Assembly: GCA_964401115.1 (NCBI GenBank)
Contig: CAYNXD010000025.1
Span: forward strand, 1 to 62,792
Direction: 5' to 3'
Length of the DNA: 62,792 nucleotides
DNA from: an uncultured Candidatus Poseidoniales archaeon
GTDB lineage: Archaea; Thermoplasmatota; Poseidoniia; Poseidoniales; Thalassarchaeaceae
Shown here: positions 1 through 62,792 of the stretch, one piece after another
Numbering within the stretch: position 1 is the first letter of the stretch
How the letters are laid out: each line of letters opens with the position of its first letter
Program-made: the position numbers and the translations under genes
The notes under the pieces: model-generated
Seen by the model: the letters and a program-made list of their open reading frames with translations, nothing else
What the model was told of the DNA's origin: nothing
The model's database searches: none

Positions 1-3000
1 GTTTTGATTCCAGTTCTTCATTAGGGATGGATAATTTGAGGTCACCACCTTCTCCTGACATTCTGATTATGTATGCAATCATGTGGTTGAGCGTGGGGTG
101 TTCTCTCAACTGGAAAGATTCGTCAACAGGTAATGAAAACATTTCTCGCAAATCAGCCATTATCTCAGCCTGTTTCACAGTGTCAATCCCCAACTCACCT
201 TCAAGGTCTTGATCCAATTCAATAAAATCAGTTGGATAGCCGGTATGTTCAGCAACTGTATTTACGACTTTGATTACAATTTCTTCGTTAGTTGATTCTG
301 GTAAAGTGACTTGAATAACCTCTTCCTGCTTTTCTATTGGGGCTGGCGCCTCATCCTTAGGTTTGATTTCAGCGACCTCTATTTCCTCAACTTTGGTTAC
401 TTTAGTGATGGGTTTAGTGCTTGAATCGGGTGCGGCATCCTGTTTAGCAGGAATCCACTCATTACCCTCGACCCCACCAATTAGATTTTCATCTGGGGCA
501 ACATAAGCGACGAGTTTCCTTTCTAAAATGCGGCTAACAATGTTGTCTCCGACTTGTTTCATAGTCCAATTCTCGACACTTTGCTTATCTATTCTATTAG
601 TTGAACGAGCAATTCTCTTGAATAATGTAAGAGCAATCTGGCTCCCAAATCCAGCAGCGTGACGGAACATGTATTCGATATCATAAGAACCACCTTCAGA
701 GAGTCTTAGATTACCAAGTTCTGGATCCCGCTCCTTGAAATTTGCAATAGGTGGTAGGCGGCCTGATGCTAATCCATACAAGCCAGTAGCATCTTCAATG
801 CCAACACCCATTGGATGTCCAGTGAAACCTTTCGTATTCGTAATAATTAGATCATCAGCAGATGCCCCGAAAGCACCTCTCAATGACTCGACTTCAGCAG
901 CGGCAGAACCACCGCGAGGAGGGGTGAACGGCTCATGTGACATGAAAGTGGTTTGATGGGCTATTACATGGCGGTCTATCCCCCAATCTTTCTCCATTTT
1001 TGATACGAACTCGTCAAAAGTAGTGGCTACATGATCAACATCTAGGCGAGTTGGGTGGAAGGCAGAATTACCAATGTGCGCACCAAGTAATTCTGCATAT
1101 GGTATAATTCCTCTATCCGATGCATGTGACGATTTTTCTATTACAAATGCAGCACCACCCATTCCAAGCAACATTCCGTTTCTACGAGCGTCGAATGGAA
1201 GAGCAACTTCCTCTACAACATTACCCATCGAGTGAGCTCCGGCTGCAGCAAAACCGGTACCGATCCATTCCATCAAGTCATCACCAGTCGAGTCGTCCCC
1301 ACTAATGACAATGACTCTGTCACATCTTCCGGATGACAACCAATCTTCGGCAATTGCAAAGGCAGCTGGTGTTGATGCACAAGCGTTGTTTATTGCAGCA
1401 TTTGGTCCTCTTGCTCCTATCCACTGAGCAAATTGTGCGTGGCCCATAGTTAGAACTTGGAGGAGGAATCTACGATCAAAAGTACCATTTTCATCTGCTC
1501 CATTGTTTTGGGCGTGACGCATTGCCATAGCCAAACCTGGCCAAACGGATGCGAACACAACTCCAGTTCGCTCCTTTATCGTGGAGGGGAGGTTCCATCC
1601 TCTAACAAGTCGTTTTCCTGCACTACTAGTCTGCTCAACAGGAATTAATGGCAATCCAGCATCTTTCAACGCTTCAAGACCTGCAGCAAAGGATAGAGTA
1701 GTGGATACATCCATTGCAGCTACAATCTTGGGGTCGATTCCATATTGTTCTGCTAAATCAAAATATCCACCGACCCCAGCCAGTTGGGGGATTGTGTCGA
1801 ATGAATCGCAAGGAACAAATTCTGCCCTTCCATCTTTATGTTTCACAATTCTAACCATATTTTTATCGAGTAATCTCAACTTTGTTTCTTCAGGAAGTTC
1901 GCTAATAAAATTCTCTCCTTCAATTATTCTCTCTAAAGCGTCATCACAGAAAACCTCGTCCATTCCTGGAAGACCTAGACTAACTCCAGTTACTACATAA
2001 GGATTCATTTTTCGTTCTAGAATTGAATTAGTTACAACTGAATTACCACCTGAGTGGGACCTGATAGGTTTTGTGAATCCTGAAGGGGGTGTGGCAACCC
2101 ATTCAACAAGGGCAGATAAGGTAGTTAGAGAATCATCAATTGGATGTTTAACAGTTGCTTCAGAGGATATTCTGTTAAGCAGTTGTGATAGATTGCTACC
2201 ATCGATTCCAAGGGTAGTCAGTTCCAACTCTCCCTTAATCATACTAGCGGGATATCCGCAAATATCTGAAATTCGGTTTGCTAAATAACCTTCAACATCA
2301 TCCAATTGCTCAATTAATTGATTTGTATGAACTGCAGTTGGTGGGAGGGTGGCAGAATCCATATTGGGGAAGGGTCTTGAACGGACACGGAGTTCTTCCC
2401 ATTCTGAACTACTGACGCCCACTTCTTTTGGTAATCCAATATTTTTCTGACCCCAAATCTCAATTGGACCTGCACGGAAGCCCTCTGTCAATCTCAAAGA
2501 ATCATGAGGGTGCATTTCAGATAACCTACCTGCTAGAGAACAAACGGCTAGAGATGAAAGGAATGAGGCGACACCCCCCACCTTTGGATGATTTGTATTA
2601 GTCACAACAACCCCCTCATCTTCTGAAGATAATTGAGCATCATCCAATATTTGCTCAGCAAATAGTGCGAGTGCTCGCTTTGGTCCAACCTCCATGAAGA
2701 GCCGGCCACCACCTTCATACATTGTAAGAATCTGTTGAGTCCATTCTACTGCTGAAGACATCTGAGGGGCTAACTGGCCCAAAATTGCCTGATGTATTGA
2801 CCGATTTTGATCTAATTTTTCGGGATAGAAATTTCCATCATAGTTGGCAGTAATTGGGATCGATGGGAGTGATAGTTCCAAATCTTCAAGAAATCGTCTA
2901 AGAGGTTCATTAGCCGGTGCAACTATCTTTGAATGAAATGCATGACTAGTCTGTAGTTTGACACATTGTATATTCAATTCAGCAAACCTTCGAATTACTT

Positions 3001-5440
3001 CGTTCATTGCATCAGTCTCACCAGCAATAACAGTCATCAAAGGAGAATTCTTGTTAGCAGCAATCACGTATCCATCTACCGAATTAACTACTTCTTCGAC
3101 TTTTCCTATTGGCGCTGAAACACTCGCCATTATCCCTTTATCAGGAACTTCTACGTTACCCATTTCAGTCCCTCGAGCAGCAGCTGCTCGCAGAGCGTCA
3201 TGGAATTTGAGAATCCCCGAAACCATCAATGCAGCATACTCTCCAAGGCTATGTCCTGCAACCATATCAGGTTCAATCCCATGCTCAAGAAGTAGTCGGT
3301 ATATTGCCAAATCTGCAGTCAGCATCGCGGGCTGTGTATATTCAGTCTGTTTCAATTTCTCTTCAGCAATTCTTGCTTCCTCTTCTGAAAGATTTTCTCT
3401 CAATACAAACTCTGAGAGTCGCTCTCCTCCTAGGATTTCAATCATTGTGCGATCAGCCTCGATCCATGTTTCACCCACTACTTCGAAACGTTTTGACAAA
3501 TCGAGAGTCATCCCAACATATTGGCTACCCTGTCCAGGAAACATCTGTACAAGTTTTGCATTTGGAGTAAGTGCAGGCTCATCTGTAATGAAGACCATCT
3601 GTTTTGCTAGGAAAGCCCATTTTGATTTATCAGACAAATTCTCCTCAAGCAAGTTCAGTCGCTTCTCCAATTGTAACCAACTTGTAGCAACTACACCACA
3701 TCTAACCCCTTCTGCTTTGAATCCATTAGATAGTGCAGACAACGCAACTGAAAGTCTGCGTCCTTCTGGAGATTCATCAAAAGTAGGGGAAGATGGGGAA
3801 AGAAGTGCGATTTTTGCCATATTAATTTCATCAGCAAGTAAATCTAGACTGGGTGCATTGAGCAATAATAAGCCACCTTCAATGTTTTTCAATTCATCGT
3901 GCGTCATCGATGGTTTGGCATTTTGATCGAGAACACTAGGTGCTGATGGCGGTTTGGATTCAGTAGTTTTAGAATGTTCAATTTCATTAACTATTTTTAG
4001 ATGATGTTCGGGATCATATTGTTCTAGAGTACAGTGAAAATTAGTCCCCCCAAATCCGAATGATGAGATGCCGGCACGTCTAGGCATTCCTGATTGTGGC
4101 AATGGCCATTCACTAGCGGTAGTTGGAACAAAGAATGGGATTTCATCCCAGTTTACTGATGTGTTTGGTTGTTCAAAACCTGCCGATGGTGGAATTGTTC
4201 GATGATGAAGTGCAAGGCATGCCTTGAGTAATCCGGCCATTCCAGCAGCAGCCTTCAAATGGCCGATTTGACTTTTTACAGAACCAACGGCTACGTAATC
4301 TCCGTTACTTTTCTCAGAGAAAATCTCTGCTAAAGCCGAGAGCTCGGTCGCATCACCGACTTTCGTACTTGTCCCATGTGCCTCAATTAATTCTACAGAT
4401 GATGCAGAGTAACCTGCCTGTTGGTAGGCGCGAATTACCGCCTGTTTCTGCCCTCTTGTAGAGGGTGCTGTAATTCCCTTCCCCCTTCCATCACTCGAAG
4501 CACCAATTCCCCGAATTACACTGTAAATTACATCCTCATCGCGAATAGCATCTTCTAGTCTTTTGAGTACAATGCAACCAGCTCCTTCACCCATTACAAA
4601 ACCATTAGCGCGCGCATCAAACGGTCGTGAATGAATGGGTGATAGCGCACCAATTGAGGAAAATTTTGCATATGTACCAGGGTCCATGGTGCAGTCACTG
4701 GCACCACACAGCATCACATCCGTCTGTCCTGATTGTAGCATTTGACAAGCGGAAACTAATGCAGCAAAGGTGCTTGCACAAGCTGCGTCAGCACTGAAAT
4801 TAGGCCCTTGCAAATCAAGAAGGTTAGCAACTCTTCCAGCAACGACATTTGCTAATTCTCCGGGCATGGTATCTTCATCAATCCGAGGCGTTCCTTCAGT
4901 AATTGATTCCTTAAATTGTTCAATTACTTCTTCAGGCATTCCTACTTCAACAGCTTTCCTTGCAAATTGATCAGCATAAATTCGGTGACTAGACATTACT
5001 CTATTTTCTCCACCAAGGGCATTGGCAAATATTACCCCACACCTCTCATTTGGTAACTCAAGCCTTTTTCCTTCGCCAAGGTAACCAGCATCTTCTAGGG
5101 CTGACGCGGAAACCTCAACTGCCCATAATTGAGTGTCATCAATCTGATTAAGCGTCCCAGGTGGCTGTTTCCATCTTCGCCAATCAAACTCAAAACTCTC
5201 AATAAAAGCACCAATTTTGGAGTAAGTTTTCCCTTCCGACACATCACCTGGCTCACCTTCAACCCAGAAGTCTTCACTATTCCATCTGTCTTGAGGTACT
5301 TCTTTAATTGAGACATGTGCATTAATCACATTGTCCCAGAACTTACCAACATCTGGTGCGTCAGGTAATAGGGCAGAGATACCAACTATTGCAATCGGTG
5401 AGAATGATTGCTGGGGTTTTTCTTCAAGTTGGTTACTCAT
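1..5440 (-). CDS. Type I PKS/FAS-like (Pfa-related) megasynthase, KS-AT-(ACP-like)-KS-ACP; 3' end runs off the window
   Basis: Not in the ORF track because there is no stop in the window. Hand translation from ATG 5440 (GAGGT RBS upstream) gives MSNQLEEKPQQSFSPIAIVGISALLPDAPD. All motifs are in one frame. KS1: DAAC (Cys 4778-4780), EAHGTST, KSQIGHLKAAAG, SSFGFGGTNFH. AT: FPGQGSQ, GHSLG (Ser 3248-3250), HAFHS. KS2: NNAC (1379-1381), MSHE, KGFTGHPMG. ACP: TGYP..ELGIDTVKQAE. Confidence 0.93.
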   Translation of the reverse strand, partial: MSNQLEEKPQQSFSPIAIVGISALLPDAPDVGKFWDNVINAHVSIKEVPQDRWNSEDFWVEGEPGDVSEGKTYSKIGAFIESFEFDWRRWKQPPGTLNQIDDTQLWAVEVSASALEDAGYLGEGKRLELPNERCGVIFANALGGENRVMSSHRIYADQFARKAVEVGMPEEVIEQFKESITEGTPRIDEDTMPGELANVVAGRVANLLDLQGPNFSADAACASTFAALVSACQMLQSGQTDVMLCGASDCTMDPGTYAKFSSIGALSPIHSRPFDARANGFVMGEGAGCIVLKRLEDAIRDEDVIYSVIRGIGASSDGRGKGITAPSTRGQKQAVIRAYQQAGYSASSVELIEAHGTSTKVGDATELSALAEIFSEKSNGDYVAVGSVKSQIGHLKAAAGMAGLLKACLALHHRTIPPSAGFEQPNTSVNWDEIPFFVPTTASEWPLPQSGMPRRAGISSFGFGGTNFHCTLEQYDPEHHLKIVNEIEHSKTTESKPPSAPSVLDQNAKPSMTHDELKNIEGGLLLLNAPSLDLLADEINMAKIALLSPSSPTFDESPEGRRLSVALSALSNGFKAEGVRCGVVATSWLQLEKRLNLLEENLSDKSKWAFLAKQMVFITDEPALTPNAKLVQMFPGQGSQYVGMTLDLSKRFEVVGETWIEADRTMIEILGGERLSEFVLRENLSEEEARIAEEKLKQTEYTQPAMLTADLAIYRLLLEHGIEPDMVAGHSLGEYAALMVSGILKFHDALRAAAARGTEMGNVEVPDKGIMASVSAPIGKVEEVVNSVDGYVIAANKNSPLMTVIAGETDAMNEVIRRFAELNIQCVKLQTSHAFHSKIVAPANEPLRRFLEDLELSLPSIPITANYDGNFYPEKLDQNRSIHQAILGQLAPQMSSAVEWTQQILTMYEGGGRLFMEVGPKRALALFAEQILDDAQLSSEDEGVVVTNTNHPKVGGVASFLSSLAVCSLAGRLSEMHPHDSLRLTEGFRAGPIEIWGQKNIGLPKEVGVSSSEWEELRVRSRPFPNMDSATLPPTAVHTNQLIEQLDDVEGYLANRISDICGYPASMIKGELELTTLGIDGSNLSQLLNRISSEATVKHPIDDSLTTLSALVEWVATPPSGFTKPIRSHSGGNSVVTNSILERKMNPYVVTGVSLGLPGMDEVFCDDALERIIEGENFISELPEETKLRLLDKNMVRIVKHKDGRAEFVPCDSFDTIPQLAGVGGYFDLAEQYGIDPKIVAAMDVSTTLSFAAGLEALKDAGLPLIPVEQTSSAGKRLVRGWNLPSTIKERTGVVFASVWPGLAMAMRHAQNNGADENGTFDRRFLLQVLTMGHAQFAQWIGARGPNAAINNACASTPAAFAIAEDWLSSGRCDRVIVISGDDSTGDDLMEWIGTGFAAAGAHSMGNVVEEVALPFDARRNGMLLGMGGAAFVIEKSSHASDRGIIPYAELLGAHIGNSAFHPTRLDVDHVATTFDEFVSKMEKDWGIDRHVIAHQTTFMSHEPFTPPRGGSAAAEVESLRGAFGASADDLIITNTKGFTGHPMGVGIEDATGLYGLASGRLPPIANFKERDPELGNLRLSEGGSYDIEYMFRHAAGFGSQIALTLFKRIARSTNRIDKQSVENWTMKQVGDNIVSRILERKLVAYVAPDENLIGGVEGNEWIPAKQDAAPDSSTKPITKVTKVEEIEVAEIKPKDEAPAPIEKQEEVIQVTLPESTNEEIVIKVVNTVAEHTGYPTDFIELDQDLEGELGIDTVKQAEIMADLREMFSLPVDESFQLREHPTLNHMIAYIIRMSGEGGDLKLSIPNEELESK

Positions 5441-5449
5441 ATTATAACC

Positions 5450-6241
5450 TCAATCTGATATGCTGTCCGGCACCATCGTACTTGAATATCCAGCATCGAC
5501 ATGAATAATCTGCCCAGTAACTCCGGATGAAAGTGGTGAAGCAAGCCAAACAGCACAGCCAGCAACATCGTTCTGATTGACATTTCTGCGAAGTGGTGAA
5601 TTCCGTTCGACATGATTTAGGATGTCATCAAATCCAGGAATGCCACTAGCTGCAAGTGTCTGAATTGGCCCTGGTGATATGGCATTAACTCTATGCCCCT
5701 CAGGACCAACATGATTCGCCAATTCACGAGTCCAGGCCTCCAATGCTGCTTTTGCAATACTCATCACCCCATAGTTTGGAACCCACCGAGTAGATGCTGC
5801 ATAGGTTAGAGTAATTGTTGAGGAGTTTGGTGCTAGGTGTGGTAAAGCATGGCGCATCAATCTCTGTAGTGAATGAGCACTCACCGTCATAGCGATATTC
5901 ATAGGTTCATTCTCAGCAAAAAGAATCGGTCTATCGAAACATTCTCTTGGGGCGAATCCAATTGCATGTATTACAATATCAGCCTTGGCTCCCGGATTCT
6001 CTGCTTGCCATTCTGTGAAAAATTCAGAAGTTAATTCATTGGTAGAAACATCGATTGGATAGAATGCCTCAATAGCATCTAAATTCTCTTTCAATTGGAA
6101 AACACGGCTCATAAAACGCCTTTGGAAACCGAGAATTAGTTTACAACCAGCAGCAGCTAATTGTTCGCAAATTGCCCATGCTATGCTATCTTCACTAGCG
6201 ACACCGAATACTAGTGCAGTCTTTCCTTCTAGTTCCAACAT
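5450..6241 (-). CDS. fabI: Enoyl-ACP reductase (FabI-type SDR)
   Basis: GVASEDSIAW, HAIGFAP, catalytic YGVMSIAK (Y-x6-K), RVNAISPGPIQTLAASGI, VTGQIIHVDAG. Start moved to ATG 6241 (MLELEGK) behind a GGTGG RBS; 6265 is an alternative. Confidence 0.9.
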   Translation of the reverse strand: MLELEGKTALVFGVASEDSIAWAICEQLAAAGCKLILGFQRRFMSRVFQLKENLDAIEAFYPIDVSTNELTSEFFTEWQAENPGAKADIVIHAIGFAPRECFDRPILFAENEPMNIAMTVSAHSLQRLMRHALPHLAPNSSTITLTYAASTRWVPNYGVMSIAKAALEAWTRELANHVGPEGHRVNAISPGPIQTLAASGIPGFDDILNHVERNSPLRRNVNQNDVAGCAVWLASPLSSGVTGQIIHVDAGYSSTMVPDSISD

Positions 6242-6391
6242 GAAACCACCTATTCCTCCCAACATCGATTCGCCGGCGACATCGGCTTCAAGACCTTTGC
6301 CCACTCTGTGAAGCGAATGCATCATTCAGCATAGCATCTATTTTTCCCCAATTATGTCCGAGAAGTGTCGATTTATACATATTTCAGCGAT

Positions 6392-7273
6392 TCACGCATA
6401 TTCACCATATAGTGCCTCAGGTAAATCGATGTGAATTGCACTAAGTGTTGCCTCAGCATCAATTCCCATTCCAATCAAAGTAGTCGCTAACTGTTGTGTT
6501 CTTTTTGGGACAGTCTTTGGTCCCAGTACAGCGCCAGGTCTTCGAGGGTCGTCCATATAATCCGTCTCCATAAGGAAACCACCCTCATTTTGCCAAATTG
6601 AATTTACAATATCCTTAATCGCATCACGGCCAACAACCACAGATGAAGTCAAACCGTGAGTAAAATTCTTGCTGATATTTCCTTCTGCATGGTGGTGGAT
6701 AGCACCAAATCTTGGAAAGCCCACAATATCACAGATTTGGGAGATTTCTTTGTTTGTTTTTTCTCCATTAGAATCTAAATGAAGTTGTGCAGGGACATTG
6801 GCTTGTTTACACATCCCTAGAATTTCCGCAAGTAACTGGTCTGCATGTTCAATTACTTCCTCTCCAACATCCCAATGCGGGCGACCAACCTCTCCAACTC
6901 CTACTGCTAGATTCTCATTGCAGAATTCTATAGCAATCTCAACTGAAGAAATATGAAGCTCTCCTGCTACTTCATATCCCAATTCAGCAGTTTGATGCAT
7001 CCATGCTGCTGGATGAGGTCCAAGAATAACTCGAACTCTTAAATCATGCTCACTACGGGTGTTTTCGGCCATTTCAATAGTCTCTTCATACGCCCTACGA
7101 ATCTCAGTTTCGTCAATTGGTAAATTATTGAAATCGGGTTTGTGAACCAGTACTAAATCAGTTCCACCAGCACGTTTGAAATCGAGCGCAGCATCAAGAT
7201 ATCTTCCAGCCTTGTCTAGATGAAAATGATTGTCTAGGATGGGGCCATCCCACCGCCCCTCTGAGAGATCCAT
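6392..7273 (-). CDS. TatD-like metal-dependent hydrolase (archaeal COG1831-type)
   Basis: DNHFH, GPHPA, GVGEVGRPHW, QLH, METDYMDDPRRPGAVLGPKTVP motifs. Start set at ATG 7273 behind GAGGGTGA. Confidence 0.8.
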   Translation of the reverse strand: MDLSEGRWDGPILDNHFHLDKAGRYLDAALDFKRAGGTDLVLVHKPDFNNLPIDETEIRRAYEETIEMAENTRSEHDLRVRVILGPHPAAWMHQTAELGYEVAGELHISSVEIAIEFCNENLAVGVGEVGRPHWDVGEEVIEHADQLLAEILGMCKQANVPAQLHLDSNGEKTNKEISQICDIVGFPRFGAIHHHAEGNISKNFTHGLTSSVVVGRDAIKDIVNSIWQNEGGFLMETDYMDDPRRPGAVLGPKTVPKRTQQLATTLIGMGIDAEATLSAIHIDLPEALYGEYA

Positions 7274-7286
7274 TTTCACCCTCCAA

Positions 7287-7901
7287 TCACTCTTCAATCA
7301 CATCGAGGACTTCATCGGAATCGTTTTCGACAGATTCATTTGTCTCATCCTCGTCTTTTTTCAGTAAGACGCTTACAAACAGATTTTCGGATTCGAATCT
7401 TGTTCCCCAGTGTGTAGTAGCCATTTCAACTAAATTTTTGTGCCTCGCACCTAATGAAACACCTCTACCGTTAGAAAAAAACAGAAGATCCATATCATGC
7501 ATAGAATCTTTGATGCGAATACAATCTAGTCTCGAATCCTCTACAAATTCAGGAAAATATTCTGATACTTGATCAATCCTCAACGGTTGCCCATAATCGA
7601 AAGATACAACCAGCGGCCCCTTTTCTGTAGTCAGGCCTTCATCAGATTTACCTAATCTAAGCAACATCTCTCGAGCAGCAGCCCACGCAATTTCAGAATG
7701 ATTAGTGCCGTGAACAACTAACCTACCGTCCTGATCGACTAGTAATGTAGCACGAGGATTCTTAAGTGCTAGAATAACAAATTTACCGTTTTTTTTCCCA
7801 CCTAGGGTGTTAATTACGTCTTCAGAGTTGAAGGGTTCCGGTGGAGTAAATCGTATCAATTGATTTTCGACGCGAACTTCAACAGCACTTTTTCGAGCCA
7901 T
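7287..7901 (-). CDS. Divergent TATA-binding-protein (TBP)-fold protein
   Basis: Two pseudo-repeats, PRATLLVDQDGRLVVHGT and MDLLFFSNGRGVSLGAR, resemble the TBP P-x-x-x-x-LIFxSGKxVxTGAK repeat. Acidic C-terminal tail. Confidence 0.55.
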   Translation of the reverse strand: MARKSAVEVRVENQLIRFTPPEPFNSEDVINTLGGKKNGKFVILALKNPRATLLVDQDGRLVVHGTNHSEIAWAAAREMLLRLGKSDEGLTTEKGPLVVSFDYGQPLRIDQVSEYFPEFVEDSRLDCIRIKDSMHDMDLLFFSNGRGVSLGARHKNLVEMATTHWGTRFESENLFVSVLLKKDEDETNESVENDSDEVLDVIEE

Positions 7902-7903
7902 GA

Positions 7904-8686
7904 TTAGTCCCCCTCAGCAACCGCTTCAAATTCCTCCACATCGGGCTCAGTCTTGAGCGTTGCGAGTATGTCTTTCATCCAATCTTGATAGATAGGAACC
8001 ATCAATATTGCAGATTCGTTACTACTTGTCAAATCAGCCAATGCCCCTCTAAGTCGTCCTGTAAACCTAAGATTTCTAGTCTCACGAAGTTGTTGATTCA
8101 GCATCGATTCCGAACATCGCCACCAAGTAGCAGCTAGTCCAGCACATATTGCAATTGCATCAGAAGATTCTTTGATTTGAGGTTCGGTAACATCCAATTG
8201 AACGGCTTTCCAAATTTTTCTAAATCTTCTCCTAGCGAATAAATGCCCAATCATTCGTGATAATCTACTAGCTTCATCTACCACCTCTAATGACCAATTT
8301 AGCCACTCTTCATCATCTACTCCCGGCTCCAAAAAATATGTTGGTAATCCGCCTTTTTTTGCTAGATTTACGAGTCGAAAAGGTTCAGGGTCAGGTAATT
8401 TTGCTGCTCTAATCTCTTCAAGTAATTGCATTTTTATTAACATCCTTGAAAAGTCACCACCACCATGAATTGCCAACATTGTGGCAGAACCTTTTCCATC
8501 CTTTTCCATTTGAGCTTCATCCTTCCAAATTTCTTGTTCATCTGGATGAAGCAATAGGGCTAGACCGTCCCAATCATCTCTTGGACGCAATTCTCTAGGG
8601 GAAACCATTGTTGGAATATAGGGGTAGAAACGGATAGTGCCTCCGTTCGGATCGCTCCAATCAACACTCTTCCATGGCCAAGTCAC
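7904..8686 (-). CDS. Hypothetical protein
   Basis: 260-aa ORF tightly packed in the operon, with a GAGGTGG RBS. No motif recognised. Confidence 0.7.
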   Translation of the reverse strand: MTWPWKSVDWSDPNGGTIRFYPYIPTMVSPRELRPRDDWDGLALLLHPDEQEIWKDEAQMEKDGKGSATMLAIHGGGDFSRMLIKMQLLEEIRAAKLPDPEPFRLVNLAKKGGLPTYFLEPGVDDEEWLNWSLEVVDEASRLSRMIGHLFARRRFRKIWKAVQLDVTEPQIKESSDAIAICAGLAATWWRCSESMLNQQLRETRNLRFTGRLRGALADLTSSNESAILMVPIYQDWMKDILATLKTEPDVEEFEAVAEGD

Positions 8687-8695
8687 TCAACCACC

Positions 8696-9916
8696 TCACC
8701 GAATAATAGAGGAATCTTTTGCTAAATCGTTGGTGATATTCTTTTGATGACTTTCAAGTGTGCCCCCCCCAATTTCAAGCAGCTTTGCATCACGCCATAA
8801 TCTCTCAACCACGTATTCCCCAACGTAACCATAGCCACCCATTACCTGCATCGCTCTATCAGCAATTTCTTTCGCTAGTGTTGTTGCTACCAATTTGATA
8901 CCATCAGAATCCAAACGTTGGCTGCTTTTTTCGATATCCATTTGTCTAGCTACATTGTAGAGGTATGATTCCATTGAACGCCATTCAGCGAAAGACTGTC
9001 CAATATATCGTTGGATTTGTCCGAACTTCCTAATTGGTTTCCCAAATGCTTCTCTTTCGCTTGCGTAGCGATTCATCTCGAACAAAGCACGTCGAGCGAT
9101 ACCTACACTCATCGCGGCTAACATTAATCTTTCAAGCTCCAAGTTTCTCATCATGTGAATCATGGATTCACCTTGGGAGCCAACCAATGAATCAGCAGAA
9201 ACGATACAGTCATCATAAACCAATTCAGCGGTATTTGATGCCCTCATTCCGGTTTTATCCATAATTTTCTGCCCAACTGAAAAACCAGGGCTATCTGCAT
9301 AAACTAGGAATGTAGAAATCTCAGAACGCCCCCTTTCATCTAGGCCGGTCTTAGCATATGTCCAAACCACATCACAAGGAGTATCATCATCATCAATACA
9401 TCCGTTAGTAATCCACATTTTTCTTCCATTGATTTTCCAAGTCCCATCATCTTGTTCTTCTGCAGTAGTCCCCATGCCTAGCACATCGGTCCCTACATCT
9501 GGCTCTGACATTGCCATGGCTGCTATCCATTCTCCACTGCAAACTTTTGGTAATATTGCAGCCATCTGGGCATCAGAACCGTTTCGTGCAAGGTTGTTGA
9601 CAAACAACATACTGTGAGCCAAATAAGCGAGGGCAAAACCGGGGTCACTGTAGGATAACTCTTCATGAACAATTGCTGCAGCTAATGCGTCCATTCCGGC
9701 ACCCCCGAATTCTTCTTGAGCAGTAATTCCTAGTAACCCCATTTCACCCATGTCTCTGAGAAGTTGTGAATTGAATCTCTCAGCTCTATCATAATCTAGT
9801 GCTTGAGGCTCCACCTCTTCTGCCACCCAATCTCGGACCATTTCTCTGAGCATAGCATGCTCATCCGTTGGATTCGCAATATCAAGATCCTTCCAATTTG
9901 TCACGATTACACCCAC
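8696..9916 (-). CDS. Acyl-CoA dehydrogenase (isovaleryl-CoA dehydrogenase-like)
   Basis: AMSEPDVGTD, NGRKMWITNG, KTGMRASNTAEL, REAFGKPI, GGYGY, RDAKLLEIGGGT. The start may be GTG 9904. Confidence 0.9.
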   Translation of the reverse strand: MGVIVTNWKDLDIANPTDEHAMLREMVRDWVAEEVEPQALDYDRAERFNSQLLRDMGEMGLLGITAQEEFGGAGMDALAAAIVHEELSYSDPGFALAYLAHSMLFVNNLARNGSDAQMAAILPKVCSGEWIAAMAMSEPDVGTDVLGMGTTAEEQDDGTWKINGRKMWITNGCIDDDDTPCDVVWTYAKTGLDERGRSEISTFLVYADSPGFSVGQKIMDKTGMRASNTAELVYDDCIVSADSLVGSQGESMIHMMRNLELERLMLAAMSVGIARRALFEMNRYASEREAFGKPIRKFGQIQRYIGQSFAEWRSMESYLYNVARQMDIEKSSQRLDSDGIKLVATTLAKEIADRAMQVMGGYGYVGEYVVERLWRDAKLLEIGGGTLESHQKNITNDLAKDSSIIR

Positions 9917-9933
9917 TGCGTAATACTAGGCTC

Positions 9934-12900
9934 TCACTTGTTTTCGCTCACCCAGTCTTGAAGCTGCTGTATTGACCAACCTTGGTCGAAGTATCCTTGA
10001 ATAGTCTCTTCATCCCATTGTGGGAAGAGGCGTTTTGCTCTATCCATCTTTGACTCACCTGATCCAGGTGGCCCTGCGCTTCGTCCGGGCGGCCCAGCAC
10101 TGTATCCAGAAGTTTGAGTTTCACGCCCACCGTAATCACCTCTTGACATTGGCTGAACGGCTTCTCCAGGTGGTAGATAATCTTCATCCTCTACGAAGAA
10201 ATCGTCCTCATCTTCTCCTCTGTTACCCATGAACATCATAATCCCAACAACTAGTGCAATTAGTACAATGATGACCGCAGCAATTCCCCCGTATAGGGCC
10301 CAATCAGTTCCTCCAGTAGCAGAAGTACCAGCAGCACGAATATGGAATGAGTCAGACTCTCCAAGATCGTTACCATCCATATCTTGAATCTTGAACTTCA
10401 CCGAAGAAACAGCCTCAGGGAATGCATCTACTTGCACACGGCATATTTCTGACATACTTGGAGCAAATGTGGTGCCACAACTGTGATTGAAATTTCCAAC
10501 CTGCTGCCCTTCAATTACAGTGTAAATTTGTAGTTGTAATTCACCCGAGTCAGTCCCAACATTAGTGACATCAACAAGAATTTCGAACATTTGCCCTGCT
10601 TCGGGCTGGCTGGGTGAAATCATTACACGGTCAATTCTAAACTCGGCTTCCTGATAGGTCAGTGAGTACTCCCCGCCTTCCACAGCAGAGCCAAATTGTC
10701 CTGCCAATGTAATACCATTTCCTGCGGAATCGGTTCCAGATATCCAGAATCGCAAATCCACACCATCAAGATCAGATGGTAATTCGTGATTAGGCCACAA
10801 ATCAAGACAATCAATGGATGCTCTGTTTGGTGATGCAGTCAAATCCAAATTCAAATCTTCAGTTTGCCAAGGGTCTGGATAAGTGGATTTATACTGTGAC
10901 CAGTTCAAGTCATTGTAGTAATACATCCAATTGATTTGCATAGATCCATCTATCAATTTTTGTCTCTCTTCAATAGCGAAATCAATGTTGACACAATGAA
11001 TCGTAGAGGATGGCAATATCCCGGAATAAGATTCTCCACTACCACCTGATTCCAAATCCCATGAGCCCCATACTGCTGTTGGAGCCTCGTTATCCACCTT
11101 GACATAGAAAGTCCTATCATCAGCTATTGAGAAATCAGTTGCCCCAATAGGCAAAGAGAATTCACAATCGGGATTGCTAGAGTCTTCAGCAGCACAAATT
11201 CTGAACACGTATCTGTATTCATTTGTAGAAAGAGCAGCAGGTACTGTTAGATCAAAAGTTCCGTTATAGAATGGGTAGTAACTGACTTCTGTAGCGGCCG
11301 CTACGTATCCACTTCCCGGCTTGTCAGATTCTCCGCCAGGATAAATAGGGATTCTAGTAATCTCCAATGTCATTGGGATTTCTGGTTGTACAAAGATACC
11401 ACCTTCCAAAGCCGATTTGAAAAGGTAATCGCCAGTAATTTGGAGAAGGTCACCTGGTCGAACAAAGCCACCACTAGCAGTACCTACGGATTCAGTGATG
11501 AATCCCGAGGTATCGCTAACGCTTAGTGTAGCCACATCAAATTTCAGTCCATCGGAATAAGCCCATCGCTGAATATATCTACTACTGGATAGTTTTGTTT
11601 CGCTGCTTTCTGGGTCTAAGTCTTTCATGAATACTTCAGGAGTAATCACTCCTTGCAGAGTAGTAACACCCCAATTTAGACGAATCGGTAAATCAACTAA
11701 AAATTCAGTTTCAAATGGGTCAATTAGCGCTGTTCCATCTAATCGGGTAGCTCTAGGTTTGATTCCATCATCTTCTATATTCAAAAATTCGGCAGATGTG
11801 CTTTCCGTCCATGCAGTTCCATTACGAGGTGAGAAGAAAAGAACCAAATTATTGTTGTATGCTGGATTCAAATCGACCTTTACATAATCAACATCTCTCC
11901 ATCCATTTTCATCAGTGCCATCAATCAACAAATGGTAGACATTTCCTGCGTACATGGATTTGTTGAACTCTGTCAGAGGATTTCCAAATGCATCTTCGAT
12001 ATGTAGTGAATATGCTTGAGGTGGAATTGACATTTTTCCAATGTAAGTAATCAAGTCACCAATGAAGCCACCCTCTCCACCATTTATTGGATTCCCTGAG
12101 ATGTCAGTGCCTGAAACGAACAGACTTGTTCTTGGGGCAGGTGCGCCATTAGGCACAGTTAATCCTGTTTGCCGGTCATCGATACAATCATTTGTTGGTG
12201 GGCAACTTGGATTGGATATGAAATATGTAGTGTTCCCATTATCATCTGTAGAATACTCGGTTAGAGGAATAGACTGATACTCATCGATTTCAGCTTGTCT
12301 GTTACTGTTAGTATCATGTTGTGCTTCAACCCAATAATTCAAGGTGAATTCTGGTGGTGTATTGGGTATGTCTCGAACAATAACTCGGAACTTTTGGTTG
12401 GCTTCAGGTTCAATCCAAGTGTCGTCCATCAATTCACGCCAATTCGTGCCAGTCCATACACTAATATTCACTAAGAATGGTGAGTATTGGTCAATATATA
12501 CTGTCATTGGGATACCACATTCGCTATCTGGGGAAAGTGATTGAGGGGGGCAGATTGTATTACCGCCAGTGTAATTTGCGAGACGTAGGCGGAAGGTATC
12601 ATTACCAGCAGAAAGTTCTGGAACCACTGGTTGCCAAGAAAAGTTTCCACCTAGTACTCCATTGAGCCTATCCACTTCATTCCATTCGCTTAGATTCGAC
12701 TCATTCTGAGTTTCGAAAATTAGGAAGTATGATGATGGGTCTGGAGCAACATCAAGATTCTCAAGACGAACGGTTCCTTCTAGGGTGAAAATATTGTTAC
12801 TATTAACATTTGAAAGATCGGTTTGGGGATCTCCAGCTTGATTAAGTACAGTTAGTTGTGATATTGAAGCATCATTTTCTACTGCATTCCCTGCTCCCGG

Positions 12901-15819
12901 TGGGTCAAATAATCTGGCTGCTGGTAATCCTTCAGAACCAGAATCGGTAATTAGAGTTGTAAAAACCCTAGCAGATTCAGAATCCTCCCAAGCTGAATTT
13001 ATTCTGAAGCGCCACGTAATCTGCTTTCCATTTACTATGTCAGTAGAACTTGATAAGGCTGCTAGGATTGATACAAGATCTGAAGATTCACTGTTTGGAT
13101 ACCAGAATGAATCATTGTCAGAAGACCAAATTATCTCAGAAAACCCACTTTCGGATTCAAATTGTAGGCTGGCACCAACCATTGAAACACCAGAAATAGA
13201 AGGGTCGATTGAATGTGTAGAAATTACTTCGTAGACCTCACCTGTGGCATACAAACCAACCCATTCTTCACTCAAGTTTAGAGTCGAATCATAACCACTT
13301 TCTGTAGTAACCATGAGGTCGGAAAGAGTCAATCCACCACCACTATCTGATGAAAATTCCATCGGAACCAATACTTCGCCACCGATTGCTTGCCCAAGTG
13401 CAACTCCTTGATTTAACTCTCTAGCAATATTGTTGTCATCTGATAGAGTACGACTCCAGGTGTAAAAAATGTCCAAATCCCTTAGGTTGATGCTTGATGC
13501 TGCCTGAGCGGATGGGTTTGTAAAGCGGAAACGGAATTGAATCCACTCGTTACCGAATGAATCAACATTACTTACAGGAACAGATGTATTATCGATTAGC
13601 GACTGAATGTTGTGTGCGAATTGCTTCAAATCACTCCTTTCATCGTCAGGAGTCATTCTTGCTTCTTCACCCACAGTTCCTAACACCTCGGATGCCTGGC
13701 CTGCAAGTAATTCAATCGTTGCGTTTCCAATATTGGCATTATCGAATGATAATTCAGCATGGCTAATATCTGCTCCTTTTGGTAAGAAGAAAACGGCGCC
13801 TTCAGCTTCACCGTTGATATTCATCGACAAGATAGTATTATCAGAACCATAATTGATTCCATTTACCATTTGTGTTCTGAACATCTGTTGTCGCCCCAGT
13901 GATCCATACGCACTTTCAGTAATCCCCCATTCTATATCGCCATCTCCCGCAACATCGAGTTGAACGTTAGACATAGTATGAGCAAATCTAACCTCCATCC
14001 ACATCGAATAAACGGTACATTGGGCTGAATATTGTATGCCTAGAGCGATTCCTGTAGAAGGTGCGCCAAAGGTCAGCCATTGGTTGTTTAATGGACTAAA
14101 GGTTCCAGAATTATTGTTTGTTGGTACAACAAATATTTGTCTATCAGAGGATGTACAAGAATCAGAAATAATCGGTTTGACAGCCATAATTGGCATTTTG
14201 AATCTATTTTTTGATAAAGCAGGCGACCAGTTATTATCTATCATCGTCGGACTATATCCAATAACTCCACCACCTTGTTCAGTGGTCCATTGCCCGTTGG
14301 CAAAGGTACCTCCAATGTACATTAAGGAATCTGATGAATTTAGGCCAGTTCCAATTTTTGTTCCAAGTGTGAAACCATACAATACTGGGGTATTCATTCT
14401 ACTAGATCCTGAATGGTAATTAAATCGTAGGTCAATCAATCCATATTGGTCTGTATCAATATCCCATAACTCAATCAATTCCCCCTCAAGTCCGGACAAC
14501 GCTACTCCATTAATGTCAATCACTACTTGGCCATTTGAAGAATCTAGAATATCTACGGTGAATGAGCCGGGCCCAGTTGTTACTACTTCAACATCAAGAA
14601 TACCGAATCCCTCTGGAAAACCATCCCCAGCCAATTGGGGTGTAGCCGTAAAAGATTTCATTACCACATTTCCAGATTGTGGCAAAGGATCGCCAATTTG
14701 GAATGTGTCGATATACCAACCTGGCATGGTGGCATTTACTGGGGTGCCCATCACTACGTTTCTTTCAAGGATGAATCGCAAGCGAATGTATTTACCCTCA
14801 GACATTGACAAATCCAAACCAATATTAGCCCAGCCATTCTGATTGTTTGGAGACATACTCTCTCCTGCCAGAACCCAAGCGTTAGCTGGTACTGAAATTG
14901 TGCCCTTACCATTACAATTTGATTGGACTTTGTTTGCCCCGGAAGTTTGCACTTTCTGGAATAATCCATGAGTTCCTTGCTGTAACCCTGTGGTGTTCCC
15001 CATATCGAAGTCAAGGAAACTCCACTGAGACCAACCCACAGCATCAGAAGAATCTTGGAAAGCCACGTATGCACAATCTTCGTAGTACATTGCCCCAGGT
15101 CCGGTGGAACGGTAGTTGAGGCTGTGCCAGGAATTGAAAGATGCAGAACCTTTGTTGGGATGAACCCAGATTGGACTTGTATCCATTGTGTATTCAAAAC
15201 TACTAACCATTGAATCATCAGTGTAATCAGGGTCATCAAAGTTGGTCCCCCAACAATAGTTGCCCATACCACAACCAGTTGGAGGCATCATTAGGCCACC
15301 CATTCCACCCCCTGGTGTTTTTCGCTCCCAATTGAACATACCATCAATAGCAGGCCCGGGTACCATACCTTGGCCCCCAGTCTCGAATTCAGCATTGAAT
15401 CCTAGGCTTGAGAGAGCCAAAAAGTCTTGTTCAGCCGAAAATGAACAGTCCATGATGTTAGTTGGGTGGTGGCAATTTGCGTCACTGTATGTCGTCAATC
15501 CATTGTTGTATCTTGGGTCCCATATGCCTCCTCCATTGGGGGGCATGATTGACTCGTCATAAGTTATGAAATCAGAGTGCGTAGCAAAACCCGTGGAAAC
15601 ATTAAGGCTTGCCGATGTAATTGTCTCCCCTTCTGGCAGAGAAATTGCCCCGCTCAAACTATCCTGGTAACTTCCAGGAATTCTAAGTTCTACATCAACT
15701 TCAGTACTCCCATCAGAAAAAATTGTCACTGACGCTGCTCCAGCAGATGTGGATAAGAGCATTAGCCCAATAATCAGGTAACTTATCGACTTTTTATTTC
15801 TATTATTCATGTCCATCAC
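9934..15819 (-). CDS. Large secreted, membrane-anchored surface protein (1961 aa) with a C-terminal CARDB/Ig-like domain
   Basis: N-terminal signal peptide, acidic beta-rich body with many N-x-S/T sequons, CARDB-like ISPSQPEAGQMFEILVDVTNVG, one TM helix and a cytoplasmic tail. Confidence 0.8.
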   Translation of the reverse strand: MMDMNNRNKKSISYLIIGLMLLSTSAGAASVTIFSDGSTEVDVELRIPGSYQDSLSGAISLPEGETITSASLNVSTGFATHSDFITYDESIMPPNGGGIWDPRYNNGLTTYSDANCHHPTNIMDCSFSAEQDFLALSSLGFNAEFETGGQGMVPGPAIDGMFNWERKTPGGGMGGLMMPPTGCGMGNYCWGTNFDDPDYTDDSMVSSFEYTMDTSPIWVHPNKGSASFNSWHSLNYRSTGPGAMYYEDCAYVAFQDSSDAVGWSQWSFLDFDMGNTTGLQQGTHGLFQKVQTSGANKVQSNCNGKGTISVPANAWVLAGESMSPNNQNGWANIGLDLSMSEGKYIRLRFILERNVVMGTPVNATMPGWYIDTFQIGDPLPQSGNVVMKSFTATPQLAGDGFPEGFGILDVEVVTTGPGSFTVDILDSSNGQVVIDINGVALSGLEGELIELWDIDTDQYGLIDLRFNYHSGSSRMNTPVLYGFTLGTKIGTGLNSSDSLMYIGGTFANGQWTTEQGGGVIGYSPTMIDNNWSPALSKNRFKMPIMAVKPIISDSCTSSDRQIFVVPTNNNSGTFSPLNNQWLTFGAPSTGIALGIQYSAQCTVYSMWMEVRFAHTMSNVQLDVAGDGDIEWGITESAYGSLGRQQMFRTQMVNGINYGSDNTILSMNINGEAEGAVFFLPKGADISHAELSFDNANIGNATIELLAGQASEVLGTVGEEARMTPDDERSDLKQFAHNIQSLIDNTSVPVSNVDSFGNEWIQFRFRFTNPSAQAASSINLRDLDIFYTWSRTLSDDNNIARELNQGVALGQAIGGEVLVPMEFSSDSGGGLTLSDLMVTTESGYDSTLNLSEEWVGLYATGEVYEVISTHSIDPSISGVSMVGASLQFESESGFSEIIWSSDNDSFWYPNSESSDLVSILAALSSSTDIVNGKQITWRFRINSAWEDSESARVFTTLITDSGSEGLPAARLFDPPGAGNAVENDASISQLTVLNQAGDPQTDLSNVNSNNIFTLEGTVRLENLDVAPDPSSYFLIFETQNESNLSEWNEVDRLNGVLGGNFSWQPVVPELSAGNDTFRLRLANYTGGNTICPPQSLSPDSECGIPMTVYIDQYSPFLVNISVWTGTNWRELMDDTWIEPEANQKFRVIVRDIPNTPPEFTLNYWVEAQHDTNSNRQAEIDEYQSIPLTEYSTDDNGNTTYFISNPSCPPTNDCIDDRQTGLTVPNGAPAPRTSLFVSGTDISGNPINGGEGGFIGDLITYIGKMSIPPQAYSLHIEDAFGNPLTEFNKSMYAGNVYHLLIDGTDENGWRDVDYVKVDLNPAYNNNLVLFFSPRNGTAWTESTSAEFLNIEDDGIKPRATRLDGTALIDPFETEFLVDLPIRLNWGVTTLQGVITPEVFMKDLDPESSETKLSSSRYIQRWAYSDGLKFDVATLSVSDTSGFITESVGTASGGFVRPGDLLQITGDYLFKSALEGGIFVQPEIPMTLEITRIPIYPGGESDKPGSGYVAAATEVSYYPFYNGTFDLTVPAALSTNEYRYVFRICAAEDSSNPDCEFSLPIGATDFSIADDRTFYVKVDNEAPTAVWGSWDLESGGSGESYSGILPSSTIHCVNIDFAIEERQKLIDGSMQINWMYYYNDLNWSQYKSTYPDPWQTEDLNLDLTASPNRASIDCLDLWPNHELPSDLDGVDLRFWISGTDSAGNGITLAGQFGSAVEGGEYSLTYQEAEFRIDRVMISPSQPEAGQMFEILVDVTNVGTDSGELQLQIYTVIEGQQVGNFNHSCGTTFAPSMSEICRVQVDAFPEAVSSVKFKIQDMDGNDLGESDSFHIRAAGTSATGGTDWALYGGIAAVIIVLIALVVGIMMFMGNRGEDEDDFFVEDEDYLPPGEAVQPMSRGDYGGRETQTSGYSAGPPGRSAGPPGSGESKMDRAKRLFPQWDEETIQGYFDQGWSIQQLQDWVSENK

Positions 15820-15896
15820 TCATGAACCGCTATGCGGTTCAGAAAACCGACTGCAGATTTACATTTAACCTCGATGGGCAATTGTACTTTCCAATA

Positions 15897-16577
15897 TCAT
15901 GTAGAAAGTGGTTCAAAACGGCGCTTAGAGTAGCAACTTTCTGCTAATTCAGCCAACCCCCCTAGAGATCCTTCGTTCTCGATTAAACGTTCAATATTCG
16001 CAACTGTAGTCGGCCTTTTTGGGCCTAGCGCATCACACAATTCAGGGCCCTTACTAATTTCGAAAGTCCCTAAAGTTCTTGCTTCATCCACAATCTCCTG
16101 CTTATCTAGTCCCAAGAGGGGTCTAAGAACGGGTAAAGATGAGGCCAATTCTACAGCTCCGAGATTGCCTAATGTTTGACTTGAAACCTGTCCTAGGTTC
16201 TCGCCTGTCAAAAGATGTGTGGCACCAACATCTTTTGCTATTAGACAACCCAGTTGATTAAACAGCCTTTTCATATGGACGAAATAATCCCTATGGGATG
16301 ATGGATTGGTGAATTTGGCTAGTGTTTCGCCAACTGGAATAACCATCAATTCCTTGATAATTTTACTAGAATATTGTGCAAGAGGCCCGTCAGGATTAGC
16401 AAGATGAGCGAGTGTGGATAGGGTTTTTTCTTCCGCCTCCCTTCCAGTGATTGGCTCCTGGCTACAATGCATGGGGTAGATTTTCCATCCAGCTTTAGCC
16501 ATCCTAGCAACCGCGACGGGGGAATCGATCCCACCCGATACTAAGGCAATTGCAACTCGTTCCGACCCTACCTCCAT
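15897..16577 (-). CDS. thiI: ThiI-like PP-loop sulfurtransferase, catalytic domain only
   Basis: ALVSGGIDSPVA, TGENLGQVSSQTLGNL, RPLLGLDKQEIV..A..LGTFEIS. No N-terminal THUMP domain. Start set at ATG 16577. Confidence 0.75.
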   Translation of the reverse strand: MEVGSERVAIALVSGGIDSPVAVARMAKAGWKIYPMHCSQEPITGREAEEKTLSTLAHLANPDGPLAQYSSKIIKELMVIPVGETLAKFTNPSSHRDYFVHMKRLFNQLGCLIAKDVGATHLLTGENLGQVSSQTLGNLGAVELASSLPVLRPLLGLDKQEIVDEARTLGTFEISKGPELCDALGPKRPTTVANIERLIENEGSLGGLAELAESCYSKRRFEPLST

Positions 16578-16688
16578 GGGTCTCGGATACGGTTCTACCG
16601 GATGAGCACTTCTCTCACAATCGCAATCATTTTGCTTCAATAAAACAAGGCTTGATGAGGGGTGAGCGCTGGGGGACGTATTGATAAC

Positions 16689-17150
16689 ATGACATCTGAA
16701 CCTTTCTCAATCGAACCCGTGGTCTTAATTCAGGAGGTTTTTCCTGGTGATACAAACGCCTACAATACTCTGTTTGGGGGTAGGTTGTTGTCAATGATGG
16801 ATACCGCAGCAGGTATTGTATCCAGTAAATTTGCCCATCGTCAATTTGTAACTGTTAGTATAGATGCTCTGAAATTCAAAAAACCGGCTTATCAAGGAGA
16901 TTTGATTGAGGTCACGGCTAAGGTGGTCTTTACTTCAACTCACACAGCGGGTTGTCACGTGATTGCTCGAAGAATAGATAGGAGTGTATGGGAAACAGAA
17001 GATATCTGCGTAGGCTTCTTTTTCATGGTAGCAATTGACAGCCAAATGCGACCAATTCCAATTCCACAATTCGCCCCACAAAATGAAGAGGAACAACAAC
17101 TCTGGGATGAAGCCCAGTTAGCTCGTGATGCAATGAAGGCAAATGACTGA
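16689..17150 (+). CDS. Acyl-CoA thioesterase (HotDog fold, YciA-like)
   Basis: PGDTNAYNTLFGGRLLSMMD, VTVSID..FKKP, FFMVAID..RPIPIP. Confidence 0.88.
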   Translation: MTSEPFSIEPVVLIQEVFPGDTNAYNTLFGGRLLSMMDTAAGIVSSKFAHRQFVTVSIDALKFKKPAYQGDLIEVTAKVVFTSTHTAGCHVIARRIDRSVWETEDICVGFFFMVAIDSQMRPIPIPQFAPQNEEEQQLWDEAQLARDAMKAND

Positions 17151-17189
17151 GCCGGCGGGTTCAATGCTGATAATCTATCCCGCGACTTC

Positions 17190-18194
17190 ATGACGGTTTT
17201 GAATGTAGCATTTGTAGGTACTCAGGATTATGCTAGAAAGATTGCAAAGCTAAATGATACTAGGGACATCGAGAGTTACGTTTTCAAAGTTGTTGATGAT
17301 TCAATTACGAAGGTTATTTCATTACTAAGGCCGCTTCGACATCCGGAGAAAATTAGGCCACTTCTTTCAGTTCTAAATGTTGCACGGTGTGGGATTGTGG
17401 AGATTGAAAAGATTGACTCATCGATTGGCGAAATACTTGTTGCTTTTGGCTGTGCAGGAATTGAGCATGGCCACATAATTCTCAGGCCAGAAGACGGGGC
17501 GTGGATAGATCCAGAACAAATTAAAGTGATTCAGGAACAAGCCGGCCTCTCATCATGGGTGCTCCATACAGTTCCACCCGATGAGCATGAAATGAGGACT
17601 CTACTTTTGAATTTACTAGATGATTTAGAAGATCAATCCAAGGGTAATCTGGTAATCCCAGTCGACCAATTTTTCAACGTCAAAGGAGTAGGGTTAGTCG
17701 CAATTGGATATGTGCAATCTGGTAGTGTCGATAAGCATGACAAATTGATTGCACTACCAACTAGGGAAATTGGGACAGCCCGCTCTCTTCAGGTTATGGA
17801 TGATGATGTAGATACGGCAATTGCAGGAGATAGGGTGGGTGTAGCAATGAGAGATATGAGGCAAGAAGCTCTAGAAAGAGGTAGTCTCCTAGTAAAACCA
17901 GAGGATGACGGTAGTAATCAATCAACTATGACTCAGCACGAAAAAAGTATCCTCAAATTACATTCAGCCCCGTTTCAACAAAAATCACTAGATGTGGGCG
18001 ATGTGATTCATGCGGCAGTAGATCTACAATTTGTAGTGGGTAGAGTGGAAGCGATTGAAGAAAATAATGTGGAAATTTCATGGGATAGTCCGCTGTTTAT
18101 TAGAAGCGATAAACAACCTAGAGTATTGGTTAATCAATTGGATTTGAAAATGAGAGTTCTTGGATATAGTGACAACCTTTCGCTAGTCGAGTAA
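17190..18194 (+). CDS. Archaeal SelB-like / EF-Tu domain II protein with a degenerate G domain
   Basis: IPVDQFFNVKGVGLVAIGYV, RSLQVMDDDV..AIAGDRVGVA. No intact GxxxxGK motif. Confidence 0.8.
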   Translation: MTVLNVAFVGTQDYARKIAKLNDTRDIESYVFKVVDDSITKVISLLRPLRHPEKIRPLLSVLNVARCGIVEIEKIDSSIGEILVAFGCAGIEHGHIILRPEDGAWIDPEQIKVIQEQAGLSSWVLHTVPPDEHEMRTLLLNLLDDLEDQSKGNLVIPVDQFFNVKGVGLVAIGYVQSGSVDKHDKLIALPTREIGTARSLQVMDDDVDTAIAGDRVGVAMRDMRQEALERGSLLVKPEDDGSNQSTMTQHEKSILKLHSAPFQQKSLDVGDVIHAAVDLQFVVGRVEAIEENNVEISWDSPLFIRSDKQPRVLVNQLDLKMRVLGYSDNLSLVE

Positions 18195-18367
18195 TTTGCT
18201 AGCACCCAGTCCTTTCCAGCCTTGATAAATTGTAATTACTTGCAATACCGGCTTTTGCGACCCATTAGTTGGGGTAACGTGTATAAGCAGACCGCTAACC
18301 TGCTAGTCTTGGGATGCACACTGGGGCTAGGCCCTAAACGATGAACTGAGTAGATGGGGGCAGGTAA

Positions 18368-20152
18368 TTGGATAACGAAAAATTCGCACCATTGAAGATG
18401 GCTGGCGTTGAAGGTCAAGTTACTGCTATTTTGACCGATGAAAATCTGCTATTGGAGCGTAGCGATGGTAAAGGAATGCGATTTGAACTTGACTCAATTT
18501 CCCGTATTAGAAATCATCATGTTGCAGTGACTCCTCCTCTATTGACTTTATTTGGTGTCCTTTCACTCGTAGCTAGCATACGTGTGTTTAGTGGTCAAAT
18601 TCAGATTTACTCATTTATTCTTGGAGTTAGTTCGTTACTGGTTTGGTATCTTGGTAGAAAACCTGCGCTCTGTCTAGACACTAAGCAGGGAGACAGGCAT
18701 ATACTACATGGGCGTGAAAACCTATTACAAAGAATGTACATTATCCTAGATAGGATGTCTGATGGTTGCCCCCTAGATGAGGCTGTAATTGGTTTGGAGG
18801 ATTTCCAAACTTTTGAGTTGGCACCAATCGGTGACATAAATGATGTTAGACATGAAGAAGAATCTGTTGCGGCTGTAGAAGCACAACTGAATATAGCTGC
18901 CGAACAGGAACAATCTCTAGAACAAGCACTGGCAGAATTACATAGAAATAAAAACAAAAATTCATTATCATTCAATCATGTAAATCAACCCGCAGCAGAT
19001 TCTCAACCAGATAGTGTTTCTGCATATGAGAGAGTTTGGGGTAGAGGGGAGCCAGATTGGTACTCTGAAAAAGAAAATCAAGCCAAGCAAACTAGTATGT
19101 TTGAACGTTCCACTAAAGCATTGGCGGGACAGAGGGAAACTAGCAATGTTGAAACTACTAACTACGATGCACCATTCCAATTACCCGGTTTTGAAAATTT
19201 GAATTCAAAACCATCTGAACCCGAACCATCAATGAATCGTGCGCAGGTTGCAATTCAGGAAGCAAGCGATGCTGCATTTGATTCTGGCGCCGGGATGTTC
19301 GGTATCTTCGATCAACTGGATAGTAATCCCAATCCTGCGCCCCAATCAACCACCACAAATTCTCCATTACAGAACCATTCAATACAGTCAACAACACAAC
19401 CAATTTTGAGACCTAGTGAAACTAAGGTTTCGTCATATTCGATGATTGCTTCTGCAGCAGGCCCGAATTTACCCGAGCCATCTAGGGTCGCTTTGAGAAC
19501 TGACATCCCCACCAGCCCAGGATTGGTTGCATCCGCTAAGTTGTCTGATGATTCTGAAAAGAAATTACAACTCCCTAAGAAACTAGGGGACACATTCACT
19601 AGAGTAACAAAAACAGACCCACTTGCTGGATACCCTGCTTTGAGTAGGATGCAAAAAAAATATGCACAAGAATCTCGTTTGCGAGTCAATAATTCATCAT
19701 ATAGGAGGAGGGGTCGCGCTCACAAAGTAATCGAAGAATGGGTCAAACCTAGTTTGGAGAGGATTGACAAAACAAGAAGAAAAATTGGTCGTAAATTGTC
19801 TGGAGCAGGCGACGGATATCGTGACGTCTATGGTGATGAAGATGGAACTCAGGACGATTCGTTTGTTGAGGAAAATTTCCAAACTAACCAAATCATCAGA
19901 CTCCGCGCAGATCAAGATTCACAATCTGAAATCCAAGAACGACTTCAGTTACTAACTGTAAATGGTGGGGGTCAGATTGCCGAAGACCTTGCAAATCGAA
20001 CGTTACGTGGGGTATCAAATAGTTCAGAATCTAGTCCGATGTCACTATCTGGAGAATCTTCGAAGAAATTGGATGCGCCAAATAACTTCAGTGGCATGAT
20101 TGCTAGTACCGAGCCATCCCCTAGATTCGCTGGGATGAGGCGCCTCGGATAA
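18368..20152 (+). CDS. Hypothetical membrane protein (two N-terminal TM helices, long low-complexity cytoplasmic part)
   Basis: 594-aa ORF with a hydrophobic hairpin at about aa 55-95 followed by an acidic, Ser/Pro-rich region. Confidence 0.7.
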   Translation: MDNEKFAPLKMAGVEGQVTAILTDENLLLERSDGKGMRFELDSISRIRNHHVAVTPPLLTLFGVLSLVASIRVFSGQIQIYSFILGVSSLLVWYLGRKPALCLDTKQGDRHILHGRENLLQRMYIILDRMSDGCPLDEAVIGLEDFQTFELAPIGDINDVRHEEESVAAVEAQLNIAAEQEQSLEQALAELHRNKNKNSLSFNHVNQPAADSQPDSVSAYERVWGRGEPDWYSEKENQAKQTSMFERSTKALAGQRETSNVETTNYDAPFQLPGFENLNSKPSEPEPSMNRAQVAIQEASDAAFDSGAGMFGIFDQLDSNPNPAPQSTTTNSPLQNHSIQSTTQPILRPSETKVSSYSMIASAAGPNLPEPSRVALRTDIPTSPGLVASAKLSDDSEKKLQLPKKLGDTFTRVTKTDPLAGYPALSRMQKKYAQESRLRVNNSSYRRRGRAHKVIEEWVKPSLERIDKTRRKIGRKLSGAGDGYRDVYGDEDGTQDDSFVEENFQTNQIIRLRADQDSQSEIQERLQLLTVNGGGQIAEDLANRTLRGVSNSSESSPMSLSGESSKKLDAPNNFSGMIASTEPSPRFAGMRRLG

Positions 20153-20153
20153 A

Positions 20154-21488
20154 TCAAATCAATTCTGGATGTTCCTCTAGATATTGGATAGTAATCTTTC
20201 TATCTAAATAATCAGGCTCATCTAGAATCTTTTTATGAAGGGGGATTACACTATCTACTCCTACAAGAACAGTCTCAGCAAGTGCAGTCTTCATGCTCGC
20301 AATGGCTTCTTCTCGGGTACGGCCCCAGGTAATCATTTTGGCAAGAAGTGAATCAAAACATCCAGGCATCTCATACCCAATATGTGCGTGAGTATCAACT
20401 CTAATTCCAAACCCAGTTGGGAAATGGCAATCCCAAATTCTTCCTGGCGATGGGACAAATTTGACAGGGTCTTCTGCATTTATACGGCATTGAATGGCGT
20501 GGCCAGAAATTGTGATATCTTCTTGTTTTAGGGTAAGAGGTTCTCCTGCAGCAACTCTAATGCCAAGTGATACAAGATCGTAGCTGGTAATCATTTCAGT
20601 AACGGTATGCTCAACCTGCACTCTCGGATTTACCTCTAAGAAGTAGAATTTTCCATGGATGTCTCTAAGGAATTCAAATGTTGCCAACCCTTTGTAACCA
20701 ACCGCTTCAGCCCCAGCGCAAACCCTAGCCCCAATTTCTGCACGTACTTCTTCAGACAGCCAAGGTCCCTCCTCGAGCAACTTTTGGTGCCTTCTTTGAA
20801 TTGAACAGAACCGCTCACCAAAATGAATTGCTCTCTTTCCATCTGCTAACACTTGAAACTCCACATGTTGCGCTCCTTCGATATATTTCTCAACGAAAAC
20901 ACGCTCATCTCCGAATGCAGAACTTGCTCTTGATTGACAGATATTCAAAGCAGATTCGAATTCCCCCTCTTCATGAACAATTTGCATTCCAATTCCACCA
21001 CCTCCTGCGGCGGCTTTAATAATCACAGGGTAACCAATTTCAATTGCTATTTCTTTTGCCTCTGGAACACTTGAAACTGGCTCACTACTACCTTTAGCAA
21101 CCGGTAATCCTGCTTCTTCCATAGCACGCCTTGCCTCAATTTTATCACCAAGTAATGAAATGACATCAGATGAAGGGCCAATGAAAGTAATACCCTCTTC
21201 TTCGCAGCGCTTTACGAAGGATGCATTCTCAGCTAAAAAGCCATAACCAGGGTGGATTGCTTCTGCACCGATATTCTTTGCTGCTGCAATAACGGATTCA
21301 TAATCTAGATAGGAATCGAGTGGGTTTGTTGCATAATTAGCAACAGCGATGTCCGAGAATCTAACAGGTAATGATAACCGGTCTTCTCTCCCATGAATTA
21401 TTGCAACCTCACATCCTAGGTTTCTTAATGCGCGTGAAATTCTTAGGGCAATTTCGCCTCGGTTAGCAATGAGGACCCTCTTGAACAT
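20154..21488 (-). CDS. accC: Biotin carboxylase subunit (acetyl/propionyl-CoA or pyruvate carboxylase type)
   Basis: VLIANRGEIALR, IHPGYGFLAEN, KAAAGGGGIGM, CSIQRRHQK, EVNPRVQVEH, RINAED. No fused BCCP. Confidence 0.92.
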   Translation of the reverse strand: MFKRVLIANRGEIALRISRALRNLGCEVAIIHGREDRLSLPVRFSDIAVANYATNPLDSYLDYESVIAAAKNIGAEAIHPGYGFLAENASFVKRCEEEGITFIGPSSDVISLLGDKIEARRAMEEAGLPVAKGSSEPVSSVPEAKEIAIEIGYPVIIKAAAGGGGIGMQIVHEEGEFESALNICQSRASSAFGDERVFVEKYIEGAQHVEFQVLADGKRAIHFGERFCSIQRRHQKLLEEGPWLSEEVRAEIGARVCAGAEAVGYKGLATFEFLRDIHGKFYFLEVNPRVQVEHTVTEMITSYDLVSLGIRVAAGEPLTLKQEDITISGHAIQCRINAEDPVKFVPSPGRIWDCHFPTGFGIRVDTHAHIGYEMPGCFDSLLAKMITWGRTREEAIASMKTALAETVLVGVDSVIPLHKKILDEPDYLDRKITIQYLEEHPELI

Positions 21489-21553
21489 GGATAATCACAC
21501 TAGGCCACGGTTCAAGATTATGACGCATAAATTATACATTTGAAAAAATGAAA

Positions 21554-22837
21554 TTAGTAGACGTCTCTCAGGTATCTTTTCTCTTCCTTCATTAATCTCT
21601 GCTCAACGAATTCCTTTGCATCTTCTGGAGACATCCCTCCGTGCTCAACTGCTATATCGATGAGGGTTTGGTGTACGTCCTTGGCCATACGGAACTTGTC
21701 GCCACAAACATAGAAGTATGCGCCCCCTTCAATCCATGACCATATTTCTTCTCCATGCTTTGCCATCAGATTCTGGACGTAAGTTTTGGGTATCTCTGCC
21801 ATTCTGGACCATGCCAAATCAAGTTTTGTCAAAAGGCCACTATCTTTCCAATTACTCAATTCATTCTCGTAAAGGTAATCGTGAGTGGATGTTCTGTCTC
21901 CAAAGAACAACCAATTTCTGCCCTTGGCTTTGTCAAACTCTCGCTGCTCAAGAAATGCCCTGAAGGGAGCAATTCCAGTACCCGGCCCAACCATAATAAT
22001 GTCAGTATCGCCATCTTTGGGAAGAACAAAACTTCGTGTAGGGGACATGAACATCGGAATGGACATATCGTTTAGGGGGGCATGGTCTGCCATGTATACA
22101 GTGCATAATCCACCCCTGTCTCTACCATGATGATTGTATCTGACAATTGCCACTGTCAATTCGACCTCACCGGGATGTGCATCAGGTGAAGATGCTATCG
22201 AGTAAAGTCGGGGTTTGAGTCTGTCAAGTTTTGTTACAAATTCTTGTGGATTGAATGAGAGATTTGGCATATCAGAAAGGAGGTCAATGTAATCTCTACT
22301 CCAAATATAATCCTCCATGGCGTCTGAATCATTAACTAATGATTCCCATAGTATGAGGGATGGATCATCAGCAGAACCGACGGGGGCGAATTCGGGGGGG
22401 TAATCCTCTTCATCACCAGACCAATTCCATTCCAATTTACTTTCACCCCTGGGCGCGTTATTTCTAATTCTCCCGACTAACCTTAGAGTAACTTTGGGGC
22501 CGGTATCAGAAAATTTTTCCTCAAGTCCTTGAATGAACTTCTTTGAAAGTCGGTGGACTTCGTAATGGTTGGTCAAAGCGTCTTCAATAGTGGCTTCACC
22601 AAGATGAGTTTCTACAACTTCATCACCACTGAAATTCAATAGTCCGATTAAATCTGAAACTAGTTCTGGAGGATTTTGGGGAATAATTCCAAGAGCGTCT
22701 CCAACTTTGTATTTCAGTCCCGATTTCCCTAGGTCAAAGCAAATGTGTCTAGTCTCCTTTGTAGAGTCCGGGTGTGTAATCAATTTCTTATCAATCATTT
22801 CTCCGAGGTATGGATTCTTACTACTATAATCGCTCAT
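21554..22837 (-). CDS. CysJ-like FAD/NADPH reductase lacking the flavodoxin domain
   Basis: SKNPY, YKVGDALG, PRLYSIASS, GGLCT, MVGPGTGIAPFRAF, NWLFFG, YVCGD, C-terminal RYLRDVY. Confidence 0.85.
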   Translation of the reverse strand: MSDYSSKNPYLGEMIDKKLITHPDSTKETRHICFDLGKSGLKYKVGDALGIIPQNPPELVSDLIGLLNFSGDEVVETHLGEATIEDALTNHYEVHRLSKKFIQGLEEKFSDTGPKVTLRLVGRIRNNAPRGESKLEWNWSGDEEDYPPEFAPVGSADDPSLILWESLVNDSDAMEDYIWSRDYIDLLSDMPNLSFNPQEFVTKLDRLKPRLYSIASSPDAHPGEVELTVAIVRYNHHGRDRGGLCTVYMADHAPLNDMSIPMFMSPTRSFVLPKDGDTDIIMVGPGTGIAPFRAFLEQREFDKAKGRNWLFFGDRTSTHDYLYENELSNWKDSGLLTKLDLAWSRMAEIPKTYVQNLMAKHGEEIWSWIEGGAYFYVCGDKFRMAKDVHQTLIDIAVEHGGMSPEDAKEFVEQRLMKEEKRYLRDVY

Positions 22838-22988
22838 TCTAATCTATTCCTCCTCTAGCCCGCCCCCGCGGATAATTGCCCGTTCAACCCGCCGTTTATC
22901 AAGCGAATGGAGTGGCGTTCCCGAATAAAATCCCGATTGAAGCGCGTAACTAAAGCCGGCGGCCAACGTCGGATAGAAGGGTGGTAAT

Positions 22989-23765
22989 GTGGTAGAGGTG
23001 CAATTCCTTGGAAGTGGCAATGCTTTTTGTCCCGATGGAAGACTACATTCTCTGGTACTAATTGATAACAAAATATTAGTTGACGCTCCACCTACAATTA
23101 TACCGCAATTGAAGCGAGCCAATATCAGCCCTTCTGAAATCAATACCATGTTAATTACTCATTGGCATGGTGATCATATCTTTGGATTTCCATTCTTTAT
23201 TCTTGAACGCAAGTATATCTCGGATAGAGACTGCTCGAATATTCTTAATGTACATCTTCACAAAGGGGGTGCTGAGCGCTTCGCAAATATCTCAGAGCTT
23301 GCATTCCCTAAGACATTAACAGTGGATTTAGACAGCCGTGTAAATTTTTGTGAAGATAGAAGTGGCCGGGTGGCTGGTTGTCCTGACTGGCAATATGAAA
23401 GATTCGAGGTGGAGCACGTACCTGAGACCGAACCACACGGTTACCAGCTACAACATGATTCAGGTTTGACAATTCTGCATTGCGGAGATTCAGGACCATG
23501 CGGCGAAATTGAAGATAGAGCAAAGAGTGCCCACATAGTAATCATAGAGGTGGGTGTCCCTGATGGTGTGCCAACAGAAATGCATTACAAACCATCATCA
23601 ATTTCAGAACTGGCCAACAAAAACCCCAAAACAACCTTTCTTGCAACTCATTTATTCACGCCAGCAGATGTGAAAATCCCCCATCTTCCAGACAATGTAA
23701 TTCAAGCCAATGATGGAGATAAATTTACTCTCAATGAAGATGGCTCCGTTGAAAAAATAGCCTAA
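22989..23765 (+). CDS. Metallo-beta-lactamase-fold hydrolase (RNase Z-like)
   Basis: FLGSGNAF, ITHWHGDH, EVEH, GDSGP, ATH. Confidence 0.82.
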   Translation: MVEVQFLGSGNAFCPDGRLHSLVLIDNKILVDAPPTIIPQLKRANISPSEINTMLITHWHGDHIFGFPFFILERKYISDRDCSNILNVHLHKGGAERFANISELAFPKTLTVDLDSRVNFCEDRSGRVAGCPDWQYERFEVEHVPETEPHGYQLQHDSGLTILHCGDSGPCGEIEDRAKSAHIVIIEVGVPDGVPTEMHYKPSSISELANKNPKTTFLATHLFTPADVKIPHLPDNVIQANDGDKFTLNEDGSVEKIA

Positions 23766-24240
23766 ATAATATTATCAAATGTAAGAATATAAATAATAAT
23801 TATAACATCACTTTATGGTTCTTGTAATTAATTGTCATTTTTCATTGATCTGATATTTGATATTGTTGCATTTAGAAATATAATACAAAATCTCGCGATA
23901 ATTGTTACAAAAAACCTCTCAAAAAAATCACTCTTCAAATTTGATAATAGTTTATCGAACACTCGCGCGACAAACATCAGATGCTTCGGCGACCGTTCAG
24001 GTAGAAAAATATCAAAACCTAACTCCAACGAGGAATAATTGTTATTTTTTATCCAATTCCAATTGAGAGTTCATATAGTAGATTTCTATTTTGACATTAA
24101 GAAAATATGTAGTCAGCCTCTAAGTTATCAATTAGGCTTATTAGACCGTCACACTTCCTCGTGAATCTCCGTAACGGGGGCGACTGTGACTCTAACATGA
24201 AAGATTGACTAGTTAAGAAGAAAAAGAATGGTGTTATAAA
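23766..24240. other. AT-rich intergenic region upstream of cdc6; candidate replication origin
   Basis: 475 bp noncoding and very AT-rich at 23765-23890, next to orc1/cdc6. Only degenerate ORB-like words are present (TTCAGGTAGAAA near 23997). Confidence 0.35.
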
Positions 24241-25479
24241 ATGAGTGAAAATATTTTCAACCATCTACTTACTAGTGACAGCCTCTTCAAAAATAGAGAA
24301 GTTCTCCATCATGGCTTCATTCCAGAGAACCTACCTCATAGAGATAAAGAGATTGAATCACTGGTTCATAACCTCGTTGAGGCATTACATGGTCAGATCC
24401 CATCTAATATGATTCTTTATGGGCAACCAGGTCTTGGAAAGACCGCTGCTACAAGGCATGTATGTCAGCAATTATTAGCCCGTGGAAAAGAGTTGGGTCG
24501 CACAATAAATACAGTTGAAGTTAACTGTTGCACAGTGGATACCAAGTACAGGGTTCTCGCTCAATTAGCTAATGATTTGGTGGAGGACAGTAGCAAACAT
24601 GTGCCCTTCACAGGTTGGCCGACTGACAAGGTTTTTGATAGACTTAGAGAAAATATGGATTCCTTGGGCGGTGTTCATATCTTCGTTTTGGATGAGATTG
24701 ATCATTTAGTTAAGCGGCATGGGGATGATATTCTATACCCCCTAACTAGCCTTAATTACGAATTAAGAAATTCACGTTGTTGTATTATTGGGATTACTAA
24801 TGATTTGCAATTCACAGATATGTTAGACGCTAGAATAGCATCACGTCTTGGTTCTGAGGATGTAGCATTTTCACCATACAATGCTCAACAGATTGAGGAC
24901 ATCCTAGAGAATCGCGCGCACGCGGGTGTGCGAGAGGGCGTACTTTCGGGTGGTGTCATAAAACTCTGTTCAGCGCTTGCCGCTCAAGAACATGGGGATG
25001 CTAGGCGTGCTTTGGATTTACTTAGGGTGGCAGTTCATAAGGCAGATATTAAAGGAGCAAAATCTGTCACTACTGAGCATGTTAGATTGGCTCAAAATCA
25101 ATTACAATTTGATCAAATGACGCCTGTAATTTCTGGTCTTCCTTTCCATCAGAAATTGGTCCTATACAGTATTCTTCTGAATGAATCAAATGGTCTAACA
25201 AATGTTTCTACTGGTGAGATATATTCTGTTTATCAAATGACATGCCACAACGCCTCGGTGACTCCACTAGTATCTCGTTCAATTGGAAATGTCGTAAAGA
25301 ATCTAGATACACTAGGTTTAGTCACCACCAAGACTACAAGTTTAGGAAGATATGGTAGGAGTAATCGAATAAATTCCTGCATTCCCAGCAACATCGATCC
25401 AATCCCAATCATGTTGGGGGCTGATGAGGGTATGAAACCAGTGATAAACGCGACTTATCGCTTACAATCTAGACTTTAA
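24241..25479 (+). CDS. cdc6: Orc1/Cdc6 replication initiator
   Basis: LPHRDKEI, Walker A GQPGLGKT, Walker B VLDEID, PYNAQQIEDIL, HGDARRALDLLR, C-terminal winged helix with GRYGR. Confidence 0.95.
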   Translation: MSENIFNHLLTSDSLFKNREVLHHGFIPENLPHRDKEIESLVHNLVEALHGQIPSNMILYGQPGLGKTAATRHVCQQLLARGKELGRTINTVEVNCCTVDTKYRVLAQLANDLVEDSSKHVPFTGWPTDKVFDRLRENMDSLGGVHIFVLDEIDHLVKRHGDDILYPLTSLNYELRNSRCCIIGITNDLQFTDMLDARIASRLGSEDVAFSPYNAQQIEDILENRAHAGVREGVLSGGVIKLCSALAAQEHGDARRALDLLRVAVHKADIKGAKSVTTEHVRLAQNQLQFDQMTPVISGLPFHQKLVLYSILLNESNGLTNVSTGEIYSVYQMTCHNASVTPLVSRSIGNVVKNLDTLGLVTTKTTSLGRYGRSNRINSCIPSNIDPIPIMLGADEGMKPVINATYRLQSRL

Positions 25480-25542
25480 GCATATTATTTTCAGTCTATA
25501 TCGCTAAGAATTGTTAAGAAAGGGTCGCCGGTCGCCCGCCTC

Positions 25543-26133
25543 ATGGGTAATGACATGGACGCGAGCGAAGGCGGCAGTGAGGCTGTTGGCATGTTGCTTG
25601 ATTGGATTAAGTCTCCCGGCAAAACATTCTCATCGCTAATTTTTGGTCTTGGGGTATGGGGATTACTACTTGGAATAGTTAACGTAGCTATTGGAGCAGT
25701 AGTTGCTGGTGAGAGAAAAATCGTATGGGCAGGTTATCTTACAATGGGTTATCTATGGGATGAGCCTTATTCTGAGATGATATACAGACCTTACTCTGAT
25801 ACCGTATTCATCGGCATGGCACTTGTTGGAATTTTTTGGGGTGCATACGGATTAAATCAAAAGGGCGAAGGTGGATTTCAAGCATGGATTACAGGCGTAA
25901 TTTTCAACCCCATTTGGACTAGCCTTGTTTCAGGTAGTGAAGAGGGTGGTATGACAATGAGTGCTGCAGCTTGGTGTCTTCTACTAGGATTTGGATTCTA
26001 CGCTTATTGGTCAATAGTTCATTGGGCTTGGACGGACATTGGAGTTTATGCAGTAACTGCACCACTTCTAGCATTTGGTTTTGGTCTTCGATACTTGGCT
26101 CTAGTTGGTGATGAAGCACCAGTGGCTGAATGA
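25543..26133 (+). CDS. Hypothetical multi-pass membrane protein
   Basis: About 4 hydrophobic segments. TTAAG box about 25 nt upstream. Confidence 0.72.
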   Translation: MGNDMDASEGGSEAVGMLLDWIKSPGKTFSSLIFGLGVWGLLLGIVNVAIGAVVAGERKIVWAGYLTMGYLWDEPYSEMIYRPYSDTVFIGMALVGIFWGAYGLNQKGEGGFQAWITGVIFNPIWTSLVSGSEEGGMTMSAAAWCLLLGFGFYAYWSIVHWAWTDIGVYAVTAPLLAFGFGLRYLALVGDEAPVAE

Positions 26134-26137
26134 AGAT

Positions 26138-27088
26138 TCAAATTCCCTTTCGGAATAAACGGCTGTGTCCGTTAATACCTCGAATTGCGTCATTATATCC
26201 TTCTAGAGCACCTATCCAGAGTGCAGCACTCCATAGCAAATAGTTACGGAAAATCAAAACACATATCATCATTAAAATTAATGAAATTAAAGAATCAACA
26301 ACTCCGAAAATGACGGAGATGAATAGTAGTGGTAGAATAATCATAACAAATTTTCCATCGGAGGTAAAATCATGTTTAATCCTTGGATATTTTCTCATGA
26401 TTCTAATGTGCGCGCGCGCATCTCTTCTTCGCTTTTGTAGAAAATGTCCGAGATTATTCTCTGCAACATGATCAACAATAGCATCAGGTACGTAGCGAAT
26501 AGTTCCCCCAGATTCTAATATCTTCATTGAAACTTCCATGTCTTCAGCGTGAAACCATTCTGGATCAAAGCCACCACGTGAAATTAACGAATCCCTCTTG
26601 AACATGGAGCACGGCCCATTTGCTAGAGTGGCTTTCTCTCCTCTTTTAGAATACTTGTTCGCTACAGAAGTAGCCCTAAGCCTACTCACTGATGTTCTAC
26701 CTTCATCAAATAATACTCTTCCTGTTACTGCTTCGAACCCTTCACTCGAAGCAAATAACTTCTCAATCCAATTTGGCCTTGGCTTACAATCAATATCTGT
26801 AATCGCGACCCATTCACCATTTGCTTCGTTTAGTGCGCGATTTCTTCCTGCAGAGAGTCCAAGCTGCTTCTGTGAAATGACTCTTACAGAGACTTCGCCT
26901 GAAATTGGTTCCAAATTGTGCCACTTCTGGAGAACTTCAGTGCCACCGTCAGTTGAACCGTCATCGACTGCAATCACTTCAATTGGGTGGTATGTCTGAG
27001 CACAGATGGCTTTCATACAGTGATCTATCCACCGTTTTCCATTTCTAACACAAACTGTAATTGAAATTAGTGGATTGGTCAAAATCAC
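26138..27088 (-). CDS. Glycosyltransferase family 2 with C-terminal TM helices
   Basis: EVIAVDDGSTD, GLSAGRN, ITDID (DxD), GGFD...AED. The GTG 27088 start overlaps the upstream stop and follows GGAGGT. Confidence 0.88.
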   Translation of the reverse strand: MILTNPLISITVCVRNGKRWIDHCMKAICAQTYHPIEVIAVDDGSTDGGTEVLQKWHNLEPISGEVSVRVISQKQLGLSAGRNRALNEANGEWVAITDIDCKPRPNWIEKLFASSEGFEAVTGRVLFDEGRTSVSRLRATSVANKYSKRGEKATLANGPCSMFKRDSLISRGGFDPEWFHAEDMEVSMKILESGGTIRYVPDAIVDHVAENNLGHFLQKRRRDARAHIRIMRKYPRIKHDFTSDGKFVMIILPLLFISVIFGVVDSLISLILMMICVLIFRNYLLWSAALWIGALEGYNDAIRGINGHSRLFRKGI

Positions 27089-28104
27089 ACCTCCCGTGTG
27101 AATACATCCAGTAATCTCCTGCAATTCTTTTTAGTTTCCTCTGTAGTAATTCTAAGGACCACGCCCTTTCCCGGTTGCCCGTAAACTAATGCACATCCAA
27201 GGGGCGCAATTAGGTGGATAATTAGTGGCGCCAAATCTTCTTCACCATTCACTACTACTAACGTAGGCTCACTATTGGAGAGAGCCACTTTGGTTGCCAG
27301 TTTCAAATCTGCTGTAATTACTCCTGGGGGGCTAGTGCAGGTCGTTAATGAGGTGAATACAGTTCTATCCAAATCTGCGGCAGGCGCCCATGGCTCTCGT
27401 TTGGTCATTCCATCTACAAATGCGATGTCTGGGACAATGTTCATTTCAACTAAGGTTTGGACGCAAACATCCCCAACTGCAATTAGCTTTGGTGAGTTGT
27501 CTTGAATAGTTGCAATTGCTTTTTTCATTGCTATTGAGGTGTTTGATTCTGGTCCCTCGAAAAGCGTTCCATAGGGCTTTTTCAATTCATCATCCAATAT
27601 TTCGGGCATTCTCTGATCTATGTACATTTCAGAGTCTCCAAGCCAACTGGAACCATCTCTTCCAATTTGCCCAGCACGAATTCTGCTAGATGATATGATA
27701 TTACCATCTGAACAAGAAACGTGATCCGCTTCAATAATTGATAAGGGGGGCAATCCTCTATGCTGGCGCCTAGAATTGATGTCTTCGCAAGCAGATATTG
27801 TTTCAGGGGTACAGCCAATAGCATCAGCATCCTCACAGGTTGAGGCTGGACCAATCGAATCATTCAGGAGATGGATTGTAAGATTTTCAGAATAACCAGA
27901 TTCTTCAGCCCATAGCAAAATCTCATTCTTTCGTGCCTCCCAACTCAGTATCAGTGGATTCTTTTTCTGTGCTAATTCATCACTGATTAGCCAAACTTGC
28001 ACAGTTTCAGATTTTTCTAGACAGGTAGTTAGAAGGTGCTCATGGCCAACATGAAAGCGGTCAAAAGTACCGCCGAGTAGACATAGCGAGTGGTGCCCCA
28101 TCAT
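27085..28104 (-). CDS. coaD: Bifunctional phosphopantetheine adenylyltransferase / GTP-dependent dephospho-CoA kinase (DUF359) fusion
   Basis: N-terminal GGTFDRFHVGH and ISSSRIRAG. C-terminal ELKKPYG, AVGDV, VDGMTKR, GEEDL, YGQPGKGVV. Confidence 0.88.
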   Translation of the reverse strand: MMGHHSLCLLGGTFDRFHVGHEHLLTTCLEKSETVQVWLISDELAQKKNPLILSWEARKNEILLWAEESGYSENLTIHLLNDSIGPASTCEDADAIGCTPETISACEDINSRRQHRGLPPLSIIEADHVSCSDGNIISSSRIRAGQIGRDGSSWLGDSEMYIDQRMPEILDDELKKPYGTLFEGPESNTSIAMKKAIATIQDNSPKLIAVGDVCVQTLVEMNIVPDIAFVDGMTKREPWAPAADLDRTVFTSLTTCTSPPGVITADLKLATKVALSNSEPTLVVVNGEEDLAPLIIHLIAPLGCALVYGQPGKGVVLRITTEETKKNCRRLLDVFTREV

Positions 28105-28154
28105 TACTTCGTGTTAGTAGGGCCTCAATCAAACCTACGCTGAAAATCGAAGAA

Positions 28155-28431
28155 AAATGTGCCCCGGGGCGTAACGAACCACCTCATCGCCTCTCGGCTT
28201 GGAGGTTCTGACCCACCCCGGGACGTCTGTCGGGCGAGTGGGTGGTCCCATGAATCATTCCGCGCACAGCAGTCCTATGGGGACCTTCTCACCCTGCCGC
28301 CATTTTGCACCACAATTCATTCCCAAAAGGGTCACTGTGGCCTTCGAAGGCGGCGATACCCCGAACTTGGTACCACAGTTCATCCCCCGCCGGCGAAGGC
28401 CAGGGTCCGTGTGGTGTTGCTGTCGGGGCAT
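28155..28431 (-). ncRNA. Four-hairpin archaeal H/ACA pseudouridylation guide RNA with K-turns
   Basis: Four consecutive lower stem / pocket / upper stem / K-turn hairpins: 28430-28357, 28354-28296, 28294-28231 (followed by ACA) and 28224-28161 (followed by ACA, then UUUUU). The pockets are complementary to conserved 23S rRNA segments. A TTCAA box lies 24 nt upstream. Confidence 0.85.
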
Positions 28432-28476
28432 TTTTTCAGCCACACGGCCCCTTCTTGAATGCTATCATTCTAGATT

Positions 28477-31116
28477 TTAGAGCTGGCGCTGAATTTTTTC
28501 ACGTAATCCCGAATGGAATCCACTCTTTCGGGCTGCAACTCTAATCGAAACTTCTGGACAACCCAAAGTAGTCTCGGAAGCGTTGAACTCGGGCCATTTG
28601 TCAAGTGGTTGTAGTAACCACCCGATTAATGGGTGAGTATTTCCTGTATGTGGTAATTGATTTTTTGAAACTGCAAATAAAGCATTTTGCAAATCAAATA
28701 GTTCGCCAACCCCTATCAATTTTGAATCACTTTCAATTCCATGTAAAATTCTCTCAAGCCTTACAATTAATTCAGTTGAGCAACCAGGGTGCTCAACAAT
28801 GCCAACTCCGGGAATTGTATGTTCTTCTCCCGGTGATCTGAATAGGGCGGCAGCCCATGGAATTTCACAAGATAACAACTTCTCTCTTCCATCAGCCAAC
28901 TCGGCCATCCTGACGAACAAATCAGGAGATAATGGTGCCCACCATTCTATCGGCAATGCAGCGATATCCTCAACCTCTTCAATACTTGGAATTCTTCCAT
29001 CATTGGCCATTCCAACCAGTGCCTGCCATCCACTCAAAGTCTTAGAATTGGTTGTAGAATAATTTAGTAATTCAGCCCAATTAGAATCTAACTTTCCTTG
29101 TTGGGAAAGCCAGTTTAATCCACAAAGTGATGGGACTATATTGCTGGGTGGCGATTTGGTAAGGGATATTGGCCCCCATTTAGCTAAATCTGATGACAAT
29201 TCTGGTGGCAACCACGCAACTTGGGAAAGAAGGGTTGAGGCTAGCCATGACTCTGCCTCATTGTCCAAAGATTGTGAATCTACCAGGGTTCTGAGGCGAA
29301 GGGATAGATCGTATTCTTTCCTGATCCTATCTCCAATAAATTTCATGGCTTTTTCTTGCCATTCATGTGGTGCGTGACCTGCAATTTCAGGCAAATTTTC
29401 AATCGGAACGAATTCGTGCGAAAGAAGTTCAATCCACTCTTTTCCTATATTCCGTCCTTGTCTTCTCCACATCTGCCAACGATTTTCATCGGGACATGCA
29501 ATCCAAGCAGATAGTGGGTCCGCTGATTCAATTCTGTTCGACCAATCACTATCACCTACCGGGTACCTCAATACTGCTGCGAAGAGTCTCATTTCGGCTG
29601 TCGATTCCTCTGTGGCATCAGGTGGTGTAGAATCTCCTGCGGCAACAACGGCTGTTTGAACAGAATCTAATAATTCAGAATAATTTCTTGGGGGTTTCCA
29701 ACTAGGGGGTGGTGAAGTAAAACTAGGCGGTGGCTTGGAAGACATCTTGCAGGCCAATTCAACATCTCCTGCTAACTGGAGTCTGAACCATGAATGAGGT
29801 CTGATTGGGTCCGGTCTAAGTGTAGGATATGGCAGTATTTCATCGGGCTCGTTATTTAGGATAACCATTCTTGTCCTATAATCAGAAAAGAGAGTATGAA
29901 TTTGGTGGGAATCATAGTGGTTAGGTGGGTATTGCATCACTATTGGAGTGTTTATTTCCCTGCTAATCGACCAATCAATAAGTGATAGCCAGGCATTGTT
30001 TGACATGCCTTGAACATCAAGTAAGGTACTTTCGTCACCACTCAAATCTGACCATTCTCGATTTGGCCAATCAGACTGGAATCGCCGCCATGTGGAATCT
30101 TCAACTCTTGTGGTGCCGCTTCTCGTTTTTCTGCCCTTACGAATGGCTTCCATTAATCCATCCAAACGATGTTTTCTTTCTACTTCTGATAATCTAGGGT
30201 GGGCTCTATTAATCCATGATTCGAGGATTGATAGTGGTAGCGAATCACCTTCGCGTCCAAGAAGCGAAGCTTCTGCAATTACCATAGCGCCTTCAGTGGA
30301 TGAAGCCAGCAAACTCGTAGTTGAAAGTCGGTCGGTTAGAATGGCACAAATTGGAGATTGGGACCGGAGTGGGGGCACAGATTCGTGAGCGACTCCTAGG
30401 TTCCAGGATTCGGAAGAACCCATGGGCACTGGTAAATCTGGCCATTCAGATTCAATTGGTTCTCCAAACCAACTACCTATCGCTAATCTCAAGGATTGCC
30501 TAGGGTCGAGCAACCTCGCCCTTAGCAATCCAATTTTCGGGACATCTTCCACCCAATCAGCAAGGGATGTGGTTTGCTCATTATTGGGGGGGGCCACGGG
30601 TTGTAAATTTGTTACATCATACCATCTGACCTCTGCCTCTCTAGCGACTGTCCAGAGCCATTCGGCTTTGACCCCTTCATTTCCACTGTACTCTTCATCG
30701 CCTCCATCAAATGGCATTTCACCGCTCCGCGGTAGGGGAATTAGGGAACTATTCAACGATTTGGTGTAAGCAATAAGAAGTTGGGGGCCATCTTTGGCCA
30801 GCAACATTCCTGATGCCCAATCTGGGATGTCATCAATTCTTACTGACGCCAACCTCGCTAATTCATCAGAAGTCAGCAACTCCCATCCAGCGGCAGTCAA
30901 GTGTTGTTTAGCACCTCGCTGGCTAGAATCGGAATCAGATTGAACCAACCCTTCTGCCCGCATCCGCTTTAATTCGGCTGATGCATGAGGTAATCGTAGG
31001 CCAACGGCTTTCCCGGCCACGCTAACAGTGGAGGGTCCATCTGACAGGTGATCGAGAAGCCTACGTCGATAACTACCGCGAATTCGTCGATTAGGTCCTG
31101 CTCTAACGCCCCCCAT
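28477..31116 (-). CDS. Large uncharacterised protein with an N-terminal winged helix (ArsR/MarR-like)
   Basis: RRRLLDHLSDGPSTVSVAGKAVGLRLPHASAELKRMRAEGLV. The remaining ~780 aa are Trp/Pro-rich and unrecognised. The start (ATG 31116 vs 31185) is uncertain. Confidence 0.7.
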   Translation of the reverse strand: MGGVRAGPNRRIRGSYRRRLLDHLSDGPSTVSVAGKAVGLRLPHASAELKRMRAEGLVQSDSDSSQRGAKQHLTAAGWELLTSDELARLASVRIDDIPDWASGMLLAKDGPQLLIAYTKSLNSSLIPLPRSGEMPFDGGDEEYSGNEGVKAEWLWTVAREAEVRWYDVTNLQPVAPPNNEQTTSLADWVEDVPKIGLLRARLLDPRQSLRLAIGSWFGEPIESEWPDLPVPMGSSESWNLGVAHESVPPLRSQSPICAILTDRLSTTSLLASSTEGAMVIAEASLLGREGDSLPLSILESWINRAHPRLSEVERKHRLDGLMEAIRKGRKTRSGTTRVEDSTWRRFQSDWPNREWSDLSGDESTLLDVQGMSNNAWLSLIDWSISREINTPIVMQYPPNHYDSHQIHTLFSDYRTRMVILNNEPDEILPYPTLRPDPIRPHSWFRLQLAGDVELACKMSSKPPPSFTSPPPSWKPPRNYSELLDSVQTAVVAAGDSTPPDATEESTAEMRLFAAVLRYPVGDSDWSNRIESADPLSAWIACPDENRWQMWRRQGRNIGKEWIELLSHEFVPIENLPEIAGHAPHEWQEKAMKFIGDRIRKEYDLSLRLRTLVDSQSLDNEAESWLASTLLSQVAWLPPELSSDLAKWGPISLTKSPPSNIVPSLCGLNWLSQQGKLDSNWAELLNYSTTNSKTLSGWQALVGMANDGRIPSIEEVEDIAALPIEWWAPLSPDLFVRMAELADGREKLLSCEIPWAAALFRSPGEEHTIPGVGIVEHPGCSTELIVRLERILHGIESDSKLIGVGELFDLQNALFAVSKNQLPHTGNTHPLIGWLLQPLDKWPEFNASETTLGCPEVSIRVAARKSGFHSGLREKIQRQL

Positions 31117-31406
31117 AATTCGCCCTCTTCTGACACCTGAATAGCAGGCTTGTTGAACGGGGTGTTGTTGCAGTACTTCAATCATTTCCTTAGTTACAAT
31201 TAGTTACACATTTCCATTGGAGAAGAAGTGGTTTTTCTAACTCACCACAAATAATAATCAAATACCCCTGAATTATATGTCACATTATGTAACTGCATTA
31301 GTAATCGGTGGCAACGGTTATATCAGCGAGAGCATTCCCTTGGCTCAGACGGCGATTTGCGACCTGCACAGAGACGTCAAATGACATGGAGAAAAGAGGT
31401 GTAAAA

Positions 31407-31706
31407 ATGAAAACGGTAAGAATCAGACAGAAGATAAAGGCATTCCTATCGGAACGACCTCGGAACACCGCAGAAATTCTTGAGCACATCAACACAACCA
31501 TGCGTCACGGTACTACAAGCCAACAGTTAGGAAATGTTCTTTCAAAGGATAAGGACATTGTAAAAGTTGGCTATATCAAGCGAAGTGGAATACTTTCTGG
31601 TGGCTATGACATATGTGAATGGGCCATAGTTGATTGGGTCAAAGACAAAAACCCAGAGTGGGTCCCAGGACAACCATTTCTCCTAGATAGAGATGAAAAT
31701 TTCTGA
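31407..31706 (+). CDS. DUF3860-family putative nucleic-acid-binding winged-helix protein
   Basis: MKTVRIRQKIK..RNTAEILEHIN.TMRHGTTSQQLGNVLSKDKDIVKVG is recognised from memory of the family. GAGGTG RBS precedes ATG 31407. Confidence 0.78.
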   Translation: MKTVRIRQKIKAFLSERPRNTAEILEHINTTMRHGTTSQQLGNVLSKDKDIVKVGYIKRSGILSGGYDICEWAIVDWVKDKNPEWVPGQPFLLDRDENF

Positions 31707-31738
31707 AACTTCCTCTAGTGATTAGGTAAAACTGAAAT

Positions 31739-32749
31739 CTATTTTTCCAGTGTGTTTGACCAGTCGCCTGATCTAGCAAGACTGTTCATTTTTGCACGGT
31801 GAGAAAATGCTTGTTGGCTATCTTCAGGTGTTCCACTAGCCCAGACTTTCAGGGCAGCTGCTTGGAGTGCTCTCCCGTAGGAGTATGATAATTGCCAAGG
31901 TGGATTTGAATCCATTTCATTCATGATATTGAGATGGGCAGTTGCATCTTCGTCCGATTGACCTCCTGAAAGAAAAACAATCCCAGGTAATTCAGAAGGA
32001 ACATTTTCTCTCAAGCAGTTTAGAGTCATACGAGCCACTTCTTCACGAGAAATTTGTTGATTGCATCCTTTTCCAGCGATTATCATATTTGGTTTGAGTA
32101 GCGCACCAGGAATATGGACGCCCTGTTTTTCACAGGCGGCAAATGTTTCGCTAAGGATTTGAGCTGTTACTTCATAGCAGCGAGTGGCATCATGATTTCC
32201 ATCCATCAGAACTTCTGGTTCGATAATTGGGACTAGACCTTGCTCTTGGCAAATTGCTGCGTAACGTGCTAGTGCGTGGGCATTAGTTGAGATACAAGCA
32301 CTACTTGGAAGTCCATCACTAATAGCAATGACCGCTCTCCACTTAGCGAATCTAGCTCCCATTGAGAAATATTCAGAACACCTTTCTCTAAGTCCATCAA
32401 GTCCCTCAGTAATTTTCTCACCTTCAAAATTTGCTAATTGTTTAGCACCAGTGTCAACTTTGATTCCAGGAATTATATCAACAGATGAAAGATATTCGGG
32501 AATAGGCGTCCCATCGTCCATCTTCTGCCTAATTGTTTCGTCAAATAGAATGACACCACTGATTGCGGATTCACAATTTGGTGTTGCAAATAGATTCGCT
32601 CTGTAGGCTCTTCGTGCTTCTTCAGAGGATTGAATCCCTACCCCTTCCAAACGACTACCCATTGTGCCAGTACTTTCATCAGCAGCTAATATTCCTCGCC
32701 CGGGTGAAACAATTTTATTCGCATTCATCTCAAGTAGTTCTGTATCCAT
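31739..32749 (-). CDS. fba: Class I fructose-bisphosphate aldolase (eukaryote/proteobacterial type)
   Basis: GILAADES, GVILFDET, PGIKVDTG, FAKWR, VPIIEPEVL, LLKPNM, FLSGGQS, SYGRALQ. Confidence 0.95.
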   Translation of the reverse strand: MDTELLEMNANKIVSPGRGILAADESTGTMGSRLEGVGIQSSEEARRAYRANLFATPNCESAISGVILFDETIRQKMDDGTPIPEYLSSVDIIPGIKVDTGAKQLANFEGEKITEGLDGLRERCSEYFSMGARFAKWRAVIAISDGLPSSACISTNAHALARYAAICQEQGLVPIIEPEVLMDGNHDATRCYEVTAQILSETFAACEKQGVHIPGALLKPNMIIAGKGCNQQISREEVARMTLNCLRENVPSELPGIVFLSGGQSDEDATAHLNIMNEMDSNPPWQLSYSYGRALQAAALKVWASGTPEDSQQAFSHRAKMNSLARSGDWSNTLEK

Positions 32750-32819
32750 AATTACCACTCAAACCCGACGAGTAGGCTTGTCATCTTCAAGCCATCGCAA
32801 AGACAATTTATTCGAGAAA

Positions 32820-33773
32820 TCACTTTACATACTCTGCACTGATGAATTGTCTTGTCTTACTAGCAACGTCAATGACTTCACTGTGGACAGCCACTCTTGA
32901 ACCCAAATCCTCAACTCCGGGTAGATATCCTGAGCAAACTCCACTAGCTACGAATAGGGCATCAGAACTAGCACATAGATCATCTCTACCCCATAATCTG
33001 TAAACATCATCACCAAGCATGTCATGAGCTCTACGCTCGTGATCTTCGTTTGTAGTAACCAATCTTCCTTCAAAATGAGCATCTAACCCCCTCAATGCTG
33101 TAGCTGTAATGACTCCTTCCGGAGCCGCCCCGATTCCCATTAGCAAATCAACATCACTGTTAGGGTTGGCAGCATCGAGAGCAGCAGCCACATCCCCGTC
33201 ACCAATTAGAGGGACTGAAACCCCTAATTCTCTTAATGATTTTATCAAATCTCTATGTCGGTCCCGATCCATAACCACTACTCTAAGGTCGGTCACTGAT
33301 TTATCCAAGGCCGCAGCTGCGGCTTCAACATTGTAGGGCACGTCAGCTTCAAGAGATATTTCACCAACTACTTCTGAAGGTCCTGCCAACTTATCCATAT
33401 AGCAATCTGGCGCATGAAGAAGTGTTCCTCTAGGTGCTGCAGCTAGGACTGCAATTGCATTTGGCAAATCTTTCGCCACATGATTGGTACATTCAAGTGG
33501 GTCGACTGCAATATCAATTTTTAACGCATCTTCGACACCTTGCATTGAACCAAGTGGCTCTCCTATCCAAAGCATGGGGGCATCGTCTCTTTCACCTTCT
33601 CCAATGGCTACCCTACCATCAAATGGGACTGAATCAAATACTCCACGCATCGCCTCCACTGCGGCGCCATCAGCAAGTTTTCCATCTCCTCGGCCACGCC
33701 ATTTTGAAGCAGCAATGGCAGCTTCTTCCGTAGCTCTCACAAAGTGTGACATCAAATCACTGGTGTTCGCCAT
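32820..33773 (-). CDS. glpX: Class II fructose-1,6-bisphosphatase
   Basis: ADGAAVEAMR, IGEGERDDAPML, DIAVDPLE, YMDKL, DRDRH, DGDV, GIGAAPEGV. Confidence 0.93.
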   Translation of the reverse strand: MANTSDLMSHFVRATEEAAIAASKWRGRGDGKLADGAAVEAMRGVFDSVPFDGRVAIGEGERDDAPMLWIGEPLGSMQGVEDALKIDIAVDPLECTNHVAKDLPNAIAVLAAAPRGTLLHAPDCYMDKLAGPSEVVGEISLEADVPYNVEAAAAALDKSVTDLRVVVMDRDRHRDLIKSLRELGVSVPLIGDGDVAAALDAANPNSDVDLLMGIGAAPEGVITATALRGLDAHFEGRLVTTNEDHERRAHDMLGDDVYRLWGRDDLCASSDALFVASGVCSGYLPGVEDLGSRVAVHSEVIDVASKTRQFISAEYVK

Positions 33774-33809
33774 GGACTGCCGATACCTCCTCAGTTCTCA
33801 ATGCTACGG

Positions 33810-34277
33810 TTACTCACCCTTGTGTTTTTCAACTACTTTTATTGATTCTATTTTAGTAGATGGGTATTGCCCATCTTCATTTTTCTCTAATGGTTTTACC
33901 ATATCCCATGCACAAAGAAGGCCAGCCGATACACCAGCTAAAGCCTCCATTTCAACACCTGTTTTCCAGTGTGCCGAAACTGCTACAGTACATCGAAGTG
34001 AATTATCTTCCCAATCCCAAGAAACGTTACAACCTTCTATAGGGATAACATGACAGTGTGGAATCATTCGCGGTGTATCCTTGACTGCTTGAATTGCAGC
34101 TACTGTGCTTGCTTCCAAAACGTCCCCCTTTGTAACGAGGCCGTGTTGAATTGCATCAGCAGAAGTTACAGAAAGTTTTAGCAAACCTGTTGCTATTGCT
34201 TTTCTTTCAACAATTGGTTTATGGCCAACTTGTACAATTCCATCTATTCCATCGTTCAACCCAATCCCCCCTTCCAA
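33810..34277 (-). CDS. moaC: Cyclic pyranopterin monophosphate synthase
   Basis: KGDVL, K.TP.MIPHCH, KTGVEMEAL, WDMVK. Exact start uncertain. Confidence 0.92.
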   Translation of the reverse strand: MEGGIGLNDGIDGIVQVGHKPIVERKAIATGLLKLSVTSADAIQHGLVTKGDVLEASTVAAIQAVKDTPRMIPHCHVIPIEGCNVSWDWEDNSLRCTVAVSAHWKTGVEMEALAGVSAGLLCAWDMVKPLEKNEDGQYPSTKIESIKVVEKHKGE

Positions 34278-34687
34278 ACTGTGCCGTCAGCCCGAACCTC
34301 TTTTTTCCACAGGGGTGCTTGGGACTTGAGTTCATCTATTAACCAACTACAAGCTTCGAACCCTTCTGCACGATGGGGGCTGGCAACATGAATTGCTACA
34401 ATTGGCTCACTTGGTCCAACTGAACCAGTACGATGGGCCATGGAAACAGAAGTAACTCCAAATTTTTCTATCGCTTCTTCACCCAATCTTTCGAGAACTT
34501 CTGGTAGTTTTTCTTCCCATGCATCAAATTCTAGCCTTTCTACAGCAACTCCATCTTCATAGCCTCTAGTTAGTCCGAGAAAGGAAATTACACTTCCACA
34601 CCCATCAAGCATAAGTTTGTCCCTAACGGCATTAGAATCCAAAGAATCAGGGGCTGGAACGATAATTACTCTGTTCTTAACTACCAT
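34256..34687 (-). CDS. moaE: Molybdopterin synthase catalytic subunit
   Basis: F.G.TR, LEFDAW, HRTG, ASPHR, IDELKSQAPLWKKE. Confidence 0.92.
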   Translation of the reverse strand: MVVKNRVIIVPAPDSLDSNAVRDKLMLDGCGSVISFLGLTRGYEDGVAVERLEFDAWEEKLPEVLERLGEEAIEKFGVTSVSMAHRTGSVGPSEPIVAIHVASPHRAEGFEACSWLIDELKSQAPLWKKEVRADGTVWKGGLG

Positions 34688-34769
34688 CTATACAGATGTG
34701 TAATGGCAACCCTGTTTTAATGCGCCGATGGCGAATCCTTCATGCTTGAAGAGCAACTCGAAGGTCCAG

Positions 34770-36011
34770 ATGGCATCCAGTGGAGGCGGTGATGAGCCCA
34801 TTCAGATTATGGGAGCGGGTCTATCTGGACTTGCAGCAGCTATTATCCTGGCAAAGGAAGGAAAAGAGGTTCACGTGCATGATATTAGGGAAGATTCTGG
34901 GGCACGCTTTGACGGTGATTTTCAGGGTTTGGAAAACTGGACTAGCGACACAGATTTTCTAGATGAATTACGAGGTTGGGGAATTAATCCCGACGAATTC
35001 AAAGTAACTCCTTTTCATGAAGTTGATGTAATACATCCTGATGATGAAATTACTAAGGCATGGAGTCCTAAAGTGGCTTTTAGGGTAGTTGAACGTGGCA
35101 CTGCTTCACATACAATCGATCAAGGATTGAAAAGGCAGGCAATCGCGGCAGGTGCCCAAATCCATTACAAATCTAGAGTAAATCCAGAGGATTGTCAAAT
35201 CGTTGCTGCAGGGCCAAGAGATACTTCCGCCGTTGCTTTTGGGGAAATATTTGAAACACCTCTCCCAAACCACGTATCTTTCCATTTCAATGATAAATTA
35301 GCACCAGGTGCATATGCCTACCTAATTGTAATCGATGGTATTGGGCTGATTTGCACTTGTCTTTGGAGAAAACAGAAAAAGAGTGAGAGGTTTCTGAATG
35401 AGACAATTGCCTGGTATGATCAACATTATCCGGAATTGAATAGAAAACCGATTAAGAGAGTTGGTGGGAAGGGAGATTTCACAATCAACCAAAAATACAC
35501 AATTGATGGGCGCCATTATGTTGGTGAAGCGGGAGGCCTTCAGGATTTCATGTGGGGTTTTGGGATGAGATACGCTATTACAAGTGGTGTTTATGCAGCT
35601 AAAGATTTGCTGGGCGAGGTGACTTACGAAACTGAGGTCCGCAAGAAAATTCTTCCCACAGTAATTACTAGTGTCTCAAATCGTTGGTTAATGAATCGAG
35701 TAGGGGACCGCGTTTTTAAGAAAATTGCAGTTAATTGGTATAGGGATCAAACAAAAAGACAGGACGGACTACCATATATTGCTAATTTATTCCGCCCAGA
35801 TTTGAAACGTAAGATTGTCTACTCACTATTTGGGAGGTGGATGCTGAAAAAAGTTACAACTGCCGATGGAAGAACTGTTCTTAGGTTACCATTTAGAAAC
35901 GCCAGAAAGAGAGATGTTTGGGAACCAAGTTCTGATGCACAAAAAGTGAAAGAACAATGGAAGCAAATCCGCCGAGGGGGAGCCACAACGTCATTTGGTG
36001 AAGAGGAGTAA
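34770..36011 (+). CDS. FAD-dependent oxidoreductase (geranylgeranyl-reductase superfamily)
   Basis: IMGAGLSGLAAA Rossmann motif, APGAYAY, VGEAGG..D...GFGMRYAITSG. Confidence 0.8.
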   Translation: MASSGGGDEPIQIMGAGLSGLAAAIILAKEGKEVHVHDIREDSGARFDGDFQGLENWTSDTDFLDELRGWGINPDEFKVTPFHEVDVIHPDDEITKAWSPKVAFRVVERGTASHTIDQGLKRQAIAAGAQIHYKSRVNPEDCQIVAAGPRDTSAVAFGEIFETPLPNHVSFHFNDKLAPGAYAYLIVIDGIGLICTCLWRKQKKSERFLNETIAWYDQHYPELNRKPIKRVGGKGDFTINQKYTIDGRHYVGEAGGLQDFMWGFGMRYAITSGVYAAKDLLGEVTYETEVRKKILPTVITSVSNRWLMNRVGDRVFKKIAVNWYRDQTKRQDGLPYIANLFRPDLKRKIVYSLFGRWMLKKVTTADGRTVLRLPFRNARKRDVWEPSSDAQKVKEQWKQIRRGGATTSFGEEE

Positions 36012-36018
36012 GAACCAC

Positions 36019-36645
36019 CTAACGATATTCTCTTGTAATGTCCTTACCAGCAAACTGGTCTTCAGATTCTCTATACACGGTCCTCAGATTGTTAATCCAA
36101 TTCATCTCTTGAGTAATGATTTGAATTTCTTTAACTCCAATGTCTTCAGATGTGTCCATCCATCCTAGTACTATCTCCATGGTCATTCGAGCACCTTCTC
36201 TATGAGGGTATGAAAAAACATCCATTGACAATGGTGGAGTTGCTACCAATGCGACATCATCCAAATCGCCCAATTGATCAAACATGGCTTCATATGCCTT
36301 CTTCAAAAGACTGCGCCTAGATTCATCTTGAGTAGGCCGGCGACAATCAGGGCCTACAACGTGAAGCAATTTTTTCGCAGGTATTTCGAATGCATCAGTT
36401 ACAACTGCAGTACCTACCGGGCAAGGTTGCAGATTGTCCTTTCTACGTTCAGCAGCGATTGCATTACAAGCTTCTCGGAGTTCTGCTCCTGCCGTGGTAT
36501 GAATCTTGGAATCTATTCCTTCTCTACCAGCAAGTCGATTGTTAGCTGTGGTTACCATAACATCCGCTTCACTCTTGGTGATGTCGCCAATTATGACTTT
36601 AACCAAGCCATTCTTACACTGCCGAGCAAGAAATACGTCCGCCAT
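36019..36645 (-). CDS. Macro domain (ADP-ribose-binding) protein with atypical loops
   Basis: IIGDITK..ADVMVTTAN, IH..AG.EL..AC, G.AVVT.A..IPAK.LLHVVGP. Start set at ATG 36645. Confidence 0.85.
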   Translation of the reverse strand: MADVFLARQCKNGLVKVIIGDITKSEADVMVTTANNRLAGREGIDSKIHTTAGAELREACNAIAAERRKDNLQPCPVGTAVVTDAFEIPAKKLLHVVGPDCRRPTQDESRRSLLKKAYEAMFDQLGDLDDVALVATPPLSMDVFSYPHREGARMTMEIVLGWMDTSEDIGVKEIQIITQEMNWINNLRTVYRESEDQFAGKDITREYR

Positions 36646-36744
36646 GAGGTGAGCAGGTGAGGCCGTCGGCAATATACCCCACGCCGTTAAAGAGAAAAAA
36701 GTGGCTTTTTTGAAAAAAAAAGTCATCACGACTCCGATAATATC

Positions 36745-39700
36745 TTGAGCGATGTTAAGCCTTCAATTATTGTGTCCAGTACTCGCTTTGTCATTCTCGT
36801 ACTTGCACTCTTTCTCTTCATGCCTTGGTCATACGGAAGTCAAAATGAAGATACACTAAACCTCTCAGAGTCATCATCTTACACAAGCAATGTCTGGAAT
36901 GAAACTCCTTTTCGAGACATAGCAGTCCCAGAAAATTTCACCTTTCTTTCATTCATCAATTATTCAGATGTCGGAATACTAATCAATAACAATAGTGAAG
37001 ACAGTAAAGCGATAGGTTTCGCCTTCGTCGCTGCTCGTAATATATCCCCCAATCGCATTTTTTTGTTTGATAATGATAGCACACCCACTGGAGAAACAAT
37101 TAATCCAGACCAATTTGATACTTATTTTGCGAATCCATTGAGAGATATGATTTCAGACAGAAATTTGACTACCGAATTGAATTATCTTGTAACGACGAAA
37201 GGGGTCCCTCTCAGGATAAATGGTCCTGGAAATGGATTAGCTTCCTTTGATTCTGAAATTGGCCTAATTAACGGTGCCTACAATTCTACGATTCATCAAA
37301 ATTGGTGGGCAACCCATACCTATGGTCCGGGTGCAGGCGAAGAGATGAAGAGATTTTCACGCCAAGAAGAAGGCTTCTATCTAGTAACCCGGCTAACTGG
37401 CTATACTGTAGATACGGCTTTAGGGCTGATTGAAAAGGCGAACAACTCATTCGGGCAACGTGGAATTGGAATACTTGATTTAGCAACCAATGGATACCAA
37501 TCTTGGAATGACAGGCTTCACTCAACAAATACAACGATGAATGGAACAATGGGGCTTCCTATACACTTCAATCAGAACTCGACCTTTGTTACTAATCAGA
37601 GTAATGTAATGTTCTATGCGTCATGGGGATCTAACGATGGGTCATGGAATGAAAATTGGTTACCAAACTCTGGATTCGATACATCAAGTAACTCGTGGGC
37701 AACCGGGGCAAAATATTGGGTGGATAATAATCCACCACTTTCCGGTAATGAAAGTTTTGAGTGGGTTAGGCAAACCGCAGTGAAGAAAAACGGTAATGGT
37801 GCAATGGAAGGAAACCTTGTACCGGAAACTTGTACTGTGACTGAAGCCAGCTCAACAAGTGGGTTGCTAGCAGAATATTTTGACAATGCAGGAGTTTCTT
37901 ACAACTCAAGTCTGATGCCGGATTTATCAGGAAGAGTACCAGACTATTGGCGTTCCGAACAGAATATCAATCACCCCAACACAGCTGGTGCTTGGTCTGG
38001 GCTTGATAGTAGCATGTTCAGTGATTATTGGTCTGCTCGGCATACTGGAGTGATTTCAATTCCAGATAGTGGGAATTGGACCTTTTATCTAAACAGTGAT
38101 GACGGATCAAAATTGTGGATTGATGGAGTAGAAGTAATCAGCAATGTAGGAGTTCATGGGATGAGAGAAATTTCTGCAACAGTACAACTTTCTGCGGGGC
38201 CACATAAGATTAAGACAGAATTCTTTGAACAGGGTGGATGGGCTGGATTAATTCTGTCATGGCAGGGGCCTAATCAAGGTAAACAAGTCGTCCCAAATAA
38301 TGCATTTACTAGAGGCATGGCAGATTCAGTCACTGCTGATTTAACTCATCATTGGACTTTTGATGAGAGTTCTGGTACATCGATCGAGGATTCTGCAGGC
38401 ACCTCAAACCTCACACTTTTCAATAGTAACAACGGGGTTGGTTGGCAGCAATGTCTTTTCGGGAATTGTTATCACTTTGATGGTAATGACGATTATGCCA
38501 AAATAGATGTTAGTGACTGGGGGGGTAACTTTTCAGTGTCGTTGTGGGTAAATACAGGTAATGTTAATCAAAATCGATATTCTTCAGCATTCACTGTAAA
38601 TGATGTAGCTGGAGATCCAGAATCGTTCCAAATAATGACGAGCGGCTCAAACCCCGGTGATTGGGAATTATATCACAATGTCTCATATTCATTCGGAGGG
38701 ATTCAAGAAGACGTATGGACGCATCTCGCTGTTACCTATGAAAACAATGTTCTCCGACAATATCTCAATGGCATTCTTGTTCAAAATACAACTGTTCCAA
38801 GTGGTAGTATAGATAGCATTGAATTATACAAGGTGGGAGTAAATAGGGGTGGGAATGCACATTTTGAAGGATTGATTGATGATATTAAAATTTGGAATCG
38901 AACGCTGTTTGATTCTGAAATCACTGAAATCAATGCGGCTGCTGCAGTTACTTGCCCGAGTTATAGCAATGCAGGAATTGGTGAAACATCAGTCGAACAA
39001 ACATATGATTTCAATGATGATTTGAAAGGTCATGCTTGGATAATATATGGTCATGGAATGAAAGATGGCTGGATATCTGGCAATTATAGAATCGAAGTAT
39101 CCTCATTTGATGACAACGGTACTCTACTTGATACAAATACAAGTTCGTCTCAAAGTTTGGCATCATCTTGGAATTCGATTACTATGCGTTTCAGGCCACA
39201 TGAAAACGGTTCATCATTTAAGGTCAAGATGATTGCTTTGCTAGATTCTACAACTAGAAACGGATCGATTTACTTTGATACAATGAATTTACGAGCCATT
39301 AGGCCTCACTTTGAATGGGTTGATGGTAGTATTGCTGAGACTGCTGTTAGTACCGGAGGGAGGACATTCACTTCGGGAGCCTCTTATGGTCAGAGTTTGG
39401 TTGCTGACCTTCTAGAGGATGGTGTCTCAGGAGTCAAGGGATACGTATACGAGCCTTACCTTAGCGCTGTAGGGTATCCAGATATTCTATTACCATATTA
39501 TGCAAATGGATACAATTTCGCCGAAGTAAATTATGCTGCAAATCCTATGATTTCTTGGATGGGTACAGTAATTGGTGACCCTAAGATGGCACCGTATGCG
39601 GACATACTTCACGATGTTGAATTAGAGGCAGTGAAAACAGACGGGATGCTTTCAATTGGAGTGAATGGTAGTCTCGAAATTATTGTACAGAATCTTGCTC

Positions 39701-42003
39701 CGGGAATTGCCAATGGTTCGATTGAAGTTCGAGATAGAAATGGAAACAGTGTCTTAGCAAATGTATCACTTCAGATGCCAGGTGGTAATGATGTCGGCTC
39801 TCGCAGAATAGTCTCTGTGAATTTGACACCCACAAGAGTAGGTTTCAACGAGTATGTCATTCGTTACACTGCAAGTGATTGGTTGAATCCAGAAAGAGTT
39901 GTTGAGAACAACATTGTAATCCTCAATATTCAGGTAAATGAAGGCCCGGAAATTGAAGGATTGGTATGCACATCATGGACTGCACATAGAGGTGAAACAG
40001 TAGGTTGCACTAGTGCTGTAAATGATGATTTTGGAGTGACGCAAGCCCGTCTAGGTTGGAGGGTGAACGGTAGCAACGACAACTGGACTTTCATCAATTC
40101 AACTAGTTTGGATTTCATAAATTGGTATTCTAGCCTTAAGATACCTACCAATATTGATTTGGGTAAATTGGATTTAATATCGGAAGTTAGAGATGCTCAA
40201 AATCAAGTGGCCCAGTTTGTGATGAATGGTGTGATGACAATTACGAATGCCCCCCATACATGGTTTGGAGTACATGTTGCGGGAATCGACCCAGTGAATT
40301 GGAATGGTGTCATGCCTTTGCTAGACAATGTTGCTGGAGAAGTTACTCGTGACAGCGACATCACCTTGAAAGCTTGCGTGGTAGATGCCGATCACGACCC
40401 TCAAAATGAACTACCGATGATAATTACCAACAATGGTAATGTTTCAGAAGTACAGCCCACTGAAAGCCAATTTTCAGATGTATTTTGCTACCAAGCGATA
40501 TGGAGAATGGAATGGGGGAGCTCAACAAAGAACACCACAGTATTCCTTTACGATGCAGCAGGAAATCTATTCACAACAAGATTAATTCCAGTACGAGATG
40601 AACCTTTCAATATTGAAATGGAATTAACAGATTTTAATGGTGTTGCACAAACTTTAGCCCAGGGCACAGGTGAGAGAATTGTAATTTCAATTACTGATGA
40701 AGATGATGTACTATCAAACTACGAGTATCATTTGAAAGTCATCTGGCCCGGCCATTCTGAGCAAATAATAGAAGGACATATTGAAGCAGACGGCACACTT
40801 CGATACAACTCTTCAGTCACATTGGCTCCGCCGCCCCCGGGGTTGGAGTTTGGTGAATTGAAAGTGGAAATCCAAATCACAGATATTGCGAATTTTGGTA
40901 TCACTCAAGTCAAACATATGAATTGGTCAATGCACCTACAACCCCCTTCGGTGTTTGAAATTGGATTTTGTGATGGGAATCAAAATCTTCTCATAAGAGG
41001 AAAAGAAGTGCGTGGTTGGGTAATGATTGATGTAAATAGACTTGTTAATGGTGTATCATTTAATTTGGCCCAATCCGGAAATGTCAAACAAATGCAATCT
41101 AATCAATTGGACTGGGATGATTGTCAATTCCCAGACTCAGAAGATTTCTATTGGGGATTTACTCTAAATGCAGATAATAGTTTCACCTCAGGAAATGGAA
41201 CATTGCAAGTAGTCGTTTTAGACATTGATGGATTGAGGGGTGTAGGGGATTTTGAAATTGAAATTACCTTTGGCCTTCCTACGGTAATCAATCAATCAGG
41301 GGAGGTTAATGAAGGTCAATTTGGCAATCTTGAAGCGTATTTAGTTGATTCAGATGGGCACCAGGGGACATTTTGCACTTTCATCATCATCGATTCTAAT
41401 GGGACTACAGTCATGGAATCTGATGGGCCTTTACCTAATAACGGCATATTCTCAACAAGATGGATGCCACCAACATCCGGGGCTCCATTTGCATCTACAA
41501 TTGGATGCACAGATGCTCAGGGTAATCAAGTTGCACATACTCGAGATGAAATATATCCAAATCCTGCTATAACATCTAGTGATGCGAATAACTCTGATGT
41601 TTTGAATGAGAATCCGAAAAGTGATGTTGTGAATCCCAAACTAATTTTCTTAATTGTAGTAGTAGTATTATTCTTTGCAATTATTGCAACTATCTTGCTT
41701 CTACAAAATAATTCAAATAAAAATGAATTTGAAGATCCGTCAGAAAAATTGGATCAAAGCAGCGAATGGTCGGCCCCTAACGATTCAAGGATAGAAGGCG
41801 AGCAAAATATAGCATTTGCAGAGATGGCGATGGGGGAACTTGATGGGGTCTCAACAAATAATCAAGACATGTCAGATGTTGAAGAAATATTGCAGGAAGA
41901 GGGAGAAATTGACATATCTCTCAACAATGTTGGAGATCCAGAGAGTTCGATGGTTATTGACATCTCAGAAGATCACCAGCCAGATGAATCAAATGAAAGT
42001 TGA
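36745..42003 (+). CDS. TIGR03790-family surface protein with inserted PA14 and LamG domains and a C-terminal TM anchor
   Basis: TIGR03790-like YLVTTKGVP, LVTRLTGYT, SWGSND, GSIAETAVSTGGRTF, GVKGYVYEPYL. PA14: GLLAEYF, WTFYLNSDDGSKLWIDG. LamG: HWTFDE, HFDGNDDY, WTHLAVTY, GLIDDIKIWN. Confidence 0.82.
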   Translation: MSDVKPSIIVSSTRFVILVLALFLFMPWSYGSQNEDTLNLSESSSYTSNVWNETPFRDIAVPENFTFLSFINYSDVGILINNNSEDSKAIGFAFVAARNISPNRIFLFDNDSTPTGETINPDQFDTYFANPLRDMISDRNLTTELNYLVTTKGVPLRINGPGNGLASFDSEIGLINGAYNSTIHQNWWATHTYGPGAGEEMKRFSRQEEGFYLVTRLTGYTVDTALGLIEKANNSFGQRGIGILDLATNGYQSWNDRLHSTNTTMNGTMGLPIHFNQNSTFVTNQSNVMFYASWGSNDGSWNENWLPNSGFDTSSNSWATGAKYWVDNNPPLSGNESFEWVRQTAVKKNGNGAMEGNLVPETCTVTEASSTSGLLAEYFDNAGVSYNSSLMPDLSGRVPDYWRSEQNINHPNTAGAWSGLDSSMFSDYWSARHTGVISIPDSGNWTFYLNSDDGSKLWIDGVEVISNVGVHGMREISATVQLSAGPHKIKTEFFEQGGWAGLILSWQGPNQGKQVVPNNAFTRGMADSVTADLTHHWTFDESSGTSIEDSAGTSNLTLFNSNNGVGWQQCLFGNCYHFDGNDDYAKIDVSDWGGNFSVSLWVNTGNVNQNRYSSAFTVNDVAGDPESFQIMTSGSNPGDWELYHNVSYSFGGIQEDVWTHLAVTYENNVLRQYLNGILVQNTTVPSGSIDSIELYKVGVNRGGNAHFEGLIDDIKIWNRTLFDSEITEINAAAAVTCPSYSNAGIGETSVEQTYDFNDDLKGHAWIIYGHGMKDGWISGNYRIEVSSFDDNGTLLDTNTSSSQSLASSWNSITMRFRPHENGSSFKVKMIALLDSTTRNGSIYFDTMNLRAIRPHFEWVDGSIAETAVSTGGRTFTSGASYGQSLVADLLEDGVSGVKGYVYEPYLSAVGYPDILLPYYANGYNFAEVNYAANPMISWMGTVIGDPKMAPYADILHDVELEAVKTDGMLSIGVNGSLEIIVQNLAPGIANGSIEVRDRNGNSVLANVSLQMPGGNDVGSRRIVSVNLTPTRVGFNEYVIRYTASDWLNPERVVENNIVILNIQVNEGPEIEGLVCTSWTAHRGETVGCTSAVNDDFGVTQARLGWRVNGSNDNWTFINSTSLDFINWYSSLKIPTNIDLGKLDLISEVRDAQNQVAQFVMNGVMTITNAPHTWFGVHVAGIDPVNWNGVMPLLDNVAGEVTRDSDITLKACVVDADHDPQNELPMIITNNGNVSEVQPTESQFSDVFCYQAIWRMEWGSSTKNTTVFLYDAAGNLFTTRLIPVRDEPFNIEMELTDFNGVAQTLAQGTGERIVISITDEDDVLSNYEYHLKVIWPGHSEQIIEGHIEADGTLRYNSSVTLAPPPPGLEFGELKVEIQITDIANFGITQVKHMNWSMHLQPPSVFEIGFCDGNQNLLIRGKEVRGWVMIDVNRLVNGVSFNLAQSGNVKQMQSNQLDWDDCQFPDSEDFYWGFTLNADNSFTSGNGTLQVVVLDIDGLRGVGDFEIEITFGLPTVINQSGEVNEGQFGNLEAYLVDSDGHQGTFCTFIIIDSNGTTVMESDGPLPNNGIFSTRWMPPTSGAPFASTIGCTDAQGNQVAHTRDEIYPNPAITSSDANNSDVLNENPKSDVVNPKLIFLIVVVVLFFAIIATILLLQNNSNKNEFEDPSEKLDQSSEWSAPNDSRIEGEQNIAFAEMAMGELDGVSTNNQDMSDVEEILQEEGEIDISLNNVGDPESSMVIDISEDHQPDESNES

Positions 42004-42060
42004 TTAGAAAATGGTAATAATTCCCCAAAGGATTGAATTAGGGGTGTATCTCGGACAGGC

Positions 42061-42294
42061 ATGGCTGTAGGATATGTTCTCATCAATGTTAAACCCGGTT
42101 CAGAAATGCCCGTGTATAATATTGTAAAAGAATTGGAAATGGTAGAAGATGCAACTCTCCTATTTGGCGACTATGATTTAATTGTAAAAATGAATGCCCA
42201 ATCAATGGGAAACATCGCAGCTGCAGTGGTTGAAAATATCAGATCAATAGATGGAGTTCTTGATACAAAAACACTCGCTGGCGCAGAATTGTGA
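42061..42294 (+). CDS. Stand-alone Lrp/AsnC ligand-binding (RAM) domain protein
   Basis: GYVLINVKPG, LFGDYDLIVK, IRSIDGVLDTKTL; 77 aa with no HTH. Confidence 0.88.
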   Translation: MAVGYVLINVKPGSEMPVYNIVKELEMVEDATLLFGDYDLIVKMNAQSMGNIAAAVVENIRSIDGVLDTKTLAGAEL

Positions 42295-42537
42295 TTGCAA
42301 ATACAGTTTTTTCAACACAGGTTTTTTACCCCTTTTTCAAATTTCATCCATTTGTTATTATTTAATGTCAGATTCTATAAAGACATTATTTTCTCAAAAC
42401 CAATTGACGAAAAGCCTATCGCGAATATACTTTCGAAATGTTGTATTGAATGCCCAATGTGGCGCAGTACAGCGTTTAGCACAGGAAATCTTTAAATACT
42501 CTCTGTATTGGGACGCTGGCCAAGGAGGTTATCCGAA

Positions 42538-42801
42538 ATGAGCAAGAAATACTTCGTCCTAATGGAGGGCGGAAAAGATACTAGCCAAGTATTCGCGAGC
42601 AAGCAACCTAGGGGCGCTGCCCTGAAGGCCGCAAGTCGCGGAGTGAAAGACATCAACCTACGTGAGCGCGGTACTAAGCGCGTACATGTGTTTGAGGGGC
42701 GTAGAGACCACGTTGCAAAACCTGCAAATGGTCCATCGTGGCTACCTGACAAAGTCTGGAAGGCAAACGTCAAGAAGTTACGAGTAGATCATCTCGACTG
42801 A
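42538..42801 (+). CDS. mc1: Non-histone chromosomal protein MC1
   Basis: VF..KQPRGAALKAASRG, LRERGTKRVHVFEG, PSWLP.KVWKANVKK. GGAGGT RBS before ATG 42538 and TTTAAATA upstream. Confidence 0.9.
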   Translation: MSKKYFVLMEGGKDTSQVFASKQPRGAALKAASRGVKDINLRERGTKRVHVFEGRRDHVAKPANGPSWLPDKVWKANVKKLRVDHLD

Positions 42802-42840
42802 TGTCTATCTTGATAGAAAACCAAGTAATGCGAACACGGT

Positions 42841-42870
42841 CCAAGTGGGTCCCTCTAGGCGGCCCACTGG
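42841..42870. terminator. Hairpin between the convergent mc1 and sdhB genes
   Basis: AGTGGGTC...GGCCCACT 8-bp stem with an inner CCT/AGG stem. Function is inferred from position only. Confidence 0.3.
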
Positions 42871-42874
42871 ACTA

Positions 42875-43639
42875 TTATTTTCTAAGTCCAATTTTCTTTG
42901 CAACCCAAGCAATTGGGTCGTAGTATTCAGTGACTATTCTTTCCTTTAGAGGAATGATTGCATTGTCGGTAATTTTAATTCCTGCGGGGCATACTTCTGT
43001 ACAACAGTGCGTGATATTACAATATCCAATCCCAAATTCATCTTTAATTTGAGCAAGTCTATCACTGGTATCCATTGGATGCATTTCTAGATTAGCCAAA
43101 CGGACAAAGAATCGCGGTCCAGCAAATTCATCAAACAATTGGTGCTCTCTTATTACATGACAAGTATTGATACAGAGCATGCATTCTATGCAGGAACGGA
43201 ACTCTTGAACTCTATCAGCTTCATGTTGTTGAAATACCCAGTCTTTTTCTTCAGGGCCTTTCAGGGATGGGATTTTCATATTCAATTCATATGCCCATGA
43301 AACATCTGAAACAAGATCCTTTGTTAGTGGGAAAGATTTCATCGGTTTGACTATTACAGGTTCTCCTGGTGGAGTTTCAACTTCAATATCCGACATTCTA
43401 GTCATACACATCAAGCGAGATTTTCCATTCACCTCAGCCGAGCAAGAGCCACATTTGCCTGCCTTACAATTCCAACGACAAGAAAGTTCAGGTGCGTGTT
43501 GAGCCTGAATTTCATGGATTACATCTAGCACAACCATTCCTTCATCCATTTCTATAGTATAGTCAACCATTTCGCCACAAGGAACACCATTTTCATCTGG
43601 CTCCCCACGGAACACGCTGAAAGTGACATCTTTACCCAT
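42875..43639 (-). CDS. sdhB: Succinate dehydrogenase/fumarate reductase Fe-S subunit
   Basis: CKAGKCGSC, RLMC, CIECMLCINTC, CNITHCCTEVCP. Confidence 0.93.
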   Translation of the reverse strand: MGKDVTFSVFRGEPDENGVPCGEMVDYTIEMDEGMVVLDVIHEIQAQHAPELSCRWNCKAGKCGSCSAEVNGKSRLMCMTRMSDIEVETPPGEPVIVKPMKSFPLTKDLVSDVSWAYELNMKIPSLKGPEEKDWVFQQHEADRVQEFRSCIECMLCINTCHVIREHQLFDEFAGPRFFVRLANLEMHPMDTSDRLAQIKDEFGIGYCNITHCCTEVCPAGIKITDNAIIPLKERIVTEYYDPIAWVAKKIGLRK

Positions 43640-45474
43640 TATTCTTCCTCCATGTGTAGGTCACTTTCGTCAAGTAATCCTCTCAAATCATTAGAAATTG
43701 GAGGGTAACTACGATGGTCAAGTTTCATTGAACCATCCTCATCCATCCAAATAACACTGTTAACTTTCCCCCAATATGAATAATCCGGTACAGGGTAATC
43801 TTCTCTAGTGTGACCCCCTCTACTTTCTTCCCTAGCTAGAGCGGCTATTGCACACATTCTGCTAATATCAACCATGGCGTTAATCTCGAGTGCTTGATGC
43901 CATCCCGGATTGTAGATTTTCCCTCCCCCTGGTGATGATAATAGGCCACGGGATGAAATGTCATCCAAGTCTAATAAGGCCTCTTCAAGTAGAGATTTGG
44001 AGCGAATAATTCCAACTTTGTTTTGCATCATTTCCCTAAGGTCAGATACAATCTTAGCTGGATTCTCCCCATTTTCTCTTTCAAGTGGGGCTAGTGTTTC
44101 AGATACTACCAAATCAATTTCAGTTTGGTCAATTTCTTCCCAATCATCCATATTTAGGGCAAACTTGGCAGCATATTCGCCAGCTCTTTTTCCAAAGCAA
44201 ACGAGATCAGAAAGAGAATTCCCTCCAAGTCTATTTGCCCCATGAAGACCTGTCGCTGCTTCTCCGGCAGCATATAGTCTAGGCACGGTGGATTCTTGAC
44301 TCTCAGGATTAACTTTGACTCCCCCCATCACATAGTGAGCCGTGGGGCCAACTTCCATGGGCTCCTTAGTGATATCAACACCAGCCAACTCCATGAATTG
44401 ATGATACATACCAGGCAATTTCTTTTTCACCTGTTCCTCATCTCTCCATGATATATCTAGATAGGCTCCACCATGTTCACTTGCCCTTCCAGCGTCTCGC
44501 TCAGAATTAATTGCTTTTGCAACCACGTCACGGGTTAGTAATTCCGGGGGTCTTCTCTTTGTTGCCAATTTACCCTCAATTACTTCATTAACCCATTCAA
44601 GAGATTCTTCTTCAGTATCCGCAAATTCTGGTTTATACATTTCAGGAATGTAGTCGAACATGAATCGTTTTCCTTCAGAATTGCTCAACATACCGCCCTC
44701 TCCTCTAACACCTTCAGTAACGAGAATTCCTTTGACAGAGGGGGGCCAAATCATTCCTGTGGGGTGGAATTGAACGAATTCCATATCGCCCATCTCTGCT
44801 CCAGCCCAATAAGCAAGTGCATGACCCTCACCAGTATATTCCCAGGAACCTGAACATACAGCCCAACATCTTGTAATTCCTCCTGTAGCTAGAATAATTG
44901 TTTTCGCCTTGAAAACGTGAAGTGTCCCATCTGCACGATTGTAGGCAAAGCAACCGGAAGCCTTTCCACCGGTAATGAATATTCGTCTCACAGTGTATTC
45001 CATGAAGACTTCCATTCCACTGTGAATCCCTCTTTCTTGTAAAGTCCGGATCATCTCAAGTCCCGTTGCATCACCAATATGTGCAAGACGTGGATAAGTA
45101 TGGCCACCGAAGTTTCGTTGGTTGGTCAAGCCATCAGCTGTACGATCAAAAATTGCCCCCCATTGTTCTAATTCTCTAATTCGATCTGGAGATTCCTTAG
45201 CATGTATTTCTGCCATTCTCCAATCATTGAGGTACTTTCCACCCTTCATAGTATCACGGAAATGTGTCTCCCAAGAATCTCTAGGGTCCTTGTTTCCTAG
45301 CGCAGCAGCAGCACCACCTTCGGCCATAACGGTGTGTGCCTTACCAAGCATTGACTTACAAACAACAGCTACACTGGCACCTTTACGGGTGGCTTCAATT
45401 GCAGCTCTAAGTCCAGCACCACCCGCGCCAATCACTACTACATCATATTCGTGATTAGTAACTTCAGACATCAT
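43639..45474 (-). CDS. sdhA: Succinate dehydrogenase/fumarate reductase flavoprotein
   Basis: IGAGGAG, KAHTVMAEGG (covalent FAD His), QFHPTG, TEGVRGEGG, HYVMGG, HGANRLGGNSL, REESRGGH. Confidence 0.95.
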   Translation of the reverse strand: MMSEVTNHEYDVVVIGAGGAGLRAAIEATRKGASVAVVCKSMLGKAHTVMAEGGAAAALGNKDPRDSWETHFRDTMKGGKYLNDWRMAEIHAKESPDRIRELEQWGAIFDRTADGLTNQRNFGGHTYPRLAHIGDATGLEMIRTLQERGIHSGMEVFMEYTVRRIFITGGKASGCFAYNRADGTLHVFKAKTIILATGGITRCWAVCSGSWEYTGEGHALAYWAGAEMGDMEFVQFHPTGMIWPPSVKGILVTEGVRGEGGMLSNSEGKRFMFDYIPEMYKPEFADTEEESLEWVNEVIEGKLATKRRPPELLTRDVVAKAINSERDAGRASEHGGAYLDISWRDEEQVKKKLPGMYHQFMELAGVDITKEPMEVGPTAHYVMGGVKVNPESQESTVPRLYAAGEAATGLHGANRLGGNSLSDLVCFGKRAGEYAAKFALNMDDWEEIDQTEIDLVVSETLAPLERENGENPAKIVSDLREMMQNKVGIIRSKSLLEEALLDLDDISSRGLLSSPGGGKIYNPGWHQALEINAMVDISRMCAIAALAREESRGGHTREDYPVPDYSYWGKVNSVIWMDEDGSMKLDHRSYPPISNDLRGLLDESDLHMEEE

Positions 45475-46346
45475 AACCCACCCCACAAAACAATATCAGT
45501 AATCCACTCCATAGTGCAGGCATAGACATAGAAATCTGCAAACATAACAACGAGTAGAGAGTAGAGCGCCCATTCTTTGTGATGTTTATTGAACCAAGTC
45601 GACATTTTCCACATACGGTATCTCAGAGTTGGTCCCGCCTCTCCAGTCCAATGGTTTGCGCTTCCTCCTACGAGATGCCTGAAGGCGTGACATCCGAACG
45701 TATAACCAGATAACATGATGACGTTCAACAGTAGTACGAGGCTACCCACAGAAAAACCGTAAGACAGAGAGTGTGAAGCAGGGTCGTGGAAATTTGTAGA
45801 AAGCCAGACGTCATAACTTAGAATTGGCAAGTAGGCTAGAGCAGCATACAAGAAATACCGGTGCATATTCTGTATTACAAAAAGGCCAGTTTCACCCTTA
45901 TACTTGTTCCAAGGTTTGCTGACAGCGCAAGCAGTTGGTTGCTGCAGGAAAGCACGATAGTAGGCCTTGCGATAATAATAGCATGTACCTCTGAACCCGG
46001 CTGGGAAAATTAGAATGAACATAGCTGGAGACATCCACCAGAGGAATTCTGGAACAGGTCCTCCAAGCCCCCCTTCACCAGGGATAATTAGAGGACTAAA
46101 AAGAGGAGAAAGGACATGGCTTCCTTCACCTTCTATAGCCATAGTCCCGGCATCACCCCCCTGCCCCCCTGAGAGGCCAAATTCACTGAATACCCAGAAG
46201 TCTGCTTCCATAAAACCGCGCCACGTGGCATAAACGACCATTATTCCAAGGTAAGCGGCCATTGCGGTGGGTCCTTTCCACCACGCATCGACCCTATCAG
46301 TAGCTCCGAAGCCACTATTCATTGGTAATTGGACAGGTCCGCTCAT
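45471..46346 (-). CDS. Sdh membrane anchor of the mycobacterial Sdh1 (Rv0249c-like) type
   Basis: First gene of the sdh operon. Multi-TM protein with FRGTCYYYRKAYYR, PTACAV, QNMHRY and GCHAFRH. Confidence 0.75.
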   Translation of the reverse strand: MSGPVQLPMNSGFGATDRVDAWWKGPTAMAAYLGIMVVYATWRGFMEADFWVFSEFGLSGGQGGDAGTMAIEGEGSHVLSPLFSPLIIPGEGGLGGPVPEFLWWMSPAMFILIFPAGFRGTCYYYRKAYYRAFLQQPTACAVSKPWNKYKGETGLFVIQNMHRYFLYAALAYLPILSYDVWLSTNFHDPASHSLSYGFSVGSLVLLLNVIMLSGYTFGCHAFRHLVGGSANHWTGEAGPTLRYRMWKMSTWFNKHHKEWALYSLLVVMFADFYVYACTMEWITDIVLWGGL

Positions 46347-46409
46347 TGTTCAGCCCTGAACTATTCGGAGTATCTGTATTCTATCAACTTCACTATGAGA
46401 TTATCAGAC

Positions 46410-47045
46410 TCATTCAGGGCCCATAAACTCTGAAATTAGGGCCTCAGCCGCTCCCTTAATTCTGTCATTTTCAATTCCAGGAACTACACATAGAACAAAA
46501 AGTACAGCAGAATCGTCCCCCCTAATTCGTGACTTGTGGCTGTCTCTATATGGATACAGTGCAATGATTTCATCGGCTACAGATAACACCAGTTCCTTTC
46601 CAGAACAAGGCTTTGGTTCAGGAAACCCAATTCCAAGAAAGTTCTCACCTTGTTTAGCCATCCTTAGCACCAGTTCTTTGCTAGGTAGGTAATCTACTGA
46701 GAATGCTCCGAGACTAACGCGCATCTCTGCTGAGATTAGATTATAGCGATCAACAATTGGATTTATTCTAGGGAAAGGTTTGCCCCCCAGTATCCTTCTA
46801 ACCAGTGCCTCTGCTGATGGTCGCTTTTTAGTTGGGTCGATTCCGAGCCTCCAATAGAATTGGCGATATGCGGCAACATCGGGCAGTTCTCTCAATTCTT
46901 CTATTGTTATGCCTTTTCTAATCTCATCTAGTCGTTGATCTAATTCATCGTCGCTAAGTTCAGGCCAACCCTTCTCTCCTCGATTGATTAGGATCATTCG
47001 TGGCTCAACTTCGGGTAACTCACCTTCACGAGTAATCTCGAACAT
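46410..47045 (-). CDS. Stand-alone B3/B4 (PheRS-beta-like editing) domain protein
   Basis: YRQFYWRLGIDPTKKRPSAEALVRR, INPIVDRYNLIS, YRDSHKSRI. Confidence 0.85.
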   Translation of the reverse strand: MFEITREGELPEVEPRMILINRGEKGWPELSDDELDQRLDEIRKGITIEELRELPDVAAYRQFYWRLGIDPTKKRPSAEALVRRILGGKPFPRINPIVDRYNLISAEMRVSLGAFSVDYLPSKELVLRMAKQGENFLGIGFPEPKPCSGKELVLSVADEIIALYPYRDSHKSRIRGDDSAVLFVLCVVPGIENDRIKGAAEALISEFMGPE

Positions 47046-47211
47046 GTAGGGGGCTTGGAGCCGTTAGGCTTGAATGTGACCGTTTACTCGCGGAATTAAT
47101 GGATTATCAACCACTTAGTATTTGCACGAAGTGTGGTTTTATGCCAGGTGCTTTCATACCAGGTATGAAATGTCCAGAATGCGGTTCCCTTATTCTGTAA
47201 TAATTAGTCAA

Positions 47212-47766
47212 TCACCATGGATATTTGACAACCCAAATAATTCCATCATTACCTATTACTTGAATCGCAAGCATTGCAGCCCCAATCATTGGCCAAATTG
47301 TATCTGTGGCAATACCCTGCTGGTGTGCGCTCCAAGCGAGTAATCCAAGGAGGATATTACCTAGGCAAACCAACCATAGATTCCCAATTACAATCCATTG
47401 ACTCAATGTGCTGCCATTAGAGATATGGAATGCGGTTAATTCAAGCCAAAGCATTGAGGGTATTGTTACGAGTAAAAAAGAAATCAATAATCTAGAATGC
47501 CCACCATCTGTACCATTAGTCCATGGCCATTGAATTGTTTCTACAATTGCACTATCCCAGTGGTAAAGATAGAACCACCACATGATTAGGAACCCTGCAG
47601 CTGAAACAAACATGCAAGCAGTGTTAATTGAACGCCAAGATTCTGGTATTCCGCCCCATAACTGTATTGGATCATCCATACGATAAATTCCAAATGCGTA
47701 GGATGCTAAAACCAATGGCCCCAGAATGTACAGAGCCAATCTAACGGTTTCTCTTGTGATTTCCAT
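47212..47766 (-). CDS. Hypothetical membrane protein
   Basis: About 5 TM segments, Trp-rich, directly downstream of the ALDH gene. Confidence 0.72.
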   Translation of the reverse strand: MEITRETVRLALYILGPLVLASYAFGIYRMDDPIQLWGGIPESWRSINTACMFVSAAGFLIMWWFYLYHWDSAIVETIQWPWTNGTDGGHSRLLISFLLVTIPSMLWLELTAFHISNGSTLSQWIVIGNLWLVCLGNILLGLLAWSAHQQGIATDTIWPMIGAAMLAIQVIGNDGIIWVVKYPW

Positions 47767-47775
47767 ATTGAGGCC

Positions 47776-49404
47776 TCAGGCTAGGGAGGAATAGTCAACC
47801 TCTGCTTCTTCAATCTCTATTTCATCAACATCCATCTGAGCTAGTTGCAATTTCCCACTTAATTCATCATTGACAGCATGCCAGTATGAATAAGCCTCAA
47901 TTACCCAAATACCAGATTCACGGGTGCCATTACCCGAACCTTTGACGCCACCAAATGGAAGGTGTGCTTCAGCACCGGTGGTAGAGTTGTTTATTCCAGT
48001 CATTCCAGCCTTGATTCCTGTCTTGAAGCGATAGGCTTCTAGACGTTCATTCGTGTAAATGGCACTTGAAAGACCATATGGGGAAGCATTGGCAAGATAT
48101 AGCGCATGTTTGAAATCATTTGCCTTAACGATGGTTACAACAGGCCCAAAAATTTCTTCCTGAAAGCATTCCATATCCTCAGTTACGCCAACATAGACAT
48201 GTGGCCACATATAGACGCCTTCAGATGCGTCTCCATGGAAACCAGCAGGTTTGTTGTCATTACTGATTCTTCCACGCCCGTAAATTTTTGTTGCGCCACT
48301 ATCCTCACACATCTCAATTCCTTTGAGGAAATCGTCAGCATATTTTTCAGATAGCATAGGGCCATATAGGACGTCTTCATTATGTAATGAATCACCAATT
48401 GACGTATTTTCTACTTTAACCATGAACTTCTCTAGGAATTCGTCATATACATCCTTGTGAATAATCAGATTTCCAAGACTAGTACAGCGCTGACCTGCAG
48501 TTCCAAACGCTGCCCAATATGCGCCCTCAATTGCATTTTCTAGATTCGCTGATGGCATTACTACTAGCGGATTCTTTCCTCCTAGTTCCAAACTCGCTGA
48601 AACTAAATTTCTACCGCAAACCTCACCAATCATCTTCCCAACAGGAGTGGAACCAGTAAATGAGATTTTGTCGACTTTACCTTCATCAACTGCATCAACA
48701 AGATATTGCCCGGCCCCACTTCCTTTGCCATGAACTAAATTAATCACACCATCAGGTAGTCCCGCTTCATGCATTATTCTAGCTAGGGCGAATGAAAGAA
48801 GTGGAGCATCTTGAGGGGATTTCCAAACACATGTATTTCCGCACATTATCGCGGGTATCATTTTCCAAAATGGCACCGCAGCCGGAAAATTACAGGCATT
48901 AATTATCCCACAAACTCCGAGTGGTCTTCGATATGTGAATAACTCCTTGTCAGGTAATTCGGAATTCACTGTCTGGCCATAGAGTCGGCGCCCCTCAGAT
49001 TGAAAGAATAGGCATGTGTCAATAGCCTCTTGGACCGAGCCAGCAGATTCTTTCAATGTCTTACCAATTTCTCTAGTTTCTAGTCTAACGACATCGTCTT
49101 TGTATTTCATCAACAATCTTCCCATGTTTCCAATAATTTGACCACGGGTCGGTGCGGGGGTTGCTGACCAAGACGGGAACGCGGCTCTAGCAGCGGCGAG
49201 AGCATCATCCACATCTTCTTTTGTTGAAAGTGGGAATTCTCCCAAACAATCACTCAATAATGCCGGATTTCTTGATTCAAAGGTGGAGTTATCGCTGGCA
49301 AGGGTCAATTTTCCATTGATAATATTGTATCCTCTTACCTTTGGTAGTCCATTTGGATTATCATTATTCAACTCTTCAAGTCCAACTTCCAACACATGCG
49401 TCAT
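47776..49404 (-). CDS. Aldehyde dehydrogenase
   Basis: FTGSTPVG, LELGGKN, AGQRCT, EEIFGPV, YGLSS, PFGGVKGSG. Start set at ATG 49404. Confidence 0.93.
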   Translation of the reverse strand: MTHVLEVGLEELNNDNPNGLPKVRGYNIINGKLTLASDNSTFESRNPALLSDCLGEFPLSTKEDVDDALAAARAAFPSWSATPAPTRGQIIGNMGRLLMKYKDDVVRLETREIGKTLKESAGSVQEAIDTCLFFQSEGRRLYGQTVNSELPDKELFTYRRPLGVCGIINACNFPAAVPFWKMIPAIMCGNTCVWKSPQDAPLLSFALARIMHEAGLPDGVINLVHGKGSGAGQYLVDAVDEGKVDKISFTGSTPVGKMIGEVCGRNLVSASLELGGKNPLVVMPSANLENAIEGAYWAAFGTAGQRCTSLGNLIIHKDVYDEFLEKFMVKVENTSIGDSLHNEDVLYGPMLSEKYADDFLKGIEMCEDSGATKIYGRGRISNDNKPAGFHGDASEGVYMWPHVYVGVTEDMECFQEEIFGPVVTIVKANDFKHALYLANASPYGLSSAIYTNERLEAYRFKTGIKAGMTGINNSTTGAEAHLPFGGVKGSGNGTRESGIWVIEAYSYWHAVNDELSGKLQLAQMDVDEIEIEEAEVDYSSLA

Positions 49405-49541
49405 GTTCTGCTCGGAGACGAGGTGATTCATCAATACTCCGTGAGAACCATTTCTTTACAGTGTGGCCAAAAAGGAGATTCAAAACTGCATGGTTTTTAG
49501 TGAGTCCGTGAATCCGGGGTATTGTAGTTGGGGTGATTGCG

Positions 49542-51764
49542 ATGGCGGATGATAGCAAAAAGACACTAGAATTGAAGGTAGCAAAGGCGATACCAAGCGA
49601 CGTTGGACATGGGCGAGCAAGAGTTCCATTTGATAATGATTTGAACTTGAAGCCCGGGGACGTAATCGAAATTAAGGGAGACGACACAACGGCTGCAATT
49701 GTTTGGCGCTGCCGACCAGAGGATGCCAATCTAGGGGTTATCCGAGTAGATGGAATAATCAGGAAGAACGCTGGCTCTCAATTGGGATCCAATGTTACAA
49801 TTCGCAAGGTTGAAGCAAAGCCCTGTACAAGGCTCACACTTTCTCCGGTAATGGCTTCCAAACAGAAAGTACGTTTTGGCCCTGGTATCGAAGGATTTGC
49901 CAGGAGGGGGTTGAACAAGCGACCCGTTGTTTCAGGTGATAGAATATTTATTCCAGGAATGACACTTTTCGCTGAAGCTTTGCCATTTGCCATTATGAAT
50001 ACCACTCCGAAGGGGATTGTTCAGGTTATTCCAGAGACAGAGATAGTCATCAAGGATGAAGCAATTGATGAAGAGATAGACAAAGGAGGAACAACAATTT
50101 CATACGAAGACATAGGAGGTCTTGGTAACCAATTACAAAAGGTCCGTGAAATGATTGAATTACCTCTGAAACACCCAATTTTATTCCGTACTTTAGGAAT
50201 TGACCCTCCCAAGGGAGTTCTTCTTCATGGCCCCCCTGGTACTGGAAAAACCATGATTGCTAAAGCAGTAGCAAATGAAACAAATGCCCATTTCTCATCG
50301 ATTAATGGTCCAGAGATAATTAGCAAATATTACGGGGAATCAGAGAAACAACTCCGTGAGTTCTTTGAGGAGGCAGCAGCACAAGCACCTGCAATAATTT
50401 TCATTGATGAATTGGACAGTATAGCACCGAAGAGAGAAGAGGTGACTGGTGAGGTTGAGCGAAGAGTGGTGGCTCAATTACTAACGTTGATGGACGGGAT
50501 GCAGGGTAGAGACAATGTCGTAGTAATTGGCGCAACCAACCGTCAAGATGCAGTTGATCAGGCATTACGAAGGCCTGGTAGGTTTGACAGAGAAATTGAG
50601 ATTGGTGTCCCAGATAAAGCAGGTCGCCAAGAAATAGTTGATATTCACGTAAGAGGTATGCCAATTGCAGACGATTTTGATATGGATTGGATTCTTACTA
50701 ATACTCATGGTTTTGTTGGTGCAGATGTATCAGCTCTTTCTAGAGAAGCAGCCATGAAGGCATTGAGGAGATATCTTCCAGAGATTGACCTTGAGGAAGA
50801 AGAGGTTCCACCAGAAGTCCTTGAGAAGATGGAAGTTTGTATGGATGATTTCAAGAAGGCCATTAAAGAAGTAGAGCCTAGTGCGTTGAGAGAAATTTAT
50901 GTTGAAGTTCCTGAATTAAGTTGGGATGATGTAGGGGGTCTTGAAGAAGTAAAAGACCGTCTGAAAGAAAGTATTGATTGGCCTTTGACAAAACCAGAAC
51001 TGTTTGAGCACTTCGGCATCAATGCACCTAGGGGAATACTTCTATTCGGTGCGCCAGGTACTGGAAAAACACTACTTGCTAAGGCAATAGCATCTGAAGC
51101 AGAGGCTAATTTCATCACAGTTAAAGGTCCAGAACTATTTTCTAAGTGGGTTGGTGAATCTGAAAAGGCGATTAGAGAGGTTTTCAAGAAAGCAGGTCAA
51201 GCATCTCCAAGCATTATTTTCCTTGATGAGTTTGAGAGTATCGGAGCCCATCGTTCTGCCAATTCAGAATATGGTGGTCAAGTAAACAATAGAATGGTTG
51301 ACCAACTTCTAACTTGTATGGATGGGGTAGAATCACTGGATGGAGTTGTAATTGTTGCAGCAACCAATCGCCCAGAAATGATAGATAAAGCGTTGCTTAG
51401 GTCGGGTAGATTTGAGAGAGTTTTGCATATCCCACCCCCAGATGAAGCAAGTCGTCGAGAAATATTATCTATCCACTCCAGAAAGATGCCTATTGGTAAG
51501 TTCAATATTGAAGATTTTGCTAAGAAATTGGATGGCTATACAGGTGCTGATATCGAGGCAGTGTGTAGAGAAGCAGCACTAATTACGATGCGTGCAGGGA
51601 AGAAGACAGTTACTAAGAAACACTTTGAAGATGCAATTAAACGAATTCGCCCAACAGTTACACTGGAAATGCTTGAATATTATTCAAAGTTAGAAGTTAG
51701 CCTAACAAGTGGGCTAGAGAGGGTAAAAGGTGGTGACACACTTTCTGGAATCGAATCGGTCTGA
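49542..51764 (+). CDS. cdc48: CDC48/VAT double-ring AAA+ ATPase
   Basis: N-domain with DVGHGRAR. Two AAA modules: [22 protein letters not shown] and [18 protein letters not shown]. Confidence 0.95.
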
Positions 51765-51858
51765 ATTTCTAATCCTGAATCCCTCCCATGTCCTATTGTT
51801 GGCCAAATAATGGCTATAGTAATGAGAGGATTCAAGTCCTACCTACTCAGACGCACGG

Positions 51859-52104
51859 ATGATGACTGCGACCTTCGGACGAGAACTCATCGGCTTATCC
51901 GTGGTAGATTTGAGAGGAGATATACTGGGCGATGTTGCTGACTTGATGCTCGATTTGACCAGTGGCTCTGTTGGCACACTCGTAATCGAATTACGTGACG
52001 ACCTAGATGCAGGTCTGCTTCCATGGCCATCAGAGGCCGGGCTAATGCTACTCCCTACTGAAGAAATAGGCAGTGTAGGCTCACAAATAGTCCTTAATCG
52101 GTGA
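51859..52104 (+). CDS. PRC-barrel domain protein
   Basis: ELIGLSVVDLRGDILGDVADLMLDLTSGSV..LVI, IGSVGSQIVL. Confidence 0.82.
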   Translation: MMTATFGRELIGLSVVDLRGDILGDVADLMLDLTSGSVGTLVIELRDDLDAGLLPWPSEAGLMLLPTEEIGSVGSQIVLNR

Positions 52105-52189
52105 TATGTCATCGATTCACCAACGCACAACCGTATTAAGGCAGCCGTAGTCGTCATAGCGTTGAACCTACGGTTCAGAGGGTATTGTT

Positions 52190-53821
52190 GTGGCAATGAA
52201 ACCAGCGGATTTGTTCGCTCGGATGAATACGCGTCAGTTTCGTAGGGGCGCTACTCTAACTGCTTTTTACATTGTTCTAGGTCTTCTTTTAGTTACCTTG
52301 TTGGGCAGTTTCATCAACCCTGTTGAATCTCAACTCTCTGCTTACGATGATGACTGGGATGATATCTCCCAATTCCGAGATGATTTGAATTCAATGGGTG
52401 TGGAAACTCATAGTTTGGTTAGTAGCCCATTACTGCTAAATGAGATTGAAAATCCAGAGGAAACAGTTTTTGTCATTGCTGGTGTAGAGAAAGATACCAT
52501 TAGTTTACCTAGATTTACTGGAGACGAGAGCGTAATCGATTTGAATGAAAATGATGGATATACTACTAGTGAAATCGAAGCAATCACTTCGTTTGTTGCT
52601 AGAGGTGGAACAATAATCGTTATGGATGATTTTGGTTATAGCACAGGGGTTGCAGAAGCCTTTGGGATTGAATACAGTGGGCACAAATTGTATGATGCTG
52701 GCGCATGGACCCTAGATTACAACTATATTTGGATAAATTCATCTGACAGTTACAAATACACATCCAATATTTCCAATGCTTGGATGCATCCGTGCTTCAA
52801 AGATTCTGATGGTGATGGGTTTGTCGATCGAATAGATACAGATCCAGGCCACCCAGGTGTGCCCGGAAACATGGTCATTTCAACAGAACAAGCAGGGTTA
52901 TGTGCGCATCATCTCACTGGTGATGGAAGTAATCCTTGGGACTTTGATCCGGGGTATGATTTGCTGTTAAATAGCCCATCGGCCTTCGACCCAGATCATG
53001 CAGATGATAGCGATGATCAACGCTACGGATTGGGTTTATCAAGTACCGATTCCTACCTGGATATCAATGATGATGGTGATTTAACAGTAGGTCCTGCTGG
53101 TAGCGGATTTGAGGGCGATATGCAGGGCCCATTTACAGTTTACATCAAATATTGCTTATCAAGAAATTGTGAGGACCCAACATCAGGCAAGGCCCATTTC
53201 ATTTCAGATGGTAGCCTTTTGATTAATTCTGTATATGACTATGAAAACAAATATGGTGATCAGCAAACAGAAATCGATTCCAATGATAATCGAAAGTGGG
53301 TACTGGATGCTGTTGCTGAGGCGATTCTGTTTGACGACAACGGCACATTGTCTGCAGGTGAAAATGCACAAGTAATATTCGATGAGAGCCGCCATCAACA
53401 AACATCATTCATGGGGGATTCATACAATCTAATCTACTATCTTCTAGTTTATTTCACTAGTGATTGGATGGCAATGTTACTACTGTTCCTAACTCTGTTT
53501 ATTGTTTTTGAAGCAGTTATAATTCGTAAGACAGATCCAGAACCTTGGAGACATGTATTCAGCATAATTTACTACGGATTTGGTGACTCAAGGCGATATG
53601 GTTACTACAGTAGAGCTAACAAGGTCAAGCAAGTACTTCTCTCAAGAGTTAGGAATCTGAATACTCTAACTCGGGAAGAATTCGATGCTCTACCTGCTAG
53701 AGAATTACAGAAAATGATTAGTGACCCAGTTCTAGTCAAATTCGTATTTGAAGATCGTAATTATTCTCTTGAGCAATTGGTTGCGGTGGTCAAACGAGTG
53801 AAGATGTGGGGCCGTAAGTGA
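52190..53821 (+). CDS. DUF4350-like membrane-anchored protein
   Basis: N-terminal TM, SAYDDDWDDISQF, FVARGGTIIVMDDFG, ISDGSLLIN, VIFDESRH, C-terminal TM. Contains a DSDGDG Ca-binding-like insert. Confidence 0.7.
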   Translation: MAMKPADLFARMNTRQFRRGATLTAFYIVLGLLLVTLLGSFINPVESQLSAYDDDWDDISQFRDDLNSMGVETHSLVSSPLLLNEIENPEETVFVIAGVEKDTISLPRFTGDESVIDLNENDGYTTSEIEAITSFVARGGTIIVMDDFGYSTGVAEAFGIEYSGHKLYDAGAWTLDYNYIWINSSDSYKYTSNISNAWMHPCFKDSDGDGFVDRIDTDPGHPGVPGNMVISTEQAGLCAHHLTGDGSNPWDFDPGYDLLLNSPSAFDPDHADDSDDQRYGLGLSSTDSYLDINDDGDLTVGPAGSGFEGDMQGPFTVYIKYCLSRNCEDPTSGKAHFISDGSLLINSVYDYENKYGDQQTEIDSNDNRKWVLDAVAEAILFDDNGTLSAGENAQVIFDESRHQQTSFMGDSYNLIYYLLVYFTSDWMAMLLLFLTLFIVFEAVIIRKTDPEPWRHVFSIIYYGFGDSRRYGYYSRANKVKQVLLSRVRNLNTLTREEFDALPARELQKMISDPVLVKFVFEDRNYSLEQLVAVVKRVKMWGRK

Positions 53822-53831
53822 AGGGTGAGTT

Positions 53832-55088
53832 GTGATGTGGACTAGAAAAGCAGCACTAATGATGACCTCAGGAATTGCTCTCGTACTGATTGGAATGATG
53901 ATGTCTAACTTCCAACTAATGGTGATTGGGATTTCTTTCATTTCTTTTTTGGCTATTAACGGTTGGATTTCAGGCCACGGTGAATTACACATTGTCCGAA
54001 CCCTTTCAGCAGACAATCTCTACAAGGGTGACGACCTTTACGTTGAGTTATCAATAACCAATAAATCTAGAAGAAGAACACAACTTCTGGAAATTTTTGA
54101 CAATGTTCCCCATGAAATGAAAATGAAAAGCGGTCTAAATTACATGATGATTAATCTTGGTGCAGGTCAGACCACTCGTATTCGTTACGTATTGCGCTGT
54201 CCTTTAAGGGGCCATTTCTCTCTAGGGCCAGTTTCTATTCGTTATCGAAATACCTTCAATCTTTTTTCAAATGAGATGTTTGTAGATCATAGGTCTGATA
54301 TCATTGTCTTCCCACAGGATCGTGATGTTGAAGAAGCTATGGTTCGAAGTAAGACTCCTAAGATGTACACTGGGGCAACAACTCTCAGAACGCCTGGTCC
54401 CGGCACAGAGTTTTACTCACTGCGTGAATACGTACCAGGGGATCCATTCAAGAATATCAATTGGAAAGCATTTGCTAGAACAGGGGAACTCATGGTGAAT
54501 GAGAAGTGTCGTGATGCTGTCACGGACGTGTTCCTTCTTTTGGACAGCAGAGACGTATCTCGAATTGGAACGGTTCTGAAGAACCCTCTCGAGATGGGTA
54601 CAATAGCCGCAGCGTCATTATCAGCTTATTTCTTACAAAGGAGAGACTCTATCGCCCTAGCAGTGTATGATGACCGCCTTTCTTATTTGCCAGCAGATGG
54701 AGGGGATAAACAACATTTCAAGATTTTAAGTAGCCTTGCAGGAGTTGCTCCAAAGGGTAACATGCCACTTCAAGCGGTAACAAATGCATTAGCCCCTAGA
54801 TTTAGCCGTGGCAGCCCAGTATTCATCATTTCAAGCCTAGAGGGGGATGGCACAGTCCCACATGCAGTGAGGGATTTAGCAGGGCGTGGTCACGAGGTAA
54901 TAGTTCTGAGTCCAAGTAGTATTGACTACGAGCGTTTAGTCTCAAGAATTCCAAGAATGTCCTACGAGGTAATGAAATTGGAGAGGCAAAACAGGTTGAC
55001 CGCTCTAGCCGGTTTCGGAGCACGTGTAATCGATTGGATGCCTGATGTTGAACTCTCTCAGGCATTACTGCAAGTCAAAATGATGTGA
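53832..55088 (+). CDS. DUF58 (vWA-associated) protein
   Basis: RGHFSLGP, GPGTEFYSLREYVPGDPFKNINWKAFARTGELMVNE, LLDSR. Confidence 0.9.
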   Translation: MMWTRKAALMMTSGIALVLIGMMMSNFQLMVIGISFISFLAINGWISGHGELHIVRTLSADNLYKGDDLYVELSITNKSRRRTQLLEIFDNVPHEMKMKSGLNYMMINLGAGQTTRIRYVLRCPLRGHFSLGPVSIRYRNTFNLFSNEMFVDHRSDIIVFPQDRDVEEAMVRSKTPKMYTGATTLRTPGPGTEFYSLREYVPGDPFKNINWKAFARTGELMVNEKCRDAVTDVFLLLDSRDVSRIGTVLKNPLEMGTIAAASLSAYFLQRRDSIALAVYDDRLSYLPADGGDKQHFKILSSLAGVAPKGNMPLQAVTNALAPRFSRGSPVFIISSLEGDGTVPHAVRDLAGRGHEVIVLSPSSIDYERLVSRIPRMSYEVMKLERQNRLTALAGFGARVIDWMPDVELSQALLQVKMM

Positions 55089-55089
55089 G

Positions 55090-56334
55090 GTGAAAACGAT
55101 GGCGGATGATGTTGAACTTCAGGGAGAGGGGGTAAAAACCCTTCACTTGAAGTCGCTTAGAATTCAATGGCAAATCATTGCGATTCAAACCGTTGCAACG
55201 TTGGCTTTGATTTGGCTATATCTGCAACTCGGTACAAATTTTGGAACATGTAGTTCCGCACATGTTAACTCAGAAGGTGAGGGGCTTTGGTGTCCTGCAC
55301 TAGATCATACTTTGACTTTGAATTTATTTGAGACATTGTTAGGTTCGGAATCGGGAGACGCCTCATTCAATCTACCTTTGCCAGACTTCCTAACTGGTCA
55401 AGGTAACGAAGGCCCGGGGAGATATTACATGCCCATTATTTTGTGTGGCCTACTGACTGCTGGCTGGGTTTTGCTCAATCTGCAAGCACCTCAACTAAGG
55501 AGAAGAGTGGTTCTAGGCGGTCTAATTGTACTGATTTTATTCCTGGCAGGTCGCTTACTCTTGGGGTGGTTTTGGGGTATGCTGATTGATTGGGACCTAT
55601 ATCTGCCGATTTCAAGTGACGCTTCAAGAAATCATGCCGAGACGTTGGTATACCCATTAGTGCTCTATACACAAGTTTTCATTCTTGCACTTTACATGAC
55701 GCCTGTATGGACTGGACTGATGGGGATATGGGGGTTATCAAGGAGAATGATTGGTTGGTCACTTGGGACAACACTAGTCTATCTTGGAATCCACGCGTTA
55801 CTTTCCTTTGAAGCAGTAACCGTATACTATGATATTGGATTGAGGCCGATCAGTCCTCAGATTAGTAATGAGATGGTTTTAGGTGGTTTAGTTTCCCAAA
55901 CAATTTGGCCACTATTATTGATGGCAATTTTGATGCTTATTTACTCAGAATCAGGATTTGCAGTTATTCGAAACTTAGAGTATGCATTCCGTTTGCCAGA
56001 ATCTTGCAAGAAAGACCCTGAATATGTCACCCAATTTGATAATATGCTCAATGGTCATCTAATTCATACATTTGGTATCTTTATTCTGGTATCGCTTTGT
56101 GCAATTTTAGCACTGAAGTTTGATGATTTAATTCTAGATATCGTGGCAATATTTGGTTCTTCCCAATGGAGTGGCCAGGTGCAGGAATCGCTTGAATTAC
56201 AATTGACTTATGGGAAAGTCATTTCTGCGATGTTAATGCTAATTTTTGTTGCAGGTTTGAAGTACATTTTACCTTGGCAAAGATTGGTCGGATTTATTGA
56301 GTCCTACCTCCCAGACTTCAATAGTTCAGAATGA
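55090..56334 (+). CDS. Hypothetical polytopic membrane protein
   Basis: About 8 TM segments, translationally adjacent to the DUF58 gene. Confidence 0.72.
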   Translation: MKTMADDVELQGEGVKTLHLKSLRIQWQIIAIQTVATLALIWLYLQLGTNFGTCSSAHVNSEGEGLWCPALDHTLTLNLFETLLGSESGDASFNLPLPDFLTGQGNEGPGRYYMPIILCGLLTAGWVLLNLQAPQLRRRVVLGGLIVLILFLAGRLLLGWFWGMLIDWDLYLPISSDASRNHAETLVYPLVLYTQVFILALYMTPVWTGLMGIWGLSRRMIGWSLGTTLVYLGIHALLSFEAVTVYYDIGLRPISPQISNEMVLGGLVSQTIWPLLLMAILMLIYSESGFAVIRNLEYAFRLPESCKKDPEYVTQFDNMLNGHLIHTFGIFILVSLCAILALKFDDLILDIVAIFGSSQWSGQVQESLELQLTYGKVISAMLMLIFVAGLKYILPWQRLVGFIESYLPDFNSSE

Positions 56335-56562
56335 TTTTCGGGTGGAAACCCTATGGAGGGGGATAGTCAATACTCTAGCAAGTGTGAATCCCACTATAGG
56401 TAATCCACAAATAACTAATATTGATTGTACAATGTTGGGTATAGGGAGGTCTGCAGCTAATGCTGGTGGAATCATCAATAGTGCGGAAACCAGTCCTATA
56501 ATTGAAACAATCTTTTCTAATAACATTGGATAAGGTTGCTGTTCAGTAATCTGAACAGGCAT
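56326..56562 (-). CDS. Small two-TM membrane protein
   Basis: Two hydrophobic helices. GAAGGAGA precedes ATG 56562. Confidence 0.55.
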   Translation of the reverse strand: MPVQITEQQPYPMLLEKIVSIIGLVSALLMIPPALAADLPIPNIVQSILVICGLPIVGFTLARVLTIPLHRVSTRKSF

Positions 56563-56609
56563 TGGTTGTTCTCCTTCTGCGGGATCAGAAGATGTCAAAC
56601 GAATCCACC

Positions 56610-59600
56610 TCACAAATCAAGATCCGATAATTCGTCCTCAAGAGATGCTAATTCAGAACGTTGTTCAGGGTTTGCAGGGGGCGGAACCCCATTCATCGTC
56701 TCTTCTCTCACAGAAGTTGCAGAATCAATCTCTGCTAATTGTTGATCCATTACAGTCATGTCATCAAGTTCTGTAGTGGTTCCTAGCACCTCTGCAGATG
56801 GTAGTCCGACGGTCATACGGCTTGTCAGGTCAATGCCATCCTTATCGTCAGGTGCATCGATTGGCTCCCAAGTTTGACTAGAATCAGAAGGTTGAACTTC
56901 AACTCTAGTCGTATCTTCTATCTCCCCATCAAATTTTTCTTTAGAATCTGGATTCATATGTGCAATTGCCAAGTCGTTTATTTCCGGCCTTTCCACTGCT
57001 GTGAGTTGATGTAACTCAAATGGTAACATTCCACTCTGTTGGAAGTTCCATAGGTCGCCTACAGGCACTTCTCCAGTCAAACCACTTACATCAAGACGTT
57101 GCTTTAATTGCTCAAGAACTTCAACAGTTTGTTCAAGGCCAACCGACTCTCCAGTGGTTCTCTGATCTGACTCAATGTAAATTTCATCTAGAGCTTGTTG
57201 AATCATTCTGCGGACCTCTTTTGAGACTGAAGGTAACGCTTCAGGCATGTGAGAAATCTTCTCAAGTGGGGCAACCTTTTCTGCTGGTAATCCTAGTTCA
57301 ACCATCTGACGTAATACCTCTCTGAGGTGCATCAGCATGGTAACAGACTGTTCGTATTCATTCAGTAAATTTTCCAAATCAAGTACTACATTGGATACAG
57401 TTTCTGACAATTTGTGCTCTAAACGATTCTGAACAGACCACCTAGTAAGGCTTCTCACAGTGTCGGCAGTTTCTGGTGCTTGTTGTCCTAGTAAATCCAT
57501 CACTTCAGTAGAAAGTAGATATCTAGGGGTTTGAGCGACTTCATCTACAGTATGTTGTATAACTTGAAGGGCCCGTTCAACCGCTCTATCCAACATTACC
57601 ACGCTAAATCCGCGAGAGCGAGCTGAAGTCATTCTCTCAAGAACTGGTTCAAGCATTGCTAGACCCCCTTCATCACCTAGGAGAGCTCGTGCTAACGGTT
57701 CTTCAGATAATCTTGCGCGAATCCTATCTGCTTCAGAAATATCTGCTAAAGCCAATTCGTGAGCACTTTCCAAATCCTCTGCTTGCTCAATTAACATTCT
57801 CAACTCTGCTTCAGATGCGCCCCTACGTGAATCCAAATCTCCCAATTCCCTCATTAGTTGTCTCCGTTCCTCCATAAGTTCTCGTAATTCTGACTGGAGT
57901 AGTGTGTGTTTCCGATCCATTTCCCCACATCTAATTCTCTCTTCTTCTACCATGGCGCGACTAGAGTGGAGTTCTCCCTCTATTGAAGCAACCTCATCTC
58001 TTCTTTGTTCCACCTGGCGCTCAAGTTCGTTAAGTTCCGCTTGAGCTTGACGGTGACGATCTCTCTGTGCTCCAACTTGTTCGTGTAATACTCGTTGCAT
58101 TCTCTCATCGTCATCGATTTGTCTTCGAACTTCAGTAAGTCTGCTTTCGGCAGTTTCTAGTTCTGATTTTACGCGCACCTCTTCAGAAAGTAGGCCTTCC
58201 AAAGCTTCTAGAAGTTGTTGTCGAGATTCCATTTCACCAAGTGCGGAGGCCAATTCCTCTGCGCGATTCTTGATTTGATTTTCTAGTTCAGCTACCCTTC
58301 TGGCTAGACGCTCAGCGCGGGAAGATTGCTCCTGTGAGGATTTCTGTTCTTCCCGGATTTTTTCTGCAGAGTCATCAAGTTGCTTAGATAAAGAAATTCT
58401 GTCATCCCGCCCTTCTTCAATAACTTCCTGCAATGCTGCCATTTCCGTTTTGATAGAATCACGTTGTGATCTGGTGGAATCCACCTTTTCCTGAATCTTG
58501 CCTTTCTCTTTTTCAAGTCTAGCAATGGTTTCGGATTGTGTTTGAATCCTAACTTGGAGTTCTGCAACAACTGGCCCCATCAAACTCTTTCTAGTGGTAC
58601 CAGGGAGGGCTTCGGCCCCATCTCCGGTATCAACTAATTTCCATGCCTTGCGGCCACTCTCCATTTTTTCAAACCCTAATTCAAAGCCATACAGGGTCTC
58701 AAGCCTACCTTGTAAGAGATTTTGCCTATCATCACTACGTGTGCGGCAGGTTGCTAGAGCATTGCACATTGCTTCTATTGACCAATCTTCAACAGTGCTA
58801 GAACCAAGAACAAGTCGCATTGCCCTATCTAAGCGAACAAGTTGCAGCCGATTTGAGGAAGAAGTGCCCTTAGTAACAGCCTTTTCTGTAGTGTCGGCTC
58901 CTTGAGTTCTTATTCCTACTGGAGTTCCTTCGATGAGTGTAATTGTGATGCTGGCTCCTTCATTTGGAATGGATTCAAGATATCCAGTTAATGATTCATC
59001 CTTAGCCATTTTTAATGCTGAAATTGTTTGATCTACACCGCTTTTCGAATCTTTTACCACAATTCCTTCAGGTAGCGGCTCACCACCGTCATCTCCAGCA
59101 AGACCAGTGGATTCAGTTCTGAGAAGTGCAGAGGCATTTGCCAAAAGAGCCGTATGATCTGCTTCAGGATCGGTCCATACCGCAATTGCAGCATCGCCAG
59201 CAGGGGCGATTAGCAGGGAACCATCTACTAATGAAAGGGAACTAGCAAGGGCCCTTTCCTGACCTATCCCATCGGTCAAACTCTCCATGCCTTGGAGATG
59301 ATTCTGAATCATGACTGTGAATTCTTTGGATTCCGCGGGCAGGTCTCCTTCGGCATGAACTAACATTCCATCTTCCAAAGCACAAGCGCCTCGAGTCACT
59401 TCGCTTTTTGCCAATGTTTCGATTAGTAGTGCCAAATCTTTAGTCGGGATATGTCCCTCAATTCTAGGCATAGGTAGAAGGGTACCTAGAGTTGCAGGAT
59501 CAACAAATGCCTCAAGCAATGTTCTAGCAACTTGTTCAAATTCTGCTTGCGACCAAATCACTCCCCTCTCTCGAAGGGTGGTTGAAGCACCCATTTTACG

Positions 59601-59825
59601 CAACTCAACTTGAGCGGCTTCTCCAGCAAGGAATTTTTTCCCTTTGTCCGAATCACAAATCCATCCAGCAGATTCTCCTGCACAGATGAGTCGGTGTCCA
59701 AAAGGATTCTTTGATCTAGGTTTAAAGTATGAAATTGCTCCAAAATCAAATGGAAATACATTAATCTCTACATTCAAGTCCATTTCGCCATCTACTGGTT
59801 CTCCCATTGGTAGTTCAAACATCAT
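56610..59825 (-). CDS. DUF2226-like / roadblock-like / long coiled-coil protein (1071 aa)
   Basis: N-terminal ELPMG..LAGEAA..EAFV segment, a roadblock-like segment (VTRGACALEDGMLVHAEG, GSLLIAPAGDAAIAVW), a second LPEG..TGYL..LIEGTPVG segment, a ~290-aa E/R/Q-rich heptad region and an acidic tail. Confidence 0.65.
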   Translation of the reverse strand: MMFELPMGEPVDGEMDLNVEINVFPFDFGAISYFKPRSKNPFGHRLICAGESAGWICDSDKGKKFLAGEAAQVELRKMGASTTLRERGVIWSQAEFEQVARTLLEAFVDPATLGTLLPMPRIEGHIPTKDLALLIETLAKSEVTRGACALEDGMLVHAEGDLPAESKEFTVMIQNHLQGMESLTDGIGQERALASSLSLVDGSLLIAPAGDAAIAVWTDPEADHTALLANASALLRTESTGLAGDDGGEPLPEGIVVKDSKSGVDQTISALKMAKDESLTGYLESIPNEGASITITLIEGTPVGIRTQGADTTEKAVTKGTSSSNRLQLVRLDRAMRLVLGSSTVEDWSIEAMCNALATCRTRSDDRQNLLQGRLETLYGFELGFEKMESGRKAWKLVDTGDGAEALPGTTRKSLMGPVVAELQVRIQTQSETIARLEKEKGKIQEKVDSTRSQRDSIKTEMAALQEVIEEGRDDRISLSKQLDDSAEKIREEQKSSQEQSSRAERLARRVAELENQIKNRAEELASALGEMESRQQLLEALEGLLSEEVRVKSELETAESRLTEVRRQIDDDERMQRVLHEQVGAQRDRHRQAQAELNELERQVEQRRDEVASIEGELHSSRAMVEEERIRCGEMDRKHTLLQSELRELMEERRQLMRELGDLDSRRGASEAELRMLIEQAEDLESAHELALADISEADRIRARLSEEPLARALLGDEGGLAMLEPVLERMTSARSRGFSVVMLDRAVERALQVIQHTVDEVAQTPRYLLSTEVMDLLGQQAPETADTVRSLTRWSVQNRLEHKLSETVSNVVLDLENLLNEYEQSVTMLMHLREVLRQMVELGLPAEKVAPLEKISHMPEALPSVSKEVRRMIQQALDEIYIESDQRTTGESVGLEQTVEVLEQLKQRLDVSGLTGEVPVGDLWNFQQSGMLPFELHQLTAVERPEINDLAIAHMNPDSKEKFDGEIEDTTRVEVQPSDSSQTWEPIDAPDDKDGIDLTSRMTVGLPSAEVLGTTTELDDMTVMDQQLAEIDSATSVREETMNGVPPPANPEQRSELASLEDELSDLDL

Positions 59826-59826
59826 A

Positions 59827-60177
59827 TCACCTCATTAGGTCTTCAATTACAGGGGTCCGCACTCTTATTTCATGTCTCAATCTTCCAATATTGGACCCCT
59901 CCTTACTCGAGACATAGAGGCTAAAGCCTCCAGATAGGGGGGCGATAATTGAATTTCCATCATCAGATTCCATCCAAATTTGTTCAGGCTTTTCTATTCC
60001 AGATGCAGTTGCAACTCTGCTAGCTTCTCGCAGAACATTTTGCATTCCATTTGAAACATCTAATCCCTTCAAATCAGGAGTCAAGAATGTAGCGATTTCA
60101 TTCATATCTACATCAACAACTGCTGCAGCCTGTACGCCATCGATGCGCCCAAAAGTTGCCAATAATCTCTGTAGCAT
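59827..60177 (-). CDS. Roadblock/LC7 (MglB-like) protein
   Basis: IDGVQAAAVVD, QIWMESDDGNSIIAPL, NIGRLRHEIR. GGAGG RBS before ATG 60177. Confidence 0.8.
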   Translation of the reverse strand: MLQRLLATFGRIDGVQAAAVVDVDMNEIATFLTPDLKGLDVSNGMQNVLREASRVATASGIEKPEQIWMESDDGNSIIAPLSGGFSLYVSSKEGSNIGRLRHEIRVRTPVIEDLMR

Positions 60178-60461
60178 GTCCTCCCCCGAAAGCACATCAG
60201 GCCGCCTACGCCTTCAAGAGGTTTTGCGCGCTCGGCCCCTAAAGGGCCGATTTCTAAAGTAAAATCAAATCGCCAACTGAAAAATAGCGATTTTGGCATC
60301 ATCTACACAATTTCACTCATTTTGACAAATGCAATGAACCTCGTTTTTATTCCAAAATGAAAGATTGAAAATTACAATTGGAAATTACATTTTTCAATAT
60401 GAAAATTATCATATCCTTTTAGACATTCAATTCAAAACAAACAGCCTCGCCGCTATCTCTG

Positions 60462-61475
60462 ATGAGTGCCATATCAATTGCTACATGCAGTCGTTGCAAA
60501 AATCAGGCTGTTTTGTATCAGAGGTATAGTGGAGTTCATCTTTGCCATCGCCACCTTGCAGATTCGATAAGGAGAAGAGTAAGTAAGAGTTTGAGGGAGC
60601 AGCTAAAACTACCAAAAAACGCCCTAAGAGAGGATGGCAAGCCACGAGTCATTTTAGTTTGTATTTCTGGTGGTAAGGATTCAGCAGTACTACTCGATAT
60701 GATGGTCAGGTTTCTTGGCCCTAGGAGGGATATCGAATTGGTTGCTGGCTCTGTAGATGAAGGAATTGATGGATATAGAGCTCCATCTCTTGAGAAAGCA
60801 ATGGAGTTGGCCTCGAGTTATGGAATTAGAGTTGAAACAATATCATATCCTGAACTAGAATTCGAAAGGATGGATAAAATTGTAGAGTTGATGCCAGCGC
60901 TATCTACGGCACACAAAGATGCAGATGGTCTGAAGCCTTGTTCTTACTGTGGAGTATTTCGTCGTCAAGGCTTGAATGCTCTGGCTGAGAGAGTCGGTGC
61001 AGAATGGATGGCTTTGGGACATAACTTAGATGATACTGCTCAGACGATTTTGATGAATCTGCAGAAAGGTGAAGTTAATCGCACAATCCGAATTGCACCT
61101 CACACATCTTCGCCACTGGAGGGGCTAACTCCTAGGATAGTTCCACTACGTTGGATTCCCGAACAAGAGATTCACGCTTATGCTAAGGGAGAAGGATTGC
61201 CTATTCATCATGGTGATTGCCCATATGCACCTGGTGCCCTAAGACAAAGGAGTAGGGAAATGATTGCACGTCTAGAGTTAGATGTCCCAGGGTCTCGACA
61301 TGGTCTTCTACATTCAATGGATGCTATCCGTGAATTACAATTTGAAGCTAAAGGCGGAAATCATTCATCAGAATTAAAAGAAAGAATGCATAAATGCAAG
61401 GAATGTGGTGAGGTTTCATCAAAATCAATATGTCAAGCTTGCATTATGCGACAGTGGGTCAATGAGAAAAACTAA
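60462..61475 (+). CDS. ttuA: tRNA 2-thiolation enzyme TtuA/NcsA (TIGR00269-like)
   Basis: N-terminal CSRC..LC.RH Zn finger, SGGKDS PP-loop, CSYCGVFRR, GHNLDD, CPYA, C-terminal CKECG..CQAC. Confidence 0.9.
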   Translation: MSAISIATCSRCKNQAVLYQRYSGVHLCHRHLADSIRRRVSKSLREQLKLPKNALREDGKPRVILVCISGGKDSAVLLDMMVRFLGPRRDIELVAGSVDEGIDGYRAPSLEKAMELASSYGIRVETISYPELEFERMDKIVELMPALSTAHKDADGLKPCSYCGVFRRQGLNALAERVGAEWMALGHNLDDTAQTILMNLQKGEVNRTIRIAPHTSSPLEGLTPRIVPLRWIPEQEIHAYAKGEGLPIHHGDCPYAPGALRQRSREMIARLELDVPGSRHGLLHSMDAIRELQFEAKGGNHSSELKERMHKCKECGEVSSKSICQACIMRQWVNEKN

Positions 61476-61483
61476 TCGAAATT

Positions 61484-61954
61484 CTACAGTAGATGATCAA
61501 TTATTGATTCCATATCTTGTGTCCTTCCACAATAGTGACATCGTAGTTTAAGAGGCTCAACAGAAATTACAATCATGCGGTGTGGCTGAGGCTCTCTGTC
61601 AGCATGGGTGATGCAATTGCTATAGGTGCATCGTGTGACATTCACCATCTCATCTTGAGCCTCAACAGAGCGCTTTTCAGCAACTGAATAATTTCGAATA
61701 ATTGCAACTGAAGCGTGCGGCGCAATTATACTCAATCGGTCTAGTTCGTCCTGAGTCAATTCTCTATCTTCGACCTTAATGATGTCCTTAGCACCGTATT
61801 TACTTGAGGGGACATTCATAACCAATGAAACAGGGTTTGACCTTTTACCTGAAATTCTCAGCATTCGCAAAACTTTGAGAGCGGTACCAGCGGGGATATG
61901 ATCGATTACTGAGCCGTTGCAGATTGCGGTTACTCTTCGCATTTCATCACTCAT
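61484..61954 (-). CDS. pyrI: Aspartate carbamoyltransferase regulatory subunit
   Basis: GSVIDHIPAG, NVPS.KYG.KDIIKVE, C.YSNCIT, RCHYC. ATG 61954 overlaps the pyrB stop. Confidence 0.93.
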   Translation of the reverse strand: MSDEMRRVTAICNGSVIDHIPAGTALKVLRMLRISGKRSNPVSLVMNVPSSKYGAKDIIKVEDRELTQDELDRLSIIAPHASVAIIRNYSVAEKRSVEAQDEMVNVTRCTYSNCITHADREPQPHRMIVISVEPLKLRCHYCGRTQDMESIIDHLL

Positions 61955-62792
61955 TCGCCCACCTCCTCTGGAACTGATACTCCGAATACACGGCAAAGAA
62001 GAGCCATCCTAGCGACTACACCATTGAAAGCTTGGTCAAAGTAACGAGCGTGAGGGGTGTTGTCTACATTTGGATGTATTTCGTCAATTCGTGGAAGTGG
62101 GTGCATAATAATCATGGATTGTTTCACGTCCTTCAAATTCCTTCTATTAAGTTTGTAAATTCCAGCCACTTTCAGATATTCATCTTCATCAGGGAATCTC
62201 TCCTTCTGAATTCTTGTCATGTAGATTACATCTGCTGTTGGAAGATTGGAAAGTAAATCGTCTGATACCGTGATTTTAGCTCCAGATTTTTCTAAATCCT
62301 TGATAATTTCTTCTGGCATTGAAAGAGACGGAGGTGCAATGAAAGTCAAATGTGCCCCGAATCTTGAAAGTGCATGTGATAGGCTGTGAACGGTTCTACC
62401 GTATCTCAAATCACCAACCATTACCACATTCAAATCTAACTTTCCATGGGCCTGTTTGATTGTAAAAAGATCTAACATGGTTTGAGTTGGATGATGCCCT
62501 GCCCCATCTCCACCATTCAAAATTGCAATTTCACAAGCATCTGCAGCATATTGAGCGGCGCCTTGACGTGGGTGGCGTAAAACCGCAACATCACAATACC
62601 CATCTACCATCTTCATGGTGTCAAAAAGTGTTTCACCCTTAGTTACTGATGAAGAAGCAAGCGCGCCAAGGTTGACAACATTGCCGCCCAAACGCTTCAT
62701 GGCGGTTTCAAATGACATCCTAGTCCGGGTGCTGGGTTCAAAGAACATGTATCCAAGCAATTTACCCTGAAGCAACGGGAGAAAAACCTCTC
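61951..62792 (-). CDS. pyrB: Aspartate carbamoyltransferase catalytic subunit (5' end outside the window)
   Basis: FFEPSTRTRMSF, HPTQTMLD, GDLRYGRTVHS, TRIQKERF, MHPLPR. Confidence 0.96.
   Translation of the reverse strand, partial: EVFLPLLQGKLLGYMFFEPSTRTRMSFETAMKRLGGNVVNLGALASSSVTKGETLFDTMKMVDGYCDVAVLRHPRQGAAQYAADACEIAILNGGDGAGHHPTQTMLDLFTIKQAHGKLDLNVVMVGDLRYGRTVHSLSHALSRFGAHLTFIAPPSLSMPEEIIKDLEKSGAKITVSDDLLSNLPTADVIYMTRIQKERFPDEDEYLKVAGIYKLNRRNLKDVKQSMIIMHPLPRIDEIHPNVDNTPHARYFDQAFNGVVARMALLCRVFGVSVPEEVGE

What the first reader, a model, noticed from the sequence alone, without database searches (positions are those of the whole stretch)
1..6241. Archaeal FabI + two-KS type I PKS/FAS megasynthase operon, invisible in the ORF track
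Seen: one open frame from 5440 to the window edge with an intact PfaA-like KS (C/H/H: DAAC, HGTST, GHLK), a malonyl-type AT (GHSLG, HAFH), a second KS and an ACP. It starts 9 nt after the fabI stop. Established: archaeal membranes are isoprenoid ethers, and archaea generally lack ACP-based FAS/PKS. Pfa synthases use a PfaD/FabK-type enoyl reductase, not FabI. Inference: a chromosomally integrated ACP-dependent fatty-acid/polyketide pathway with FabI acting in trans, in a probable MGII archaeon. It sits among ordinary archaeal genes with no mobility signature. This bears on whether these archaea make acyl or hybrid lipids.
Basis: partly seen in the sequence, partly recalled or inferred. Interest (0 to 1): 0.92.

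Follow-up and report, generated by a model that had tools for sequence, protein, structure and literature searches.

The report
Archaeal fatty-acid-type megasynthase gene cassette
A marine group II archaeon carries a complete, well-conserved three-gene set of bacterial type for building fatty-acid-like chains on a carrier protein, which matters because the membrane lipids of these very abundant ocean archaea are still unknown.

Summary
Window 2-5440 (- strand) encodes the first 1813 residues of a megasynthase (KS, malonyl-type AT, vestigial ACP, second KS with intact Cys/His/His, ACP). It starts 9 nt after fabI. The window is a whole contig. The missing end lies on contig C66 of the same genome: second ACP, KR, DH, stop, then an Sfp-type PPTase gene and archaeal PCNA. 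A 2812-aa near-identical public protein bridges the 8-residue gap.

The cassette fabI-synthase-PPTase sits at one syntenic site in three Poseidoniales families. It was found in 39 of 41 relatives. It is under purifying selection (dN/dS 0.01-0.15). It is precisely missing from that site in small-genome genera, and fabI is missing with it.

It is not a Pfa PUFA synthase. Its architecture matches the uncharacterised 'Type R secondary lipid synthase' of Acidobacteria, Elusimicrobia and Chloroflexi (Shulse and Allen 2011). In other members an NMO-type reductase replaces FabI, and the PPTase is fused in some.

Most likely it is an iterative, fully reducing synthase of a saturated acyl chain, and an accessory one. 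The product, the release step and any membrane role are not shown.

The ACPs carry Thr, not Ser, at the phosphopantetheine site across the family. My searches found no paper on either point.

The parts
5450..6241 (-). fabI, enoyl-ACP reductase (SDR, Tyr-x6-Lys). The longest ORF reaches 6325, but the likely start is Met29 at 6241.
   Evidence: Pfam adh_short_C2 229.8 bits. NCBIfam FabI models reach at best 225.7 bits, below their equivalog cut-offs. 50% identical from Met29 to the FabI that precedes the homologous synthase in an Elusimicrobiota genome. Co-distributed with the synthase. dN/dS 0.013.
5441..5449 (-). 9-nt spacer between the fabI stop codon and the synthase ATG (operon-like coupling)
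   Evidence: Coordinates.
2..5440 (-). First 1813 residues of the ~2812-aa megasynthase. It is cut by the contig end inside the ACP1-ACP2 linker.
   Evidence: The continuation is on contig C66. P0004, 2812 aa, spans both parts. dN/dS 0.072 against the closest relative.
4001..5401 (-). KS1 (residues 14-480) with Cys/His/His (DAACAS, HGTST, GHLK)
   Evidence: Pfam PF00109 and PF02801 plus KAsynt_C_assoc. C470, H604 and H643 are invariant in 23 family members.
2546..3544 (-). Acyltransferase domain (residues 633-965) with GHSLG and HAFH. The reading of HAFH as malonyl-specific is recalled knowledge.
   Evidence: Pfam PF00698 125.5 bits. TIGR00128 FabD 178 bits, below its cut-off of 260.9. Motifs are invariant in alignment A1.
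2096..2287 (-). Vestigial carrier-like domain ('ACP0') between AT and KS2. It has no Ser or Thr at the attachment position.
   Evidence: PF00550 scores 17.5 bits, below its cut-off. Some bacterial homologues have scoring ACPs at this place. Alignment.
581..2023 (-). KS2, a divergent FabF-like ketosynthase (residues ~1140-1620) with intact Cys/His/His (NACAS, SHE, GHPMG). The 2011 description of Type R calls this domain 'CLF'.
   Evidence: PF00109 E 1.2e-15. PDB FabF hits with the triad aligned. C1614, H1762 and H1802 are invariant in 23 members. 532 representatives at E<=1e-30.
68..271 (-). ACP1 (residues 1724-1791), with Thr at the phosphopantetheine position (GIDTVK)
   Evidence: PF00550 43.6 bits and 37.8 bits. 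The Thr aligns with the DS(L/I) Ser of solved ACPs.
6392..7297 (-). TatD-family gene. It is the conserved upstream anchor of the cassette's insertion site and is not part of the cassette.
   Evidence: Pfam. It is syntenic in genomes of f1, f2 and f3 and also in genomes that lack the cassette.

Best explanation
The window holds the 5' two-thirds of a three-gene cassette: fabI, then the megasynthase, then an Sfp-type PPTase gene. The megasynthase reads KS1-AT-(dead ACP0)-KS2-ACP-ACP-KR-DH. The cassette entered an ancestor of the Poseidoniales once, from bacteria, and has since been inherited vertically.

Proposed working; every step below is inferred:
1. The PPTase loads phosphopantetheine onto the two ACPs, at a Thr.
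2. The AT loads malonyl units. The genome has acyl-CoA carboxylase parts to make them.
3. The two catalytically intact KS domains elongate the chain iteratively.
4. KR and the PKS-type DH give a trans-2-enoyl-ACP.
5. FabI, acting in trans, reduces it.

The product would be a fully reduced, straight, fatty-acid-like acyl chain.

The cassette is precisely absent from the same site in several small-genome genera. The product is therefore most likely an accessory ('secondary') lipid, or one of several acyl sources, and not the one indispensable membrane lipid. Release is not encoded in the cassette. A 532-aa protein with a PlsC-type acyltransferase domain, whose full-length form was seen only in cassette-bearing genomes, is a candidate.
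For: Shown:
- Full domain set.
- The continuation on C66 has ACP 17-84, KR 467-611 and DH 691-982, followed by PPTase L005:3029-3727 and PCNA.
- P0001 matches residues 1-1812 and P0003 matches 1828-2818 of the closest relative's 2818-aa protein. P0004 bridges the gap with 8 residues.
- Catalytic residues of KS1, KS2, AT, KR and DH are invariant in 23 archaeal and bacterial members.
- The only PP-binding and ACPS matches in the genome are in this cassette.
- No FabA/FabZ was found, and no NMO match exceeds its cut-off.
- Three carboxyltransferases are present.
- The synthase was found in 39 of 41 relatives and in 80 of 151 genomes of the class sample: f3 65/65, f1 14/40, f4 0/43, f5 0/2.
- FabI was found in 79 of 151, with the same pattern in 22 of 23 genera; genus g7 is 20/21 against 21/21.
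- The insertion site is the same in f1, f2 and f3, and the site is empty in two cassette-less genomes.
- dN/dS is 0.072 for the synthase, 0.013 for FabI and 0.145 for the PPTase, against 0.041 for TatD.
- The 11 Poseidoniales sequences form one clade with 100 support.
- Homologous clusters elsewhere carry a reductase and a carboxylase. Elusimicrobiota L100 reads fabI-synthase-PPTase-carboxyltransferase. Heimdallarchaeum L034 reads carboxyltransferase, NMO-KS-AT, then a long synthase gene ending in a PPTase domain, then a hydrolase. P0129 has a fused NMO domain.
Against: - No product, no expression data and no release enzyme are shown.
- The ACPs have Thr where every solved ACP aligned has the modified Ser. 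Loading is therefore assumed, not known.
- Why two active KS domains are needed is unexplained.
- A FabI next to the synthase does not prove that every cycle is reduced.
- FabI scores below all NCBIfam FabI equivalog cut-offs.
- The nearby 4HBT thioesterase and the 263-aa PlsC-like protein are not tied to the cassette.
- The link to the 532-aa acyltransferase rests on related genomes that share many losses. Genera g13 and g18 have the cassette but only weak matches to it.
- The genome is 71.9% complete.
Confidence: 0.6

Rival explanations
1. The cassette is the main source of acyl chains for a bacterial-type or mixed (ester-linked, G3P-based) membrane in Poseidoniales. The synthase would feed PlsC-type acyltransferases.
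For: - The genome has a GpsA-like gene and two PlsC-domain proteins.
- Rinke 2019 (passages read): none of 270 MAGs has the G1P enzyme, and all genera but one have G3P dehydrogenase.
- Besseling 2020 and Villanueva 2020 (passages read) cite Villanueva 2017 for fatty-acid and ester-bond genes in MGII.
- PMC8473941 (passages read) estimates that GDGTs and archaeol are under 0.3% of these cells' lipids.
- Full-length matches to the 532-aa acyltransferase occur only in cassette-bearing genomes.
Against: - The cassette was not found in five genera of the same family. These include a closed genome and a 97%-complete one, and the insertion site is empty. It was also not found in 43 of 43 f4 genomes.
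- Those genomes keep the 263-aa PlsC-like gene: g12 6/6, g14 8/8, g16 4/4, g4 3/3, f4 36/43.
- An indispensable membrane pathway would not be expected to be lost in this way, unless those lineages take up fatty acids.
Confidence: 0.2
2. It makes a specialised polyketide-like lipid, not a plain saturated acid. Examples would be a partly reduced, hydroxy/keto or very-long-chain product, as in heterocyst glycolipid or alkylresorcinol pathways. The two KS domains would do different jobs and FabI would act in only some cycles.
For: - Two catalytically intact KS domains plus a vestigial ACP between AT and KS2 suggest an ancestral two-module layout. Some bacterial members have real ACPs there.
- The family was defined as a 'secondary lipid' synthase of unknown product (PMC3098273, passages read).
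- antiSMASH reportedly labels Poseidoniaceae clusters T1PKS or HglE-KS (retracted paper PMC10434046, passages read).
- The accessory distribution fits a specialised product.
Against: - No tailoring genes are conserved next to the cassette: no glycosyltransferase within it, no type III PKS, no reductase or TE domain.
- A reductase (FabI or NMO) is fused or adjacent in Poseidoniales and in five other members examined (P0129, L033, L034, L055, L100), and a carboxyltransferase is adjacent in L034 and L100. This points to fatty-acid-like chemistry.
Confidence: 0.15
3. Artefact: a bacterial fragment mis-assembled or mis-binned into an archaeal genome, or a decaying relic.
For: - The synthase and fabI are of bacterial type.
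- The gene is cut by a contig end.
- The genome is a 91-contig assembly.
Against: - fabI lies 66 nt from archaeal TatD on the same 62.8-kb contig as Orc1/Cdc6 and CDC48.
- The other contig continues into PCNA.
- The gene order is the same in five relatives, one of them a closed genome.
- Contigs from runs of other studies bridge 4974-6361 and run past window position 1.
- GC is flat at 0.42-0.46 over 1-10000.
- dN/dS is 0.01-0.15.
- The matches listed have no internal stops and lie in open frames up to 3058 aa; shorter frames are on short contigs.
Confidence: 0.02

Closest known systems
'Type R' secondary lipid synthase (Shulse and Allen 2011, PLoS One, PMC3098273; passages read)
   Same: - One pfaA-like gene described as KS-MAT-CLF-ACP(3-6)-KR, followed by a PPTase gene, with product unknown.
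- Reported hosts are Acidobacteria, Elusimicrobia and Chloroflexi, the same phyla that dominate my bacterial homologues.
- An acetyl-CoA carboxylase gene sits in the Koribacter cluster, as in L100 and L034.
   Different: - The host here is archaeal; the paper's main text has no occurrence of 'archaea'.
- fabI sits directly upstream.
- There are 2-4 ACPs.
- The 'CLF' has a complete Cys/His/His triad in all 23 members aligned, so it reads as a second KS.
- A PKS-type DH follows the KR.
- I did not compare sequences with the five named Type R strains.
PfaA / pfaABCDE polyunsaturated fatty acid synthase
   Same: KS-MAT, tandem ACPs, KR and a PKS-type DH. The best NCBIfam model is TIGR02813 PfaA (605.7 bits).
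   Different: - The score is below the family cut-off (1010.1).
- No FabA-type DH/isomerase was found in the genome.
- No PfaB, PfaC or PfaD partners are present.
- The reductase is FabI, not the NMO/PfaD type.
- A second KS lies inside the same protein.
- KS1 is no closer to solved PfaC (6riw, 278 bits) than to modular PKS KS domains (7zma, 420 bits).
Enediyne PKSE-type iterative PKS (KS-AT-ACP-KR-DH-PPTase; architecture recalled, not from a call)
   Same: Bacterial and Heimdallarchaeum members of this family end in a fused PPTase domain after KR-DH. The archaeal PPTase gene is homologous to that domain.
   Different: Here there is a second KS, tandem ACPs and a reductase partner. In Poseidoniales the PPTase is a separate gene.
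Bacterial type II FAS enoyl-ACP reductase FabI
   Same: SDR fold and the Tyr-x6-Lys motif (YGVMSIAK). The best NCBIfam hits are all FabI models.
   Different: - It scores below every FabI equivalog cut-off (225.7 against 391 for the best).
- There is no type II FAS around it: the only ACPs found lie inside the synthase, and no FabZ/FabA was found.
- It occurs only together with the megasynthase.
ACP-independent archaeal fatty acid synthase complex of Sulfolobus (bioRxiv 10.1101/2024.07.05.601840; passages read)
   Same: A proposed de novo fatty acid route in Archaea.
   Different: That system uses thiolase/DUF35, SDR and MaoC enzymes on CoA esters. [quoted passage not shown] The cassette here depends on ACP and a PPTase.

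Membership tests
Type R secondary lipid synthase | Single pfaA-like gene with the order KS-MAT-(second KS/'CLF')-tandem ACP-KR | tested here: met
   Pfam on P0001 and P0003. The full-length protein is P0004.
Type R secondary lipid synthase | PPTase gene directly downstream | tested here: met
   L005:3029-3727, ACPS 34.4 bits against a cut-off of 25. It is the only ACPS match in the genome. Present in 5 of 5 relatives inspected.
Type R secondary lipid synthase | KS groups with the Type R reference strains (Koribacter, Solibacter, Elusimicrobium, Roseiflexus) in a KS tree | not tested
   The reference sequences were not in my data. Only the same phyla are among the homologues.
PfaA (TIGR02813) | Score at or above the curated cut-off | tested here: not met
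   605.7 bits against 1010.1 for the 1813-aa part in the window. The full-length protein was not scanned.
Pfa PUFA synthase system | FabA-type DH/isomerase domains and a PfaD (NMO-type) reductase | tested here: not met
   PF07977 gives no match. PF03060 gives only 23 and 20.7 bits, below the cut-off of 28, in a genome that is 71.9% complete.
FabI enoyl-ACP reductase | NCBIfam equivalog cut-off | tested here: not met
   The best model is NF005615 at 225.7 bits against 391. The best 25 of 178 matches were shown, and none of them reaches its cut-off.
FabI enoyl-ACP reductase | SDR fold with the catalytic Tyr-x6-Lys | tested here: met
   PF13561 229.8 bits. YGVMSIAK aligns with YKVMGVAK of the Elusimicrobiota FabI. 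That this motif is catalytic is recalled.
Acyl carrier protein (PP-binding) | Pfam score above the cut-off | tested here: met
   43.6 bits (ACP1) and 27.2 bits (ACP2) against 20.8.
Acyl carrier protein (PP-binding) | Conserved Ser as the phosphopantetheine attachment site | tested here: not met
   Thr stands in both ACPs, opposite the Ser of solved ACPs. Across the family the count is T 214, S 6 of 237 motif matches. Whether the Thr is modified cannot be tested here.
Chain length factor (CLF) | Loss of the active-site Cys (recalled definition) | tested here: not met
   Cys, His and His of KS2 are invariant in 23 of 23 aligned members and align with the FabF triad.
Sfp-type PPTase | Two-lobed PPTase: N-terminal domain plus ACPS domain | tested here: inconclusive
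   ACPS is above its cut-off. 4PPT_N scores 19.9 bits, below 27.

The most novel reading that the evidence does not exclude
Most Poseidoniales, the commonest archaea of the surface ocean, make their own fatty acyl chains with an ACP-dependent megasynthase and use them in ester-type or mixed membrane lipids. This would explain why ether lipids account for so little of their biomass. The family's carrier domains would be loaded on threonine, an O-phosphopantetheinyl-threonine made by the family's own dedicated PPTase. I found no paper describing such a modification.
Probability: 0.15. Interest if true: 0.92.

Novelty: new member of a known kind. Interest (0 to 1): 0.68.

Why it matters
Textbook and recent literature hold that Archaea lack ACP and ACP synthase. 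The lipids of marine group II archaea are unresolved.

This work defines a complete cassette of ACP, PPTase, KS, AT, KR, DH and ER. It is selected for and vertically inherited in most of the order. Natural 'knock-out' genera have the site empty.

That turns a general remark ('bacterial-like fatty acid genes in MGII') into a defined three-gene unit. It can be expressed in a laboratory host, and cassette-bearing and cassette-less populations can be compared.

The work also links the archaeal genes to a large, uncharacterised bacterial family (532 representatives at E<=1e-30). That family also occurs in other Thermoplasmatota and in a Heimdallarchaeon.

Finally, it flags an unusual Thr at the carrier's attachment site.

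Tried and rejected
- **Expression.** The look-up of sequencing runs listed no RNA holder. This says nothing about expression.
- **Read cover.** Run X2 had bins without cover (23 of 30 bins with depth). This is not interpreted.
- **tRNA and RNA families.** No tRNA and no Rfam family was found in the window.
- **4HBT thioesterase (window 16662-17150) as the release enzyme.** Rejected as cassette-specific. It is in f1 40/40 and f3 65/65 whether or not the cassette is present.
- **263-aa PlsC-like protein as cassette-linked.** Rejected: found in 138 of 151 genomes, including cassette-less genera.
- **The 532-aa ORF after the Elusimicrobiota PPTase as a homologue of the archaeal 532-aa acyltransferase.** Rejected: no similarity. 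It is a carboxyltransferase.
- **Donor lineage.** Unresolved. The Poseidoniales clade plus the unnamed P0126 joins a Myxococcota pair with only 72 support. The tree is a FastTree run with a midpoint root.
  - 20 of 88 sequences were left out of that tree because they lacked a full KS1-to-KS2 core or scored too low. Heimdallarchaeum L034 was among them.
- **FabI phylogeny.** Not done, for lack of a labelled set.
- **Replication origin.** No origin-type direct repeats lie beside orc1/cdc6.
  - No paper held 'type I polyketide synthase' or 'PUFA synthase' together with any of the names MGII, Poseidoniales, Poseidoniia or Thalassoarchaea.
  - Of the 7 papers with 'Marine Group II' and 'polyketide synthase', I read passages of two. 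Neither ties a PKS to MGII.
  - The only mention found is a list of antiSMASH classes in a retracted paper.
  - No paper was found on Thr-linked phosphopantetheine with the phrases used.
  - One search was poorly framed and gave nothing of use.
- **Papers not seen.** Villanueva et al. 2017 is not held, so I cannot say whether it names this gene. Supplements of Rinke 2019 (Figs S14-S15, Suppl. Text) and of other papers were closed and may bear on this.


Full report
**What is in the window.** The window is the whole 62,792-bp contig C25 of a 1.68-Mb, 91-contig genome, 71.9% complete and 0.29% contaminated. On the - strand, an ATG at 5440 opens a frame that runs off the contig at position 2 (1813 aa, P0001).
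- Pfam finds KS (14-422 plus the C-terminal extension), AT (633-965) and PP-binding (1724-1791).
- A second KS lies at about residues 1140-1620. PF00109 matches window 1121-2002 at E 1.2e-15. Its closest solved relatives are FabF/KAS II enzymes (4ddo, 6e-23), with the Cys, His and His aligned.
- A third, sub-threshold PP-binding match (17.5 bits) lies between AT and KS2.
- Nine nucleotides upstream ends a 291-aa SDR of the FabI type (P0002).
- Relatives and an Elusimicrobiota FabI align only from about Met29, so the true start is probably at 6241.

**The rest of the gene.** A tblastn of P0001 against the genome found an ACP, 74% identical to ACP1, at the very start of contig C66.
- That contig's 5'-open frame (P0003, 998 aa) reads ACP, KR, PKS-type DH, stop.
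- Next comes a 232-aa Sfp-type PPTase, then archaeal PCNA, a GT2 and an M50 protease.
- The closest relative (G019, 90% identity) has one 2818-aa protein. P0001 covers residues 1-1812 and P0003 covers 1828-2818 of it.
- A public 2812-aa protein (P0004, 100% identical over the KS2 region searched, on a 190-kb contig) joins the two parts through eight residues.
- The contig break is therefore a 24-nt gap in the repeated ACP region. The full architecture is KS1-AT-(ACP0)-KS2-ACP-ACP-KR-DH.

**Is it archaeal and real?**
- The contig carries Orc1/Cdc6, CDC48, a TBP-like gene, a DUF359/cytidylyltransferase gene, SdhAB and other housekeeping genes. No mobility gene appeared among the 41 ORFs scanned.
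- GC is flat.
- The 120 best database hits to KS2 that carry a name are all named Thalassarchaeaceae, Poseidoniales, MGII, Euryarchaeota or Thermoplasmatota.
- In five relatives from three families, one of them a closed 2.06-Mb genome, a 263-291-aa FabI gene, a 2818-2941-aa synthase and a 232-278-aa PPTase gene follow each other on one strand.
- The flanks are conserved. A 260-aa gene, the TBP-like gene and TatD lie upstream. GT2 and PCNA lie downstream.
- Contigs from public runs of other studies bridge 4974-6361 (run X5) and 5019-6236 (run X8). One runs 83 nt beyond window position 1.
- dN/dS against G019 is 0.072 (synthase), 0.013 (FabI) and 0.145 (PPTase), against 0.041 for TatD.

**Distribution.**
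- With P0001 as query, 39 of 41 genomes matched, G000 included, and 17 of 17 high-quality ones. The misses are G018 (70% complete) and G023.
- In an even sample of the class, KS2 matched 80 of 151 genomes at E<=1e-30: f3 65/65, f1 14/40, f4 0/43, f5 0/2.
- It was not found in genera g12 (0/6), g14 (0/8, including closed G090 and 97%-complete G086), g15 (0/5), g16 (0/4) and g4 (0/3). All of these have 1.2-1.6-Mb genomes.
- FabI gave 79 of 151, with the same result in 22 of 23 genera. The one difference is G135 in g7, where the synthase lies near a contig start.
- In G090 and G023 the site reads 260-aa gene, TBP-like, TatD, a 634-644-aa gene, a 233-236-aa gene, GT2, PCNA. There is no trace of the three genes.
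- The cassette is thus an ancestral insertion that small-genome lineages lack. In a tree of the KS1-to-KS2 core (68 of 88 sequences kept), the 11 Poseidoniales rows are one clade with 100 support.

**The wider family.** KS2 has 532 representatives at E<=1e-30 among 1.84 billion proteins.
- Collinear homologues of 40-50% identity occur in Myxococcota, Chloroflexota, Acidobacteriota, Elusimicrobiota, Actinomycetota, Gemmatimonadota, Rhodothermales and others.
- They also occur in other archaea: a Thermoplasmata MAG, a Thermoplasmatales MAG, a Thermoplasmatota MAG and the complete genome of Candidatus Heimdallarchaeum aukensis.
- All three bacterial members scanned end in a fused PPTase domain. 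One (Bradymonadaceae) begins with an NMO/PfaD-type reductase.
- NMO is upstream or fused in 3 of the 80 loci, the Heimdallarchaeon among them. FabI is upstream in all 7 Poseidoniales loci and in one Elusimicrobiota locus.
- That locus reads fabI, synthase, PPTase, carboxyltransferase. The Heimdallarchaeum cluster reads carboxyltransferase, NMO-KS-AT, a KS-AT-KS2-ACP-KR-DH-PPTase gene, and an alpha/beta hydrolase.
- The other two archaeal sequences in the tree group with Elusimicrobiota and Desulfomonilaceae, apart from Poseidoniales. This points to separate acquisitions.

**Comparison with the known.** The architecture, the downstream PPTase and the host phyla match the 'Type R' secondary lipid synthase of Shulse and Allen 2011. 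They describe KS-MAT-CLF-ACP(3-6)-KR plus a PPTase gene in Koribacter, Solibacter, Elusimicrobium and Roseiflexus, with product unknown.
- Their 'CLF' keeps Cys/His/His in 23 of 23 aligned members, so it is a second KS.
- It is not a Pfa synthase. TIGR02813 is below its cut-off. The genome shows no FabA-type domain and no NMO above its cut-off.

**How it probably works.** The genome has no ACP or PPTase outside the cassette and no FabZ/FabA. It has three carboxyltransferases and, in the window, a biotin carboxylase.
- KS, AT, ACP, KR, DH and FabI make a full reducing cycle.
- In Poseidoniales, and in five other members examined, a reductase is fused or adjacent.
- I therefore infer an iterative synthase of a saturated acyl chain.
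- The roles of the two KS domains, the chain length and the release step are not known.
- A 532-aa protein with an N-terminal PlsC-type domain has full-length matches only in cassette-bearing genomes. However, g13 and g18 have the cassette without it, and the genomes are related.
- The cassette is absent from lineages that keep the 263-aa PlsC-like gene. I therefore rank an accessory lipid above the bulk-membrane reading.

**An unexpected feature.** Both ACPs read GIDTVK.
- The Thr stands opposite the modified Ser of every solved ACP aligned.
- In 88 family sequences the motif has T 214 times, A 9, S 6 and other residues 8, out of 237 matches. Thirteen sequences, mostly truncated, had no match.
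- One Poseidoniales genus has Ser in both ACPs. This fits a hydroxyl that is used.
- A dedicated PPTase, fused or adjacent in the complete family clusters inspected, would fit an unusual acceptor. This is inference.

**Literature.** Main texts of the MGII genome papers I searched speak only of fatty acid degradation. [quoted passage not shown] A retracted paper lists T1PKS and HglE-KS clusters in Poseidoniaceae. NCBI names the protein 'SDR family oxidoreductase' or 'Pks15/1'.

**Verdict.** It is a new, archaeal member of a known but uncharacterised synthase family. The product is not shown.

Noticed in passing
window 68-271 (ACP1); L005:51-254 (ACP2); family loci L029-L108: The carrier domains have Thr, not Ser, at the phosphopantetheine attachment position (GIDTVK). 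The count is T 214, S 6 of 237 motif matches in 88 family sequences. One Poseidoniales genus (G021) has Ser. No paper was found with my phrase searches.
   Followed up: partly
L034 (Candidatus Heimdallarchaeum aukensis, CP084166.1) 6296-21228: A complete Asgard genome carries a related cluster: carboxyltransferase, NMO-KS-AT, a KS-AT-KS2-ACPx3-KR-DH-PPTase gene, and an alpha/beta hydrolase. It is an ACP-dependent synthase with an NMO-type reductase.
   Followed up: partly
L041, L050, L087, L103: Other Thermoplasmatota or unclassified archaeal MAGs carry homologues only 42-46% identical in KS1. The two in the tree (L041, L087) group with Elusimicrobiota and Desulfomonilaceae, not with Poseidoniales. 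This suggests separate transfers.
   Followed up: partly
L027:2146-3432 (+) = G000:C53, next to the 532-aa PlsC-domain gene: A CD36-family protein (PF01130, E 5e-18), transcribed divergently from the acyltransferase gene. From recall, this is a lipid/fatty-acid receptor family known mainly from eukaryotes.
   Followed up: no
P0126 (3278 aa, on a 3.0-Mb contig of unnamed origin): Sister to all Poseidoniales synthases (100 support). It has four ACPs and no N-terminal extension. Its organism is unknown, and the contig is larger than the Poseidoniales genomes seen here.
   Followed up: no
window 9934-15819 (-) and 36745-42003 (+): Two very large ORFs. One is 1961 aa with no Pfam match. The other is 1752 aa with PA14 and Laminin_G_3 domains and is probably a surface protein.
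   Followed up: no
window 7287-7901 (-): A 204-aa protein with only a weak partial TBP match (26.9 bits). It is conserved beside TatD in families f1 and f2, including genomes without the cassette.
   Followed up: partly
window 20154-21488 (-): A biotin carboxylase about 14 kb from the cassette. Three carboxyltransferase genes lie on contigs C19, C52 and C9. Which of these, if any, makes malonyl-CoA was not examined.
   Followed up: no
window 23600-24400: The AT-rich stretch upstream of orc1/cdc6 (GC 0.386 in 23001-24000) has no origin-type direct repeats. It has only weak inverted repeats.
   Followed up: yes

Follow-up and report, generated by a model that had tools for sequence, protein, structure and literature searches.

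We report here that a 62,792-nucleotide stretch of DNA from an uncultured Candidatus Poseidoniales archaeon, referred to below as the window, very probably carries on its minus strand a single small RNA (sRNA) gene encoding a four-unit box H/ACA-type pseudouridylation guide directed at the functional core of the 23S rRNA. The predicted sRNA as a whole (28153..28431, minus strand, about 275 nt) consists of four hairpins, called here HP1 to HP4 from the 5' end, a terminal ACA and then a U-run; its prediction is based on the fold, conservation, covariation and contigs of RNA libraries. The RNA belongs to a known kind, being of Pab40/sR-h45 descent; what is new is the fourth hairpin and the two units devoid of a box. 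A four-hairpin guide aimed at the 23S functional core had been proposed in the first-pass annotation of this DNA, a proposal that is supported by the fold, the covariation and the pairing with the targets presented below.

Fold, conservation and expression of the sRNA

The minimum-energy fold of the minus strand of the region 28145-28445 contains exactly four hairpins (-135.3 kcal/mol, z = -3.85), and none of 100 dinucleotide-shuffled sequences folded as well. As read from the sequence, all four units are built on the same plan, with a lower stem, an internal loop forming the pocket, an upper stem of about ten layers and a K-turn on top. The stems previously listed for HP1 (UGCCCCGA/UCGGGGUA and ACCACA/UGUGGU), HP2 (GCCGCC/GGCGGC and GCCACAGU/AUUGUGGU) and HP4 (GUCCCGGGGU/GCCCCGGGGC and GAACCUCC/GGUGGUUC) are all present where they had been placed. 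For HP3, the stem GGGUGAG/CUCGCCC was found as well, whereas the stem CCAU/AUGG turned out to be one pair too short, the actual helix being CCCAU/AUGGG.

A BLAST search of 61 related genomes retrieved the stretch from 33 of them, including the window's own (31/36 genomes of the family designated f1, 0/2 of f2 and 1/22 of f3). We aligned 29 distinct f1 copies, leaving out one copy (L024) that is cut to 116 nt by the end of its contig and three weak BLAST matches that showed no locus at that point. With no structure supplied, RNAalifold recovered all four hairpins from the 29 copies, with 53 pairs, 33 of which carry a compensatory change. When a hand-written H/ACA structure of 75 pairs was applied to the 29 relatives, 85.5% of the cells were paired, compared to 34.7-49.3% in controls in which the partners were slid by 1-3 columns, and 44 of the 75 pairs changed on both sides, compared to 13-24 in the slid controls; since this structure was taken from the window sequence and the aligned copies are relatives of one another, it is somewhat favoured in these comparisons, but the margin over the controls is still large. 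None of 500 shuffles reached any of the five covariation measures. Considered helix by helix, 70.7-96.2% of the cells were paired in the 14 helices, so that each helix of all four units is supported. In the upper stem of HP3, a C-G pair is switched to U-A in 9 sequences, which fixes the register of this hairpin. The stems thus carry heavy compensatory change across Poseidoniales, and the four-hairpin RNA on the minus strand that had first been deduced from a single sequence is confirmed by the fold, the covariation and the order-wide conservation.

The sRNA is located on the minus strand in a 372-nt intergenic gap, both flanking genes being on the same strand. One border of the gap is the stop codon of a 902-aa ORF (28477-31185) that corresponds to no Pfam family; at the opposite border, a 339-aa gene (27085-28104) begins, which is of the CoA-synthesis type, with a cytidylyltransferase-like domain and DUF359. 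In relatives too, HP1 lies about 255-330 nt upstream of the same CoA-related gene. A TATA-like element, TTCAAGAA (28452..28459, minus strand), with a purine-rich stretch upstream, is centred about 25 nt before HP1, and the block RRGNAUUCAAAAGG preceding HP1 is conserved in the f1 alignment. Considering the usual position of archaeal TATA elements, this element is likely to be the promoter of the sRNA. Similarly, the U-run found directly after the last ACA (28153..28157, minus strand) is the likely transcription stop, and a T-rich stretch follows the final ACA in most relatives.

Part of the stretch is contained in 20 RNA-library runs, and four runs, from four marine metatranscriptome studies, were mapped on 27800-28800. 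All eight contig pieces fall within 28141-28420. Four of them are whole contigs: those of 272 nt (28141-28413), 251 nt (28161-28411) and 220 nt (28201-28420) span the HP1-HP2 junction, and one of 179 nt (28216-28394) is identical to the window. In these four runs, no RNA contig was found on the flanks 27800-28140 and 28421-28800, although contigs cannot prove silence. It should be noted that RNA contigs carry neither the strand nor the true transcript ends and that RNA libraries may include DNA; with this in mind, the contigs agree with a discrete and abundant RNA that includes HP1. It is very improbable that the region is no independent RNA gene and corresponds instead to a structured 3' UTR of the 902-aa gene, to the 5' leader of the CoA-synthesis gene or to a small coding region, as its position between two same-strand genes, the mechanical ORFs of 62-99 aa that overlap it and the same CoA-related gene downstream in relatives might suggest. 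Indeed, the RNA contigs end inside the gap and enter neither gene, the region is preceded by a TATA-like block and followed by a U-run, substitutions track base-pairing and not codons, indels do not occur in threes, and the region is homologous to a known stand-alone sRNA.

Anatomy of the four units and kinship with known guides

HP1, the extra 5' hairpin, extends over 28357..28430 (like all the following features, on the minus strand). Its lower stem pairs 28423-28430 with 28357-28364, its pocket is formed by CAGCAAC (28416-28422) and ACCAAGU (28365-28371), in which GCAAC and ACC are invariant, and its K-turn comprises GA at 28406-28407 and UGA around 28380-28382. HP2 (28296..28354), the counterpart of Pab40 motif 1, has a pocket made of UUCGAAG (28342-28348) and GCAAAAU (28302-28308). 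HP3 (28228..28294) is the counterpart of Pab40 motif 2 and of sR-h45 SL1; its pocket is formed by AAGGUC (28282-28287) and ACCACCCA (28239-28246) and its ACA box is at 28228-28230. HP4 (28158..28224), the counterpart of Pab40 motif 3 and of sR-h45 SL2, ends with the ACA box 28158-28160. The HP4 pocket GGGUCA (28209-28214)/GUUAC (28171-28175) had already been recognised, and the ACA is found 15 nt after its closing pair.

As described in the first-pass annotation, a K-turn caps every hairpin, the arrangement GA...(3 nt)GA being present in all four, and the K-turn given for HP2, GA-CCC-UUUU-GGG-AAU-GA, matches the window exactly. The K-turn GA dinucleotides of HP1, HP2 and HP3 are invariant in 29/29 copies. 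In HP4, the 5' side is GA in 22 and AA in 7 of the 29 copies, the window belonging to the latter in accordance with the AA variant noticed earlier, and the 3' side is GA in 28/29. From the pocket to the sheared pairs, we counted 10 layers (eight positions and two G.A) in HP1, HP2 and HP4 and 9/10 in HP3, in agreement with the '10 base-pair GA stem' reported for canonical motifs (PMC4652768). These K-turns are predicted L7Ae sites and would be those expected of an archaeal box H/ACA sRNA.

ANA boxes were scored in the 29 f1 copies at distances of 13-17 nt downstream of the pair that closes the upper stem. ACA is found 16 nt after the closing pair of HP3 in 29/29 copies, and ANA follows HP4 in 29/29, at 15 nt in 28 copies and at 13 nt in one. 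HP3 and HP4 are therefore canonical units, with ACA 15-16 nt after the pocket. By contrast, there is practically no ANA box after HP1 or HP2 (1/29 copies each); in the window, AUC follows HP1, and HP2 is separated from HP3 by just one A. Two of the four units are thus 'H/ACA-like' rather than canonical, and the earlier implication of four canonical units does not hold for HP1 and HP2.

At the gathering level, no Rfam match was found over the whole window. In a relaxed search, the HgcG (Pab40) family, RF00064, matched 28154-28354 with 40.9 bits (E 9.8e-10, model positions 58-275 of 276), and the copy of an f2 relative scored 34.5 bits, both values being below the HgcG cut-off of 77 bits. When searched over the 151 genomes of the order, HgcG gave one match, none above the cut-off, and missed the window's own copy, its filters being too strict to describe a distribution. 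As seen in the alignment of the f2 relative, the model begins with an AT-rich leader devoid of pairs (positions 1-57). HP2, HP3 and HP4 are therefore the equivalents of the three Pab40 motifs, and HP1 is left without a counterpart. HP1 alone compared to Rfam with E up to 10 gave two chance matches, both on the other strand. The three motifs that characterise RF00064 are all found, as HP2, HP3 and HP4, in this order and with matched guide strings. The first-pass annotation had correctly recognised an H/ACA guide; it had overlooked the kinship of HP2-HP4 with Pab40/Pf7/Afu4 and given no target for HP1 and HP3.

Pab40, Pf7, Pho40 and Afu4 (HgcG; Thermococcales, Archaeoglobus), which are described with three motifs each (PMC2377435), display the same three-unit order as HP2-HP4. 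They have in common with it the guide strings CGAAGG...GUGCAAA, GGUCCCC...ACCC and GGGUYAG...GUUAC, a K-turn in each unit and the terminal ACA, and the predicted targets of the first and third units are the same (PMC2377435). Unlike the Pab40 group, the sRNA described here has HP1 in front and no ACA after the motif-1 unit (HP2). The sR-h45 RNA of Haloferax volcanii contains two units whose order and targets are those of HP3-ACA-HP4-ACA, SL1 being directed at E. coli position 2586 and SL2 at H69 (PMC7075261), and homology of the sR-h45 units to Pf7 stems II and III has already been proposed (PMC2584109). It differs in that its two units are separated by a 56-nt linker (PMC7075261), whereas the four units found here are joined by linkers of 1-7 nt. 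Archaeal H/ACA sRNAs are reported to have one, two or three motifs (PMC2377435), or mostly one hairpin and 'in rare instances' two or three (PMC7991803), as the first reading of the sequence had assumed in giving 1-3 hairpins as the usual range. The literature that we searched for a four-hairpin archaeal H/ACA RNA or a guide from Marine Group II (MGII) yielded none, although this literature was limited and is no proof. An abundant 229-nt MGIIb ncRNA, Tan1, has been described with no function assigned (PMC5069720); it could be the same RNA as this sRNA, or another.

Predicted targets in the 23S rRNA

The window's own assembly is 72% complete and contains the 23S rRNA in pieces, positions 1-1498 (G002 numbering) being on contig C17 and the equivalent of 2536-2781 on C48. 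The sites of HP1 and HP3 are present in these pieces (C48) and those of HP2 and HP4 are absent. Because the 23S is incomplete, targets were read in the complete 23S and 16S rRNAs of a genome of the same genus, G002, whose copy of the sRNA is 89% identical to the window. E. coli numbering was obtained by aligning the G002 23S with E. coli rrlH.

The predicted target of HP4 is GUAAC-UA-UGACCC at G002 U1918, which forms 5+6 Watson-Crick pairs with the pocket (shuffled pockets, 1/2000) and corresponds to E. coli U1915 in helix 69. This is the residue that had been anticipated for HP4: the target GUAACUAUGACCC is present in the same-genus 23S, and the U that it leaves unpaired is the equivalent of E. 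coli U1915 in the alignment. HP2 is predicted to pair with UUGC-UA-CUUCGA at G002 U2491 (4+6 pairs; shuffled pockets, 9/2000), the equivalent of E. coli 2496 (a C in E. coli), a site located beside the peptidyl-transferase ring. Position 2496 had also been put forward earlier, and it stands, but its fifth pair does not. The exact string UUUGC-U-N-CUUCGA is absent from the same-genus 23S, and a relaxed scan gave the site with one pair fewer; G002 reads CUUGC-UA-CUUCGA, so the fifth pair is a C.A mismatch. For HP1, the predicted target is GGU-UU-GUUGCU at G002 U2601 (3+6 pairs; shuffled pockets, 28/2000), corresponding to E. coli column 2606, four bases 3' of A2602, and the site is identical on the window genome's own C48. 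On its 3' guide strand, which is reported to be the more important side, HP1 forms only three pairs. The two-part complementarity of at least three pairs per side that defines an H/ACA target was thus found for HP4 (5+6), HP2 (4+6) and HP1 (3+6), and the bases of the pockets engaged in these pairs do not vary in the alignment: GCAAC/ACC in HP1, CGAAG/GCAA in HP2 and GGGUCA/GUUAC in HP4. The apical loop of HP1 contains an invariant CGCCGG that was also considered as an rRNA contact; in G002, the 23S and the 16S each contain one copy of the complement CCGGCG, but there was no reason to link either to HP1, and this candidate was discarded.

In Pab40, motif 1 guides position 2588 and motif 3 position 2016 (PMC2377435). 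Using a constant offset from the published numbers rather than an alignment, the HP2 site would be the Psi2588 of motif 1 and the HP4 site the 2016 of motif 3. The same type of offset would place the HP1 site at the U adjoining Psi2697, the site of motif 2 of Pab35, and the position neighbouring Psi2697 is 'frequently pseudouridylated in eukarya' (PMC2377435). Motif 2 of Pyrococcus Pab35 (HgcF) is directed at the same short stretch 3' of A2602, with Psi2697 in P. abyssi, and HP1 would act on the next U (by offset only). The likeness is functional only, as motif 2 sits in a different sRNA, is followed by an ANA box and shows no detectable sequence or Rfam relationship to HP1. A further difference concerns sR-h45 SL2, which leaves UNUN unpaired and makes two pseudouridines (PMC7075261), whereas HP4 pairs with the second U, so that only the 1915 equivalent is predicted.

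The pocket strands of HP3, ..GGUC and AC-N-ACC.., are invariant at all bases except N (guide position 210). The strictly canonical pattern derived from them, GGUNGU-UN-GACC, has no match in rRNA and 2 matches genome-wide, on C42 and C82. Matches obtained in a free-register target scan break the stems of the hairpin itself and were dropped. When the pairing is begun at N, 14 nt from the ACA, the target becomes GGGUU-UA-GACC at G002 U2581, which is E. coli U2586. This target forms 5+4 Watson-Crick pairs in the copies where N is A (10/29; shuffled pockets, 33/2000). In the window's genus N is C (13/29 copies), and either the U beside the target faces this C or three bases are left unpaired. The equivalent of U2586 is the expected site of motif 2 of Pf7/Afu4 and is Psi2621 in Haloarcula (PMC2377435), and in H. 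volcanii the SL1 of sR-h45 makes Psi2605, the same site as U2586, in a UUU-A context (PMC7075261). U2586, the haloarchaeal Psi2621/Psi2605 site, is probably the target of HP3 and is ranked first over the A-loop.

A tentative alternative is that HP3 is directed at the A-loop (E. coli U2554 or U2555) instead of U2586, or at both. In many relatives, 8 contiguous pairs form between the 3' strand ACAACCC(C) and GGGGUUGU in helix 92, a pairing that uses the invariant A208 and C209 left free when HP3 is paired with U2586, but the 5' guide side would contribute one contiguous pair (G-C, followed by a C.U mismatch), below the minimum of three pairs per side (PMC7991803). The A-loop site (A. fulgidus 2601, P. 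abyssi 2647) was the one first proposed for Afu4 motif 2, as reported in PMC2377435, whose authors rejected it on structural rules. Moreover, the invariant U171 is accounted for solely by the pairing with U2586 (GACC/GGUC). As the two readings use complementary sets of invariant bases, a dual target of HP3 is possible, U2586 remaining the preferred one.

Distribution of the array and possible activity of the box-less units

A covariance model of HP1 (R1), built from 24 sequences of families f1, f2 and f3, detected one copy in 110/151 genomes of the order (71/74 in f1, 38/74 in f3 and 0/2 in f2). Since the f2 source copy scored 35.1 bits in a direct R1 search, the f2 misses are due to filters. 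Inspection by eye showed that the four hairpins and their order are kept in the f2 and f3 copies. When a sample of the phylum was searched with R1, matches were obtained in 18 genomes of the order and, outside it, in 4/126 genomes, the latter being weak (E 9e-4 to 6e-3); no hairpin array was seen by eye at these four loci, and the matches were attributed to chance. As judged from these searches, HP1 is confined to the order Poseidoniales among the genomes sampled. A second model (R2), of HP3 and HP4 together, matched 64/151 genomes of the phylum sample, i.e. 25/25 of the order and 39/126 outside it. Seven of the outside R2 loci were inspected by eye and folded: four have three hairpins, of the HP2 to HP4 types, two have two hairpins and one has two and a stub. 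HP1 was present at none of the seven, and the four three-hairpin loci carry ACA, AAA or AUA after the first hairpin. The simplest history is that of a widespread two- or three-unit ancestor to which a fourth, 5' unit was added in this order, the box after HP2 being lost at least in f1 and f2. HP2-HP4 would thus descend from the three-motif Pab40/Pf7/Afu4 RNA, and HP1 would be a 5' addition made in the Poseidoniales lineage.

Of the proteins of archaeal H/ACA particles, Cbf5 (310.8 bits, above the cut-off), Nop10 and two members of the L7Ae family are encoded in the same genome. A search of this 72%-complete assembly for Gar1 gave no match, and as the genome is incomplete this is no evidence of its absence. 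By analogy with the known archaeal mechanism, L7Ae would bind the K-turn and Cbf5-Nop10 the lower stem, and both strands of the pocket would pair with the 23S rRNA around an unpaired U-N, which would bring the U into the active site of Cbf5. The predicted sites are U1915 for HP4, 2496 for HP2, 2606 for HP1 and U2586 for HP3, possibly with the A-loop in addition. Several observations count against a four-unit guide, among them that HP1 and HP2 are box-less, that the Rfam score is 40.9 against a threshold of 77, that HP1 has three 3' pairs and that HP3, in the window's genus, places a C opposite a U.

The absence of a box raises the alternative that only HP3 and HP4 guide, as an sR-h45-like double unit, HP1 and HP2 being L7Ae- or rRNA-binding (chaperone-like) modules or decaying relics. 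ANA is found after HP1 and HP2 in 1/29 copies each, compared to 29/29 for HP3 and HP4, and Cbf5 binding has been said to require it (PMC2377435); in H. volcanii, the 5' stem-loop of a double guide depends in vivo on the ANA of the internal box (PMC7075261), although the same study reports ACA to be dispensable for typical targets in single stem-loops. On the other hand, the pocket bases of HP1 and HP2 are invariant while the stems co-vary, and relics would not retain lower stems of 6-8 pairs with compensatory change. The pockets also fit known sites, HP2 that of Psi2588 of Pab40 motif 1 and HP1 a site adjoining Psi2697 (PMC2377435). We therefore consider it unlikely that guiding is restricted to HP3 and HP4.

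Within the preferred four-unit guide, the chances are about even that HP1 and HP2 are fully active guides despite their missing ANA box. Having lost or never had the box, both would have to load Cbf5 by means of the K-turn and the lower stem, perhaps with help from adjacent units. Cbf5 could be placed by the K-turn/L7Ae-Nop10 anchor, by the lower stem and perhaps by the neighbouring particle in the tight four-unit array, in which only 1-3 nt lie between successive lower stems. K-turn guide hairpins that depart from the canon are known in the Pyrobaculum H/ACA-like sRNAs, 14% of which have neither an ANA nor an NCA box (PMC4652768). These Pyrobaculum RNAs are single units without a lower stem (PMC4652768), whereas HP1 and HP2 keep a co-varying lower stem within a tandem array. 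If HP1 and HP2 are active, internal units could do without a box that they are thought to need. The array would then be a naturally occurring example, shared by the order, of box-less guides that retain their lower stem, and the first archaeal H/ACA RNP made of four particles.

Among the archaea of surface oceans, Marine Group II is one of the most abundant groups, and to our knowledge it has no cultured member. Because the Rfam HgcG model misses the family outside Thermococcales, annotation pipelines leave this gene blank. A guide RNA read from the sequence predicts, in a form open to testing, where four or five pseudouridines lie in the catalytic core of the MGII ribosome and would extend the range of archaeal H/ACA RNAs from three to four hairpins. 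The HP2 guide, which has a box in other Thermoplasmatota and none here, constitutes a natural test of the need for ACA/ANA in internal units.

Genes flanking the four-hairpin RNA

On the minus strand, the H/ACA-type sRNA (28153-28431) lies directly downstream of a 902-aa ORF (28477-31185, minus strand), for which no Pfam family was found at E ≤0.001. It is followed by a CoA-related 339-aa gene (27085-28104, minus strand), whose product carries a cytidylyltransferase-like domain (residues 9-105) fused to DUF359 (residues 216-335), that is, two CoA-pathway type domains within a single protein. Between the U-run of the sRNA and the start of this gene, just upstream of the latter, the block GUAGG(A/U)UUGAUUGAGG (28115-28140, minus strand) is kept within the same genus and is probably the gene's own promoter.

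A family-specific HP1 apex and a divergent RNA contig

The apical loop of H/ACA hairpins is usually unconstrained in sequence. In HP1, the extra 5' hairpin, the motif CGCCGG, located at the apex past the K-turn (28389-28394, minus strand; columns 39-44 of the alignment of 29 family f1 copies), is near-invariant throughout f1. The apical extension that carries it is absent from the copies of the two other families of the order, f2 and f3. Within the window's genus, the HP1 apical stretch reads CGCCGGCG and is self-complementary.

One high-depth RNA contig from the RNA-library run X3 matches the 28262-28384 stretch of the window at both ends, 123 different letters replacing the intervening 121. 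This contig with a substituted middle probably represents the same RNA, contributed by a more distant relative present in the sample.

Hairpin units beyond the order and the HP2 guide strings

Within Thermoplasmatota, the double unit HP3+HP4 has a wide distribution: it was found in 39 of the 126 genomes outside the order, where it occurs in two-hairpin and three-hairpin forms (loci L095-L101). These forms of other Thermoplasmatota are missed by the Rfam HgcG model at genome scale.

Regarding rRNA, the operon of the window's own assembly is split at contig ends (C17:2969-4474, C48:1-246 and C87:1-665), and this assembly lacks most of the 16S as well as the 23S from ~1499 to ~2535, as numbered on the complete 23S of the same-genus genome G002.

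Comparison of HP2 (28292-28355, minus strand) with Rfam gave weak matches to two eukaryotic H/ACA snoRNAs, TB11Cs5H3 of trypanosomatids, at 23.4 bits, and SNORA21, at 20.2 bits. The guide strings UCGAAGGCC...GCAAAA are common to both and to HP2, and this sequence likeness suggests that the rRNA site of HP2 is likewise guided in eukaryotes.
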